Shown here one piece after another: positions 1-14,479 of a DNA stretch of 14,479 nt; positions within the stretch are counted from its first letter, which is position 1, and each line of letters begins with the position of its first letter. The position numbers were made by a program, and so were the translations under genes. The stretch is taken from UHGV virus genome UHGV-0177056. One strand, 5' to 3'. The notes under the pieces are model-generated. The model searched no databases. It had not been told where the DNA came from and worked only from the letters and a program-made list of their open reading frames with translations. The DNA is from a virus.

Positions 1-49
1 TGGTTATTGCTGATTAGCTAACAGCACACGCCCCGCCAAAACGAGGCGC

Positions 50-697
50 TTATGCTGATTTCTTGTTTACAGGCTTAGTTTCTTGCTCCGGTGTGACGGG
101 AACGCGATCACCTGGTGTTCCAGCACAGAAAATGGCTTTGGCGCGGCGCAAAATCTCTTTGTCATTTTCCTCATCGCCAGCTAATGCCATGCAAACAGCG
201 TCTTTAAGCGATTGCCTGATGTTCAGGCTTTGAATGGCCTTTCTTTGCTCCTCAAGTTCGCTATCGGCTTGCTTAGTTTGCCTGGTGGGTTGCTGTAGGC
301 GTTCCAAGATTCCTTTAATGCCCATATCGCATATTGCACTTATCAACTGTTCCTTATCTTCTGTGGACGCTCTTTTCAATAACTCGTTAACTAGCTCGTT
401 TGTAATATCGGGAGAAGGCTGCGCTGTTTGATTTGATAGAGAACTTTCTTTGGCGATGGGTTCCTCACCGTAAGCGAGCCAATTTAAGCTCACTTGTTCT
501 TTATCTGAGATAAGGCAAGCTATTTTAAAAGAAGGCTCTGTTCCTTTATGAATGTAGTTGTTTAAGGTTGAAGGGGGGATTCCCCAATCACTCGCAGCAG
601 TTCTGACACTACGGTTACCTATCAGCTTTACTAAACGCTCTCTGAAACTTTCTTTTCCCCGGTCGACAAAAGAAAAAGCATCATCATTTCTAGTCAT
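50..697 (-). CDS. Phage CI-type HTH repressor (occupies the position of the Mu c repressor but with a CI-like N-terminal HTH)
   Basis: 215-aa ORF reading leftward from the operator region. N-terminal segment (SFRERLVKLIGNRSVRTAASDWGIPPSTLNNYIHKGTEP) looks like a phage CI repressor helix-turn-helix. RBS GAGGAAAG about 6 nt upstream of the ATG on the minus strand. Divergent from ner/A/B as in Mu-like phages. Confidence 0.7.
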   Translation of the reverse strand: MTRNDDAFSFVDRGKESFRERLVKLIGNRSVRTAASDWGIPPSTLNNYIHKGTEPSFKIACLISDKEQVSLNWLAYGEEPIAKESSLSNQTAQPSPDITNELVNELLKRASTEDKEQLISAICDMGIKGILERLQQPTRQTKQADSELEEQRKAIQSLNIRQSLKDAVCMALAGDEENDKEILRRAKAIFCAGTPGDRVPVTPEQETKPVNKKSA

Positions 698-879
698 TTT
701 TTCTTTCCTCTATAACTTATTGATTTTAATTACAAAAACCATATAAAGACCAAAAGCAAAAAGAAAATACAAAGAAAGGGCTATTTTTGCTTTACATGAG
801 CTATATATGGATCAATACTTATATCCGAAGGGATAACACGGCGGTGTTATCCGCACGGATAACTTTTAAGGGTAACCTA
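698..879. promoter_or_regulatory. Divergent early regulatory region between repressor and ner (putative operators and promoters)
   Basis: 182-bp AT-rich intergenic region between divergent genes. Contains an A-tract (aaaagcaaaaagaaaatacaaagaaa), a TTTACA -35-like hexamer at 791-796, an IHF-like site ATCAATACTTAT around 811-822, and clustered GGATAAC half-sites at 822-863. Confidence 0.5.
822..863. promoter_or_regulatory. Cluster of GGATAAC inverted and direct half-sites (candidate repressor/Ner operator)
   Basis: Perfect inverted repeat GGATAACAC-GGCG-GTGTTATCC at 831-852, a further GGATAAC at 857-863, and TATCC-GAAG-GGATA at 822-835, all immediately upstream of the ner start. Confidence 0.5.
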
Positions 880-1116
880 ATGATGGTTAGAAATGAAGTA
901 ATGAACAAAGACTGGCACCGCGAGTACATCGTTGCCGCTGTGCACACCAAAGGTTTTACATTGCGTGAACTTTCTGAACGCGCTGGTCTAAAAAAAGACT
1001 CTTTAAAAAATGCACTGTATCGCTCATGCCCTAAATATGAACGCATCATAGCCGATGCTATTGGTGTGGAACCTGCGGAGATCTGGCCAAGCCGGTATGC
1101 CAGTAAGGCGGCGTAA
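880..1116 (+). CDS. ner: Ner-like DNA-binding regulator
   Basis: Translation from ATG 880 (MMVRNEVMNKDWHREYIVAAVHTKGF...EIWPSRYASKAA) matches the Mu Ner / Nlp pattern (DWHR...GLKK...LSNAL...IIA.A....P..IWPSRY). The track ORF starts at 787, but that start would lie across the operator repeats; 880 has an AAGGG RBS-like sequence about 8 nt upstream. Confidence 0.8.
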   Translation: MMVRNEVMNKDWHREYIVAAVHTKGFTLRELSERAGLKKDSLKNALYRSCPKYERIIADAIGVEPAEIWPSRYASKAA

Positions 1117-3158
1117 TGTTTTATTCAGCCAATGAGCTGGCCGGTCTTCCTGGTTTGCCCGGTACAGTTCAGGGGGTGCGCTGGACGCTCAATCGGATCA
1201 CAGAGACGCACCCGGAATGGAAGCGCAAGCGTGAAGGCACCAAAGCATTCGAGTATCACATCGACTGCCTGCCCGCTGAAGCGCAGAAAGTTTTACGTAA
1301 GCGCCTGACCCATCAGGTCCTGGAAGATACGCAACTGCCCGCCGTGGTTGAGCAGAAGGCAGTTAAAAACGTCGCCGTTCGCGATGAACTGGAGGTGATG
1401 GTCAAATGCCCGGAACTGGCATTACGCGAAGTCCAGGCACTGACTGACAAGCAAAAGGCCATCGCTGATGCGCGGATATTGCTGGCTACTGAAGTGCATA
1501 AACTGCGTGAATACGCCGGAATGACAAGGAAGGCCGCGTTAAAGCACATCGTTGATGGTGTGCGCATGGGGGCGTTACCTGACCGCATTATCGAAGCAGC
1601 TAATACTGCAAATGCACGTCAGGGAAAGCGAACCGGTGTCAGCACAGGCAGCCTGGATAGTTGGTACTCCAGCTGGGTGATGGCGCGCGGTGATGCCAAT
1701 CAGTTACTGGCGTTACTGGCTCCCGGTCATCATAAGGGAACACCGTGGGAGCAGGTCTGGTGGTTGAGCGATTTCTTTATGTTCTATCGCTCATGGAAGC
1801 GCCCGACCGTTGAATATGCGTATCGCGAGTTTTCAGCCTGGTGGCATGAAAAACACGCGAACGATGCGGGAATGCTGGCGGCACTGCCTTCAGTTCACGC
1901 AGTAAGACGGGTGTTAAGCAGCGTCCCGGTGATTGTTAAAGAGCGTTTCCGCTCCACAGGTTCAGCCTGGCGTTCGCTCAATCCCTTTGTGCGGCGCGAG
2001 TGGACATCATTACCGGTTAATGCGGTATGGGTCGGGGATGGTCACTGTATGAAAATGACCGCGTTTAACCCCCTGACCGGCAATATTTTCCGGCCAGAAG
2101 TGACGCTGGTTATGGATGCAGGACAACGCTTTATTGTGGGCTGGTCACTGTCCCTGTCGGAGAACGTGATAGCCGTTGCTGATGCGTTACGTTACGGCAT
2201 GGCACAGCACGGGATACCGCTGATTTATTACTCCGATAACGGGGGCGGCGAAAAAAACCTGGTGCTTGATGCCGATATTACCGGGATTCTGCCCCGTCTG
2301 GGTGTGGAACATCACACGGGGATACCAGGTAACCCGCAGGGGCGCGGGGTGATTGAAAGGGTTAACAAGGAAATACCCAAAGACGTGGCCCTGAGTTTCC
2401 AAACGTACTGCGCAAGGGATGCAGACAAGGAAACCGTAATGATGCAGCAACGGATTATGCAGTCAGCCATTAAGGCCACCCACAAAGGGAAAGAGCTGAC
2501 AAAACGGCAGGTTAAGGCGAGGGATGAAATCCCTACCTTTGAGCAACTGATGGCAGCCATAGAGCTGGAGGTCAGACGCTATAACAACCGGCCACACAGC
2601 AGCCTTCCTCGCAAAGAGGATGGCGAGCATTACAGCCCGGCAGCGTATCGCCGGAAACTGATAAAAGAGCAGAATGTTGAAATTGATTTCCTGTCGCCGG
2701 AAGAACTGCATGAAATGTTCAGGCCGGAAGTGACGCGCAAAACATTTCGCGGGGAAATTCAGTTATTCAACAATATTTATTACTCATATGATCTGGCCGC
2801 AGAGCACGGGAATGAAGTCAGGGTCAGTTACGATATTCATGATGCAAACAGCGTCATTGTCCGGCGGGCTGATGGCTCTTATATCTGCGATGCCATCTGG
2901 AACGGTAACAAGGTTGATGCCTTCGCTAAACCAGTTATCGAACAAAAACTGGAGAAACGCGTCAAGGGCCGCATTGCACGGGCCACGCAGAAAATCGAAG
3001 AGGCTAAACGCGAGCTTACCCCGGCCATTACGCAGAAGCCTGACTTTAATCTGGGATATGGACTGGAACGCCTGGAGAAAAAGGAAAAAGAAGAACTTTA
3101 TTTATTCGCATCTGAACGCGAACGCAATTTAAAGAAAAACGGCACAAACAACCGTTAA
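1116..3158 (+). CDS. Mu-type transposase (MuA-like DDE transposase)
   Basis: 680-aa ORF directly after ner with TAATG stop/start overlap. N-terminus (ELAGLPGLPGT..GVRW) resembles the MuA DNA-binding domain; size and position match MuA. Acidic residues in VWVGDGH, YYSDNGG and GVIERVNKE are consistent with a DDE core. Confidence 0.85.
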   Translation: MFYSANELAGLPGLPGTVQGVRWTLNRITETHPEWKRKREGTKAFEYHIDCLPAEAQKVLRKRLTHQVLEDTQLPAVVEQKAVKNVAVRDELEVMVKCPELALREVQALTDKQKAIADARILLATEVHKLREYAGMTRKAALKHIVDGVRMGALPDRIIEAANTANARQGKRTGVSTGSLDSWYSSWVMARGDANQLLALLAPGHHKGTPWEQVWWLSDFFMFYRSWKRPTVEYAYREFSAWWHEKHANDAGMLAALPSVHAVRRVLSSVPVIVKERFRSTGSAWRSLNPFVRREWTSLPVNAVWVGDGHCMKMTAFNPLTGNIFRPEVTLVMDAGQRFIVGWSLSLSENVIAVADALRYGMAQHGIPLIYYSDNGGGEKNLVLDADITGILPRLGVEHHTGIPGNPQGRGVIERVNKEIPKDVALSFQTYCARDADKETVMMQQRIMQSAIKATHKGKELTKRQVKARDEIPTFEQLMAAIELEVRRYNNRPHSSLPRKEDGEHYSPAAYRRKLIKEQNVEIDFLSPEELHEMFRPEVTRKTFRGEIQLFNNIYYSYDLAAEHGNEVRVSYDIHDANSVIVRRADGSYICDAIWNGNKVDAFAKPVIEQKLEKRVKGRIARATQKIEEAKRELTPAITQKPDFNLGYGLERLEKKEKEELYLFASERERNLKKNGTNNR

Positions 3159-3176
3159 TTTAAAAGGTATTTAATT

Positions 3177-4070
3177 ATGAGTTTAATTACGCAATTAAAT
3201 GACGTAATGGCCCGTCGCGGCTATACGCAAACCCACGTCGCCCGTGCTATTGGTCGTAGCAGCGCCGTTATCAACCAGTATTTACAGGGTAAATATCAGG
3301 GCGATATGGCTGATATTGAAGAACGCATTTCTGCCTTTGTGACCCGTGAGCGGGAAAAGGAAAACAGCCGCCGTATTAAAGCGAAATTTGTTGCCACCGG
3401 TATGGCTGCCAAAGGACTGGAGGTGTTGGCCTATGCTCACCTGGAATGTGAAATCTGCGTACTGTATGGCGCGGCAGGTCTTGGCAAAACAATGATTCTG
3501 CGTGAATACGCCGCCAGAAACCGGGATGCGGTCCTGATTGAAGCCGACCCGGGCTATACAGCCAGAACACTGCTTGAGGAGCTGTGCCGCCAGCTGGGGG
3601 TAAAAGTTCGCGGCAATATCCACGAACTGATTGATGCATGTGTGCGAGAACTGCGTGATTCCGGTCGCCTGCTGATGGTGGACGAGGCTGAACTGCTCCC
3701 CTATCGCGCACTGGAGGTTCTGCGCCGTCTGCATGACAAAGCGGGTATCGGGATTGTCCTGGCGGGTATGCCACGCCTTCTGATTAACCTCAAGGGACGT
3801 CGCGGTGAGTTCGCCCAGTTATACAGCCGTGTGGCGCTGGCGCTTAACCTGGGCGATACGCTGTCGCAGGAAGATTTTAACCAGATAGCTACCGGGCTGA
3901 TGCCGGAAGCAGCAGAACCGGAAATCAGCGAGGCGCTCTACGCACGCTCACTGGGTAATGCCCGCCGCCTGTTCAAACTGGCTCGCGGTGTGTACCGGAT
4001 TTGTGATATCAGCGATGCACCGGTCAGTGTGCAGGCCATTGATAAATTCGCAGAAATGTTAATTCACTGA
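3177..4070 (+). CDS. MuB-like transposition ATPase (AAA+ target-DNA activator)
   Basis: 297-aa ORF after the transposase. N-terminal HTH-like segment, Walker A GAAGLGKT, Walker B LLMVDEAE. Position and length match Mu B. Confidence 0.85.
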   Translation: MSLITQLNDVMARRGYTQTHVARAIGRSSAVINQYLQGKYQGDMADIEERISAFVTREREKENSRRIKAKFVATGMAAKGLEVLAYAHLECEICVLYGAAGLGKTMILREYAARNRDAVLIEADPGYTARTLLEELCRQLGVKVRGNIHELIDACVRELRDSGRLLMVDEAELLPYRALEVLRRLHDKAGIGIVLAGMPRLLINLKGRRGEFAQLYSRVALALNLGDTLSQEDFNQIATGLMPEAAEPEISEALYARSLGNARRLFKLARGVYRICDISDAPVSVQAIDKFAEMLIH

Positions 4071-4309
4071 TGGAGAACAAGATGATGGACAAGCAGACCA
4101 TTAACGCCGTCCGTTCCCGTGCCCGTGTGGCCATCCACACCACCGGCGGTCGCGTAACTGGGCAACATCACCGTTTACCTGTGGTTTATGCCTGCCCGCC
4201 CGTGGGCGGCCCTGTATGGCCGGTAACGGAAATCATCCAGACATTCAGCGGCCTGCGCCGCGTGGTGAAAACGTCCTGTATCGACGGCTGCACCGTCGTA
4301 TGGCAATAA
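4070..4309 (+). CDS. Hypothetical small protein (79 aa), early accessory region
   Basis: Only ORF covering this interval; TGATG stop/start overlap with the MuB-like gene. Gly/Pro/Val-rich translation, no recognisable motif. Confidence 0.35.
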   Translation: MENKMMDKQTINAVRSRARVAIHTTGGRVTGQHHRLPVVYACPPVGGPVWPVTEIIQTFSGLRRVVKTSCIDGCTVVWQ

Positions 4310-4321
4310 GAGGAAATCAGA

Positions 4322-4537
4322 ATGGCGGTTAAGTTAGAAGTAATTATCTATACCGATGAAAAAGGCTGTGTTTTAACCCAGACCACGGGGAGTTATTCGA
4401 AGGACGGAGCTTCCGAAAAGGAGTTTCAGGTGGCAACAAGATTACATGATGCTATCAAGGAAACGCTCAGAAATGACTATAACGGCGTGAATCTTTTTTC
4501 TGAAAATGTTGCGCCTCGCGCACATAACACACATTAA
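4322..4537 (+). CDS. Hypothetical small protein (71 aa)
   Basis: Strong RBS AAGAGGAAA 6 nt upstream of the ATG. Same strand and spacing as neighbouring genes. Confidence 0.55.
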   Translation: MAVKLEVIIYTDEKGCVLTQTTGSYSKDGASEKEFQVATRLHDAIKETLRNDYNGVNLFSENVAPRAHNTH

Positions 4538-4566
4538 TCTGTAAATATCACTGAGGTAATTTAATT

Positions 4567-5211
4567 ATGACGACTGAAAATAAAGTTAAGCAATATACAA
4601 AAAATAAAGTGCAGGAAGGCTACTGGGTTGATGCCCGTGGTGTGATGACGCCTGAAAGTCTTATCAAAGATATTGACCGCGACCGTGAGCAGCTGGTCGG
4701 TGAGCTTGTGGAGATGGTGATTGCTGCCTCTGCCTCACTGCGTGAACTGAAACTGCGTGCGTTTGGTGATATTCAGGCATTTATTGACCTGTCGGCGGAG
4801 AAATACGGCGCTGTGAAAGGCGGTAAAAAAGGGAATATCACACTTTACAGCTTTGACGGGCGTTACAAGATTCAGCGCGCCATGCAGGACCGTATCGCGC
4901 TTGATGAACGCATTCAGACCGCGAAGGCACTGATTGATGACTGTCTGGCTGACTGGACGGAAGGAGCGCGCCCTGAAATTAAAGCCATCATCAGTGAAGC
5001 ATTCAGCACGGACAAGGAAGGCAACATTAACACCGGGCGCGTTCTGGCTCTGCGTCGTCTCGATATTACGGAGGAACGCTGGGATAACGCCATGAAACTG
5101 ATTGGTGAAGCCGTCCAGGTAATTGGCAGCAAAAGCTATATCCGCGTGTATGAGCGCGTCGGTGATTCTGCTGAATACCGCGCAATCCCGCTTGATATTG
5201 CAGGGGTTTAA
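4567..5211 (+). CDS. DUF3164-like protein typical of Mu-like phage accessory regions
   Basis: 214-aa ORF with GAGGT RBS. Size and position in a Mu-like early region fit the DUF3164 family; the family assignment is from memory, not a search. Confidence 0.6.
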   Translation: MTTENKVKQYTKNKVQEGYWVDARGVMTPESLIKDIDRDREQLVGELVEMVIAASASLRELKLRAFGDIQAFIDLSAEKYGAVKGGKKGNITLYSFDGRYKIQRAMQDRIALDERIQTAKALIDDCLADWTEGARPEIKAIISEAFSTDKEGNINTGRVLALRRLDITEERWDNAMKLIGEAVQVIGSKSYIRVYERVGDSAEYRAIPLDIAGV

Positions 5212-5212
5212 C

Positions 5213-5446
5213 ATGCATCAGGATATCAAAGAGTACAGGGCCGGGAACCGTTGCGCAGCGTATTCGCTGGGCGCGTCCAGAGCAGAACAACGCGGCGATT
5301 ATGCCGAAGCTGAAAAACTGTGGCGTAAGGCAGCACAAAGCCCGTGTAGTACCCTGCGCCGCATCTGGGCGGAACACCGGGCAGAGTTCTGTGCCAATGC
5401 TCACCTGAAAAGATGGAAGCCGCCTCATGAACGCGAAACGCTTTAA
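5213..5446 (+). CDS. Small ANR-like regulator (78 aa)
   Basis: ATG at 5213 lies 2 nt after the upstream stop (5209-5211), so it is preferred over the track start at 5123, which would overlap the previous gene by 89 nt. Translation (RAEQRGDYAEAEKLWRKAA...RAEFCA) resembles ANR-family small regulators. Confidence 0.5.
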   Translation: MHQDIKEYRAGNRCAAYSLGASRAEQRGDYAEAEKLWRKAAQSPCSTLRRIWAEHRAEFCANAHLKRWKPPHERETL

Positions 5447-5618
5447 TCAGCTATATCCGCCAGGGACTCGCTTCATGCACATTGCACATCGGGCAGTGCG
5501 TGGTGGTCGGGTGGTAAAAACTGTTGCACCTGCCAGAGATTTTAAATGTGGTTGTGTGGTTGAAATTAATGTCGAGCCTTATTTCGTTAAAGTCGAAACA
5601 CTGAAAGCACCGCATTAA
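5427..5618 (+). CDS. Hypothetical small basic protein (63 aa)
   Basis: Start overlaps the end of the previous gene, same strand; no recognisable domain. Confidence 0.4.
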   Translation: MNAKRFNQLYPPGTRFMHIAHRAVRGGRVVKTVAPARDFKCGCVVEINVEPYFVKVETLKAPH

Positions 5619-5647
5619 TTTAATTTGTTTTTAATTGTTATTTAAAA

Positions 5648-5681
5648 CAGGCGTAAACCCGCAGGGGCTGGCTTACGCCTG
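5648..5681 (-). terminator. Putative intrinsic terminator between convergent genes
   Basis: Perfect 9-bp stem CAGGCGTAA (5648-5656) / TTACGCCTG (5673-5681) with a GC-rich loop. On the minus-strand transcript the hairpin is followed by UUUUAAAU, so it would terminate the 5759-5977 gene; it may also act on plus-strand read-through. Confidence 0.5.
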
Positions 5682-5758
5682 AATCTGAGGAAGTTTATTT
5701 ATGAATATTGCTAAGCAAAAAAAATTCGCCCGCGAAATTAATCTGACAATCGTTTGTT

Positions 5759-5977
5759 TTAATCGTCTTGCGACCAGTTCTCAATCGACAGCAGATGTTC
5801 ATCCAGCGCCGCAGCCAGAACGAACTCCCCACGTTCCTGAAGGCCGTGCTGGAAGTTGCGTAATTCAGAATCCAGGGCGCTGAGGTTCAGACAGCCATTT
5901 TCTGAAAGCTGTTTAACCAGAAAGCTCCACGCAGCTTTGTTAGCAGTAATTGCTGCCGCAATTTCATCATCAATCAT
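5759..5977 (-). CDS. Reverse-oriented small acidic protein (72 aa), function unknown
   Basis: Minus-strand ORF with strong RBS (AGGAG, 6-nt spacer) and the downstream hairpin terminator. About 14 acidic versus about 5 basic residues. Only the repressor shares this orientation in the window. Confidence 0.55.
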   Translation of the reverse strand: MIDDEIAAAITANKAAWSFLVKQLSENGCLNLSALDSELRNFQHGLQERGEFVLAAALDEHLLSIENWSQDD

Positions 5978-6065
5978 TTTTTAACTCCTGATTGGGTATG
6001 TTGGGGCAGCGATTATGACAAGTGTTTTGTGGTTATAAGTTGATCAAAAACAATGAGTTACAACC
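5978..6065. promoter_or_regulatory. Divergent intergenic region (candidate promoters for the 5759-5977 gene and the 6066 operon)
   Basis: 88-bp non-coding gap between divergently oriented ORFs; no consensus promoter hexamers could be assigned by eye. Confidence 0.3.
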
Positions 6066-6776
6066 ATGAAAGATAAATACATTGCCAAAATCAAAAAACT
6101 GTTACGCCTTGCCAGAGGAACATCAAGCCCGGAAGAAGCCGCTAACGCTATTGCAAAAGCCCAGGCTTATATGCGCCAGCATGGTATCAGCGAAAACGAC
6201 GCGGAATTGTTCGACATTCAGGAAGCTGCCAGCGCGGGTGCGCCGAGTGACGCCAGTACGCCGCCGCGTTATATGCACATCCTGTGTGACCTGGTCTGTA
6301 AAGCCTTCGGTGTCGAGTGTTACATCTCCGGCGAATACCGGGCTTCTGGTTCACTCAAACGTTACGTGCGTTTTTATGGTCCTGACAGCCGCCCGGAAAT
6401 CGCGGCTTACGCGTTTGATGTGCTTTCCCGTCAGATGATGGCAGAGCGCAAGAAATATCAGGATAAACACTGCAAACGTTGTGGTCCGTCCACGCGGGTA
6501 GCCCGTGGCGACCAGTTCTGCGAAGGCTGGGTCTTTGGTGCCCGTGATGTCATTGCGGTGTATGACGTCTCCCCGGAAGAAAAAAGCCGCCTTGAGCTTT
6601 ACAGAAAGAACCTGCACAGCACTAAGGGACTGCGCGACGGGGATATGCGCACAGCTAAAGCGTGTCGGGGTGCAGAGTTTGCCGCTACTGCCGGTTTTAT
6701 CGCCGGGAAGAACGCCAGGCTGCATCAGGGGGTTAATGGTCAGAGCAACAGACCGCTGGCACTGGGGAGGGTGTAA
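6066..6776 (+). CDS. DUF2786-like phage protein
   Basis: N-terminus KIKKLLRLARGTSSPEEAANAIAKAQAYMRQHGI matches the DUF2786 signature (KI.KLLALA..T.NE.EA..A..KAQELM..H) common in prophages. 236 aa. Confidence 0.7.
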   Translation: MKDKYIAKIKKLLRLARGTSSPEEAANAIAKAQAYMRQHGISENDAELFDIQEAASAGAPSDASTPPRYMHILCDLVCKAFGVECYISGEYRASGSLKRYVRFYGPDSRPEIAAYAFDVLSRQMMAERKKYQDKHCKRCGPSTRVARGDQFCEGWVFGARDVIAVYDVSPEEKSRLELYRKNLHSTKGLRDGDMRTAKACRGAEFAATAGFIAGKNARLHQGVNGQSNRPLALGRV

Positions 6777-6778
6777 CG

Positions 6779-7006
6779 ATGGCTTTTAAACTTCTTAGTG
6801 TTACCGAAGCAATATACCAGCCGCCCGGAGAACGCCACGAATACAGGATGAATGACGGTAGCGCGGTGGTTGAGTTCCCCGGATATCCGGGGGCTTCCCG
6901 GTGGCGGTTCTATGACAGTGTGGGACGTCGGATTATTAAAAGAACCGTGCACAACAATATGAAGGCTGCCGTAGAACGTCATAAGAGAAGGTTTAACTGC
7001 AAATGA
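6779..7006 (+). CDS. Hypothetical protein (75 aa)
   Basis: GGAGGG RBS 8 nt upstream; start 2 nt after the upstream stop (translational coupling). Confidence 0.55.
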   Translation: MAFKLLSVTEAIYQPPGERHEYRMNDGSAVVEFPGYPGASRWRFYDSVGRRIIKRTVHNNMKAAVERHKRRFNCK

Positions 7007-7233
7007 AAATTGAATTTTATGACCATGGGGTCACCGCAACTATCACTATTTCTTGTTGGTTCTGGGAGTTCCACCGTTACTTCAGAGTTGTAGATGCTGC
7101 GCTGTTTGTTGCACCGGGAGCGTTACATCACAGTGGAATCGGTATTGTTATGAACACTGTCATCAGCGGTAAAACGGTCCCGATGTTGCGGGCGTTTAAA
7201 GTGGCAAAACAGGAGGCTGGCAATGGTCATTGA
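7003..7233 (+). CDS. Hypothetical protein (76 aa)
   Basis: ATGA start/stop overlap with the upstream gene; hydrophobic stretches; weak RBS. Confidence 0.4.
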   Translation: MKIEFYDHGVTATITISCWFWEFHRYFRVVDAALFVAPGALHHSGIGIVMNTVISGKTVPMLRAFKVAKQEAGNGH

Positions 7234-7537
7234 TAAAACGATAACGATAGATGTAGCCATGAATACAGGTCTGGCGCTTATCGGTTATGGCTATATCACT
7301 TTTATGTCATTCAGGTGGTTGATTTCTTCGCTCTTTAAGCAGCGTGAAAAACATCGTTGTAAAGACAAGCGCGCGAAGGCGCTAAATGCGTTTAATGACG
7401 CTTTTGATATTGACCATATGCAACAGGGCGACCCCGCACGCGTAATTACCCGGGGAGATATCGTAATTCTTGTGTACCGGAATGAAAAAAATGAACAGGA
7501 GACAACCAGTGAGTCAGCAAACCAGAATAAGCGATAA
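7223..7537 (+). CDS. Hypothetical single-pass membrane protein (104 aa)
   Basis: Strong AGGAGG RBS 6 nt upstream. Hydrophobic segment GLALIGYGYITFMSFRWLISSLF followed by a basic stretch (KQREKHRCKDKRAK), suggesting N-out/C-in topology. Confidence 0.6.
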   Translation: MVIDKTITIDVAMNTGLALIGYGYITFMSFRWLISSLFKQREKHRCKDKRAKALNAFNDAFDIDHMQQGDPARVITRGDIVILVYRNEKNEQETTSESANQNKR

Positions 7538-7673
7538 GAGTCTGACCAGACTGATTGCCGATGCGGACAAGGTGCTGGAGCGGAACTCCCCCGTTGCCGA
7601 TGAGGAATGGTGGCAGGATTTCCGGGCTGCAATGCTGGAACTTCAGGAACGTCGTCGGGAGGTGTTGAAGTGA
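7509..7673 (+). CDS. Hypothetical small protein (54 aa, GTG start)
   Basis: GTG at 7509 preceded by GGAG with a 7-nt spacer. The track ORF begins at TTG 7470, but the RBS supports 7509. Overlaps the upstream gene by 29 nt. Confidence 0.45.
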   Translation: MSQQTRISDKSLTRLIADADKVLERNSPVADEEWWQDFRAAMLELQERRREVLK

Positions 7674-7939
7674 GTGAATTAAAGTGTCGAATTAATGGCA
7701 ATCAGATAGAACCGTGTGCGGTACTGGCAAAAGCACTCGAATATGGAAATCCAGCCTTTAAGAGTAAAGGCATATTTATCCCGGAACGCGTGAATATAAA
7801 CACCGGCGAGCCAGGCTTAGACATTGCTCAAATTCACTCCGGCCAATATGTCGGTCGTGGTGTTGCCATGTGTTTTTGCCCGTTCTGTGGTGAAAGTCTG
7901 AAAACATGGAAAAAGGAGGCAACCAGTGAGCGAGATTAA
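7670..7939 (+). CDS. Small Cys-containing protein, possible zinc ribbon (89 aa, GTG start)
   Basis: GTG at 7670 overlaps the upstream stop (GTGA) with GGGAGG upstream. Cys at residues 6 and 16 plus a C-terminal CFCPFC cluster. The track ORF starts at 7607, but that stretch is Gly/Ser-rich and overlaps the upstream gene. Confidence 0.5.
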   Translation: MSELKCRINGNQIEPCAVLAKALEYGNPAFKSKGIFIPERVNINTGEPGLDIAQIHSGQYVGRGVAMCFCPFCGESLKTWKKEATSERD

Positions 7940-8492
7940 CTATCAGGCACTGCGTGAGGTGGCAGAGGCCGCGAAGGGGGATACGACGTGGCAGAACCTA
8001 CAGGCTTTTCATGCTGCGGCTACGCCGGAGGTTGTGCAGGCGTTGCTGGATGAAAACGAAAGACTGTGTCGCGATCTGATAGCTCGTAATGGTGAGATTG
8101 AAGGGCTTCGGGAGTGGGCAGAAGAACTGGAGGCACGGGAGGTGGCTTTGCCAGTAGCGTCATGCATTGTTGAAGATGGATGCATGTGTGTTGATGGGTT
8201 CAGTGAGTATGTAGGTCACTCGCTATCTGATGGAATGCATGAGCTTTATGCTGCCCCGCCAGCGTCGGTAGTGCCGGAAGGACTAGTTAAAGCAGTGCGT
8301 TTCTATGAACAGGTATCGCTACACAGACCGGCGAACTGTCCGATGGTCTGGTTTTTAACGGCACCATTCATAAAAACTTTGAGCTGCGTCTGCCGGTCAT
8401 GCGTGATAACGGGCAGGCACTGGAAGAAACTGAAGAACGCTTTCAGACAGTGGACGGCTTCGCGGCGGATTATTACTACCGCTGTGCGGTAA
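7926..8492 (+). CDS. ead/Ea22-like protein, N-terminal region; C-terminal ~60 codons of the ORF are of doubtful coding nature
   Basis: GTG start with GGAGG RBS. N-terminus MSEINYQALREVAEAAKGDTTW resembles the lambdoid Ea22/ead family start (..QALREAAEKAT.GEW). After about 8300 the translation turns Cys/Arg-rich and non-protein-like, while the chaperone-like frame opens. Confidence 0.5.
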   Translation: MSEINYQALREVAEAAKGDTTWQNLQAFHAAATPEVVQALLDENERLCRDLIARNGEIEGLREWAEELEAREVALPVASCIVEDGCMCVDGFSEYVGHSLSDGMHELYAAPPASVVPEGLVKAVRFYEQVSLHRPANCPMVWFLTAPFIKTLSCVCRSCVITGRHWKKLKNAFRQWTASRRIITTAVR

Positions 8493-8689
8493 TGGCGGCA
8501 ACGCTGGTCCGTCTGGGGGATATTCCGCAGGAAGAACTGACGGCGGAGCTGTTGCACGACAACATGACGCCGGAAGATTTTAATATTCTGCTGGCATCAC
8601 GCAACGTCCTGAAGGTAAAGCGGAGCGGCGGGAATCCCGGCTCGCCGGACTCCGGCTCGCAGTCCTTATCCTCGGGCGCTACGGAATAA
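8309..8689 (+). pseudogene. Tail assembly chaperone-like reading frame lacking an N-terminal start (5'-truncated, or expressed from internal ATG 8399)
   Basis: Frame is open from 8309 with protein-like translation (LVFNGTIHKNFELRLPVMRDNGQALEE...LVRLGDIPQEELTAELLHDNMTPEDFNILLA), but no ATG/GTG/TTG occurs before 8399. Position immediately upstream of the tape measure is typical of a chaperone. Family resemblance is by pattern only. Confidence 0.45.
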
Positions 8690-8703
8690 CTGAAGAACAA
8701 ATC

Positions 8704-8862
8704 ATGACCATGAGCCGTCCCGAGCTGGACGGCTGGCTTGCCGCCGTTGACAGGCTGAACGGCGGCGGCTCAGGAAGAAAGGACACCTCACAGACCACCC
8801 GCCAGTCATTTAAATCCCTCAGAAAGAAACGCAGAAAAGGTAAACAGAAAAATGGCCGGTAA
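8704..8862 (+). CDS. Small ORF in the -1 frame relative to the chaperone-like gene (possible frameshift extension or independent small basic protein)
   Basis: The -1 frame is open from 8584 through 8862, overlapping the chaperone 3' end and the tape measure start. ATG at 8704; translation MTMSRPELDGWLAAVDRLNGG... with a Lys/Arg-rich C-terminus. This geometry matches chaperone long-form arrangements. Confidence 0.35.
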   Translation: MTMSRPELDGWLAAVDRLNGGGSGRKDTSQTTRQSFKSLRKKRRKGKQKNGR

Positions 8863-10246
8863 TTTCAAAGTTGGCATGACCCTGACTGCGAAGGACGAAG
8901 CCTCGCAGGTTCTGGAAAAGGGACAAAAACAGGTTATCAAAGCCACCGAAGGTGTAACAAAGGCAACCCGGAAGGCAGGCGCAGAGCAGACGCGTACCGG
9001 GCAGGAAAGCGTTAACAGCACGAAAAAGGCGGCAAAAGAGATACAGCGTGCCGCCCGTGCCCGGGAAACGCTCGGTATTCGTGCAGAACGCGAGATCCGG
9101 CGTGAAATTTATCAGACGGTTGCCAGCTATAACCGTCTGGCCCGCGCCGGTTTTGAATCTGCGCAGGAGCAGGAGCGCGCCATGCAGGCCACCCGGGAAA
9201 AAGCCCGGGCACTCAAGCGTGAACTGGATGGCGTCACTCAGGCTCAGATGAAGATGGCGAAAACGCCTGTTATCCCTGAACGGGGGCGTTTTGCCCGTGC
9301 GGCTGCATTTGGCGGGAATGCCGTGACAATAGGCGGCGGAATTATGGCAGGGGCCGCCATTATGACGCAACCAGTCAGAAATCAAATGAGTTATGAACGT
9401 CAGCTCAGCATGATGGCGAACACGGCGTTCAGTGATGGTGGTCTGGAAGGCAGGCAGTTTGGGCGTGAAAAGCTGAAAAACAGTATCCGCGCGGCGGTAA
9501 CGTATGGTGGCGGAACGAAAGAGGATGCAGCTGAAGCAATGAATGAGATGTTGGCCAGCGGCGCTTTTTCCTGGGATACCGCGAATAATCTCTTACCGCA
9601 GATTATGAAATTTGCTACTGCATCCGGCGCATCTCCACGCGATCTGGTCACTATGGCGGCCAAAGCTAAACAAACATTTGGACTGACAGATGACGACCTC
9701 CCGGCCATGTTTAATATGGCTGTCGCAGCAGGTAAAGCGGGTAATTTTGAGCTACGGGATATGGCGGAATATCTTGGACCTCAGATGGCGTTAGCTGGTA
9801 ACGCCGGAATGAAAGGACTGGATGGACTCCAGAAATTACTGGCATTTAATGAGGTCGCAGGGATTGCCGCAGGCAGCAGCAGTGAAGCAGGTAATAACGT
9901 TGTAAACCTGCTGGCCAAACTTTTCAGTAGTGAATCAGCAACAAGGGCGAAAAGCATCACGATTGATGGCAAAGGTATTGATCTACCTGGTACGTTGACC
10001 CGAGCTATGGAAAACGGCATTGATCCGATAGAAGCATTTTCACGCCTCACTGATAAAGTCACCGCGAACAACAAACAATATCAGGAGCTTCAGAAGCGTC
10101 TGGCAGCAACAAAAGACAAAGGCCAGCAGGACAAAATCCTAGAGTCTATGGCGAAAATTCTTGAGGGGTTCGGTGTTGGTGAGCTTGTTGGTGATATGCA
10201 GGCACTGAAGGCAATCCTGGCTTACTGCACCTTTAAATACCGTTAA
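8852..10246 (+). CDS. Tail tape measure protein (short, 464 aa)
   Basis: Coiled-coil-like Ala/Lys/Glu/Arg-rich N-terminus, Gly/Ala-rich hydrophobic segment (AAAFGGNAVTIGGGIMAGAAIM), and a core-like motif FELRDMAEYLGPQMALAGNAGMKGLDGLQKLLAFNEVAGIAAGSSSEAGNNVVNLLAKL. Position is upstream of the baseplate hub genes. Confidence 0.8.
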   Translation: MAGNFKVGMTLTAKDEASQVLEKGQKQVIKATEGVTKATRKAGAEQTRTGQESVNSTKKAAKEIQRAARARETLGIRAEREIRREIYQTVASYNRLARAGFESAQEQERAMQATREKARALKRELDGVTQAQMKMAKTPVIPERGRFARAAAFGGNAVTIGGGIMAGAAIMTQPVRNQMSYERQLSMMANTAFSDGGLEGRQFGREKLKNSIRAAVTYGGGTKEDAAEAMNEMLASGAFSWDTANNLLPQIMKFATASGASPRDLVTMAAKAKQTFGLTDDDLPAMFNMAVAAGKAGNFELRDMAEYLGPQMALAGNAGMKGLDGLQKLLAFNEVAGIAAGSSSEAGNNVVNLLAKLFSSESATRAKSITIDGKGIDLPGTLTRAMENGIDPIEAFSRLTDKVTANNKQYQELQKRLAATKDKGQQDKILESMAKILEGFGVGELVGDMQALKAILAYCTFKYR

Positions 10247-10250
10247 CAGC

Positions 10251-11102
10251 ATGATTAAAAAAGCCCAGACAGTGCGTGCCACACTGGTGAATACCCTGCT
10301 GTCGTTCAAAAGTGATTTTGTCTCCACTGTCGATAATATCGTGTCACTGGCAGGCGAACCCGGAAAATTTATCAATGGACTGGCAGAGGTGCTGGAAATC
10401 CACACATCAGATGTCGGGCAACCGGTGCCGGTTCTGCAACGTGTTGATTCTGCCACCCGGACCGGGTTGGCAGGAGAGACGACCGTCGCCAGTTCTGCGA
10501 CAGTGATGAACTGCTGGAATAAGGTCATCACTGATATGGATGAATTTGTTGCGCTGCCTGTTGCCCTGGTCAGTGGCGATAAAGTACCGGAGGTGGTACT
10601 TCCTGCGGATGCCTCGCCAGACGATGTGCAGGATGTGAAAGCAGTTTACGCAACACAGGCCGCATCTGAACTGGCCAGTGTTGCAATGGCGATACTGGTT
10701 GATGATGCGCAGTCAGAACAGCTTATACCGGCGGATATCGGGCGACTGGTCGGGGATGTGCGCACCCGCTTACAGGCTGCCATCACGCTGTTCCGTGAAC
10801 GCTATGAAGGCGAACGCGAACGGATAACCGAAACCGCATCACCGCTGGGGCTGATGTACCCGGAAATCATTCAGAGCATGAAAAACGTGGCGGCATCCGT
10901 GCAGGATGTCGGCCTGCTGGTTCTGTCACGCCGCCCACCGCTGATGCAGAAACAGGTGCAGGCGGACAGCTGTCTGCTGTTGCTGGCGTGGCAGTGGTAC
11001 GGTGATTACAGTCGTGCGGCAGAACTGCAACGTCTGAACCCGCAGCTGCGTGACCCGAACAACATAACCGCCGGGGTGGTCATTAATGCCTACGCAAAAT
11101 AA
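10251..11102 (+). CDS. Tail protein with C-terminal LysM/tail-protein-X-like domain (positional equivalent of Mu gp43/N)
   Basis: 283-aa ORF starting 4 nt after the tape measure stop. C-terminus (DSCLLLLAWQWYGDYSRAAELQRLNPQLRDPNNITAGVVINAY) matches the P2 gpX pattern D.L..I...YYG.......L..NP.L. Confidence 0.65.
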   Translation: MIKKAQTVRATLVNTLLSFKSDFVSTVDNIVSLAGEPGKFINGLAEVLEIHTSDVGQPVPVLQRVDSATRTGLAGETTVASSATVMNCWNKVITDMDEFVALPVALVSGDKVPEVVLPADASPDDVQDVKAVYATQAASELASVAMAILVDDAQSEQLIPADIGRLVGDVRTRLQAAITLFRERYEGERERITETASPLGLMYPEIIQSMKNVAASVQDVGLLVLSRRPPLMQKQVQADSCLLLLAWQWYGDYSRAAELQRLNPQLRDPNNITAGVVINAYAK

Positions 11103-12297
11103 CGAAGACAAAATCAGCCTGGTCATTGCCGGAAGGTCGCATTCTGACTGGAACAGTTATCGTATTGACAGCGATTTCCTGAAAGCTGCCGACGGCTGGC
11201 AGCTTCAGCTGGGGCTGCCTGAAAAGGTGTTCCCGGCGGATATCGTCCGGGGCGCACAAATCCGGTTGCAGGTGGGAGACGAAACGGTGCTCAGTGGGCG
11301 CATAGACAGCGTGCGCCGCAGTGTATCCCGTCAGAGCTGCACGCTGACCCTGTCCGGGCGTGATGATGCCGCCATCCTGGTGGACTGTGCCGCGCCAGTG
11401 TTCAGCGCCAACCAGCTGACGCTGGACGAGGTCATCGACAGGATTGTCAGACCGCTGGGGATACAGCGCATCCGTATTCAGGCGTCCGGTGTGTCACGTA
11501 ATGACAAAGTCGTTATTGAGCCGGGGATGCGTGCGTGGGATGCACTGGCCAAAGCTGCCGCCGGTCGCGGCTTATGGCCGTGGTTTGAGCCTGACGGGAC
11601 GCTGGTTGTGGGTGGCCCTGACTACACCACCACGCCGGTGGATACGCTGATTCTGAAGCTGAACGGCACCGGGAACAACGTGATGGAGCTGGACGATACC
11701 CGGTCCATTAACGGCTGTTTCTCCGAACTTACTGTGCTGGCCCAGAGCCACGCCCGCCGCGCAGACAGCAAGAAACAGGTGGCCGTGGTGCCGCTGGATA
11801 TCTGGAACGAGGACGGCAGCGTGCGCACATTGTCCGGGCAGGACAGCGGTAATACGGACAGTGGCCAGACAGGCATTCATAACATGAAAGCCGTTGCCAC
11901 CGACCCCACCGTGGATTATTACCGCCCGCAGATAATCACCCAGGGCGACACCAGCAATCTGGAGCAGGTGAACTGGCGCGCAAAAAAAATGATGAGTGAT
12001 GCCCGCCTGTCGGGGCTGGATATCGTCGCGCTGGTTGCAGGTCATCGCACGGCAGATGGTGTTCTGTGGCAGCCCGGCCAGCGGGTGCGGATTGTCAGCG
12101 AACTCCACGGCATTGATGCCATCTTTTTCCTGATGGGGCGTGAGTTCAGCGGAGGCCGAAACGGGCAGACAACCCGGCTCCGCTTTAAAGAGGACGGCGT
12201 GTGGATACCTGATGCCTTCCCGCGCGAGAAGAAACGCCATCACCGCAGGGGCAAAAAGAAAAAAGAGGTCGCCATTGTTAAGGTCTGGGAGAAATGA
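11086..12297 (+). CDS. Late control gene D-like tail protein (Mu gp44/P-like baseplate hub)
   Basis: 403-aa ORF; size, position after the tape measure and X-like protein, and overall pattern fit the gpD/gp44 family. Unusual Lys/Arg/His-rich C-terminal tail. Confidence 0.8.
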   Translation: MPTQNNEDKISLVIAGRSHSDWNSYRIDSDFLKAADGWQLQLGLPEKVFPADIVRGAQIRLQVGDETVLSGRIDSVRRSVSRQSCTLTLSGRDDAAILVDCAAPVFSANQLTLDEVIDRIVRPLGIQRIRIQASGVSRNDKVVIEPGMRAWDALAKAAAGRGLWPWFEPDGTLVVGGPDYTTTPVDTLILKLNGTGNNVMELDDTRSINGCFSELTVLAQSHARRADSKKQVAVVPLDIWNEDGSVRTLSGQDSGNTDSGQTGIHNMKAVATDPTVDYYRPQIITQGDTSNLEQVNWRAKKMMSDARLSGLDIVALVAGHRTADGVLWQPGQRVRIVSELHGIDAIFFLMGREFSGGRNGQTTRLRFKEDGVWIPDAFPREKKRHHRRGKKKKEVAIVKVWEK

Positions 12298-12947
12298 TGT
12301 GGGACAAAGTTAATCAGCGCGTACAGCAGGCACTGGCCGCCGTTCGCCAGGCATTCAGGGTGGTGACCGGTACGGTGGACAGTTCGACCAAAGTACAGCT
12401 GCTTCAGCTTAACGGGCTGGCAGGCGAACAGCTGGACGGTGCGGAGTATTTTCAGCATTACGGCCTCACCACATCCCCGCCGCCCGGCTCAATGGGTATT
12501 GCCGTTCCGCTGAACGGCAATACCTCTCATACTGTCGTGGTGGCCACAGAGCACGGCGCATATCGTCTGACGGAACTGAAACCCGGGGAAGTGGCCCTGT
12601 ATACCGATGAAGGCGCGAAAATCGTACTGAAGCGCGGACGGGTTATTGAAACCGAATGTGACGTTTATCGCGTGAAATGCAAACGCTACGAGGTTGAGGC
12701 AGAGGAGAACGCCACATTCACGACACCGTTACTGACAGCCAGTGACAGGCTGACGGTGGAAGGCAAAATCACCGGCAACGGTGGCATGGCCATCAGTGGG
12801 GGCAAGGGATACACTGCCACCTTTGAAGGCGATATCAACCATGTGGGTGGAGTGATTACCTCCGTTGACGTCACCATTAATGGCGTTAAAATCGGAACGC
12901 ACAAACATCCAACCCCACACGGCATGTCTGACACGCCGGTTAATTAA
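12294..12947 (+). CDS. Baseplate assembly protein V-like (Mu gp45-like spike)
   Basis: 217-aa ORF with ATGA overlap to the upstream gene. N-terminal OB-fold-like region and a Gly-rich beta-rich C-terminus (GKITGNGGMAISGG...INHVGGVITSVDVTINGVKIGTHKH) typical of gpV spike proteins. Confidence 0.8.
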   Translation: MMWDKVNQRVQQALAAVRQAFRVVTGTVDSSTKVQLLQLNGLAGEQLDGAEYFQHYGLTTSPPPGSMGIAVPLNGNTSHTVVVATEHGAYRLTELKPGEVALYTDEGAKIVLKRGRVIETECDVYRVKCKRYEVEAEENATFTTPLLTASDRLTVEGKITGNGGMAISGGKGYTATFEGDINHVGGVITSVDVTINGVKIGTHKHPTPHGMSDTPVN

Positions 12948-13000
12948 GTGCTGAACACCCTCACCTGATTCTGACCTGTCCATGCTGCCAGACTGGCGGC

Positions 13001-13339
13001 ATGGACCAGACGATTTCACCTGCAACCGGCGACTACGAACGCCGTCGGATTTATACCCTTCATAACGCGGTTTATCTGCGACTGGCGACGCCGCTTGGCA
13101 GTTACTGGGCGGATGCGTCGCTGGGGTCACGCCTGCACGAGCTGAAGCGGGAAAAAGACGTTTCCCGTGTTCATAAGCTTGCGGCGCAGTATGCCAGCCA
13201 GGCACTTCAGCCCCTGCTCGATGACGGGCGGGCAAAATCCATTACCGTTGACACAAAACCGGGGCAGCGCGGCTGGTTGTTGCTGTTAATCACCGTCACG
13301 GATAACGCGGGCACACCGCAGACGTTTGAACACCTGTGA
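13001..13339 (+). CDS. Mu gp46-like baseplate protein
   Basis: 112-aa ORF; GSRLHELKREKDVSRVHKLAAQYASQALQPLLDDGRAKSITVD...WLLLLITVTDNAGTPQTF fits the gp46 family pattern (SRLW.L.R.K.T...L....YA.EAL.WL.DDG.A..V.V......L.L.V....G....F). Confidence 0.75.
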   Translation: MDQTISPATGDYERRRIYTLHNAVYLRLATPLGSYWADASLGSRLHELKREKDVSRVHKLAAQYASQALQPLLDDGRAKSITVDTKPGQRGWLLLLITVTDNAGTPQTFEHL

Positions 13340-13349
13340 GGATTATGTA

Positions 13350-14429
13350 ATGCCGTTTCCTGTTCCGGGCGTTGCTGAAAACACAGAACGCCAGCTACGT
13401 GATATCGCTAACGCCCTGCCGGGCGAAACCATCGACACCGGCGCTGACAGCGATTACCGCATTCGTGCAAATGCCGTATCCGGCGTGGCGGACGGACTGT
13501 ATATGCATCAGGGGTGGATACTCCGTCAGGTGTTTCCTGATACGGCAGACCCTGAATATCTGGAGTTGCACTGCCGCACGCGCAATGTTTTTCGTAAAAA
13601 AGCAACGGCCTCATCCGGTCCGGCAGTGATTACCGGCACACCCGGTAAGACGCTGCCAGCCGGTGCGGAAATTCGTGGTGAAGGTGTCAGCGTGGCCACC
13701 GCAGCAGACTGCACCGTCGGTGATGAAGGCAGCGCAGAGGTGACGGTAAAAAGCACTGCCACGGGTGCACAGACGAATGCATCCACGACGCAGACGGCAA
13801 CGCTGGTCAGCCCACCTGAAGGCATCAACAGCACGGTGACGATTAAATCCCTGACCGGCGGAACGGACAGGGAAAGCGACGCCGACCTGCTGGCGCGTTA
13901 TCTGGATATTCTGCGCAGGCCGCCCGCTGGCGGTAATAAATATGATTACAAACGCTGGGCGCTGGAAGTGGATGGCGTTACGTCTGCGTATGTGGAGCCG
14001 TTGCGTCGTGGACTGGGGACGGTTGATGTGGCCATTACGTCAGCCAATGACCTCCCTTCGCAGGAACTGATTAATGCCGTGCTGGCACATATTGAGGAAG
14101 TCCGCCCGGTGACAGCGAAGGACACGATGGTGCTGGCCCCGACGAAAAAAGCCGTTGATTTCGTTGTCCGGGTAAAAACCAGTGGTCTTACTGTTGAACA
14201 GATAAAACCACAGATAACTGAAGTTATCACGGATTTTATGAACCGGCTGGAGCCGGGGCAGGAATTAATTATTTCACAACTGGAAACTCAGATTTCATTA
14301 ATTTCTGGCGTCAGTGACCGGCGAATTATTATGCCGTCAGATAATGTAAAAGCAGTTGTCAATGAATCCACATGGGAGTGGCTGCGTCCGGGGAGTATTG
14401 ATATCCAGCCATTTCCCCGGGAGAGTTAA
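13350..14429 (+). CDS. Baseplate J-like protein (Mu gp47-like)
   Basis: 360-aa ORF from ATG 13350 (GAGGA RBS, 7-nt spacer). The track start at 13326 would overlap the upstream gene. Size, position after gp46-like and sequence character fit baseplate J. Confidence 0.8.
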   Translation: MPFPVPGVAENTERQLRDIANALPGETIDTGADSDYRIRANAVSGVADGLYMHQGWILRQVFPDTADPEYLELHCRTRNVFRKKATASSGPAVITGTPGKTLPAGAEIRGEGVSVATAADCTVGDEGSAEVTVKSTATGAQTNASTTQTATLVSPPEGINSTVTIKSLTGGTDRESDADLLARYLDILRRPPAGGNKYDYKRWALEVDGVTSAYVEPLRRGLGTVDVAITSANDLPSQELINAVLAHIEEVRPVTAKDTMVLAPTKKAVDFVVRVKTSGLTVEQIKPQITEVITDFMNRLEPGQELIISQLETQISLISGVSDRRIIMPSDNVKAVVNESTWEWLRPGSIDIQPFPRES

Positions 14430-14432
14430 TAC

Positions 14433-14479
14433 ATGAATACGGTTGATTTATTTCGTGCCATGTTACCACCGGTCAGCTA
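14433..14479 (+). CDS. Start of gp48-like tail protein (DUF2313-like), truncated by window end
   Basis: ATG at 14433 with GGGAGAG RBS; translation MNTVDLFRAMLPPVS contains the LLPPVS-type N-terminal motif I associate with Mu gp48-like proteins. Only 15 codons visible. Confidence 0.5.
   Translation, partial: MNTVDLFRAMLPPVS

Follow-up and report, generated by a model that had tools for sequence, protein, structure and literature searches.

A 14,479-nucleotide stretch of viral DNA (UHGV-0177056; referred to as the window) begins with seemingly undamaged genes for Mu-type transposition inside what looks like a damaged prophage. The sequence-only reading had proposed that such an element may persist as a repressor-controlled transposable element rather than as a phage. 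This raises the question whether the integrity of the transposition genes reflects a new way of life or a prophage that was disabled only recently. As set out below, the explanation that we consider probable as a whole is that the window represents the left-hand 14.5 kb of a Mu-like (transposable) prophage measuring approximately 17.8 kb, which belongs to a family very common in Escherichia coli, and that this is an ordinary decaying prophage without sign of spread as a transposon.

Location and extent of the element

Metagenome contig L004 matched the window at 100% identity, the window corresponding to L004:1150-15628. On this contig, the element was inserted inside ydjO, adjoining cedA, and its left end was located at L004:887. 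The end thus lies upstream of position 1, as anticipated from the window itself, at a distance of 263 bp. The terminus begins with TGTGGGGTAG and carries three TTCTGGGC repeats at +18, +92, and +143, which are putative transposase-binding sites. With 2 mismatches in 263 positions relative to the prophage of E. coli E2348/69, the left end is intact. The left flank is formed by ydjO, and the predicted target duplication is GAAT. Tail-fibre genes follow directly past the right edge of the window on L004. On every contig, the sequence of the derivative breaks off within the tail-fibre inversion region, which leaves a gap of about 370 bp to the expected right end. A right end of the TG...CA type with repeated motifs was observed in relatives and would be present in this element as well, the contigs of which show the left end only. 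The features of the window are listed in Table 1.

Table 1. Features of the window, with positions counted from its first nucleotide
Feature	Position	Strand	Basis or remark
Left-end interior, 3' of the repressor stop codon	1..49	.	Terminus 263 bp further upstream on L004
Prophage repressor, 215 aa, CI-type HTH	50..697	-	PF07022, phrog_3037
Divergent regulatory region, repressor/ner intergenic	698..879	.	Putative; function from position only
Promoter-like site	791-819	+	Within 698..879; putative, function from position only
Inverted repeat GGATAACAC..GTGTTATCC	~832-853	.	Within 698..879; putative, function from position only
ner-like early regulator, 78 aa	880..1116	+	PF13693, phrog_769
Mu-type DDE transposase A, 680 aa	1116..3158	+	PF02316 (HTH_Tnp_Mu_1), rve core, PF09299 (Mu-transpos_C), phrog_310 (E=5e-195)
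MuB-type AAA+ target-DNA activator B, 297 aa	3177..4070	+	AAA_22, TniB, phrog_296 (E=2e-104)
kil homologue (septation inhibitor), intact	4082..4309	+	phrog_2679 (E=7e-36)
Early ("semi-essential") region: orf71, DUF3164, ANR-like, DUF2786/DUF7168, DUF4752, small ORFs	4322..7925	+	ORF and domain calls
Antisense 72-aa ORF in early region	5759-5977	-	
Chimeric ORF, 188 aa; N-terminal ead/Ea22 part fused across junction 1	7926..8492	+	Junction mapping
Remnant of tail assembly chaperone genes, upstream of tape measure gene	8316..8851	+	Alignment to L003
Tape measure protein, truncated: residues 1-458 (of 757) followed by six codons out of frame	8852..10246	+	
gpN-like DNA circularization protein gene, C-terminal remnant, 283/449 codons, from internal ATG	10251..11102	+	
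Baseplate gene, gp44/P-like	11086-12297	+	
Baseplate gene, gp45-like	12294-12947	+	
Baseplate gene, gp46-like	13001-13339	+	1-bp deletion at 13332 relative to sister contigs
Baseplate gene, gp47/baseplate J	13350-14429	+	

The transposition and control genes

The MuA-like and MuB-like ORFs had been described as full length and free of internal stops, and this description was confirmed with respect to coordinates, domains, and Walker motifs. Alignments to MuA and to retroviral integrase identified D308, D374, and E414 as the catalytic residues of A. A MAFFT alignment had placed MuA E392 opposite an alanine, and V416 and E419 are substituted relative to E2348/69, so that an inactivated catalytic glutamate was considered. 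This idea was rejected, because the motif GVIE414RVNK aligns with the catalytic glutamate motif of retroviral integrase and because the same A protein is found in prophages at no fewer than nine other insertion sites; the MAFFT alignment was shifted. Inactivating catalytic substitutions relative to MuA, named beforehand as evidence that would speak against a working transposase, were thus not found, and the A and B proteins are those of intact-looking relatives at many sites. The B gene is the immediate 3' neighbor of the A gene, as is characteristic of Mu-like prophages, and its product carries Walker A (G98-AAGLGK104T) and Walker B (D169/E170) motifs that were aligned to K106 and D173/E174 of MuB.

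A showed no amino acid difference from its counterparts on contigs L010 and L012, and B and kil were likewise identical to those copies. When A and B were compared with those of prophages bearing gemA, mor, and lysis genes at nine other sites, 0 amino acid and 0-2 synonymous differences were counted; these relatives are judged intact-looking as far as they are sequenced. Relative to E2348/69, about 41 synonymous and 11 non-synonymous differences were present in A, a ratio that points to purifying selection on A within the family. Because identical proteins occur in intact-looking relatives and the catalytic triad as well as the Walker motifs are in place, A and B are very probably functional.

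The control genes gave a similar picture. The nucleotide sequence of ner was 100% identical to those of E2348/69, L010, and L012, and the repressor protein was identical to that of E2348/69 and to those of prophages at 10 further sites, in agreement with the earlier view that both genes are intact. This very repressor allele appears in 727 index blocks, and intact-looking prophages at many sites bear it. No BLASTP similarity was found between the repressor and Mu c or between the repressor and the N terminus of the element's own transposase. The idea of a LexA-like, SOS-cleavable repressor led to a search for an S24 peptidase domain or a structural match by sequence in this protein, and none was found. 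The arrangement at the left end, with a divergent repressor followed by ner-A-B, is a feature of Mu-like transposable prophages.

Two deletions took out lysis, head, sheath, and tube genes

A base-by-base comparison with the intact prophage of E. coli E2348/69 delimited two deletions. Deletion 1, at junction 8314/8315, removed 16,615 bp with a 2-bp microhomology (TA) and joined the ead/Ea22 gene to the tail chaperone gene, which lost its first 10 bp. The genes gemA and mor and those for lysis, terminase, portal, head, sheath, and tube were lost with it. Between the two junctions, window positions 8314-10225 aligned to positions 25728-27639 of L003 at 99.4% identity. Deletion 2, at junction 10222-10225, removed 1,368 bp with a 4-bp microhomology (TTAC) and fused the tape measure gene, at codon 458, to the middle part of the gpN-like gene, truncating both genes. 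The element no longer has a complete Mu-like set of head, lysis, and contractile-tail genes; the prophage is defective, and virion production is impossible.

The supposition that morphogenetic genes are lacking was correct for head, sheath, tube, and the like, but not for the baseplate genes kept across 11086-14479 or for the tail-fibre genes seen on L004. A tailocin-like use of the kept tail genes was considered and rejected, because the element has neither sheath nor tube and lacks most of the tape measure.

Could the deletions be mis-joins of an intact prophage made during metagenome assembly? The window does match metagenome contigs whose ends fall within repeated or invertible sequence. 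However, the same junctions occurred in contigs from at least six samples and in three kinds of record (k119/k141, a NODE_ contig, and Logan contigs), and the clean 2-bp and 4-bp microhomologies are typical of real deletions. The exact 188-aa protein spanning junction 1 was present on 11 contigs, and the junction proteins together were found on 11-12 contigs, which derive from several samples and different assemblers; an assembly artefact is therefore extremely improbable. Furthermore, STEC308 proved to be an independent deletion derivative that lost a similar lysis-to-tail block and kept the early region, from which we deduced that such decay recurs.

Relationship to known transposable phages

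The prophage of E. coli O127:H6 E2348/69 (NC_011601, 2715935-2751670; 35.7 kb) is inserted in eutC, whereas the window element lies in ydjO. Both share the gene order, an identical repressor, and 97.7-99.4% nucleotide identity over all kept parts, and the E2348/69 prophage has the termini of the window family, TGTGGGGTAG...GAAGTTACA. They differ in that 16.6 kb and a further 1.37 kb are missing from the window element, which bears out the claim that the prophage is structurally defective. The A-B segment of the window is closer (at least 99.2%) to the sub-lineage L010-L019, whose immunity region differs, and the window element is thus a mosaic. Members of the family were found with more than 20 different flanks, as in near-random insertion, and the family is common in E. 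coli, its baseplate protein being listed in 3522 index blocks. A 5-bp target duplication had been expected, but all five complete prophages examined (5/5) had duplications of 4 bp.

The element shares with Mu the left-end layout c - ner - A - B - kil, a DDE transposase with Mu N-terminal DNA-binding and Mu C-terminal domains, a MuB-type ATPase, and baseplate genes (gp44-gp48). The TG...CA termini of the family, which carry three repeats on the left and, on the right, two direct repeats plus an inverted one, are also of the Mu kind. In contrast, A and B are only 24 and 31% identical to MuA and MuB, respectively, the repressor is a CI-type HTH protein unrelated to Mu c, and the family makes 4-bp instead of 5-bp target duplications. 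On these grounds, the element would be placed outside Muvirus (Mu sensu stricto). The nearest transposases in isolated phages, those of Pseudomonas VW-6B, Yersinia vB_YpM_Tongde, Klebsiella ST405-OXA48phi1.1, and Haemophilus SuMu, belong to the same family and matched A over more than 90% of its length, but with only 40-50% amino acid identity. No match to the early region of the window was found at the DNA level in a collection of 50,697 phage records, in which the E. coli family of the window element is without a sequenced isolate.

The element was met at a single locus

Every displayed contig that contains the deletion junctions and reaches the left flank had the same cedA-ydjO flank; this tally covers the contigs displayed individually, those collapsed as "similar places" standing outside it. 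Copies differed by at most two mutations in 14.5 kb, at positions 10945 and 13332. Among 5,426 complete E. coli genomes, neither the derivative nor an intact progenitor was present at ydjO. The junction of deletion 1 was found neither in JGI metagenomes nor in GTDB representatives, and the deleted element was not seen at a second locus in the complete genomes, the JGI metagenomes, or the GTDB representatives.

The right side was approached by prediction. An intact right side should read ...GAAGTTACA followed by GAAT-GGGAAGTGG (ydjO), and the predicted right junction, GAAGTTAC-N-GAAT-GGGAAGTGGTG, was not found in JGI metagenomes or GTDB representative genomes. The predicted chimeric ORFs across this junction (93 and 102 aa) were absent from a collection of 15 billion proteins. 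The plain 80-aa C-terminal ORF of YdjO does exist in that collection, and its top contigs were examined as candidate Mu junctions and rejected, because they carry ydjO pseudogenes of the frameshift or IS1 kind. When the baseplate J protein was used to look for the right end of the element, only full-length prophages at other sites were returned.

These results bear on the proposal that the element is an active, repressor-controlled natural mini-Mu that moves within and between genomes, is possibly packaged by helpers, and persists by transposing. The engineered mini-Mu and Mud derivatives are alike in composition (ends, c, ner, A, and B), differing in that the window element arose by spontaneous deletion and not by design. 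Such engineered elements transpose, and helper Mu can package them. The checkable requirements are all present, namely A, B, ner, the repressor, and a left end with three putative transposase-binding repeats; the A protein is that of relatives at many sites, and the abundance of the family means that helper phages could be frequent. Nevertheless, cedA-ydjO is the site of each displayed copy that extends to the left flank, the element is absent from the genome and metagenome collections searched, and the predicted right junction did not turn up in JGI metagenomes or GTDB representatives. Moreover, kil is kept and Mu-type replicative transposition after derepression kills the host, so that movement would not be neutral. 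Persistence as a repressor-controlled transposable element is without positive evidence, and we regard this reading as quite unlikely. The same low probability is assigned to the specific case in which the double-deletion element is transposition-competent and could be derepressed, replicated, and headful-packaged by an intact relative, satellite-like, together with adjacent host DNA. If this were true, the recurrence of similar deletions as in STEC308 would represent a favored route to such elements, and an element shown to move would be the natural counterpart of the laboratory mini-Mu.

A remnant kept for the host or a recent deletion?

Defective prophages such as the SfMu remnants in Shigella produce no virions after internal deletion and are inherited vertically (PMC4406740; PMC6379469). 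The window element resembles these remnants and the cryptic prophages of E. coli K-12 in both respects. Classic cryptic prophages are, however, much older, whereas the kept genes of the window element are still identical or near-identical to those of intact-looking relatives.

A remnant of this sort might be domesticated, i.e. kept for a benefit to the host, chiefly repressor-mediated immunity, once the genes for lethal lysis were lost. The idea that grounded prophages are favored has been put forward in the literature (PMC6379469). Immunity would be useful given how many intact-looking prophages carry this repressor allele, and STEC308 independently arrived at a similar state with its early region kept. 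On the other hand, the copies are near-identical and have no time depth, so that selection need not be invoked for their being kept; domestication would be expected to lead to the loss of kil, A, and B, whose expression does harm, yet all three persist; and the element is rare in databases. Domestication thus appears unlikely.

We favor recent decay. Two illegitimate, microhomology-mediated deletions would have "grounded" a Mu-like prophage in ydjO and left untouched the repressor-ner-A-B-kil module, which at the protein level is identical to that of circulating intact-looking relatives and hence very probably still works. The repressor would silence the early promoter, and with it A and B, and would confer immunity, and upon derepression A and B could catalyze transposition. 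In Mu-type phages, replicative transposition after derepression kills the host; here, derepression would presumably be harmful through kil and replicative transposition. The element would since have been inherited vertically at one locus. With no more than two mutations among the copies, selection has had no time since the deletion to favor or disfavor the transposition genes. The intactness of the genes thus most likely reflects the recency of the deletions and not a new transposon lifestyle.

The element offers a clean, datable case of the first step in the decay of a transposable prophage, at which virion and lysis genes are lost first while repressor, transposase, and kil are untouched. 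It also shows that, where a deletion is recent, genes that look undamaged within a defective prophage do not call for a functional explanation. Beyond such bookkeeping, the significance of the remnant is small, and a proper description may be merited more by its family, which is very common in E. coli and combines a CI-type repressor with 4-bp target duplications.

Gene content of the window

The genes of the window were assigned by ORF listing and profile searches, and its left end showed a Mu-type arrangement. Between the early and the baseplate genes, terminase, portal, capsid, sheath, tube and lysis genes were missing, as was mor. A 72-aa ORF at 5759-5977(-), antisense to the early operon, matched no Pfam or PHROG family and is a possible moron; the segment 5893-6059 in its region is present in E2348/69 and missing from the relatives at other chromosomal sites (L010-L019). 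Short stretches at 7669-7967, where a small ORF and the ead/Ea22 region lie, showed 88-98% DNA identity to P1/P7/SJ46-like plasmid prophages and lambdoid phages. They were the window's sole DNA matches in the phage collection searched and point to accessory genes swapped between unrelated phage types.

Features of the window and its aligned segments in the E2348/69 prophage locus (L003)
Feature	Window position	Strand	Evidence or counterpart
CI-type repressor	50-697	-	profile search
ner-like gene	880-1116		profile search
Transposase A, 680 aa	1116-3158		PF02316, rve, PF09299; phrog_310 (E=5e-195)
MuB-type ATPase B, 297 aa	3177-4070		AAA_22, TniB; phrog_296
kil homologue	4082-4309		
Run of small early genes	after kil, to ~8.3 kb		
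464-aa protein with tape-measure domain	immediately 3' of early genes		
Baseplate genes like Mu gp44, gp45, gp46, gp47	3' of tape-measure ORF		
Aligned segment	1-8315		L003 799-9112, 97.7% identity
Aligned segment	8314-10225		L003 25728-27639, 99.4% identity
Aligned segment	10222-14479		L003 29008-33266, 98.8% identity

Two deletions relative to the E2348/69 prophage

The best full-length relative was the Mu-like prophage interrupting eutC in E. coli E2348/69. The window aligned to it in three segments, and two deletions were thus deduced, bearing out the sequence-only reading of a structurally defective prophage. Deletion 1 (16,615 bp) has its junction, at a 2-bp microhomology, between the ead/Ea22 gene and base 10 of a tail chaperone gene; it removed gemA, mor, two holins, lysozyme, DUF1804, a methylase, terminase, portal, head genes, sheath and tube. 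In deletion 2 (1,368 bp), the tape-measure gene breaks off at codon 458 of 757 and continues, at a 4-bp microhomology, midway through the gpN-like DNA circularization gene. The resulting chimeric or truncated proteins were encoded on 11-12 contigs of the k119/k141, NODE_ and Logan types from several ENA and Logan samples. Because the same junction proteins recurred across samples and contig types, assembly errors were ruled out and the deletions are taken as real.

The STEC308 prophage (L002, NZ_CP091020) is an independent deletion derivative at yjiL/yjiK. Compared with L003, it has lost ~15 kb, reaching from the first of the holin genes to a point inside the tape measure gene, and 600 bp within the gpN-like gene (breakpoints on L002: 23458-23514 and 25242/25243). 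The left breakpoint of its 600-bp deletion (L003 29010) lies at most 3 bp from that on the right of deletion 2 (L003 29008), where the sequence reads GCCGTTAC|TG; this closeness may be a coincidence or reflect a local break hotspot.

Integrity of the transposition and immunity genes

A and B were full length; before database searches the transposition core had already been described as intact-looking, and the repressor and ner as intact. This description held. Alignment with MAFFT matched MuA D269 and D336 to D308 and D374 of A and misplaced the third catalytic residue. With phmmer, the A segment GNPQGRGVIE414RVN fell on the catalytic glutamate motif of retroviral integrase, giving spacings of 66 and 40 residues; no inactivating substitution of D308, D374 or E414 was found. 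In B, K104 and D169/E170 correspond to MuB K106 and D173/E174.

Comparative identity is the strongest argument that the transposition genes are sound. The exact 680-aa A protein was encoded at nine other chromosomal sites in prophages retaining gemA, mor and lysis genes, and the coding sequences there differ from that of the window by 1-2 nucleotides only, all synonymous; B, ner and kil were also identical. The exact repressor occurred in E2348/69 and in gemA/mor/lysis-bearing prophages at ten further sites. Against E2348/69, the A gene had 52 nucleotide differences, resulting in just 11 amino-acid differences. Since the family carries the identical protein at so many different sites, a defect in A is very unlikely. 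The transposition and immunity module is still pristine.

Mosaic immunity region

Window 327-800 (N-terminal half of the repressor and operator region) is of the E2348/69 type and had no megablast match in L010-L019, whereas the ner-A-B-kil segment (within 801-5892) was 99.2% identical to L010-L019 and only ~97% to E2348/69. The window is thus a mosaic, and immunity regions are swapped within the family. In Mu, repressor and transposase have a homologous N-terminal DNA-binding domain, and operator and enhancer overlap. The CI-type HTH repressor showed no detectable similarity to the transposase N-terminus (1116-1500) or to Mu c, and the Mu-style overlap may not apply to this element.

Termini and target duplication

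The window is 100% identical to positions 1150-15628 of an 84.8-kb metagenome contig (L004). Alignment of twelve different insertion sites placed the left terminus of the family at TGTGGGGTAG, which in L004 is at position 887, within ydjO and adjacent to cedA. The left end thus lies 263 bp upstream of window position 1, outside the window as had been supposed. The motif TTCTGGGC occurs at +18, +92 and +143 in the left 150 bp; at the right end of relatives it is found at +18 and +40, with a further copy inverted at +68. It does not occur anywhere within the 14.5-kb window. This layout mirrors the L1-L3 and R1-R3 end sites of Mu.

All contigs of the element ended in the tail-fibre segment, ~370 bp before the expected right end, and every search for the predicted right junction came back empty. 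Among relatives, the tail-fibre and assembly gene block was found in both orientations (L023 versus L024 and L029), like the G segment of Mu. In E2348/69, the adjacent invertase gene is a pseudogene of ~30 codons (L003 36061-36153), so inversion may require one provided in trans.

A 5-bp target duplication had been expected. In the five complete prophages with both ends seen (L002, L003, L021, L022 and L043; termini TG...CA), the duplication was 4 bp throughout (CATA, CACT, ACTT, GACA and GAGA), and a 5-bp reading failed in two. GAAT in ydjO is predicted for the window element. Mu duplicates 5 bp and B3 6 bp (PMC8705779), and no report of a 4-bp duplication for a Mu-like phage was found in the literature read.

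Mobility and age

Identical copies at other loci, which the sequence-only reading had suggested seeking, were not encountered: every displayed junction-bearing contig that reached the left flank carried cedA-ydjO, and neither the element nor its ydjO insertion was found among 5,426 complete E. coli genomes. Neither JGI metagenomes nor GTDB representative genomes contained the deletion junction. Only two differences in 14.5 kb, 10945 (T/C) and a 1-bp deletion at 13332, separate the window from sister contigs L005-L007. The latter truncates the gp46-like gene of the window lineage at its 3' end (112 instead of 116 aa), so that it is no longer coupled to the start of baseplate J. Because the copies are nearly identical, the double-deletion derivative must be very young, and selection need not be invoked to explain why A and B are intact.

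An intact core in a defective prophage is the part of the earlier interpretation that stands; for persistence as a transposable element, no evidence emerged from displayed contigs, complete genomes or metagenomes. A derepressed Mu prophage keeping A, B and kil kills its host even without late genes, which makes it hard to see the element living on comfortably as a transposon under repressor control. That the element is a still competent natural mini-Mu, open to mobilisation or packaging by a helper, is regarded as improbable.

In E. coli and Shigella without this prophage (L033-L042), ydjO is often a pseudogene through frameshifts or IS1 insertions, and an 80-aa C-terminal YdjO ORF was present on 652 contigs. 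Interruption of the gene by the prophage is therefore probably neutral.

Relation to known Mu-like elements

The element belongs to the E2348/69-type family, which is very common in E. coli (baseplate J protein listed in 3522 index blocks). The phage collection searched contained no sequenced isolate of this family. There, the nearest phage transposases were 40-50% identical to A, and the early region had no DNA-level match. The family differs from Mu in its unrelated repressor and 4-bp rather than 5-bp target duplication; A and B are only 24% and 31% identical to MuA and MuB. We conclude with good confidence that this Mu-like prophage was grounded recently and that its transposition and immunity module is intact. 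Mu-like prophage remnants and 'grounded' prophages in general are already well known (PMC4406740; PMC6379469), and the window element would be one more case of them.

Follow-up and report, generated by a model that had tools for sequence, protein, structure and literature searches.

A GGATAAC half-site array just upstream of ner in a Mu-like prophage: a probable operator for the phage's own Ner protein

When a repressor gene and a ner gene diverge from a common control region, a symmetric array of half-sites between them raises the question of which protein reads it. The window analysed here, a stretch of 14,479 nucleotides from the viral genome UHGV-0177056, carries such an array at 822-863, and the first-pass annotation offered it as a binding array for the repressor and/or the Ner-like protein. 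The comparisons described below suggest that the array serves as an operator for Ner, the Cro-like regulator of Mu-type phages, with the repressor most likely acting elsewhere. A probability of roughly 0.7 is assigned to this reading, which is drawn from sequence comparison.

The locus and the composition of the array

The window is about 99% identical to the Mu-like prophage of 35.7 kb that is inserted in eutC of the EPEC strain E2348/69. The lineage also occurs more widely, with members in Escherichia and Edwardsiella, among Yersinia phages, and in Sodalis symbionts. Because the last half-site of the array reads AGATAAC in E2348/69 rather than GGATAAC (1144-1161 of locus L202, compared with 846-863 here), the window comes from a close relative and is not the E2348/69 prophage itself. 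The later parts of the window are apparently unlike E2348/69 in gene content.

The early region has the layout of a Mu-type phage as judged by Pfam domains. A repressor gene on the minus strand (50-697) diverges from ner on the plus strand (880-1116), which encodes a 78-aa Ner/HTH_35 protein (HTH_35, E 9e-26), and ner is followed by a MuA-type transposase gene (1116-3158; Mu-transpos_C, rve and the Mu DNA-binding domain PF02316) and by a gene for a MuB-like ATPase (3177-4070; AAA_22). The array is thus flanked by divergent repressor and ner genes, as had been proposed. The description of the repressor as CI-type rather than Mu c type also holds, given that its N-terminal domain is the CI-type HTH of PF07022 and that PF02316, the N-terminal domain of Mu c and MuA, is absent from the repressor but present in the MuA-type transposase. 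A structure search found no solved homologue for the repressor. In Mu, the PF02316 domain is common to transposase and repressor. Since the transposase here keeps PF02316 and the repressor has PF07022 instead, the two proteins may not compete for shared operator/enhancer sites in the Mu manner, or such competition may be rewired in this phage.

The array reads TATCC-GAAG-GGATAACAC-GGCG-GTGTTATCC-GCAC-GGATAAC, and as a whole is a 40-bp nested palindrome centred on 841.5. Its core, at 831-852, is the perfect 9+4+9 palindrome GGATAACAC-GGCG-GTGTTATCC that had been noticed around GGCG. Both a repeat search and a motif scan recover the left arm on the plus strand (site 2, GGATAACAC, 831-839) and the right arm on the minus strand (site 3, GTGTTATCC, 844-852), separated by the spacer GGCG (840-843), which holds the dyad axis. 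On the right, GGATAAC on the plus strand (site 4, 857-863) forms GTTATCCG-CA-CGGATAAC with site 3, and the repeat search reports GTTATCCG/CGGATAAC as a perfect inverted pair at 846-853 and 856-863. On the left, TATCC on the minus strand (site 1, 822-826; GGATA in reverse) forms the outer arm of an inverted repeat with 18-nt arms (822-839 and 844-861, 83% complementary). The same search also gives a 16-nt direct repeat at 822-837 and 848-863, with a spacing of 26 bp. The 9+4+9 palindrome and its 18-nt-arm extension supply the dyad-symmetric half-sites, of about 9-12 bp, by which a site of this kind is recognised.

Four GGATAAC-type half-sites had been counted in the array. Three are exact copies, at 831-837 (+), 846-852 (-) and 857-863 (+), but the fourth, site 1, is only partial, in that TATATCC matches GTTATCC at 5/7 positions. 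Site 1 overlaps the inferred start point of the early promoter, Pe. A one-mismatch scan adds a degenerate unit, GGGTAAC (6/7), at 870-876 on the plus strand, which is in 13-bp phase with 831, 844 and 857 and overlaps the ribosome-binding site of ner. Relatives have GGATAAA, GGATAGC or GGGTAAT at this position, and it is possible that the unit is a fifth Ner site or that it merely has the likeness of a Shine-Dalgarno sequence.

The clustering is not what chance would give. The window holds seven copies of GGATAAC where 1.3 are expected, and three copies inside 40 bp were found in 0 of 2000 dinucleotide-preserving shuffles. The four copies outside the array (5082, 9269, 10822 and 13300) are all single and intragenic and were rejected as sites for want of a partner half-site. 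The lone palindrome was dropped as evidence of significance: 36% of the shuffles hold a perfect palindrome with 9-bp arms somewhere in 14.5 kb, which makes the palindrome weak evidence when taken alone and leaves the weight to the cluster statistic and to conservation. Only one more perfect palindrome in the window has arms of 9 bp or longer: TATTGCCGTTC-CGCT-GAACGGCAATA, with 11-bp arms, at 12497-12522 inside the ORF at 12294-12947.

The exact dyad GATAAC-N8-GTTATC has the array as its sole instance in the 35.7-kb E2348/69 prophage. It had been suggested that the same half-site be sought near the left end of the prophage; that end, which is outside the window (2247-2550 of locus L001, from E2348/69), gave one 6/7 match, TTTATCC, at about 2445-2453, and the GGATAAC array is absent from 2250-2400. 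This left end has, in the same interval and beside the eutC junction, three repeats of the type TTCTGGGCG(G/C)(A/T)TT, which are probably the L1-L3 transposase-binding sites.

A scan of viral contigs with the pattern GATAACAC-N4-GTGTTATC returned 15 matches, a number that may be within chance for 16 specified bases. Ten belong to this ner family and five are unrelated and lack ner, so the palindrome is not exclusive to Ner phages. A 197-kb viral contig of an unrelated large phage has the pattern twice (L157, 788-807; L164, 3738-3757), each time about 30-40 bp upstream of a gene start, with similar flanks and with no ner homologue nearby; these copies probably belong to a repeated regulatory element that another protein reads. 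Two other identities for the array were discarded. The window sequence TGTTATCCGC at 845-854 is the reverse complement of GCGGATAACA in lacO1, but the spacing and orientation are wrong for a lac operator and the TGTGAGC half is missing. An intrinsic terminator or attenuator was set aside as well, given that no terminator was detected and that the TTTT after site 4 is not conserved.

The position of the array was fixed relative to Pe, which is predicted at 791-819 on the plus strand (TTTACA-17-AATACT) as the sole sigma-70-like site in 600-1000. The sequence GATCAATACT is conserved across nearly all relatives, and the -35 region varies with repressor type. Transcription would start near 826. The array begins 3 bp past the -10 element and stops 17 bp before the ner start codon (880), such that it would occupy about +1 to +38 of the early transcript, on the predicted promoter and its inferred start. 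The first-pass annotation placed it at the early operator, between the divergent genes; it is not between the promoters and lies downstream of the predicted Pe. Given that promoter prediction, the array falls between the Pe -10 element or start point and the ner ribosome-binding site, where the Ner operators of D108 and Mu also are found.

Conservation of the half-sites among related loci

Ner-based and repressor-profile scans of viral and genome collections gave 35 loci of the same layout, with several repressor types (A, B, C and D) and several Ner types. Comparison with these related Mu-like prophages confirms that a conserved, dyad-symmetric array of the protein-binding type is present in the early control region and that its form follows the Ner type. 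Ner type 1, which is found in this window, in Edwardsiella hoshinae and in Sodalis, goes with GGATAACAC-N4-GTGTTATCC. Type 2, the group of Yersinia phage vB_YpM_5, has AGATTATCC-GGCG-GTGTTATCC-GCRC-AGATAAC, and type 3 has three direct GGATAAC/GGATTAT units with a period of 13 bp. Type 4 has AAATTTGATAACTAA-GT-TTAGTTATCAAATTT, in which the GATAAC-N8-GTTATC spacing is retained, together with a Mu-box-like TAACTAAGT. One further locus, L187, has the direct repeats GGACTTAC/GGCTTAG/GGATTAG and is without any GGATAAC.

Within the type-1 clade, 2 of 18 positions vary in the arms versus 9 of 12 in the spacers (Fisher p=0.0012), and the outer sites 1 and 4 vary as much as the spacers do. Site 2 is invariant among type-1 relatives except for a symmetric change of G to C or A at the outermost base in Sodalis, and the TTATC of site 3 is unchanged in 10/10 aligned relatives; the other Ner types have GGATTATCC or a direct GGATAAC at the position of site 3. 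The central spacer, in relatives that keep both arms, is GGCG, GCAG, CGCC, ATCC or CAGC, that is, five different spacers between identical arms. Constraint on site 4 is weaker than on sites 2 and 3, with AGATAAC in E2348/69 and the Yersinia-phage group, GGATAAT in strain 54214 and GGTTAAT in locus L032. Site 1 is kept as TATCC, TATCT or TACCC in the Escherichia, Edwardsiella and Yersinia relatives and is missing in Sodalis. Where the arms do change, the dyad is preserved: the Sodalis change affects the outermost base of both arms, and paired changes in Edwardsiella anguillarum restore symmetry. Conserved arms beside variable spacers and outer sites mark the central palindrome as the constrained core and the flanking half-sites as auxiliary. 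In this comparison of sequences, the pattern is that of purifying selection on the half-sites and not on the spacers.

The orientation of the half-sites differs between Ner types, and the 13-bp register is retained. A reading that builds on this register, and that we regard as doubtful, is that Ner would bind as independent monomers to GGATAAC units held in a fixed 13-bp register (831/844/857/870), with evolution flipping the orientation of the units. The palindrome found here, the self-symmetric intermediate GGATTATCC of some relatives and the three direct repeats of others could then, just as tentatively, be forms of one such array. The last unit of the register overlaps the Shine-Dalgarno sequence of ner, and the array might repress both transcription and translation. 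If true, the operator would differ in architecture from those of Mu, D108, Cro and EnrR, whose dyads are fixed.

A palindrome at the 5' end of a transcript may also act as RNA, through a stem-loop that stabilises the early mRNA or modulates translation of ner without any protein operator. For RNA from 820-882 the computed fold, at -24.9 kcal/mol (z -4.98), is a single nested hairpin that takes in all four half-sites, and among relatives the stems are kept, the loops vary and compensatory changes occur, although this pattern equally fits a dyad-symmetric DNA site. The relatives with direct repeats, however, have no hairpin: the three direct GGATAAC units of the type-3 Ner group cannot pair (z -1.7), and the same is true of the direct repeats of L187. 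The Yersinia group disrupts the central stem, and the region belongs to no Rfam family, with no match near the gathering score. The GGATAAC unit is kept in either orientation, which points to a protein site. An RNA element in place of an operator is therefore improbable, and a dual DNA/RNA role in this particular phage is possible.

Natural swaps of the repressor module and the left intergenic half

Exchanges among the related prophages separate the two candidate regulators. Across the variants found in E. coli, one Ner (WP_000989761.1) and one array occur beside four repressor proteins; even in variants whose repressor N-terminus is 46% identical and whose left intergenic DNA is diverged, ner and the array are identical. 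Between the window and strain CFS3292, which has a type-B repressor, identity is 100% at 1-290 and at 808-1300 but 52-74% at 300-807. The swapped module consists of the N-terminal DNA-binding domain of the repressor, about 130 aa, and of the left intergenic DNA including the Pe -35 element, and its boundary at about 807/808 falls just left of the Pe -10 element and the array. Being identical across repressor types A and B, and outside the swapped module, the array does not behave as an immunity operator.

A Dam site, GATC, lies close to this boundary, at 810-813 within GGATCAATACT, and abuts the predicted Pe -10 element (814-819). Of the 35 related loci nearly all keep it, including those in which the DNA around it has been swapped. 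The transposase promoters of IS10 and Tn5 are under Dam control; the site here may recall that control, or it may be just a conserved recombination linker between modules.

Co-variation across the 35 loci gives the same partition. In Mantel comparisons, the array correlates with Ner at r 0.78 (partial 0.73 given repressor) and with the repressor at r 0.44 (partial 0.13 given Ner), while the left region correlates with the repressor at r 0.77 (partial 0.75 given Ner) and with Ner at r 0.30 (partial -0.11 given repressor). A single repressor HTH, the D type DWGLSFSTLNNYL[TS]RGTEPSL, goes with four arrays, each accompanied by its own Ner type: AGATTATCC-GGCG-GTGTTATCC, the three direct GGATAAC units, AAATTTGATAACTAA-GT-TTAGTTATCAAATTT, and the GGACTTAC/GGCTTAG/GGATTAG repeats. 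The reciprocal case, a repressor at least 75% identical with a Ner at most 65% identical, was not found among the loci; the best available pairs have repressors that are 60-68% identical overall with HTH segments that are near-identical. Locus L078 from Phytobacter was rejected as a reciprocal swap, as its repressor belongs to another family.

The array thus follows Ner independently of the repressor type, subject to its linkage with ner and to an imperfect fit in L188. The distance from the array to ner is 17 bp, compared with 125 bp to the repressor gene, and its co-inheritance with ner could partly reflect this linkage. In L188, Ner is only 40% identical and the array is still TATCC/TTATCC/GGATAAC-like. 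The Sodalis Ner has several changes in the recognition helix with the palindrome kept, and the Yersinia group has few such changes with the left arm of the array altered, so that co-variation of Ner and array is not clean residue by residue.

These exchanges bear on the proposal that the CI-type lysogeny repressor binds the array, by itself or with Ner, as a roadblock downstream of Pe in the lysogen. The array does lie in the intergenic region between repressor and ner, all repressor types share an STLNNY recognition-helix core, which on sequence alone would allow a shared repressor site, most arrays share a GATAAC-like core, and in Mu the third repressor operator, O3, is near the Ner site. 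Nevertheless, the swap of immunity type at 300-807 ends just left of the array, the partial correlation of array and repressor is 0.13, one HTH type goes with four arrays, including that of L187 without GGATAAC, and the repeats that do track the repressor sit in the left region, with one copy inside the Pe spacer. Such a role for the repressor is very improbable; of the two binders originally named, Ner is retained and the repressor is probably not one.

The left intergenic half (698-810), which diverges together with the repressor N-terminus, is the likely seat of the repressor operators and of the repressor promoter, Pc. It contains the repeat pair CCATATAAAG (739-748) and CTATATATGG (801-810), the second copy of which lies inside the Pe spacer, and the pair AAAGCAAAAA (753-762) and TTTTTGCTTT (784-793). 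Counterpart repeats in other types change with the repressor, and these nested, type-specific repeats are most likely the repressor operators. A candidate Pc -10 element, TAAAAT, is on the minus strand at 728-723, which would put the Pc start near 716 on that strand, and appears in relatives as TATAAT-CAAT; with Pc at this position, Pc and Pe are back-to-back and the array is outside the segment between them. In addition, a motif CTTTCTTT/AAAGAAAG is kept in all left regions, with a ACAAAGAAAG-type copy upstream of Pe in every repressor type (769-778 in the window). It resembles the CTTTT-type site of the Mu repressor and MuA, and is a candidate site for the N-terminal domain of the MuA-type transposase, that is, for an enhancer.

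Binding of the array by another protein, either the MuA-like PF02316 domain at a transposition enhancer or a host protein such as DnaA, is highly improbable. An enhancer must be somewhere, given that the transposase keeps PF02316 and the repressor is without it, and the transposase gene A is co-inherited with ner; but the Mu enhancer coincides with O1-O2 upstream of Pe and not with the Ner site, so that the position of the array speaks against such a role and the shared left-region motif is the better candidate. As to DnaA, TTATCC is the core of the DnaA box, and TTATCCGCA at 848-856 fits a relaxed form of it. Of the array, only this segment fits the 9-mer TTATCCACA, which includes a 3' ACA, and there the 3' triplet varies among relatives (GCA, GCG, GTC or CTT) while the conserved extension is the 5' GTG of GTGTTATCC. 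A host-factor site is further disfavoured in that the array differs between phages infecting the same hosts.

Comparison with known Ner systems and the proposed early switch

The Ner protein encoded here shares 41% identity with Mu Ner and 47% with D108 Ner. Among solved structures in the PDB, its nearest homologue is EnrR (7F9H, E 6e-17), and Mu Ner matches as well (1NEQ, E 9e-13).

The D108 operator offers the nearest parallel in placement and geometry. It is a perfect dyad, CCGTGAGCTAC-N8-GTAGCTCACGG (11-N8-11), that sits after the Pe -10 element and ahead of the ribosome-binding site of ner. From its centre to the ner ATG is 40 bp, compared with 38.5 bp here, and the inner ends of the arms are 8 bp apart in both, as GCTAC-N8-GTAGC in D108 and GATAAC-N8-GTTATC in this phage. 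The half-sites themselves are unrelated in sequence, CCGTGAGCTAC versus GGATAAC. Unlike D108, this phage also conserves AC/GT inside the N8 segment, which results in 9-bp arms and a 4-bp spacer, and it has extra outer half-sites and a PF07022 repressor rather than one of Mu c type. Binding of Ner to the operator has been demonstrated for D108, whereas the array described here is known from sequence comparison.

Mu has AGCTAGCTAAGT-N6-ACTTAGTTAAAT at 1029-1058, flanked by two features that GenBank annotates as belonging to the Ner binding region; the Ner site comprises two 12-bp ANYTARCTAAGT boxes with a 6-bp spacer. Mu and this phage both have inverted repeats downstream of Pe and before ner, with presumed negative regulation of early transcription, and the TTGATAACTAAGT of one related group of phages (L190) agrees with the Mu box at 10/12 positions. 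The core spacing, however, is not the same. Mu Ner represses the promoter of the repressor gene as well; in this phage the predicted Pc and Pe stand back-to-back, with Pc about 100 bp to the left, and the array is not in the segment between them, so that no effect of Ner on Pc or on repressor transcription is evident.

Structures of EnrR (7F9H/7F9I) place two monomers on palindromic DNA with the HTH in the major groove, and the authors suggest that Mu Ner binds in this way too; the affinity of EnrR falls as the spacer becomes longer (PMC9023278). EnrR, from Edwardsiella piscicida, is a nucleoid-associated anti-H-NS factor that prefers the AT-rich AATAAATNATTTATT with adjacent half-sites, whereas the array here contains G+C and is more widely spaced. 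In an alignment, the DNA-contacting residues R40 and R47 of EnrR are E and D in the Ner of this phage.

The arrangement also resembles that of lambda Cro and CI, given that a small HTH lytic regulator is divergent from a repressor and symmetric sites are found at the early promoter. However, lambdoid Cro and CI read the same operators, and their genes and operators swap together. Here, the repressor domain swaps together with the DNA beside it and leaves ner and the array unchanged, which suggests separate sites for Ner and repressor, as in Mu.

In short, Ner is the probable binder of the array. The operator core would be GGATAACAC-N4-GTGTTATCC (GATAAC-N8-GTTATC), with weaker outer half-sites on its flanks. 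Upon induction or infection, Pe would transcribe ner-A-B, and accumulating Ner would bind the symmetric half-sites as monomers or pairs, much as EnrR does on palindromic DNA. Ner bound across about +1 to +38 would block initiation at Pe or escape from it, such that the early (transposase) operon and ner itself would be down-regulated, the latter by negative autoregulation. The lysogeny repressor would act on the type-specific repeats of the left half (about 739-810), which overlap the Pe -35 element and spacer.

No published description of this operator was found in the literature searched, and the array is an uncharacterised new member of the known class of Ner operators. It leaves the current understanding of phage regulation unchanged. 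What it provides is a concrete operator, open to testing, for the Ner-type regulator in a lineage of Mu-like prophages, one member of which is carried by the EPEC reference strain E2348/69. The early switch of these phages consists of two independently exchangeable modules, the repressor domain with the left DNA and the array with ner, and the Mu logic of separate sites for Ner and repressor would be retained despite a repressor of a different family that has no DNA-binding domain in common with the transposase. The natural variants of Ner and its array could also be used as a small atlas of binding specificity for HTH_35, a poorly characterised family that includes Ner, Nlp/SfsB and EnrR.

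Follow-up and report, generated by a model that had tools for sequence, protein, structure and literature searches.

A small reverse-oriented gene for an acidic three-helix protein in the early accessory region of a Mu-like prophage

Morons of the Hendrix type are independently transcribed accessory genes within phage operons, lambda bor/lom, rexAB and sieB being familiar examples. Two further groups of small proteins are of interest for comparison: the small acidic phage inhibitors and DNA mimics, such as Ocr, Arn, T7 gp5.9 and SPO1 Gp46, and the orphan immunity proteins of polymorphic toxin and bacteriocin systems, for example those of the Im7/Im9 type. Among infection-time counter-defence genes, an orientation reverse to the early operon is unusual.

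Here we analyze a small gene that can be set beside each of these groups. It is located in the virus genome UHGV-0177056, a stretch of 14,479 nucleotides which we call the window. The window is a Mu-like prophage with a CI-type repressor gene at 50-697 on the minus strand. The rightward genes are a Ner-like HTH gene, the genes of a MuA-type transposase (1116-3158) and a MuB-type AAA+ protein (3177-4070), DUF3164, an ANR-family small regulator, DUF2786/DUF7168, DUF4752 and an Ea22-like gene, followed by tail and baseplate genes. All other credible genes between 787 and 14429 lie on the plus strand, and the minus strand carries the small gene and the repressor only. Over positions 5400-6400, the identity to the prophage of EPEC E2348/69, which is inserted in eutC, is 99.7%.

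Collinearity with the E2348/69 prophage ends at 8314, and the window resumes about 16.6 kb farther along, within the tape-measure gene; thus the window lacks gemA, mor, and the genes for lysis and for the head. A search of 5,426 complete E. coli genomes for the 8314/8315 junction found no copy, so it marks either a defective derivative that arose by deletion or a join made in assembly. Upstream of the small gene, the window encodes on the plus strand (5213-5446) a 77-aa protein of the ANR family (AraC negative regulator, Aar-like; NCBIfam NF033650, E 1.3e-15; PHROG 2227), whose gene overlaps the next ORF of 63 aa (5427-5618, PHROG 5591) by 20 nt. Homology of the small acidic protein to this ANR regulator was considered and rejected (hhalign probability 0.3%).

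The features around the small gene are as follows, in window coordinates:

5620-5703: a copy of the junction module described below
5644-5681, minus strand: hairpin (arms 5648-5662 and 5667-5681, then UUUU), a plausible 3' end for the transcript of the small gene
5701-5883, plus strand: antisense ORF of 60 codons with a Shine-Dalgarno (SD) sequence GAGGAAG at 5687-5693, called as a CDS by PGAP in relatives that carry a deletion
5759-5977, minus strand: CDS of the small acidic three-helix protein, 72 codons plus stop (translation, homologues, pN/pS, AlphaFold2)
5893-6059: segment of 167 bp missing from most E. coli relatives, flanked by the imperfect direct repeats GAGGTTCAGACAGCCAT and GAGTTACAACCAT
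5978-6065: divergent intergenic region of 88 bp, AT-rich (GC 0.36), from the small gene to the DUF2786 gene
5985-5989, minus strand: SD sequence AGGAG, 7 nt 5' of the ATG, read from the sequence
6012-6020, minus strand: candidate extended -10 element TGTCATAAT of a putative own promoter, from an xATAAT-like hexamer aligned across six loci
6040-6047: conserved motif TTGATCAA, which holds a GATC (Dam) site, yGATCA being invariant in six diverged loci
6066-6776, plus strand: DUF2786/DUF7168 protein gene (PHROG 421), the divergent neighbour and conserved synteny partner of the small gene

The minus-strand ORF 5759-5977 is translated as MIDDEIAAAITANKAAWSFLVKQLSENGCLNLSALDSELRNFQHGLQERGEFVLAAALDEHLLSIENWSQDD. 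With 13 D+E and 4 K+R the protein has a net charge of -9 and a pI of 4.28; the preliminary description of this DNA, which spoke of a 72-aa protein with a charge of about -9 encoded against the surrounding operons, is borne out. The protein is identical to RefSeq WP_000564495.1 (UniProt B7UGF1_ECO27), is annotated as hypothetical in E2348/69 under that accession and in STEC316, and its exact sequence is present on 598 contigs. AlphaFold2 (AF2), run with a six-sequence alignment, predicts a three-helix bundle with pLDDT 88.7 and pTM 0.72. Helix 1 of the family has the invariant motif AAAIxANKxAW..L...L, in which the invariant residues I10, N13, W17, L20 and L24 form an a/d heptad face with alanines on its flanks. 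This face may serve for packing or oligomerisation. The protein is soluble and carries no catalytic or DNA-binding signature.

Homologues were sought first by an exhaustive HMMER search over 1.8 billion representatives and then with a profile. The result was a small and rare family restricted to Enterobacterales, with about 18 clusters at 90% identity. Its full-length members have 72-77 aa, are 31-64% identical to the small protein, and come from Salmonella enterica, Serratia fonticola, S. odorifera, Trabulsiella and metagenomes. All members are acidic, with net charges from -2 to -9. The preliminary description could not place the sequence in any family, and this holds for the curated ones, as the small protein has no profile-HMM match in Pfam-A, PHROGs v4, NCBIfam 20 or PADLOC-DB 2; however, the protein is no singleton. 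The other family members gave scattered matches in these libraries, all with E > 0.01. A profile search of PDB sequences returned no meaningful match, and structure searches with the model returned generic helical bundles only. Thus the profile searches and structure prediction which had been recommended pointed to no housekeeping or structural family. The family is rare in IMG/VR and metagenomes, and it is absent from 50,697 sequenced phage genomes (tblastn, with a near-identity DNA search also empty), from 72,556 plasmids (tblastn) and from the GTDB species-representative genomes. Our literature search on DUF2786, WP_000564495, B7UGF1 and morons of Mu-like early regions found nothing relevant.

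The homologues are found in two kinds of surroundings. Mu-like loci carry them in Salmonella (L019, L020), in S. fonticola (L021) and in three metagenomic or SRA prophages (L025, L026, L027/L032). In all the Mu-like loci examined, which represent four lineages, the gene has the same place and orientation: antisense to the early operon, immediately upstream of the DUF2786/DUF7168 gene and divergent from it. The second subgroup, of the S. odorifera type, lies outside prophages as a stand-alone gene between IS remnants and downstream of large proteins, and its members are the least acidic (-2 to -4). In this subgroup about 300 bp separate the gene from the very large proteins upstream, and one of these has a weak YopT-like Peptidase_C58 match. 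These large proteins are mutually non-homologous, so a conserved upstream partner was rejected, and no conserved neighbour of the stand-alone copies was found. A 77-aa neighbour in Serratia odorifera was likewise rejected as a homologue, and P0012 (844 aa, tandem repeats) was treated as a chance match.

Two observations in the related loci deserve a separate mention. In L025, whose prophage carries a family member, genes for an Hcp (T6SS_HCP) protein and a Tlde1-domain protein (1325-2183) adjoin the lysis genes, and they resemble effector cargo of a type VI secretion system borne by a transposable prophage. In both L025 and L026 there is an uncalled ORF of about 55-60 aa with two Cys pairs (CPCCEH...CHFCN) on the early-operon strand at about 5740-5925. 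It lies between DUF2786 and the reverse gene, so that the true divergent intergenic region in these loci is about 85-90 bp.

The small gene overlaps a plus-strand ORF, and we can ask: Which of the two strands codes? ORF length alone is within chance, because many antisense ORFs of 60-220 aa occur elsewhere in the window; the homologues, the codon-position pattern and the synteny place the small ORF above it. In the minus frame pN/pS was 0.14-0.71 in 28/28 pairs, and in the plus frame over the overlap it was 1.16-3.14, again in 28/28 pairs. Codon alignments of 21 pairs in the minus frame had the third position as the most variable and the second as the least variable in every pair, and the full order (third > first > second) in nearly all of them. 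When synonymous codons were resampled, the open length of the plus frame was as expected from the minus protein (P = 0.18-0.78). The AF2 model of the plus product is a single N-terminal helix with a disordered tail that coincides with the overlap, and one locus, L022, has a minus-frame homologue without any plus ORF. Homologues, codon positions, pN/pS, resampling and predicted structure thus identify the minus ORF as the gene. That 5759-5977 (minus strand) is a real, selected, reverse-oriented and dispensable gene is close to certain, and on the sequence evidence the body of the plus ORF is a by-product of it.

The preliminary description had named expression of the plus ORF 5701-5883 as what would overturn its reading; as a real gene this ORF fails on codon positions, pN/pS and resampling. 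That it is the sole real gene, with the minus ORF spurious, is hardly credible. PGAP annotates the plus ORF in L002-L004 and a good SD precedes it, but in these relatives the 167-bp deletion has removed the 5' end of the minus gene. Across genera, the purifying signal lies in the minus frame and the opposite signal in the plus frame, L022 has the one frame and lacks the other, and AF2 folds the minus product confidently and the plus product mostly not. Substitutions in the E. coli short forms lean to plus-frame third positions (12/23, not significant), but variation within E. coli cannot decide the frame, since it is sparse and dominated by pseudogene copies. It is also very unlikely, though less so, that both strands code, the plus ORF being translated from the early transcript and its helix (MNI...REIxxTI..RL) being a functional micro-protein. 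This would agree with the six Mu-like loci, every one of which has the SD, the ATG and a frame open over 60-81 codons, but the SD and ATG of the plus ORF belong to the generic junction module that stands before every plus-strand cassette, and the open frame itself is expected by chance given the minus protein. The first 18 plus codons lie outside the overlap and vary in the order third >= first > second, with pN/pS mostly 0.5-0.7; within E. coli, four of the five substitutions there are synonymous third-position changes, and AF2 gives a confident helix for residues 3-26. Against this, the signal in these codons is barely unlike that of other frames, pN/pS in the overlap exceeds 1 in every pair, the tail of the product is predicted to be disordered, and the product has no PHROG or Pfam match.

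The helix just mentioned falls within residues ~1-26 of the plus ORF (MNIAKQKKFAREINLTIVCFNRLATS, 5701-5778, plus strand), and a pattern related to this start, MN/K..S.....RE(I/V)..TI..(Y/F).RL, occurs in Salmonella, Serratia and metagenomic loci. A relationship of this N-terminus to that of DUF2786 was rejected as a superficial resemblance. The assembly L006 (GCA_036681295.1, contig JAQMUV010000003.1) is broken by frameshifts along the whole region, and both DUF3164 and DUF2786 are split in it; on this account an apparent plus-ORF homologue in it with 60% identity (P0009) was discarded.

The signals in front of the small gene are conserved along with it. The strong ribosome-binding site and the own divergent intergenic region of the preliminary description are both present, as AGGAG and the 88-bp region listed above, and an SD-like run precedes the ATG in each of eight diverged loci whose upstream sequences were read by eye. 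An xATAAT hexamer lies about 30 nt 5' of the ATG in six aligned Mu-like loci, and TGnCATAAT is the same in E. coli and Salmonella. About 25 nt farther upstream than this hexamer stands yGATCA, at a constant aligned position in the six Mu-like loci; L025 and L026 have a second GATC close by in the divergent intergenic region. With its GATC, TTGATCAA could be a methylation-sensitive site or one bound by a regulator. It occurs a single time in the whole window, and for this reason we rejected it as a repeated element of the left-end repressor/ner control region. Simple consensus scans for sigma-70 promoters and for terminators called none around the small gene.

Beyond the stop codon of the small gene, at a distance of 77 nt, lies an inverted repeat with 15-nt arms. 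As minus-strand RNA it forms a hairpin of -24 kcal/mol (z -5.3) with UUUU directly after it; the U-run is not conserved in other genera. In an Rfam search of 5300-6300 the only match was a sub-threshold one to Lnt over the hairpin (26.9 bits vs a gathering score of 55). The hairpin belongs to a module composed of an AT-rich stretch, the hairpin itself with its 15-bp arms (GGCGTAAACC..GGCTTACGCC), CTGAAT, an SD sequence and ATG. In related prophages this junction module stands ahead of every rightward accessory cassette, and in some it starts DUF2786 directly. Besides the copy in the window, copies were located as follows:

L003: 881-965 and 1501-1580
L004: 1501-1564 and 2132-2210
L005: 419-486 and about 895-950
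L042: 1201-1282
L043: 1201-1285 and about 1815-1895

One copy has another hairpin sequence with the layout unchanged, and on the plus strand the module has no T-run. Because the same element recurs between the cassettes of related prophages, the hairpin is a generic cassette-junction element and not a dedicated terminator of the small gene. The downstream hairpin terminator of the preliminary description therefore stands as a stable minus-strand hairpin followed by UUUU, but not as a terminator of the gene's own, being a shared element with a negative terminator scan. The module may mark a boundary at which recombination exchanges cassettes, or it may act in mRNA processing or stability. Its description as a recurring unit is a by-product of this analysis.

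In most E. coli relatives the small gene is damaged. The 167-bp deletion takes out its first 28 codons, the SD, the promoter region and the GATC motif, and joins the 3' remnant to the start of DUF2786, bringing GAGG nearer that start. The identical deletion was found in L002-L004, L007, L008 and L010-L018. Of the 59 E. coli genomes with the region, 8 have the intact long form, the rest having either the 167-bp deletion or no gene. In IMG/VR, the sequence upstream of close DUF2786 homologues contained the intact gene once, the deletion remnant about 13 times, and otherwise other rightward cassettes or nothing; distant DUF2786 loci there have no divergent partner. DUF2786 is annotated at full length in E. 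coli relatives without an intact small gene. The small gene is dispensable, and its frequent loss in E. coli means that its benefit, if any, is conditional or weak.

The deletion has a consequence for annotation. In the relatives that carry it, PGAP calls the antisense ORF of 60 aa and, in some cases, a spurious minus-strand ORF of 64 aa (P0003). The plus ORF is called because the 5' end of the minus gene is gone, which leaves the caller with no alternative. The plus-strand protein annotated in most E. coli genomes should be corrected accordingly: it is the antisense of a deletion remnant, without coding selection in the overlap.

How does the gene compare with the known systems? Like morons, it is a small unit, complete in itself, which has an SD and promoter-like signals of its own and a hairpin after it, and it is set between genes that form a long operon; at this position some close relatives have it and others do not, and its orientation permits expression while the lytic operon is repressed. 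Unlike morons, it has the same composition as its surroundings (GC 0.493 vs 0.499 in window positions 1-8314; GC3 0.51 vs 0.52-0.57 in the neighbours), so that a compositional sign of recent acquisition is absent. Its promoter and terminator are candidates, with a negative consensus scan, and the hairpin is shared junction sequence. In contrast to morons of recent insertion, its position is conserved across genera, which marks it as an old resident. The moron-like character proposed in the preliminary description for this Mu-like early accessory region is thus retained as regards layout and the presence/absence pattern, but not as regards base composition (GC 0.49 vs 0.50). The gene is best filed as an uncharacterised prophage accessory (moron) gene.

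With Ocr, Arn, gp5.9 and Gp46 the protein shares small size, strong acidity (net -9, pI 4.3), helical structure and a lack of enzymatic motifs. Unlike them, it has no detected similarity to this set in sequence or structure, part of its family is weakly acidic, its gene is not oriented with the early operon, and sequenced phages contain no homologue. As regards DNA mimicry, net charge varies from -9 to -2 across the family and no significant structural match was found. Like the Im7/Im9-type immunity proteins, it is small, acidic, all-helical and cytoplasmic, and is encoded by a stand-alone gene with its own (candidate) promoter on mobile DNA; the subgroup situated about 300 bp downstream of very large proteins adds to this likeness. 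In contrast to such orphans, the large upstream proteins are not homologous to one another and the prophage loci have no toxin partner. Pfam immunity families gave no match, and the Foldseek match to 4nsr_D ('immunity protein') is insignificant (E 5.2). The arrangement of genes also differs from that of anti-CRISPR or anti-defence loci, the neighbours being DUF2786/DUF7168 and the 63-aa PHROG_5591 protein with no Aca-type HTH, and from that of type II antitoxins, as the small gene is monocistronic and divergent from DUF2786, which persists intact alone.

If the gene is selected and yet so often lost, then what might it do? The repressor apart, it alone is oriented away from the early promoter, and its signals are independent; a moron expressed in the lysogen is therefore the most economical reading. 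The moron-type unit would be transcribed from its own weak-consensus promoter, with the -10-like element and the GATC motif, and the transcript would end at the junction hairpin. Such a promoter and such an end suggest expression in the lysogen, where the small gene, like the repressor, would be active while the early promoter is repressed. The protein would most likely act stoichiometrically, by binding to another protein, from the host or from an invader, and so blocking or modulating it, and the gain would be a conditional benefit to the carrier cell (exclusion, immunity or host modulation) and not to the phage lytic programme. Its frequent loss beside an intact DUF2786 is hard to square with an obligatory partnership, with an antitoxin function or with an essential part in phage development, and the copies that stand alone outside prophages point to a gain for the carrying cell that is independent of the phage. 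Together with the lysogen reading, this pattern favours a protein that stoichiometrically binds or inhibits a target protein from the host or an invader. As a package (selected gene and moron, own promoter, expression in the lysogen, stoichiometric binding and conditional benefit to the carrier) this is our best explanation, held tentatively and at somewhat less than an even chance. We count against it the negative consensus scan, the unconserved U-run, the frequent loss in E. coli and the weak acidity (-2 to -4) of the non-prophage subgroup.

Two other roles must be weighed against the lysogen-expressed moron. The preliminary description named anti-defence along with host modulation; an anti-defence gene would encode a small acidic inhibitor or DNA mimic, made from its own host-recognised promoter right after DNA entry, that blocks a component of restriction, CRISPR or abortive infection. 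The protein is indeed small, acidic and helical, its gene lies in the variable accessory region of a transposable phage with promoter-like signals separate from the early promoter, and it comes and goes among relatives in the way typical of arms-race genes. We nevertheless regard this role as unlikely: the gene runs opposite to the early operon, no Aca-like HTH regulator adjoins it, copies exist among IS remnants outside any phage, the members of that subgroup have net charges of only -2 to -4, no structural similarity to solved DNA mimics or inhibitors was found, and the 50,697 sequenced phage genomes contain 0 homologues. The reverse orientation and stand-alone copies fit lysogen expression better. 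The other role, a regulator of phage development, seems distinctly unlikely. Here, convergent transcription would damp or time early read-through into DUF2786, gemA and mor, or the protein would modulate DUF2786, the repressor or another phage protein, possibly with a coupling to replication via the conserved GATC site. The position and orientation fixed just upstream of DUF2786 in four diverged Mu-like lineages, the invariant GATC motif in the shared intergenic region, and the fact that the small-gene transcript would be antisense to the early mRNA over 5681-6005 all agree with it. However, the protein itself is under purifying selection, which makes an RNA-only role insufficient; in most E. 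coli relatives the gene is gone together with its promoter, yet DUF2786 is intact and the rest of the region is kept, distant DUF2786 loci do without a divergent partner, and stand-alone copies occur outside prophages.

We consider it quite doubtful that the lysogen-expressed moron belongs to a wider scheme, namely a new family, confined to enterobacterial Mu-like prophages, of protective or counter-defence three-helix inhibitors made in the lysogen from a Dam-gated GATC promoter that would switch with replicative transposition, perhaps as one half of a sense/antisense coding pair with the N-terminal helix of the plus ORF. If the role in our best explanation is true, a compact family (~75 aa) with a conserved helix would join the prophage proteins that alter the biology of the host or its competitors, and its source would be a little-explored accessory region of the Mu-like prophages found in pathogenic E. 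coli, Salmonella and Serratia.

Follow-up and report, generated by a model that had tools for sequence, protein, structure and literature searches.

The window, i.e. the whole 14,479-nt stretch analysed here, very probably represents most of a defective, transposable Mu-like prophage of ~17.8 kb in total, which is located in ydjO of one E. coli lineage and arose from a 35.7-kb phage of the E2348/69 type by two illegitimate-recombination deletions at 2-4 bp of microhomology. It is an ordinary defective prophage, having lost its head, sheath, tube, lysis and late-regulator genes by deletion 1 and part of its tail core by deletion 2.

Two deletions relative to an intact prophage

When the window was compared by megablast with 50,697 phage records, the Ea22 region alone gave matches, of 43-261 bp each, and by tblastn isolated phages (INPHARED) contained no transposase more than 50% identical to the MuA protein of the element. 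No cultured phage was usable as reference and, therefore, the Mu-like prophage of E. coli E2348/69 (O127:H6; in eutC, NC_011601.1 ~2,715,945-2,751,650), which is complete with 35.7 kb and of which a literature search found no published description, was used instead. According to blastn the window is colinear with this prophage, with the same gene order and 97.6-99.4% nucleotide identity, except for two clean deletions: window 1-8315 corresponds to 1199-9512 of the E2348/69 locus (L003; 97.6% identity), window 8314-10225 to 26128-28039 (99.4%) and window 10222-14479 to 29408-33666 (98.8%). Genes were called by Pfam and PHROGs profile scans of the window proteins, orthologues were compared with E2348/69 by tblastn, and gene order is given on the plus strand except for the repressor and the 72-aa ORF (Table 1). 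Every window gene has an E2348/69 counterpart with 94-100% identity (the 75-aa ORF, without annotation there, lies outside the orthologue comparison), and, the junction-truncated genes aside, the retained genes are full length. Absent are 16,615 bp plus 1,368 bp, i.e. 27 whole genes and parts of four; as expected for a deletion prophage, the gaps relative to the intact prophage are discrete, are mapped to the base and cut short four ORFs at their borders.

Table 1. Features of the window, with the evidence for each assignment (E2348/69 denotes the intact reference prophage)
Feature	Position	Strand	Evidence or comparison
Repressor, 215 aa, CI-type HTH, divergent from early operon	50-697	-	PF07022 2e-06; phrog_3037 transcriptional repressor 4.5e-58; 100% amino acid identity to E2348/69
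Ner-like HTH_35 regulator, 78 aa	880-1116 (program-made ORF starts at 787)	+	PF13693 2.2e-25; 100% identity to E2348/69
MuA-type DDE transposase, 680 aa, full length	1116-3158	+	PF09299 Mu-transpos_C 1.5e-16; PF02316 HTH_Tnp_Mu_1 1.5e-10; 98.4% identity to E2348/69 over 680 aa
MuB-type AAA+ target-DNA activator, 297 aa, full length	3177-4070	+	PF13401 AAA_22 8.8e-23; TniB 3.5e-07; 99.3% identity to E2348/69
Kil-like	4070-4309	+	phrog_2679 Kil 1.1e-38; full length vs E2348/69
71-aa ORF, early accessory	between Kil-like and DUF3164 genes		full length vs E2348/69
DUF3164	4567-5211	+	PF11363 2.8e-79; full length vs E2348/69
ANR-like	5213-5446	+	full length vs E2348/69
63-aa ORF, early accessory	after ANR-like gene, within 4070-6065		full length vs E2348/69
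72-aa ORF	5759-5977	-	full length vs E2348/69
DUF2786/DUF7168 gene, 236 aa, left edge of studied interval	6066-6776	+	PF23771 2.5e-29; PF10979 5.3e-13; 99.6% identity to E2348/69
Five small early accessory ORFs (75 aa, 76 aa, DUF4752, 54 aa, 89 aa)	6779-7939	+	PHROG families of unknown function
75-aa ORF	6779-7006	+	
DUF4752, 104 aa	7223-7537	+	PF15944 1.5e-38
54-aa ORF	7509-7673	+	
89-aa ORF	7670-7939	+	
Ead/Ea22-like gene, truncated by deletion 1	7926-8492	+	PF13935 1.2e-15 on residues 2-96
Tail assembly chaperone remnant, codons 4-127	8309-8689	+	tblastn: E2348/69 residues 2-127 on window 8309-8686
Deletion 1 junction, TA microhomology	8314/8315		L003 9513-26127 (16,615 bp) missing; blastn coordinates, three-way junction alignment, deleted-gene list
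52-aa ORF, 5' neighbour of tape-measure gene in intact phage too	8704-8862	+	phrog_3114; 100% identity to E2348/69
Tape measure, truncated: 458/757 native codons plus 6 foreign codons, then stop (464 aa vs 757 aa)	8852-10246	+	PF10145 8.3e-22; phrog_794 positions 2-448 of 763; tblastn residues 1-458/757
Deletion 2 junction, TTAC microhomology, tape measure and gpN joined out of frame	10222-10225		L003 28040-29407 (1,368 bp) missing; blastn and junction alignment
gpN / Mu gp43 'DNA circularization' baseplate hub, C-terminal remnant, 283 aa	10251-11102	+	phrog_184 baseplate hub positions 169-411 of 411; tblastn residues 157-449; E2348/69 annotation
Mu gp44 / gpP-like baseplate hub, 403 aa, intact	11086-12297	+	PF21683, PF22255, PF22630, PF22174; 98.5% identity full length to E2348/69
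Mu gp45-like spike / baseplate assembly protein V, intact	12294-12947	+	PF06890 8.3e-24; PF18715; 99.5% identity to E2348/69
GP46 family baseplate protein, 1-bp deletion near 3' end, 112 aa vs 116 aa	13001-13339	+	PF07409 7.2e-19; comparison with L005 and E2348/69
Baseplate J / Mu gp47-like, 359 aa, intact	13350-14429	+	PF04865 4.2e-67; 99.4% identity full length to E2348/69

Deletion 1 starts within the Ea22-like gene, extends to codon 3 of the gene for the tail chaperone and removes the Ea22-like 3' end, gemA, mor, both holin genes, the endolysin, terminase, portal, head-maturation, capsid, head-tail connector, sheath and tube genes as well as the chaperone start codon; the E2348/69 annotation of the absent interval lists gp16/GemA, Mor, two holins, a GH108 endolysin, DUF1804, TerL, a DUF935 portal, head morphogenesis, a protease, the gpT capsid, sheath and tube. 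The Ea22-like ORF retains 130 of its 165 native codons, followed by ~58 out-of-frame codons in the chaperone gene, and its DNA homology to the E2348/69 gene ends at window 8315. The chaperone remnant, whose full-length E2348/69 protein matches phrog_508 tail assembly chaperone (8.4e-40), has neither ATG nor ribosome-binding site, the first in-frame start being at 8399 (listed ORF 8399-8689).

Deletion 2 costs the tape measure its last 299 codons and the gpN hub its first 156. The TTAC site in gpN is a breakpoint common to the window and the prophage of E. coli STEC306-308, which are independent derivatives, and may be a true deletion hot spot of the phage family. Two other causes of the common breakpoint were ruled out, namely a mosaic boundary, as 56 of the 59 genomes with the gene align straight across, and MuA cleavage at a pseudo-end, as no TTCTGGGC-type motif is nearby.

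The first-pass annotation had described an early Mu-like region joined to a baseplate module without late-regulator, lysis, head, sheath or tube genes. Indeed, Pfam and PHROGs detect none of the genes that characterize a particle-forming Mu-like phage (mor/C, lysis, terminase, portal, capsid, sheath, tube) in the window or in the rest of its source contig, and all of them lie within the E2348/69 interval deleted here. The suggested origin as deletion derivative, i.e. a defective prophage retaining transposase and baseplate, is borne out by the alignment, which runs end to end save for the two base-mapped deletions, the deleted 16.6 kb containing exactly the missing genes. Likewise, the proposed alignment to an intact Mu-like genome did map a breakpoint, in fact two, at the junctions given in Table 1. 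The layout of small ORFs and an Ea22-like gene between the DUF2786-like gene and the chaperone and tape-measure genes stands, whereas the chaperone is only a start-less remnant and the tape measure is truncated. The loss of the chaperone start, the tape-measure truncation, the missing N-terminal part of the gpN hub and the second deletion had been overlooked.

Early region and baseplate genes

The element has the hallmarks of a Mu-like phage, i.e. a MuA-type transposase, an adjoining downstream MuB-type ATPase, a divergent repressor/Ner pair and Mu-type baseplate genes. In MuA both PF02316, the Mu DNA-binding N-terminus, and PF09299 score above the gathering threshold, and matches to rve are weak. 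Repressor, Ner, MuA, MuB, Kil and the left end are all intact, and the 76-aa, DUF4752, 54-aa and 89-aa ORFs are 100% identical to their E2348/69 orthologues. PADLOC found no defence system among ten early accessory proteins save for one weak match (E = 0.003). In a scan of the window for promoters 4 promoter-like sites were found, i.e. fewer than the 11.5 in shuffled sequence, and a terminator scan gave no excess (23 vs 16.5 +/- 4.6).

Homologues of Mu gp43, gp44, gp45, gp46 and gp47 fill positions 10251-14429 on the plus strand, with Phage_Mu_Gp48 following just past the window end in the source contig. The gp44, gp45, gp47, gp48 and fibre genes are still intact, which is consistent with a recent deletion and, taken alone, does not exclude a retained function.

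Recurrence of the junctions and insertion site

In the source contig (L009), which is 100% identical to the window, the element is bordered immediately on its left by katE, cedA and ydjO of the host, and the ydjO sequence stops at contig position ~1812-1820, where the phage left end (TGTGGGGTAGTG...) starts. This end (TGTGGGG...) with its three TTCTGGGCG repeats, which are putative transposase-binding sites, is present in both the contig and E2348/69. To the right of the window only gp48, tail fibre and fibre-assembly genes are found, this part matching the final 3 kb of the E2348/69 prophage in colinear order, and the contig ends ~0.4 kb before the expected right end. A phage that is complete but arranged in a non-canonical order, whose head, sheath and tube genes would lie in another part of the element (a refuting case named by the first-pass annotation), is thus practically inconceivable, since host genes adjoin the left end and the remaining ~0.4 kb offers no space for ~15 kb of structural genes. 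The search to both sides that the first-pass annotation had recommended thus returned host genes on the left, gp48 and fibre genes on the right, and no capsid, terminase, sheath or tube gene anywhere in the contig.

As the source is a short-read metagenome assembly (MEGAHIT-style contig name) and the contig ends within a repeated tail-fibre region, one might suspect a chimera or collapse, i.e. an intact prophage mis-assembled across short repeats. Both junction-spanning proteins, however, are encoded on 11-12 contigs, which stem from six or more metagenomes or read sets (ERZ27289098, ERZ27287483, ERZ27274202, ERZ19661572, ERR11507440, ERR2619760), assembled by different pipelines (ENA assemblies with k119 and k141 names, Logan), and the microhomology of 2-4 bp is far below the length needed for k-mer collapse. 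An assembly chimera, which had been named as a way to overturn the first reading, can therefore be dismissed with near certainty, because the same junctions recur in these contigs from several samples.

The junction-carrying contigs are 99.97-100% identical to the window and differ between samples only by the gp46 frameshift and an SNP in the hub remnant, both located in the tail remnant and with the window allele being derived in both cases. Neither the deletion 1 nor the deletion 2 junction was found among 5,426 complete E. coli genomes, which makes the deletion young and restricted to a single lineage: the element is a recent, lineage-specific deletion derivative. In the prophage family the insertion site varies by strain (ydjO, eutC, yjiL/yjiK; with an ambiguity of 1 bp in the target duplication), and every contig with a left flank shows the same ydjO fragment, flankless contigs being uninformative on the site. 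All contigs end inside the invertible tail-fibre segment, and the right end (...GTTACA) is seen in E2348/69 only. One ydjO site in the flanked contigs and 0-2 changes relative to the window over 14.5 kb are what is expected for vertical inheritance at a single site and give no indication that the element has moved after the deletion.

Proposed history and comparison with known systems

We propose that a 35.7-kb phage of the type that is intact in eutC of E2348/69 was the ancestor, here inserted in ydjO, and that illegitimate recombination at TA would have caused the losses listed for deletion 1 and likewise at TTAC those of deletion 2. Owing to the gene losses from both deletions no virus particles could be built; the element would be unable to lyse cells or to make heads, tubes or complete baseplates. 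As mor is deleted, no late activator is left in the element, and the remaining baseplate and fibre genes would probably lack activation. The element may thus persist passively by vertical descent, silenced by its intact repressor, which would also be needed because Kil, MuA and MuB remain intact.

With the left end and the genes for repressor, Ner, transposition (MuA, MuB) and Kil intact, mini-Mu-like transposition is conceivable from the gene content. We regard it as very unlikely that the element is an active natural mini-Mu, which on derepression would transpose replicatively with MuA, MuB and both ends and would be packaged by the headful mechanism of an intact relative together with ~20 kb of adjacent host DNA. 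Highly improbable, too, is a functional head-less mobile element, i.e. a natural mini-Mu or satellite that would transpose by its own MuA/MuB, be packaged by an intact relative from a pac region at the left end and contribute its own baseplate and fibre proteins, e.g. for a change of host range. Such an element would account for the intact early genes, the left end with its three putative transposase-binding repeats and the intact baseplate and fibre genes, and laboratory mini-Mu with A, B and both ends does transpose and is packaged by helper Mu; moreover, the independent STEC306-308 derivative keeps the same two blocks, early region and baseplate, which also counts against simple decay. Nevertheless, the junctions cut the Ea22-like, chaperone, tape-measure and gpN ORFs instead of following module boundaries, leaving a start-less chaperone, 60% of a tape measure and an N-terminally truncated hub, their flanks match an intact phage at 98-99% identity, the late activator is gone with mor, gp46 is already frameshifted in the window, ydjO is the sole insertion site in flanked contigs, and the junctions are present in 0 of the 5,426 complete genomes. 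Hence, the other suggestion of the first-pass annotation, a head-less element in which a baseplate module is kept on purpose, finds no support. Nor does the element resemble a phage satellite of the P4, PICI or cf-PICI type, as its junctions lie inside genes, all its genes are of parental type, and it combines a single site with absence from the complete genomes.

The appropriate annotation is that of a defective Mu-like prophage in which the four genes truncated at the junctions, i.e. the Ea22-like, tail chaperone, tape-measure and gpN hub genes, are pseudogenes, and neither that of a new kind of head-less element nor that of a tailocin-like module. Beyond correct annotation the significance is small: the element documents, to the base, prophage decay by deletion at microhomologies in an E. 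coli Mu-like lineage that is common yet uncultured. As its transposase, MuB and Kil genes are left under one repressor, it also lends itself as a natural case for testing whether remnants of this kind can still move.

Defects of this kind are common in E. coli prophages, a precedent being the prophages of O157 Sakai with deletions, frameshifts and missing morphogenesis modules (PMC2669165). In Sakai, the defective prophages are lambdoid or P2-like, whereas the Mu-like Sp18 is predicted to be intact and its DNA is packaged (PMC2669165). The closest relative, the E2348/69 prophage, has an identical repressor and Ner, 98-99% identical MuA and MuB and the same left-end sequence and repeats, but sits in eutC rather than ydjO and differs in the C-terminal part of the tail fibre. 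The defective prophage of E. coli STEC306/307/308, located between yjiL and yjiK, belongs to the same family (89-97% identity) and also carries two internal deletions, by which lysis, head, sheath and tube genes were lost and tape measure and gpN were damaged. Its deletions are, however, independent events, the large one starting at the first holin gene and ending within the tape measure, the small one comprising 600 bp inside gpN. It keeps gemA and mor, and its insertion site is different.

The canonical gene order of bacteriophage Mu is c, ner, A, B, kil ... gemA, mor, C, lys, D/E, H, F, G, I, T, J, K, L, M, Y, N, P, Q, V, W, R, S/U. The element shares with this distant relative the divergent repressor/Ner pair followed by A, B and kil, the gp43-gp48 baseplate homologues and a TG-initiated end with repeated motifs resembling transposase sites, but lacks everything from gemA to the tube gene. 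Laboratory mini-Mu and Mud derivatives are engineered, internally deleted elements that keep repressor, A, B and the ends and for which transposition and helper packaging have been shown. The element described here is likewise internally deleted and retains repressor, A and B, but it is natural, known from sequence, and recovered with its left end only.

Gene content and the intact relative

The ORF listing and the profile scans (see table) agree with the first-pass annotation, which had described an early Mu-like region joined to a baseplate module, at the coordinates it gave: the window contains no gene for a late regulator, lysis, terminase, portal, capsid, sheath or tube. Apart from those cut at junctions, the retained genes are full length, and their proteins are 94-100% identical to the orthologues of E. 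coli O127:H6 E2348/69, whose eutC-borne prophage (locus L003) is the best reference. A megablast search of 5,426 complete E. coli genomes found relatives of the window in 320 genomes, none of which covers at least 80% of it in one piece.

Features of the window and blocks colinear with L003, the E2348/69 prophage locus
Feature	Window	Strand	Basis or remark
Repressor	50-697	minus	profile scans
Ner-like	880-1116	plus	profile scans
MuA	1116-3158		profile scans
MuB	3177-4070		profile scans
Kil-like, homologue of Mu Kil septation inhibitor	4070-4309		phrog_2679, 1.1e-38
DUF3164	4567-5211		profile scans
72-aa ORF	5759-5977	minus	antisense to early operon, in 450-bp gap between early genes
DUF2786/DUF7168	6066-6776		profile scans
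Five small ORFs, DUF4752 among them	6779-7939		profile scans
Ead/Ea22-like gene	7926-8492		profile scans
Tail-chaperone remnant	up to 8689		directly after Ead/Ea22-like gene
52-aa ORF	8704-8862
Tape-measure gene	8852-10246
Mu gp43, gp44, gp45, gp46 and gp47 homologues	10251-14429
Block 1	1-8315		L003 1199-9512, 97.6% (blastn)
Block 2	8314-10225		L003 26128-28039, 99.4% (blastn)
Block 3	10222-14479		L003 29408-33666, 98.8% (blastn)

According to its annotation the E2348/69 prophage is a complete Mu-like genome of ~35.7 kb, in the order repressor, Ner, A, B, early accessory genes, Ea22-like, gp16/GemA, Mor, two holins, GH108 endolysin, DUF1804, methyltransferase, TerL, DUF935 portal, head morphogenesis genes, protease, gpT capsid, connectors, sheath, tube, chaperone, 52-aa ORF, tape measure (757 aa), DNA-circularization/gpN hub (449 aa), gp44-gp48 and fibres. 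Comparison of the window with L003 by blastn yielded three colinear blocks; the window thus corresponds to the intact phage minus two deletions, and the breakpoint mapping against an intact Mu-like relative that had been proposed earlier places them at L003 9513-26127 (16,615 bp) and 28040-29407 (1,368 bp).

The Kil homologue directly follows MuB, i.e. it occupies the same place as in Mu, and is intact despite the defective state of the element. The 72-aa minus-strand ORF is 100% conserved with E2348/69, where it is annotated; it has no PHROG or PADLOC family match and may be a moron-type insert.

Deletion junctions and their recurrence

In three-way alignments both joins are clean, with TA microhomology for deletion 1 (window 8314/8315) and TTAC for deletion 2 (10222-10225), and neither an IS element nor a long repeat is found at the two junctions, a pattern characteristic of illegitimate recombination. 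Of the 165 codons of the Ea22-like gene, deletion 1 spares the first 130; at its other edge the first eight bases of the chaperone gene are lost. Beyond the junction the Ea22-like ORF continues for ~58 out-of-frame codons, to 8492, and the chaperone, which in its full-length E2348/69 form matches phrog_508 (8.4e-40), keeps codons 4-127 with no start codon before 8399. At deletion 2 the tape measure ends after codon 458 of 757, then come six foreign codons and a stop codon that closes the ORF at 10246, and the hub protein is reduced to residues 157-449 (ORF 10251-11102, matching phrog_184 at positions 169-411 of 411); annotation and blastn coordinates place the two genes in different frames.

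The proteins encoded across the two junctions, of 188 aa and 464 aa, are residue-for-residue identical on 11-12 contigs from the ENA assemblies ERZ27289098, ERZ27287483, ERZ27274202 and ERZ19661572 and the Logan assemblies of ERR11507440 and ERR2619760. One of these contigs, the 84.8-kb ERZ27289098 k119_7697, is 100% identical to the window, and no other shows more than one SNP and one 1-bp indel relative to it. An assembly artefact joining separate blocks, i.e. the chimera considered in the first-pass annotation, is excluded, as the same junctions recur across samples and assemblers and the microhomology comprises only 2-4 bp.

Polymorphism among samples is confined to a frameshift in gp46 (112 aa vs 116 aa) and, in the hub remnant, a SNP (T for C at window 10945). 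In the frameshift a single base pair is missing from the 3' end of the gene (window 13330-13339; sample ERZ27289098), by which the protein ends in ...FEHL instead of ...FEHPVRIM and the overlap with gp47 is abolished. Both changes affect the tail remnant, with the derived state in the window and the ancestral state in E2348/69 and the other samples. They are in keeping with relaxed constraint, which two events are too few to prove, and in the window represent either continuing decay or assembly error.

Taken together, two discrete deletions relative to a near-identical intact phage bear out the deletion derivative proposed first: the element is an ordinary case of a known prophage type that was recently reduced by deletion within one lineage. 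The other proposal, a purpose-built head-less mobile element or satellite, is unlikely, as the junctions cut genes, the flanking sequence is nearly identical to the intact phage, the insertion site is single among those seen and the deleted form is absent from complete E. coli genomes, where neither junction was found.

The element lacks all genes for late activation, lysis, DNA packaging, head, sheath and tube, and its chaperone, tape measure and hub are truncated. Based on established Mu biology, it would on its own form neither particles nor tail-like structures, its baseplate genes would be deprived of Mor/C-dependent activation, and it would persist, repressed, by vertical descent. Retention of an intact repressor is plausibly explained by Kil, MuA and MuB being intact, so that derepression would harm the host. 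Any remaining mini-Mu-like transposition of the element would depend on its right end, which the contigs do not reach.

Insertion site and ends of the element

On the source contig (L009; ERZ27289098 k119_7697) katE, cedA and a 190-aa ydjO fragment lie to the left of the element. The phage left end TGTGGGGTAGTG... takes over from host homology at L009 ~1812-1820 and also adjoins eutC in E2348/69. In this left end TTCTGGGCG occurs as three direct repeats, at +18, +92 and +143 (L009 1820-1965; L003 936-1090), just outside the window, which begins 256 bp inside this end, and the E2348/69 right end (L003 36597-36650) contains two inverted copies. By analogy with Mu L1-L3 and R1-R3 these repeats are likely transposase-binding sites.

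To the right of the window the contig is colinear with E2348/69 across gp48, fibre and fibre-assembly genes and breaks off in the invertible fibre segment, ~0.4 kb before the expected right end, so that structural genes would have no space elsewhere in the element. A non-canonical gene order with such genes at another place in the same element, another option raised earlier, is thus excluded by the host flank to the left and by the colinearity to the right.

At the E2348/69 right end, L003 36461-36553 encodes a 31-aa remnant (MFIGYVRASTNDQDTDLQRNALNCAGYELIF, followed by a stop) of a Gin/Hin-type serine invertase and nothing more; despite this mere remnant, the fibre and fibre-assembly genes of E2348/69 are oppositely oriented. 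The fibre segment may be frozen in the E2348/69-type prophage family.

Related derivatives and known prophages

A second head-less derivative, which arose independently within the same prophage family, lies between yjiL and yjiK in E. coli STEC306/307/308 (in STEC308, locus L001, NZ_CP091020.1 14261-36083). This family member, ~8-11% diverged across tail and late accessory genes, has two deletions, one of ~15 kb that reaches from the first holin gene into the tape measure and one of 600 bp inside gpN; it has a holin::tape-measure fusion pseudogene and keeps gemA, mor, early region, baseplate and fibres. The left edge of its 600-bp deletion (L003 29409-29411; L001 ~28243) falls inside the same gpN TTAC (L003 29408-29411) as the right edge of deletion 2. 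A natural mosaic boundary at this site was rejected, since 56 of the 59 genomes with the gene align straight across. The shared breakpoint may be a deletion hot spot or a coincidence, the chance of the latter being ~3 in 1,000 by a rough estimate from a post hoc comparison.

No isolated phage of the phage collection has a transposase more similar to this MuA than 49.6% identity, i.e. this Mu-like lineage, common as prophage (320/5,426 complete E. coli genomes), has no cultured representative there. With its MuA domains, MuB, repressor/Ner arrangement and Mu-type baseplate the element conforms to Mu-like transposable prophages, and its left end is TG-initiated and carries repeats, but as a phage it is incomplete. 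Defective prophages of this typical kind are widely documented in E. coli, e.g. in the prophage pool of O157 Sakai (PMC2669165), where the Mu-like prophage Sp18 was predicted to be intact (PMC2669165).

Follow-up and report, generated by a model that had tools for sequence, protein, structure and literature searches.

A candidate portable gene junction among the early genes of a degraded Mu-like prophage

Introduction

The origin of phage mosaicism has been disputed for decades, one side favouring recombination at short conserved linkers and the other random joining followed by selection, and the dispute stays open in part because clear linkers are rare. Linker or boundary sequences have been described in lambdoid phages (Susskind & Botstein 1978; Clark et al. 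2001, for HK620; summarised in PMC3233612 and PMC3029335). T4-type phages carry PeSL repeats, which combine an early promoter with a stem-loop terminator, measure about 50 bp or more and delimit transcriptionally autonomous cassettes; a proposed role for them is to let cassettes be inserted, deleted and replaced through recombination between repeats (PMC2839356, PMC4122927). In one group of mycobacteriophages, Cluster K, the 13-bp SAS occurs in 11-19 copies per genome and has no demonstrated role in gene shuffling; it lies within a few bases of where non-structural genes start, for the most part before ATG, and in some cases takes in the stop codon of the preceding gene (PMC3203893). Finally, the ea22 genes of lambda and Stx phages share an N-terminal segment and a common K/RGE ending, with unrelated C-terminal domains (PMC7093339, PMC10834534).

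Here we analysed a viral DNA of 14,479 nt (UHGV virus genome UHGV-0177056, the whole of which is referred to as the window), in which a first-pass annotation had noticed a string of small genes with a repeated boundary motif. We propose that the two motif copies, J1 and J2, probably represent a portable gene junction in circulation among the temperate phages of Escherichia and closely related bacteria.

Results

A string of overlapping ORFs in a Mu-like early region

A degraded Mu-like prophage, 97.6% identical to that of E. coli E2348/69, holds the ORF string in its early region. In the annotation of the E2348/69 prophage the position of the string is 3' of the transposase A and B-type ATPase genes and 5' of Mor on the same strand, the Mor side being deleted in the window itself; by position, this early operon is the counterpart of the semi-essential early region of Mu. 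All genes described here are on the plus strand. Small ORF 1 (6779-7006, 75 aa, ATG; taken from the ORF list, full-length match to phrog_9400, E=1.6e-39) starts 2 nt past the stop of a DUF2786/DUF7168 gene (6066-6776) and carries no annotation in RefSeq E2348/69. It is followed by small ORF 2 (7003-7233, 76 aa, ATG; phrog_1001, E=4e-29; WP_000687524.1 in E2348/69), by a DUF4752 gene (7223-7537, 104 aa; Pfam PF15944, E=1.5e-38), by a 54-aa gene with a GTG start (7509-7673, VSQQTRISDK...; phrog_14672, E=1.5e-31, residues 1-51 aligning to profile positions 1-51 of 56) and by an 89-aa gene, again with a GTG start (7670-7939, VSELKCRING...CPFCGESLKTWKKEATSERD; phrog_4030, E=3e-29), which is homologous to P7 upf87.4. 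The last member, also opened by GTG, is an Ead/Ea22-like gene (7926-8492; Pfam PF13935, scoring 58.7 bits with a gathering threshold of 27), an assignment repeated in the RefSeq name of the E2348/69 orthologue. This gene is original only in its 5' part, to about 8315, the remainder being fused to tail-region DNA by a deletion, and its homology to E2348/69 switches at 8314/8315. None of the small proteins matched NCBIfam and Pfam yielded DUF names only; for the 89-aa protein no relative with a solved structure was found.

Successive ORFs overlap by 4, 11, 29, 4 and 14 nt, so that the string of overlapping small genes recorded earlier is real, and GGAG or GGAGG stands 6-8 nt before each start. 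The two 4-nt overlaps are ATGA (small ORF 1/ORF 2) and GTGA (54-aa/89-aa gene). Transcription of the string as a single operon, also suggested earlier, fits the one-strand arrangement of overlapping ORFs and a search for promoter-like sites, which returned none in 5600-8900 against 3.2 expected; eight terminator-like matches were all weak and inside ORFs. With stop and start codons overlapping on the same strand and Shine-Dalgarno (SD) sequences inside the upstream genes, the layout is that of a translationally coupled operon, suggesting that the ORFs are coupled in translation.

Two copies of a junction at gene starts

J1 (GGAGACAACCAGTGAG, 7498-7513) consists of the SD GGAG, a 7-nt spacer, the GTG of the 54-aa gene (7509-7511) and the AG of its second codon, and J2 (GGAGGCAACCAGTGAG, 7915-7930) has the SD AAGGAGG beginning at 7913, the 6-nt spacer CAACCA, the GTG of the Ead/Ea22-like gene (7926-7928) and again the AG of codon 2. 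Coordinates and sequences of both copies had been given exactly by the first-pass annotation. They are direct repeats 417 nt apart, identical at 15/16 positions, or at 16/17 if the preceding A is counted. The last 13 codons of the DUF4752 gene pass through J1, giving the tail ...NEQETTSESANQNKR before the stop, and the last 8 codons of the 89-aa gene pass through J2. The upstream genes had been read as ending at E(T/A)TSE(S/R), but they run on to ...ETTSESANQNKR (stop 7535-7537) and ...EATSERD (stop 7937-7939), respectively. Likewise, the GTG starts encoding VS are genuine, but the earlier count of two was too low, as GTG-AGY (Val-Ser) opens three consecutive genes, at 7509, 7670 and 7926.

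Judged simply as a repeat, the pair does not stand out. We counted 9 separate 16-mer pairs with no more than one mismatch in the window, eight of them other than J1/J2 and equally good, compared with 1.2 in dinucleotide shuffles. A chance-expected count of the motif is partly circular, the pattern having been drawn from the window itself. What sets J1/J2 apart is the same register at consecutive gene starts, together with the comparative evidence given below.

Two same-strand direct repeats 417 nt apart might also point to a gene cassette duplicated in tandem at this place in the prophage, duplication being one of the two origins first offered for the repeated boundary. However, the DUF4752 protein and the 89-aa protein do not align, the 54-aa protein matches the Ea22-like protein with E=5 only, and the four flanking genes belong to different PHROG/Pfam families. 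As the flanking genes are not paralogous and the junction alone is repeated, we rejected duplication, which we regard as extremely unlikely. An RNA element was ruled out as well: Rfam gave no match anywhere in the window, and the junction RNA, predicted to be unstructured, folds no more stably than shuffled sequence (z = 0.35-0.77), with neither a hairpin nor an inverted repeat.

The neighbouring boundaries differ from J1 and J2. The start of the 89-aa gene lies in J3 (GGGAGGTGTTGAAGTGAG, 7657-7674), which comprises an SD, a spacer and the GTG at 7670 overlapping the TGA stop of the 54-aa gene (7671-7673), and which served as a control. Before the DUF4752 start stands an SD-containing 10-mer, AACAGGAGGC (7208-7217), that recurs with one change at the end of the DUF4752 gene (7494-7503). 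Seven contexts from related contigs lack precisely the DUF4752 gene, and there the ORF 2 homologue is joined straight to the 54-aa gene via this 10-mer.

Coding evidence for the GTG-start ORFs

Full-length PHROG matches, dN/dS values between 0.07 and 0.17 (0.17 for the 54-aa gene compared with L125, 0.07-0.15 for the 89-aa gene) and an ATG at the same position in homologues all show that the GTG-start ORFs are real genes. The RefSeq start of the 54-aa gene in E2348/69 is the same GTG. In the other allele of J1, the ATG further upstream (position 7491 of the window) does not share the frame of the gene, and the GTG is therefore the start.

J1 alleles and variable cassettes in Mu-like relatives

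Among Mu-like relatives J2 is kept and J1 is polymorphic. At the J1 position most relatives have GGAGGCGGCGCAGTGAAC, the motif allele being in the minority among DUF4752 loci. The two alleles differ by 5 substitutions and 1 indel within 14 nt, and replacement by the motif shifts the frame of the DUF4752 tail; with the other allele the protein has 96 aa and ends in ...NEQEAAQ. The motif allele is linked to one DUF4752 haplotype, about 10% diverged from the other. Since the allele travels with this haplotype, the difference could be a local mutation cluster rather than a converted patch, and we do not treat it as a proven gene conversion at J1.

That related prophages would carry different cassettes between the junctions had been put forward as a check, and this was borne out by the DUF4752-to-Ead/Ea22 interval. 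In the window, as in E2348/69, this interval is filled by the 54-aa and 89-aa genes, whereas strain 160-11H1 has one 124-aa gene between 26-nt direct repeats (25/26 nt shared, J1 being identical to J2) and strain tcmA_3 has a different gene of 108 aa. In the Mu-like early operon the 54-aa and 89-aa genes appear to form a two-gene cassette between direct repeats.

In 27 5' ends of Ea22 genes, sampled independently of the motif, the exact motif was present in 11 and a version with one mismatch in 7. J2 is the canonical leader of Ead/Ea22-like genes, and J1 seems to be an Ea22-type leader placed before the unrelated 54-aa gene, replacing the leader found in most relatives.

The junction in unrelated gene contexts

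Scanning IMG/VR for the exact motif returned at least 130 copies at gene starts in at least 120 viral contigs, with 1-2 copies per contig; two contigs, L019 and L030, resemble chance matches. In this sample the 16 core bases are identical by construction, and the evidence free of this bias lies in about six extra shared bases, in the diversity of the flanks and in the two samples drawn independently of the motif (the 89-aa family and the Ea22 5' ends). These counts bear on the reading that J1 and J2 are two ribosome-binding sites alike by chance, for which the eight equally good 16-mer pairs of the window and the functional constraint on GGAG and GTG might be cited. The spacer and flanking bases match as well, however, and the copies in 160-11H1 agree over nearly their entire 26 nt. 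The within-window statistics alone could not reject a chance likeness; on comparative grounds we rejected it, leaving it next to no probability.

The matches listed contain 128 unique contexts, 111 of which have ORFs on both sides; these 111 make up 27 combinations of 14 upstream with 16 downstream clusters. About 12 unrelated upstream and about 14 unrelated downstream gene groups meet at the exact motif. Partners are exchanged in both directions: among the same matches, seven downstream groups follow Ead/Ea22-type genes and six follow DUF2737 genes, and Ea22-type genes in the downstream position have nine upstream groups. Families found downstream include Ead_Ea22, DUF7446, DUF7739, PAPS reductase, phrog_4030, phrog_14672 and several without a Pfam match. 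When the listed contexts were compared in pairs, 6,628 of 7,503 pairs were unrelated on both flanks, with an identical island of median 22 nt (CGCAAAGGAGGCAACCAGTGAG); the others were related in the upstream flank only (369), the downstream flank only (452) or both (54). A single-gene cassette lies between two exact copies in ten of the listed contigs, at a spacing of 241-1058 nt. Together with the varying cassettes, these flank combinations support modular exchange, the other origin suggested at first.

Upstream genes read the motif in two frames. In the matches listed, 99 copies have the frame ...LRKGGNQ, whose TGA stop overlaps the GTG, and 55 copies the frame ...E(A/T)TSE... shortly before the stop; because two frames are used, the motif must be conserved at the level of DNA or RNA and not as a protein tail. 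The C-terminal tails of upstream genes (...KGGNQ, ...EATSE..) are best regarded as junction-encoded and not as functional motifs.

The motif or near-copies of it occur in Mu-like (the window), P1-like (P7, SJ46) and lambdoid (mEp460) phages. The 89-aa gene lies between two copies in many phages, and in P7 between two near-copies with 1-2 mismatches each. In 45 homologous loci of the 89-aa family, sampled without regard to the motif, we found at least seven different 5' junctions and several 3' junctions leading to different neighbours. The host range of the exact 18-mer is narrow: 185,579 species representatives gave 21 matches, which is near chance, two of them in Escherichia, one genome per species being too coarse for prevalence. 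A megablast search of E. coli genomes with 60 nt around J2 hit 85 genomes, a number that is no estimate of prevalence as so short a query loses sensitivity.

Control junctions of the same operon are not promiscuous. J0 joined one upstream to one downstream group, the alternative J1 allele two upstream groups to one downstream group, and J3, present in 18 contigs, one main upstream gene to three downstream genes. When short stretches of identity were searched for blindly and ranked by how many unrelated flanks they have, the motif came first, and the search also yielded a second junction of the same kind that had not been selected beforehand, GGCATTCGCATCAAAGGAGAGTGATATG, which corresponds to the K/RGE ending of Ea22.

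Most motif copies have an Ea22-like gene as a neighbour on one side or both, and many other mosaic boundaries of phages have no conserved sequences (PMC3233612, PMC3029335), as would be expected if illegitimate recombination were random and followed by selection (Hendrix model) and the motif were just the 3' or 5' end of Ead/Ea22-like genes, to which neighbours had become attached by non-homologous events that persisted because gene boundaries were where they struck. Joints with no Ea22 gene on either side speak against this view; they include DUF2737 to phrog_4030, DUF7446, DUF7739 and others, as well as DUF4752 to the 54-aa gene. Moreover, the downstream genes all share GTG-AG and the upstream genes share their last codons in one of the two frames, which argues that the breakpoints lie inside the shared sequence and not at random adjacent points. 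We therefore consider the Hendrix model distinctly improbable for this junction.

A short conserved core amid variable cassettes, with direct repeats flanking single genes, also recalls a dedicated site-specific cassette system of the integron type, in which the junction would be the recognition site of a recombinase, and T4-type PeSL cassettes are known to form circles (PMC2839356). Against such a system, the motif shows no potential for a hairpin or inverted repeat, the Mu-like, P1-like and lambdoid contexts share no recombinase gene, and the second, different junction behaves alike, pointing to a general process. A dedicated system is thus very unlikely.

Discussion

A model of the portable junction

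The portable unit measures about 16-22 nt, (CGCAA)AGGAG[G/A]CAACCAGTGAG, and serves both neighbours. The downstream gene receives a strong SD (AAGGAGG), an unstructured C/A-rich spacer of 6 nt and a GTG start followed by the opening bases of a Ser codon, and the upstream gene its last few codons and, directly or shortly after, a stop. A crossover within the unit would therefore leave two intact, expressed genes. Acting as a short patch of homology, the junction would allow accessory cassettes to be inserted, deleted or replaced without breaking the operon. The breakpoints seen in the comparison of sequences suggest that recombination takes place within the junction, which might be homologous or short-homology recombination, for instance by annealing proteins of the Red-beta/RecT type from co-resident prophages. 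To pair efficiently, Red-beta is reported to need at least 23-27 bp and RecA at least 31-34 bp (PMC3945230). As the 22-nt island is at or just below the Red-beta minimum, exchange at joints without Ea22 genes would be inefficient. The host or other prophages would also have to provide helper functions, since no known annealing recombinase is encoded by the Mu-like element.

Selection on the translation start could also hold the motif sequence constant. Taken by itself, this is the view that the motif is a start-associated leader under selection like the Cluster K SAS, a specialised initiation signal to which recombination is incidental; it might be a strong SD that offsets GTG, or a site for a phage or host factor or an RNA. 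A perfect AAGGAGG at the optimal distance of 6 nt from a weak GTG, in an unpaired C/A-rich stretch, agrees with this view, as does conservation that exceeds the bases pairing with 16S rRNA, a property of SAS (PMC3203893), and all Ea22 leaders without the motif use ATG. However, relatives tolerate changes in SD and spacer (GGGGACAACC, GGAGGCAGCC, GGAGGATAAC, GGGAGCAATC), the same genes function behind quite different leaders, and a genome holds one or two copies instead of the many of SAS. In addition, the near-confinement of the exact 18-mer to Escherichia fits a recent spread better than an old signal. Selection on a leader is compatible with the portable-junction reading, but alone it leaves the sharp two-sided reassortment unexplained, and as the sole explanation we judge it unlikely.

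A wider scheme would place the junction and GGCATTCGCATCAAAGGAGAGTGATATG in a small shared set of linkers at translation starts, through which the early accessory regions of E. coli phages with no other relationship (Mu-like, P1-like, lambdoid) would draw on one cassette pool, integron-like but without an integrase, the cassettes perhaps moving as excised circles or by way of a dedicated helper factor; we give it a slim chance.

For annotators the portable-junction reading provides a practical rule, that GTG-AGY starts behind the motif leader are genuine. The junction adjoins small genes of unknown function that undergo reshuffling. A junction that is short, exactly defined, abundant and common to phages of differing lifestyles makes the linker model directly testable.

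Comparison with described systems

Integron attC sites differ from the junction, which forms no hairpin and has no integron integrase nearby; the genes around it are those of Mu transposase A and the B ATPase, along with small DUF genes. With PeSL cassettes the junction shares repeats that border small genes of unknown function in plastic parts of the genome, here as direct repeats around single genes that relatives either have or lack (PMC2839356, PMC4122927). Unlike PeSL, the junction has no promoter-like site and no stem-loop terminator or other hairpin and would act inside an operon at the level of translation. With SAS it shares an SD repeat conserved beyond rRNA pairing that leads into genes of different families (PMC3203893); it differs in including the start codon and part of codon 2, in not being amplified to 11-19 copies within one phage cluster, and in marking points of reassortment. 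The mosaic ea22 genes are represented at the locus itself by the Ead/Ea22-like gene after J2. Their mosaicism has been described at the protein level (PMC7093339, PMC10834534), whereas the present comparison shows that the conserved ends are junctions at the nucleotide level, used in common with neighbouring genes that are unrelated.

The junction is an example of the boundary-sequence class already proposed by Botstein and Clark. A full-text literature search for the motif string gave no match, the examples of Clark et al. 2001 lying outside this comparison. Like those boundary sequences, the junction is short, conserved and located at gene boundaries between non-homologous flanking modules, the left and right modules occur in combinatorial arrangements, and expression would be preserved on exchange. 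Unlike them, it is defined and counted (16-22 nt, about 12 x 14 groups, two frames) and crosses from lambdoid to Mu-like and P1-like phage types.

A 16-nt junction recurs within the early small-gene run

The small-gene run of the window comprises ORFs at 6779-7006 and 7003-7233, DUF4752 (7223-7537), a 54-aa gene (7509-7673), an 89-aa gene (7670-7939) and an Ead/Ea22-like gene (7926 onward), the last three with GTG starts. Consecutive ORFs overlap by 4, 11, 29, 4 and 14 nt, and each of them has a full-length match to a phage protein family. We found no sigma-70-like site in 5600-8900, where 3.2 were expected, and no match to an Rfam family anywhere in the window, which fits a single early operon, in line with the operon proposed in the first-pass annotation. 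The 75-aa ORF 6779-7006, covered at full length by phrog_9400 (E=1.6e-39), is unannotated in RefSeq in the related prophage of E. coli E2348/69 and is probably a gene missed there.

The run contains two copies of a 16-nt motif, J1 (7498-7513) and J2 (7915-7930), whose sequences and coordinates were borne out as first reported. Each copy consists of a Shine-Dalgarno sequence (SD), a 6-7 nt spacer, the GTG start and the AG of codon 2. The upstream genes do not end at E(T/A)TSE(S/R), as had been stated, since both run past the motif to terminate in ...ETTSESANQNKR and ...EATSERD. Nor was a gene cassette duplicated: the genes flanking J1 and J2 are not paralogous and, therefore, only the junction is repeated. 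By within-window statistics the J1/J2 pair is unremarkable, as 16-mer pairs with no more than one mismatch number nine in the window (versus 1.2 in shuffles), eight of them other than J1/J2.

RefSeq annotates E2348/69 with the same three GTG starts (7509, 7670, 7926), homologues of the 89-aa and Ea22 genes have ATG in place of GTG, the alternative J1 allele has the nearby upstream ATG in a different frame, and the two short GTG genes show dN/dS values of 0.07-0.17. These comparisons indicate that the GTG-start ORFs are real genes with those starts. The suggestion that two genes begin with GTG-encoded VS holds for 7509 and 7926, but the count does not, as the third gene (7670) also starts with GTG-AGT.

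The motif joins unrelated genes in many phages

An exact scan of IMG/VR for GGAGRCAACCAGTGAG yielded at least 130 copies on at least 120 contigs. Among the matches listed, the genes 3' of the GTG are mostly Ead/Ea22-like (VS[EK]I[ND]YQALRE...), the others being homologues of the 89-aa gene, DUF7446, DUF7739, a 335-aa PAPS reductase, the 54/124-aa family and at least six families without Pfam match. The upstream genes among these matches are as diverse and read the motif in two frames, one ending in ...LRKGGNQ with the TGA overlapping the GTG (at least 99 copies; Ea22-like C-termini and DUF2737), the other in ...E(A/T)TSE.. (at least 55 copies, including both window copies). Conservation across two frames implies a constraint on nucleotides. 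Clustering of the listed matches gave 14 upstream and 16 downstream groups in 27 combinations, or about 12 and 14 groups without two chance contigs. Pairs of contexts, i.e. motif copies with both flanks, were unrelated on both sides in 6,628 of 7,503 cases from the same matches, sharing an identical island with a median of 22 nt, CGCAAAGGAGGCAACCAGTGAG. At least 10 contigs carry a single cassette between two exact copies, with spacings of 241 nt (DUF7446), 584-761 nt (Ea22-like) and 1054 nt (PAPS reductase).

Judged from these sequences, cassette exchange by crossover within the junction appears the most likely explanation. The junction supplies all that a within-operon gene boundary needs, and a crossover in it, whether between phages or between copies within a single genome, would swap, insert or delete a cassette while leaving both neighbours intact and translated. 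Three features speak for exchange within the shared sequence rather than random joining beside it: the breakpoints lie sharply inside 16-22 nt, GTG-AG is common to all downstream genes, and the upstream gene tails are encoded by the junction. We infer the recombination, its enzymes and translational coupling. The island is close in length to the reported minimal pairing length of Red-beta, 23-27 bp (PMC3945230), and the conserved block is longer where the junction adjoins Ea22 genes.

Samples chosen independently of the motif

In 45 loci found via the 89-aa protein this gene is preceded by at least seven different leaders, the motif leader occurring with five different further-upstream sequences, and followed by several different neighbours; cassettes between the junctions do vary in relatives, the point that the first-pass annotation had proposed to check. 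In many phages of this sample the gene lies between two motif copies, and in P7 its homologue lies between two near-copies with 1-2 mismatches. Of 27 unique Ea22 5' ends identified through their protein, 11 carry the exact motif, seven a version with one mismatch and nine an unrelated leader, all of the latter with ATG.

The main rival explanation, which is compatible with cassette exchange, is that the leader is held constant for translation control, the same role as proposed for SAS repeats (PMC3203893). However, relatives tolerate variants, and the motif is nearly restricted to Escherichia, both of which argue for recent spread.

Among DUF4752 loci J1 is biallelic, with the window's motif allele being the rarer of the two. 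Compared with it, the other allele, GGAGGCGGCGCAGTGAAC, has five substitutions and one indel within 14 nt, and DUF4752 ends in ...NEQETTSESANQNKR with the motif allele versus ...NEQEAAQ with the other. Around J1, upstream and downstream haplotypes occur in all four possible combinations. Because of the linkage between the motif allele and one DUF4752 haplotype, we do not claim a conversion patch as proven.

The first ~60 nt of the 54-aa gene (7509-7570) are conserved in all relatives. In many E. coli relatives homology is lost at 7569/7570, 60 nt into the gene, and a diverged, in some cases 124-aa, version follows. Like Ea22 genes, the 54-aa gene has a constant 5' end and a variable body.

Control junctions and further proposed exchange points

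J0, the leader of DUF4752, has the same neighbours in all 9 contigs that contain it. The alternative J1 allele, present in 16 contigs, has one partner downstream and two upstream. J3 (GGGAGGTGTTGAAGTGAG, 7657-7674), where the 54-aa gene meets the 89-aa gene, is found in 18 contigs and has one main partner upstream and three downstream. Reassortment at J3 is limited, the 54-aa gene being followed by three different genes, each starting right after GTGAG.

We scanned 1.9 Mb of fetched loci blindly for 16-mers flanked by many unrelated sequences, and our motif came out on top. The scan also revealed a second promiscuous junction, GGCATTCGCATCAAAGGAGAGTGATATG, which had not been selected for and is absent from the window, with 39 unique contexts comprising 13 upstream and 14 downstream groups in 34 combinations. 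It consists of the ...GIRIKGE end of Ea22-like genes and the SD and ATG of the gene that follows, as in phage P7 just before upf89.0 (locus L197, ~3846-3875). The family …AITKERIELF… is found downstream of both junctions, with GTG at one and ATG at the other.

DUF4752 is bracketed by a 10-mer, AACAGGAG[G/A]C, present as AACAGGAGGC and AACAGGAGAC at 7208-7217 and 7494-7503. DUF4752 is exactly absent from 7 contexts in related contigs, where this 10-mer links the 76-aa gene directly to the 54-aa gene. The bracketing 10-mers are a smaller example of the proposed junction exchange in the same operon.

The prophage is Mu-like and defective

The window is the left part of a Mu-like transposable prophage, 1-8315 being 97.6% identical to the eutC-inserted prophage of E2348/69. 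The RefSeq order in the latter is repressor-like HTH, Mu-type transposase, AAA ATPase, DUF3164, DUF2786, small-gene run and ead/Ea22-like gene, and by position the run is the counterpart of the semi-essential early region that Mu has between B and mor. The E2348/69 prophage splits eutC, leaving a partial fragment of this gene at either end (L001 612-1049 and L220 19662-20135, in fetched loci), which places that element inside the ethanolamine-utilisation operon.

Relative to that prophage the window has two deletions, at 8314-8315 and 10222-10225. The first (~16.6 kb) begins within the ead/Ea22-like gene, reaches to a small tail gene and takes out the mor, lysis, terminase, head and sheath genes; the second (~1.37 kb) joins the tape-measure gene to the one for DNA circularization. 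As a result, the prophage is defective and ORF 7926-8492 is a chimera. The tail region that is retained starts with ORF 8399-8689, a match to phrog_508 'tail assembly chaperone' (E=1e-25), which overlaps the chimeric ORF at the latter's 3' end.

Comparison with known systems

A literature search by motif string found no description of this junction sequence. Ea22 mosaicism is documented (PMC10834534, PMC7093339), and the GGCATTCGCATCAAAGGAGAGTGATATG junction matches the 'K/RGE' ending of Ea22-like proteins noted at the protein level (PMC7093339). The idea that conserved boundary sequences act as recombination linkers is old, and clear cases of it are few (PMC3233612, PMC3029335, PMC2839356); the junction described here is unusually well defined, common to several phage types and open to experimental test.

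Follow-up and report, generated by a model that had tools for sequence, protein, structure and literature searches.

The locus considered here raises the question of why a reading frame that begins as an Ea22-like early gene overlaps, at its far end, with a frame that resembles a tail assembly chaperone and has no start codon. The overlap lies in a 14,479-nucleotide stretch of the virus genome UHGV-0177056 (the window). A preliminary description took it for the signature of a recombination breakpoint near 8300, at which the chaperone gene would have lost its 5' end together with everything upstream. The overlap of the two frames is indeed present (7926-8492 and 8309-8689), and the features that make it up are the following:

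7926..8315, plus strand: ead/Ea22-like early gene, 5' 390 nt (codons 1-130 of 165); Pfam PF13935; left flank of deletion 1
8316..8492, plus strand: read-through tail of the Ea22 fusion ORF, out of frame, 58 codons and a stop; from translation
8309..8689, plus strand: start-less tail assembly chaperone remnant, residues 4-127 of the native 127; PHROG 508
8314..8315: junction 1 (deletion 1, 16,617 bp missing), TA common to both parental flanks; from the three-way alignment and BLAST segments 1-8315 and 8314-10225

From its sequence, the element in the window can be identified as a transposable, Mu-like E. coli prophage. Its intact relative is the Mu-like prophage in eutC of E. coli O127:H6 strain E2348/69 (NC_011601.1, about 2,715,936-2,751,670), a region that served as the reference for the window alignment and is numbered here as L002. 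A literature search for a published description of this prophage gave nothing directly relevant. By BLAST, the whole window falls into three colinear blocks with 97.7-99.4% identity to the E2348/69 region: window 1-8315 corresponds to L002 8199-16512 (97.7%), window 8314-10225 to L002 33128-35039 (99.4%), and window 10222-14479 to L002 36408-40666 (98.8%). The window is thus the E2348/69 type of prophage minus two segments. The reference is complete, whereas the window lacks 16,617 bp between the 3' end of the Ea22-like gene and the start of the chaperone, and 1,372 bp between the 3' end of the tape measure gene and the 5' end of the DNA-circularization gene.

In E2348/69 the prophage comprises the repressor, a Ner-like HTH protein, the Mu transposase, an AAA ATPase, early genes, Mor, holins and endolysin. 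The order continues with terminase, DUF935 portal, gpT head protein, sheath, tube, chaperone, tape measure, DNA circularization and gp44-48-like baseplate proteins. The window shares this gene order, as well as the repressor, MuA, MuB, early, Ea22-like, chaperone, tape measure and baseplate genes. All the Mu-type late genes (Mor/C activators, gp29 portal, gpT head, sheath, tube, gp44-48 baseplate) are present in the intact relative, and only the gp44-48-like ones are left in the window (Pfam GpP-like, Phage_Mu_Gp45, GP46, Baseplate_J and Phage_Mu_Gp48). The proximal part of the element is preserved as follows:

50..4070: immunity/transposition module, intact (repressor, Ner-like HTH, MuA-like, MuB-like), lengths as in E2348/69
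50-697, minus strand: repressor, 215 aa, intact, length as in E2348/69
1116-3158: MuA-like transposase, 680 aa, intact; Pfam HTH_Tnp_Mu_1 (PF02316) and Mu-transpos_C (PF09299), precomputed matches
3177-4070: MuB-like ATPase, 297 aa, intact; AAA_22, AAA_30 and TniB matches; AAA family ATPase in RefSeq

The 680 residues of the MuA-like protein equal the length of the RefSeq "Mu transposase C-terminal domain-containing protein" of E2348/69, and the gene for the MuB-like AAA+ ATPase lies directly downstream of the transposase gene.

The breakpoint itself is defined by a three-way alignment of the window with L002 16466-16556 (left parent) and L002 33083-33173 (right parent). At junction 1 the left parent reads ...TATGAACAGGTA and continues with AAGTGTG, the right parent reads ...GGATGACGATTA and continues with TCGCTACACAG, and the window reads ...TATGAACAGGTATCGCTACACAG across the join. 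The same limits appear in unrelated genomes, in which the left homology stops at 8315 and the right homology begins at 8314-8320. When window 7900-8900 was compared by megablast with 5,426 complete E. coli genomes, 184 records matched, each over at most 59% of the query, and all tail-side matches in this collection begin at window 8314 or 8320. With window 7600-8330, four genomes of the E2348/69 lineage match at 99.9%, and their matches end at 8315. Both flanks sit in a single E2348/69 prophage, 16.6 kb apart and with 99.9% and 99.5% identity; as they derive from the same prophage, junction 1 is read as an internal deletion and not as a join between different phages.

Position 8314/8315 therefore most probably (about 93%) marks the place where 16,617 bp were deleted from within a Mu-like E. 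coli prophage at ydjO, a deletion deduced from a relative that is 97.7-99.4% identical and inserted at another site, not from the direct ancestor. Both the Ea22-like gene and the chaperone are full length in E2348/69 and in other genomes. The recombination junction of the preliminary description is borne out by the alignment and refined to a deletion within one prophage. Its breakpoint is real, with DNA homologies that end at 8315 and begin at 8314, but it lies at 8314/8315 and not at about 8300. The supposed loss of everything upstream of the chaperone corresponds to the 16,617 bp, but the chaperone itself has lost only three codons. The overlap of the 188-aa fusion ORF with the start-less frame is ordinary prophage decay.

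The deleted interval (L002 16513-33127) holds 26 complete genes in the E2348/69 annotation. These are four small early genes (one of the gp16 family), Mor and one further small gene; two holins, a GH108 endolysin and two small genes; and a DUF1804 protein, a DNA methyltransferase and terL. They are followed by the DUF935 portal, head morphogenesis, virion morphogenesis, protease, virion structural and gpT major head proteins, by HI1506-related, gp436, DUF1834 and DUF2635 proteins, and by the tail sheath and the tail tube, the identity of the tube being confirmed by PHROG 185.

Deletion 1 has brought codon 130 (of 165) of the Ea22-like gene next to nucleotide 9-11 of the chaperone gene. The resulting fusion ORF (7926-8492) has a GTG start and encodes 188 aa. 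Residues 2-96 match the Pfam family PF13935 (Ead_Ea22) above the gathering threshold (E=1.2e-15; 58.7 bits vs a cut-off of 27), and this domain lies wholly upstream of the breakpoint. Against the E2348/69 protein WP_001289972.1, 129 of the first 130 residues are identical and then the similarity ends, so the frame decays, as had been noticed at the outset, yet stays open to 8492. An Ea22-like protein does not normally end there: the full-length protein of E2348/69 has 165 aa and a C-terminus unlike that of the window. Because of deletion 1, the Ea22 frame continues out of frame for 58 codons, to 8492. This tail (8316-8492) is the chaperone gene read in the wrong frame, and it does not resemble the reference Ea22 C-terminus.

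On the other side of the junction, the chaperone frame opens after the TGA at 8306-8308 and, as had been described, contains no ATG, GTG or TTG before the ATG at 8399. Residues 3-125 match PHROG 508, "tail assembly chaperone" (E=1.1e-39; profile positions 22-146 of 155), and the match includes residues upstream of the Met at 8399; a comparison of the frame with Pfam gave no family match. The remnant is identical at 124 of 126 positions (98%) to residues 2-127 of a 127-aa E2348/69 protein (L002 33120-33503). The intact reference gene starts ATGACGATTATCGCT (MTIIATQ), whereas the window frame reads TGIATQ. What is missing at the 5' end is only the first 8-10 nt (ATGACGAT plus the common TA), that is, codons M-T-I, and with them deletion 1 takes the start codon and the ribosome-binding context of the gene. 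No Shine-Dalgarno-like sequence precedes the ATG at 8399.

The family does not start at the Met of 8399 either, since its members, close and distant alike, begin within about 3 codons of window 8306. The close homolog is a 127-aa protein of E. coli OkiPb01701 with the same start position. The distant one (131 aa, 40% identity) belongs to Klebsiella phage ST405-OXA48phi1.1, in which it lies between a tail protein gene and the tape measure gene. In the GenBank phage collection only two chaperone homologs were found, both distant, and this collection contains no close relative of the tail region of the window. In the intact relative the chaperone is located between the PHROG 185 tail tube and the tape measure, the same order as in the Klebsiella phage, and the window has lost the tube gene that precedes it.

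At window 8490-8494 (TAATG), the stop of the fusion ORF overlaps an ATG at 8492 that is in frame with the chaperone remnant. Owing to this accidental overlap, some gene callers predict a 65-aa ORF (8492-8689) and others a 96-aa ORF from 8399. A further frame covers the 3' end of the gene:

8584..8862, plus strand: -1 frame ORF over the chaperone 3' end, ATG at 8704, 52 aa; from frame analysis; PHROG 3114

This ORF is intact, shares the final 105 nt of the chaperone gene and is presumably a frameshift extension of the chaperone; RefSeq annotates it separately, as a 52-aa hypothetical protein. Phage tail assembly chaperones such as lambda G/GT and relatives reportedly use a programmed -1 frameshift. 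The locus resembles lambda G/GT in the position of the chaperone between tube and tape measure (in the intact relative) and in the short -1 ORF that overlaps its 3' end. Unlike lambda G/GT, the overlap between the chaperone and the -1 ORF contains no canonical X XXY YYZ slippery heptamer, and the gene in the window lacks a start codon.

A second, smaller deletion follows downstream:

10222..10225: junction 2 (deletion 2, 1,372 bp missing), TTAC common to both parental flanks; from alignment and BLAST segments
8852..10225, plus strand: tape measure gene, 5' part, about 458 of 757 codons; Pfam PhageMin_Tail; left flank of deletion 2
10226..11102, plus strand: DNA-circularization/baseplate hub gene (Mu gp43-like), 3' part; PHROG 184, positions 169-411 of 411

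Junction 2 joins about codon 458 of 757 (tape measure) to about codon 157 of 449 (DNA circularization). The tape measure part covers profile positions 2-448 of 763 of PHROG 794, and the truncated ORF (8852-10246) encodes 464 aa, vs 757 aa for the intact protein. The remnant of the DNA-circularization gene is a 283-aa ORF (10251-11102) that begins with an internal ATG, as compared with 449 aa for the intact protein. Together the two deletions truncate four genes, with junction overlaps of 2 bp and 4 bp.

The setting of the element in its host is given by the 84.8 kb parent contig (L003; ERZ27289098 k119_7697), which matches the window at 100% identity. On its left side the contig carries katE-cedA-ydjO, with 99.9% identity to E. 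coli K-12. The host homology stops at L003 1812, inside ydjO, and there the prophage left end TGTGGGGTAGTG begins, which reads the same in the window element and in E2348/69. This border, at 1812/1813 in the stretch L003 1250-1822, is located upstream of window position 1. The insertion sites differ, being ydjO for the window element and eutC for E2348/69. At ydjO, a prophage is absent from all 5,426 complete E. coli genomes, and as they offer no intact copy there the direct ancestor is missing. The right end of the element is on none of the contigs. In E2348/69 the prophage is bordered on both sides by the 7 nt ACACACT (L002 7929-7935 and 43669-43675), which would fit a 5-bp target duplication of the Mu type in eutC, the phase relative to the TG/CA ends being ambiguous. 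A truncated invertase-like pseudogene is located at the right end of the E2348/69 prophage.

Since the parental flanks of junction 1 share only 2 bp (TA), deletion 1 would have arisen by illegitimate, homology-independent recombination, either through replication slippage or through end-joining of a break, and an illegitimate origin is likewise presumed for deletion 2. Slippage and end-joining would be indistinguishable here, a 2-bp overlap being weak by itself and fairly frequent by chance. The resulting element would no longer be able to lyse the cell or to make particles. It retains an intact repressor, transposase A and ATPase B, and its remaining tail genes would be dead cargo. A promoter scan found no promoter-like site in window 7500-9000, and with Mor gone, transcription of the tail genes would depend entirely on read-through from the early operon.

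Laboratory mini-Mu elements are engineered derivatives in which the left end, the repressor and the A and B genes are kept and most late genes are removed. The window element is similar in that it keeps the left end, repressor, A and B while most late genes are gone. It differs in that it is not engineered and still carries about 6 kb of useless tail and baseplate genes in the window. It is improbable that the doubly deleted element is a natural, still transposition-competent "mini-Mu", kept for superinfection immunity or mobilised by a co-resident Mu-like phage. If true, this would explain the presence of both identical scars in several samples; the intact early genes are the one observation that points to it.

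Alternatively, junction 1 might be a natural module boundary of a mosaic phage, at which a lambdoid-type Ea22 early region meets a Mu-type tail module. Ea22-like genes are typical of lambdoid and P1/P7-like phages, the short matches of the left flank are to such phages and plasmids, and the early region includes patches of 88-92% identity at 4000-5000. However, both junction genes are truncated instead of being joined at gene boundaries, the product would be devoid of any head, lysis, sheath or tube genes, and the two flanks share one E2348/69 prophage at the spacing and identities given above. Such a boundary is refuted by the colinear intact relative and is decidedly unlikely.

The internal deletion was also followed across assemblies. 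Junction 1 was found only through an exact-protein look-up in ENA and Logan assemblies, which located the fusion protein (188 aa) on 11 contigs and the truncated tape measure protein (464 aa) on 12, in both cases as exact matches. The junction strings are also carried by contigs of ERZ27287483, ERZ27274202, ERZ19661572, ERR11507440 and ERR2619760, whose identity is no lower than 99.97%. Both junctions are found on contigs of ERZ27289098, ERZ27287483, ERZ27274202, ERR11507440 and ERR2619760, and junction 1 on ERZ19661572; the two co-occur on every contig long enough. The joint presence of the junctions in at least five samples or runs, with junction 1 alone in a sixth, argues that they are not assembly artefacts; as several of the ERZ assemblies may share a study, cohort or strain, this recurrence is a measure of reproducibility and not of independent origin.

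An assembly chimera, with two parts of one intact prophage or of two wrongly joined, would fit a source that is a short-read metagenome assembly (MEGAHIT-style contig name) and a junction seen in none of the 5,426 complete genomes. Against this, the junction recurs in six samples or runs with at least 99.97% identity, under varying k values and in two pipelines (ENA k119/k141, Logan), and junction 2 always accompanies it. In addition, the flanks have only 2 bp in common and offer no repeat for a de Bruijn graph to collapse. The 2-bp overlap and the recovery by different assemblers and k values make a chimeric join very unlikely. Junction 2 is likewise absent from the 5,426 complete E. coli genomes, and exact 32-mer searches for junction 1 gave nothing in GTDB species representatives, IMG/VR or JGI metagenome contigs. 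The junction allele is uncatalogued but unremarkable in kind.

The chance that polarity is reversed, with the window ancestral and 16.6 kb gained by insertion in the E2348/69 lineage, is negligible: nothing specific favours it beyond the fact that the direct ancestor at ydjO was not observed. The 16.6 kb comprise, in canonical order, the late genes that a Mu-type phage cannot do without, and the long form alone has complete flanking genes, whose complete forms are conserved in more than 100 genomes and a distant Klebsiella phage.

Prophage decay by internal deletion has familiar counterparts in the cryptic prophages of E. coli K-12, which are defective prophages formed in this way. Like these, the window element has lost lysis and morphogenesis genes, contains ORFs truncated at the scars and keeps its immunity module. 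Unlike these, it is of the transposable Mu type, not lambdoid or P4-type, its transposition genes are intact, and its decay is recent, the remaining DNA being at least 97.7% identical to the intact relative. The locus gives a clean and datable picture of a Mu-type prophage early in its decay: there are two deletions with little microhomology and, in the window, a possible additional frameshift of 1 nt, and the genes for immunity and transposition are still intact. Its main relevance is to annotation, and it raises no new biological question. The 188-aa "Ea22-like" protein is a fusion artefact, the 96-aa and 65-aa "hypothetical proteins" predicted here are chaperone remnants, and the 464-aa "tape measure" protein and the 283-aa ORF downstream of it are truncations; a pseudogene flag is called for in each case. 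For this E. coli strain, the sequences of the two junctions can also be used as lineage markers in metagenomes.

Three smaller features of the window remain to be mentioned. The window diverges from E2348/69 at 4000-5000, where the identity falls to 88-92% with nine 1-nt indels (indels at 4369-4440), the early region otherwise being 97-100% identical; this patch resembles a mosaic replacement in the neighbourhood of the small ORFs 4070-4309 and 4322-4537. At 13333, close to where the gp46-like gene ends, one nucleotide is missing (CCC to CC); this private deletion is present in the window and the parent contig L003 and not in contigs L004 and L008 or in E2348/69. As a result gp46 has 112 instead of 116 aa and its ATGA overlap with the baseplate J gene is lost, and the change could be either a real extra frameshift or an assembly error. 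Finally, two Logan contigs from unrelated runs (L008 and L009) both begin exactly at window 8006, inside the Ea22-like gene. This shared start suggests that the 5' part of the Ea22-like gene is repeated elsewhere in those genomes and breaks the assemblies, and it suggests Ea22-like genes of other prophages as the repeat copies.
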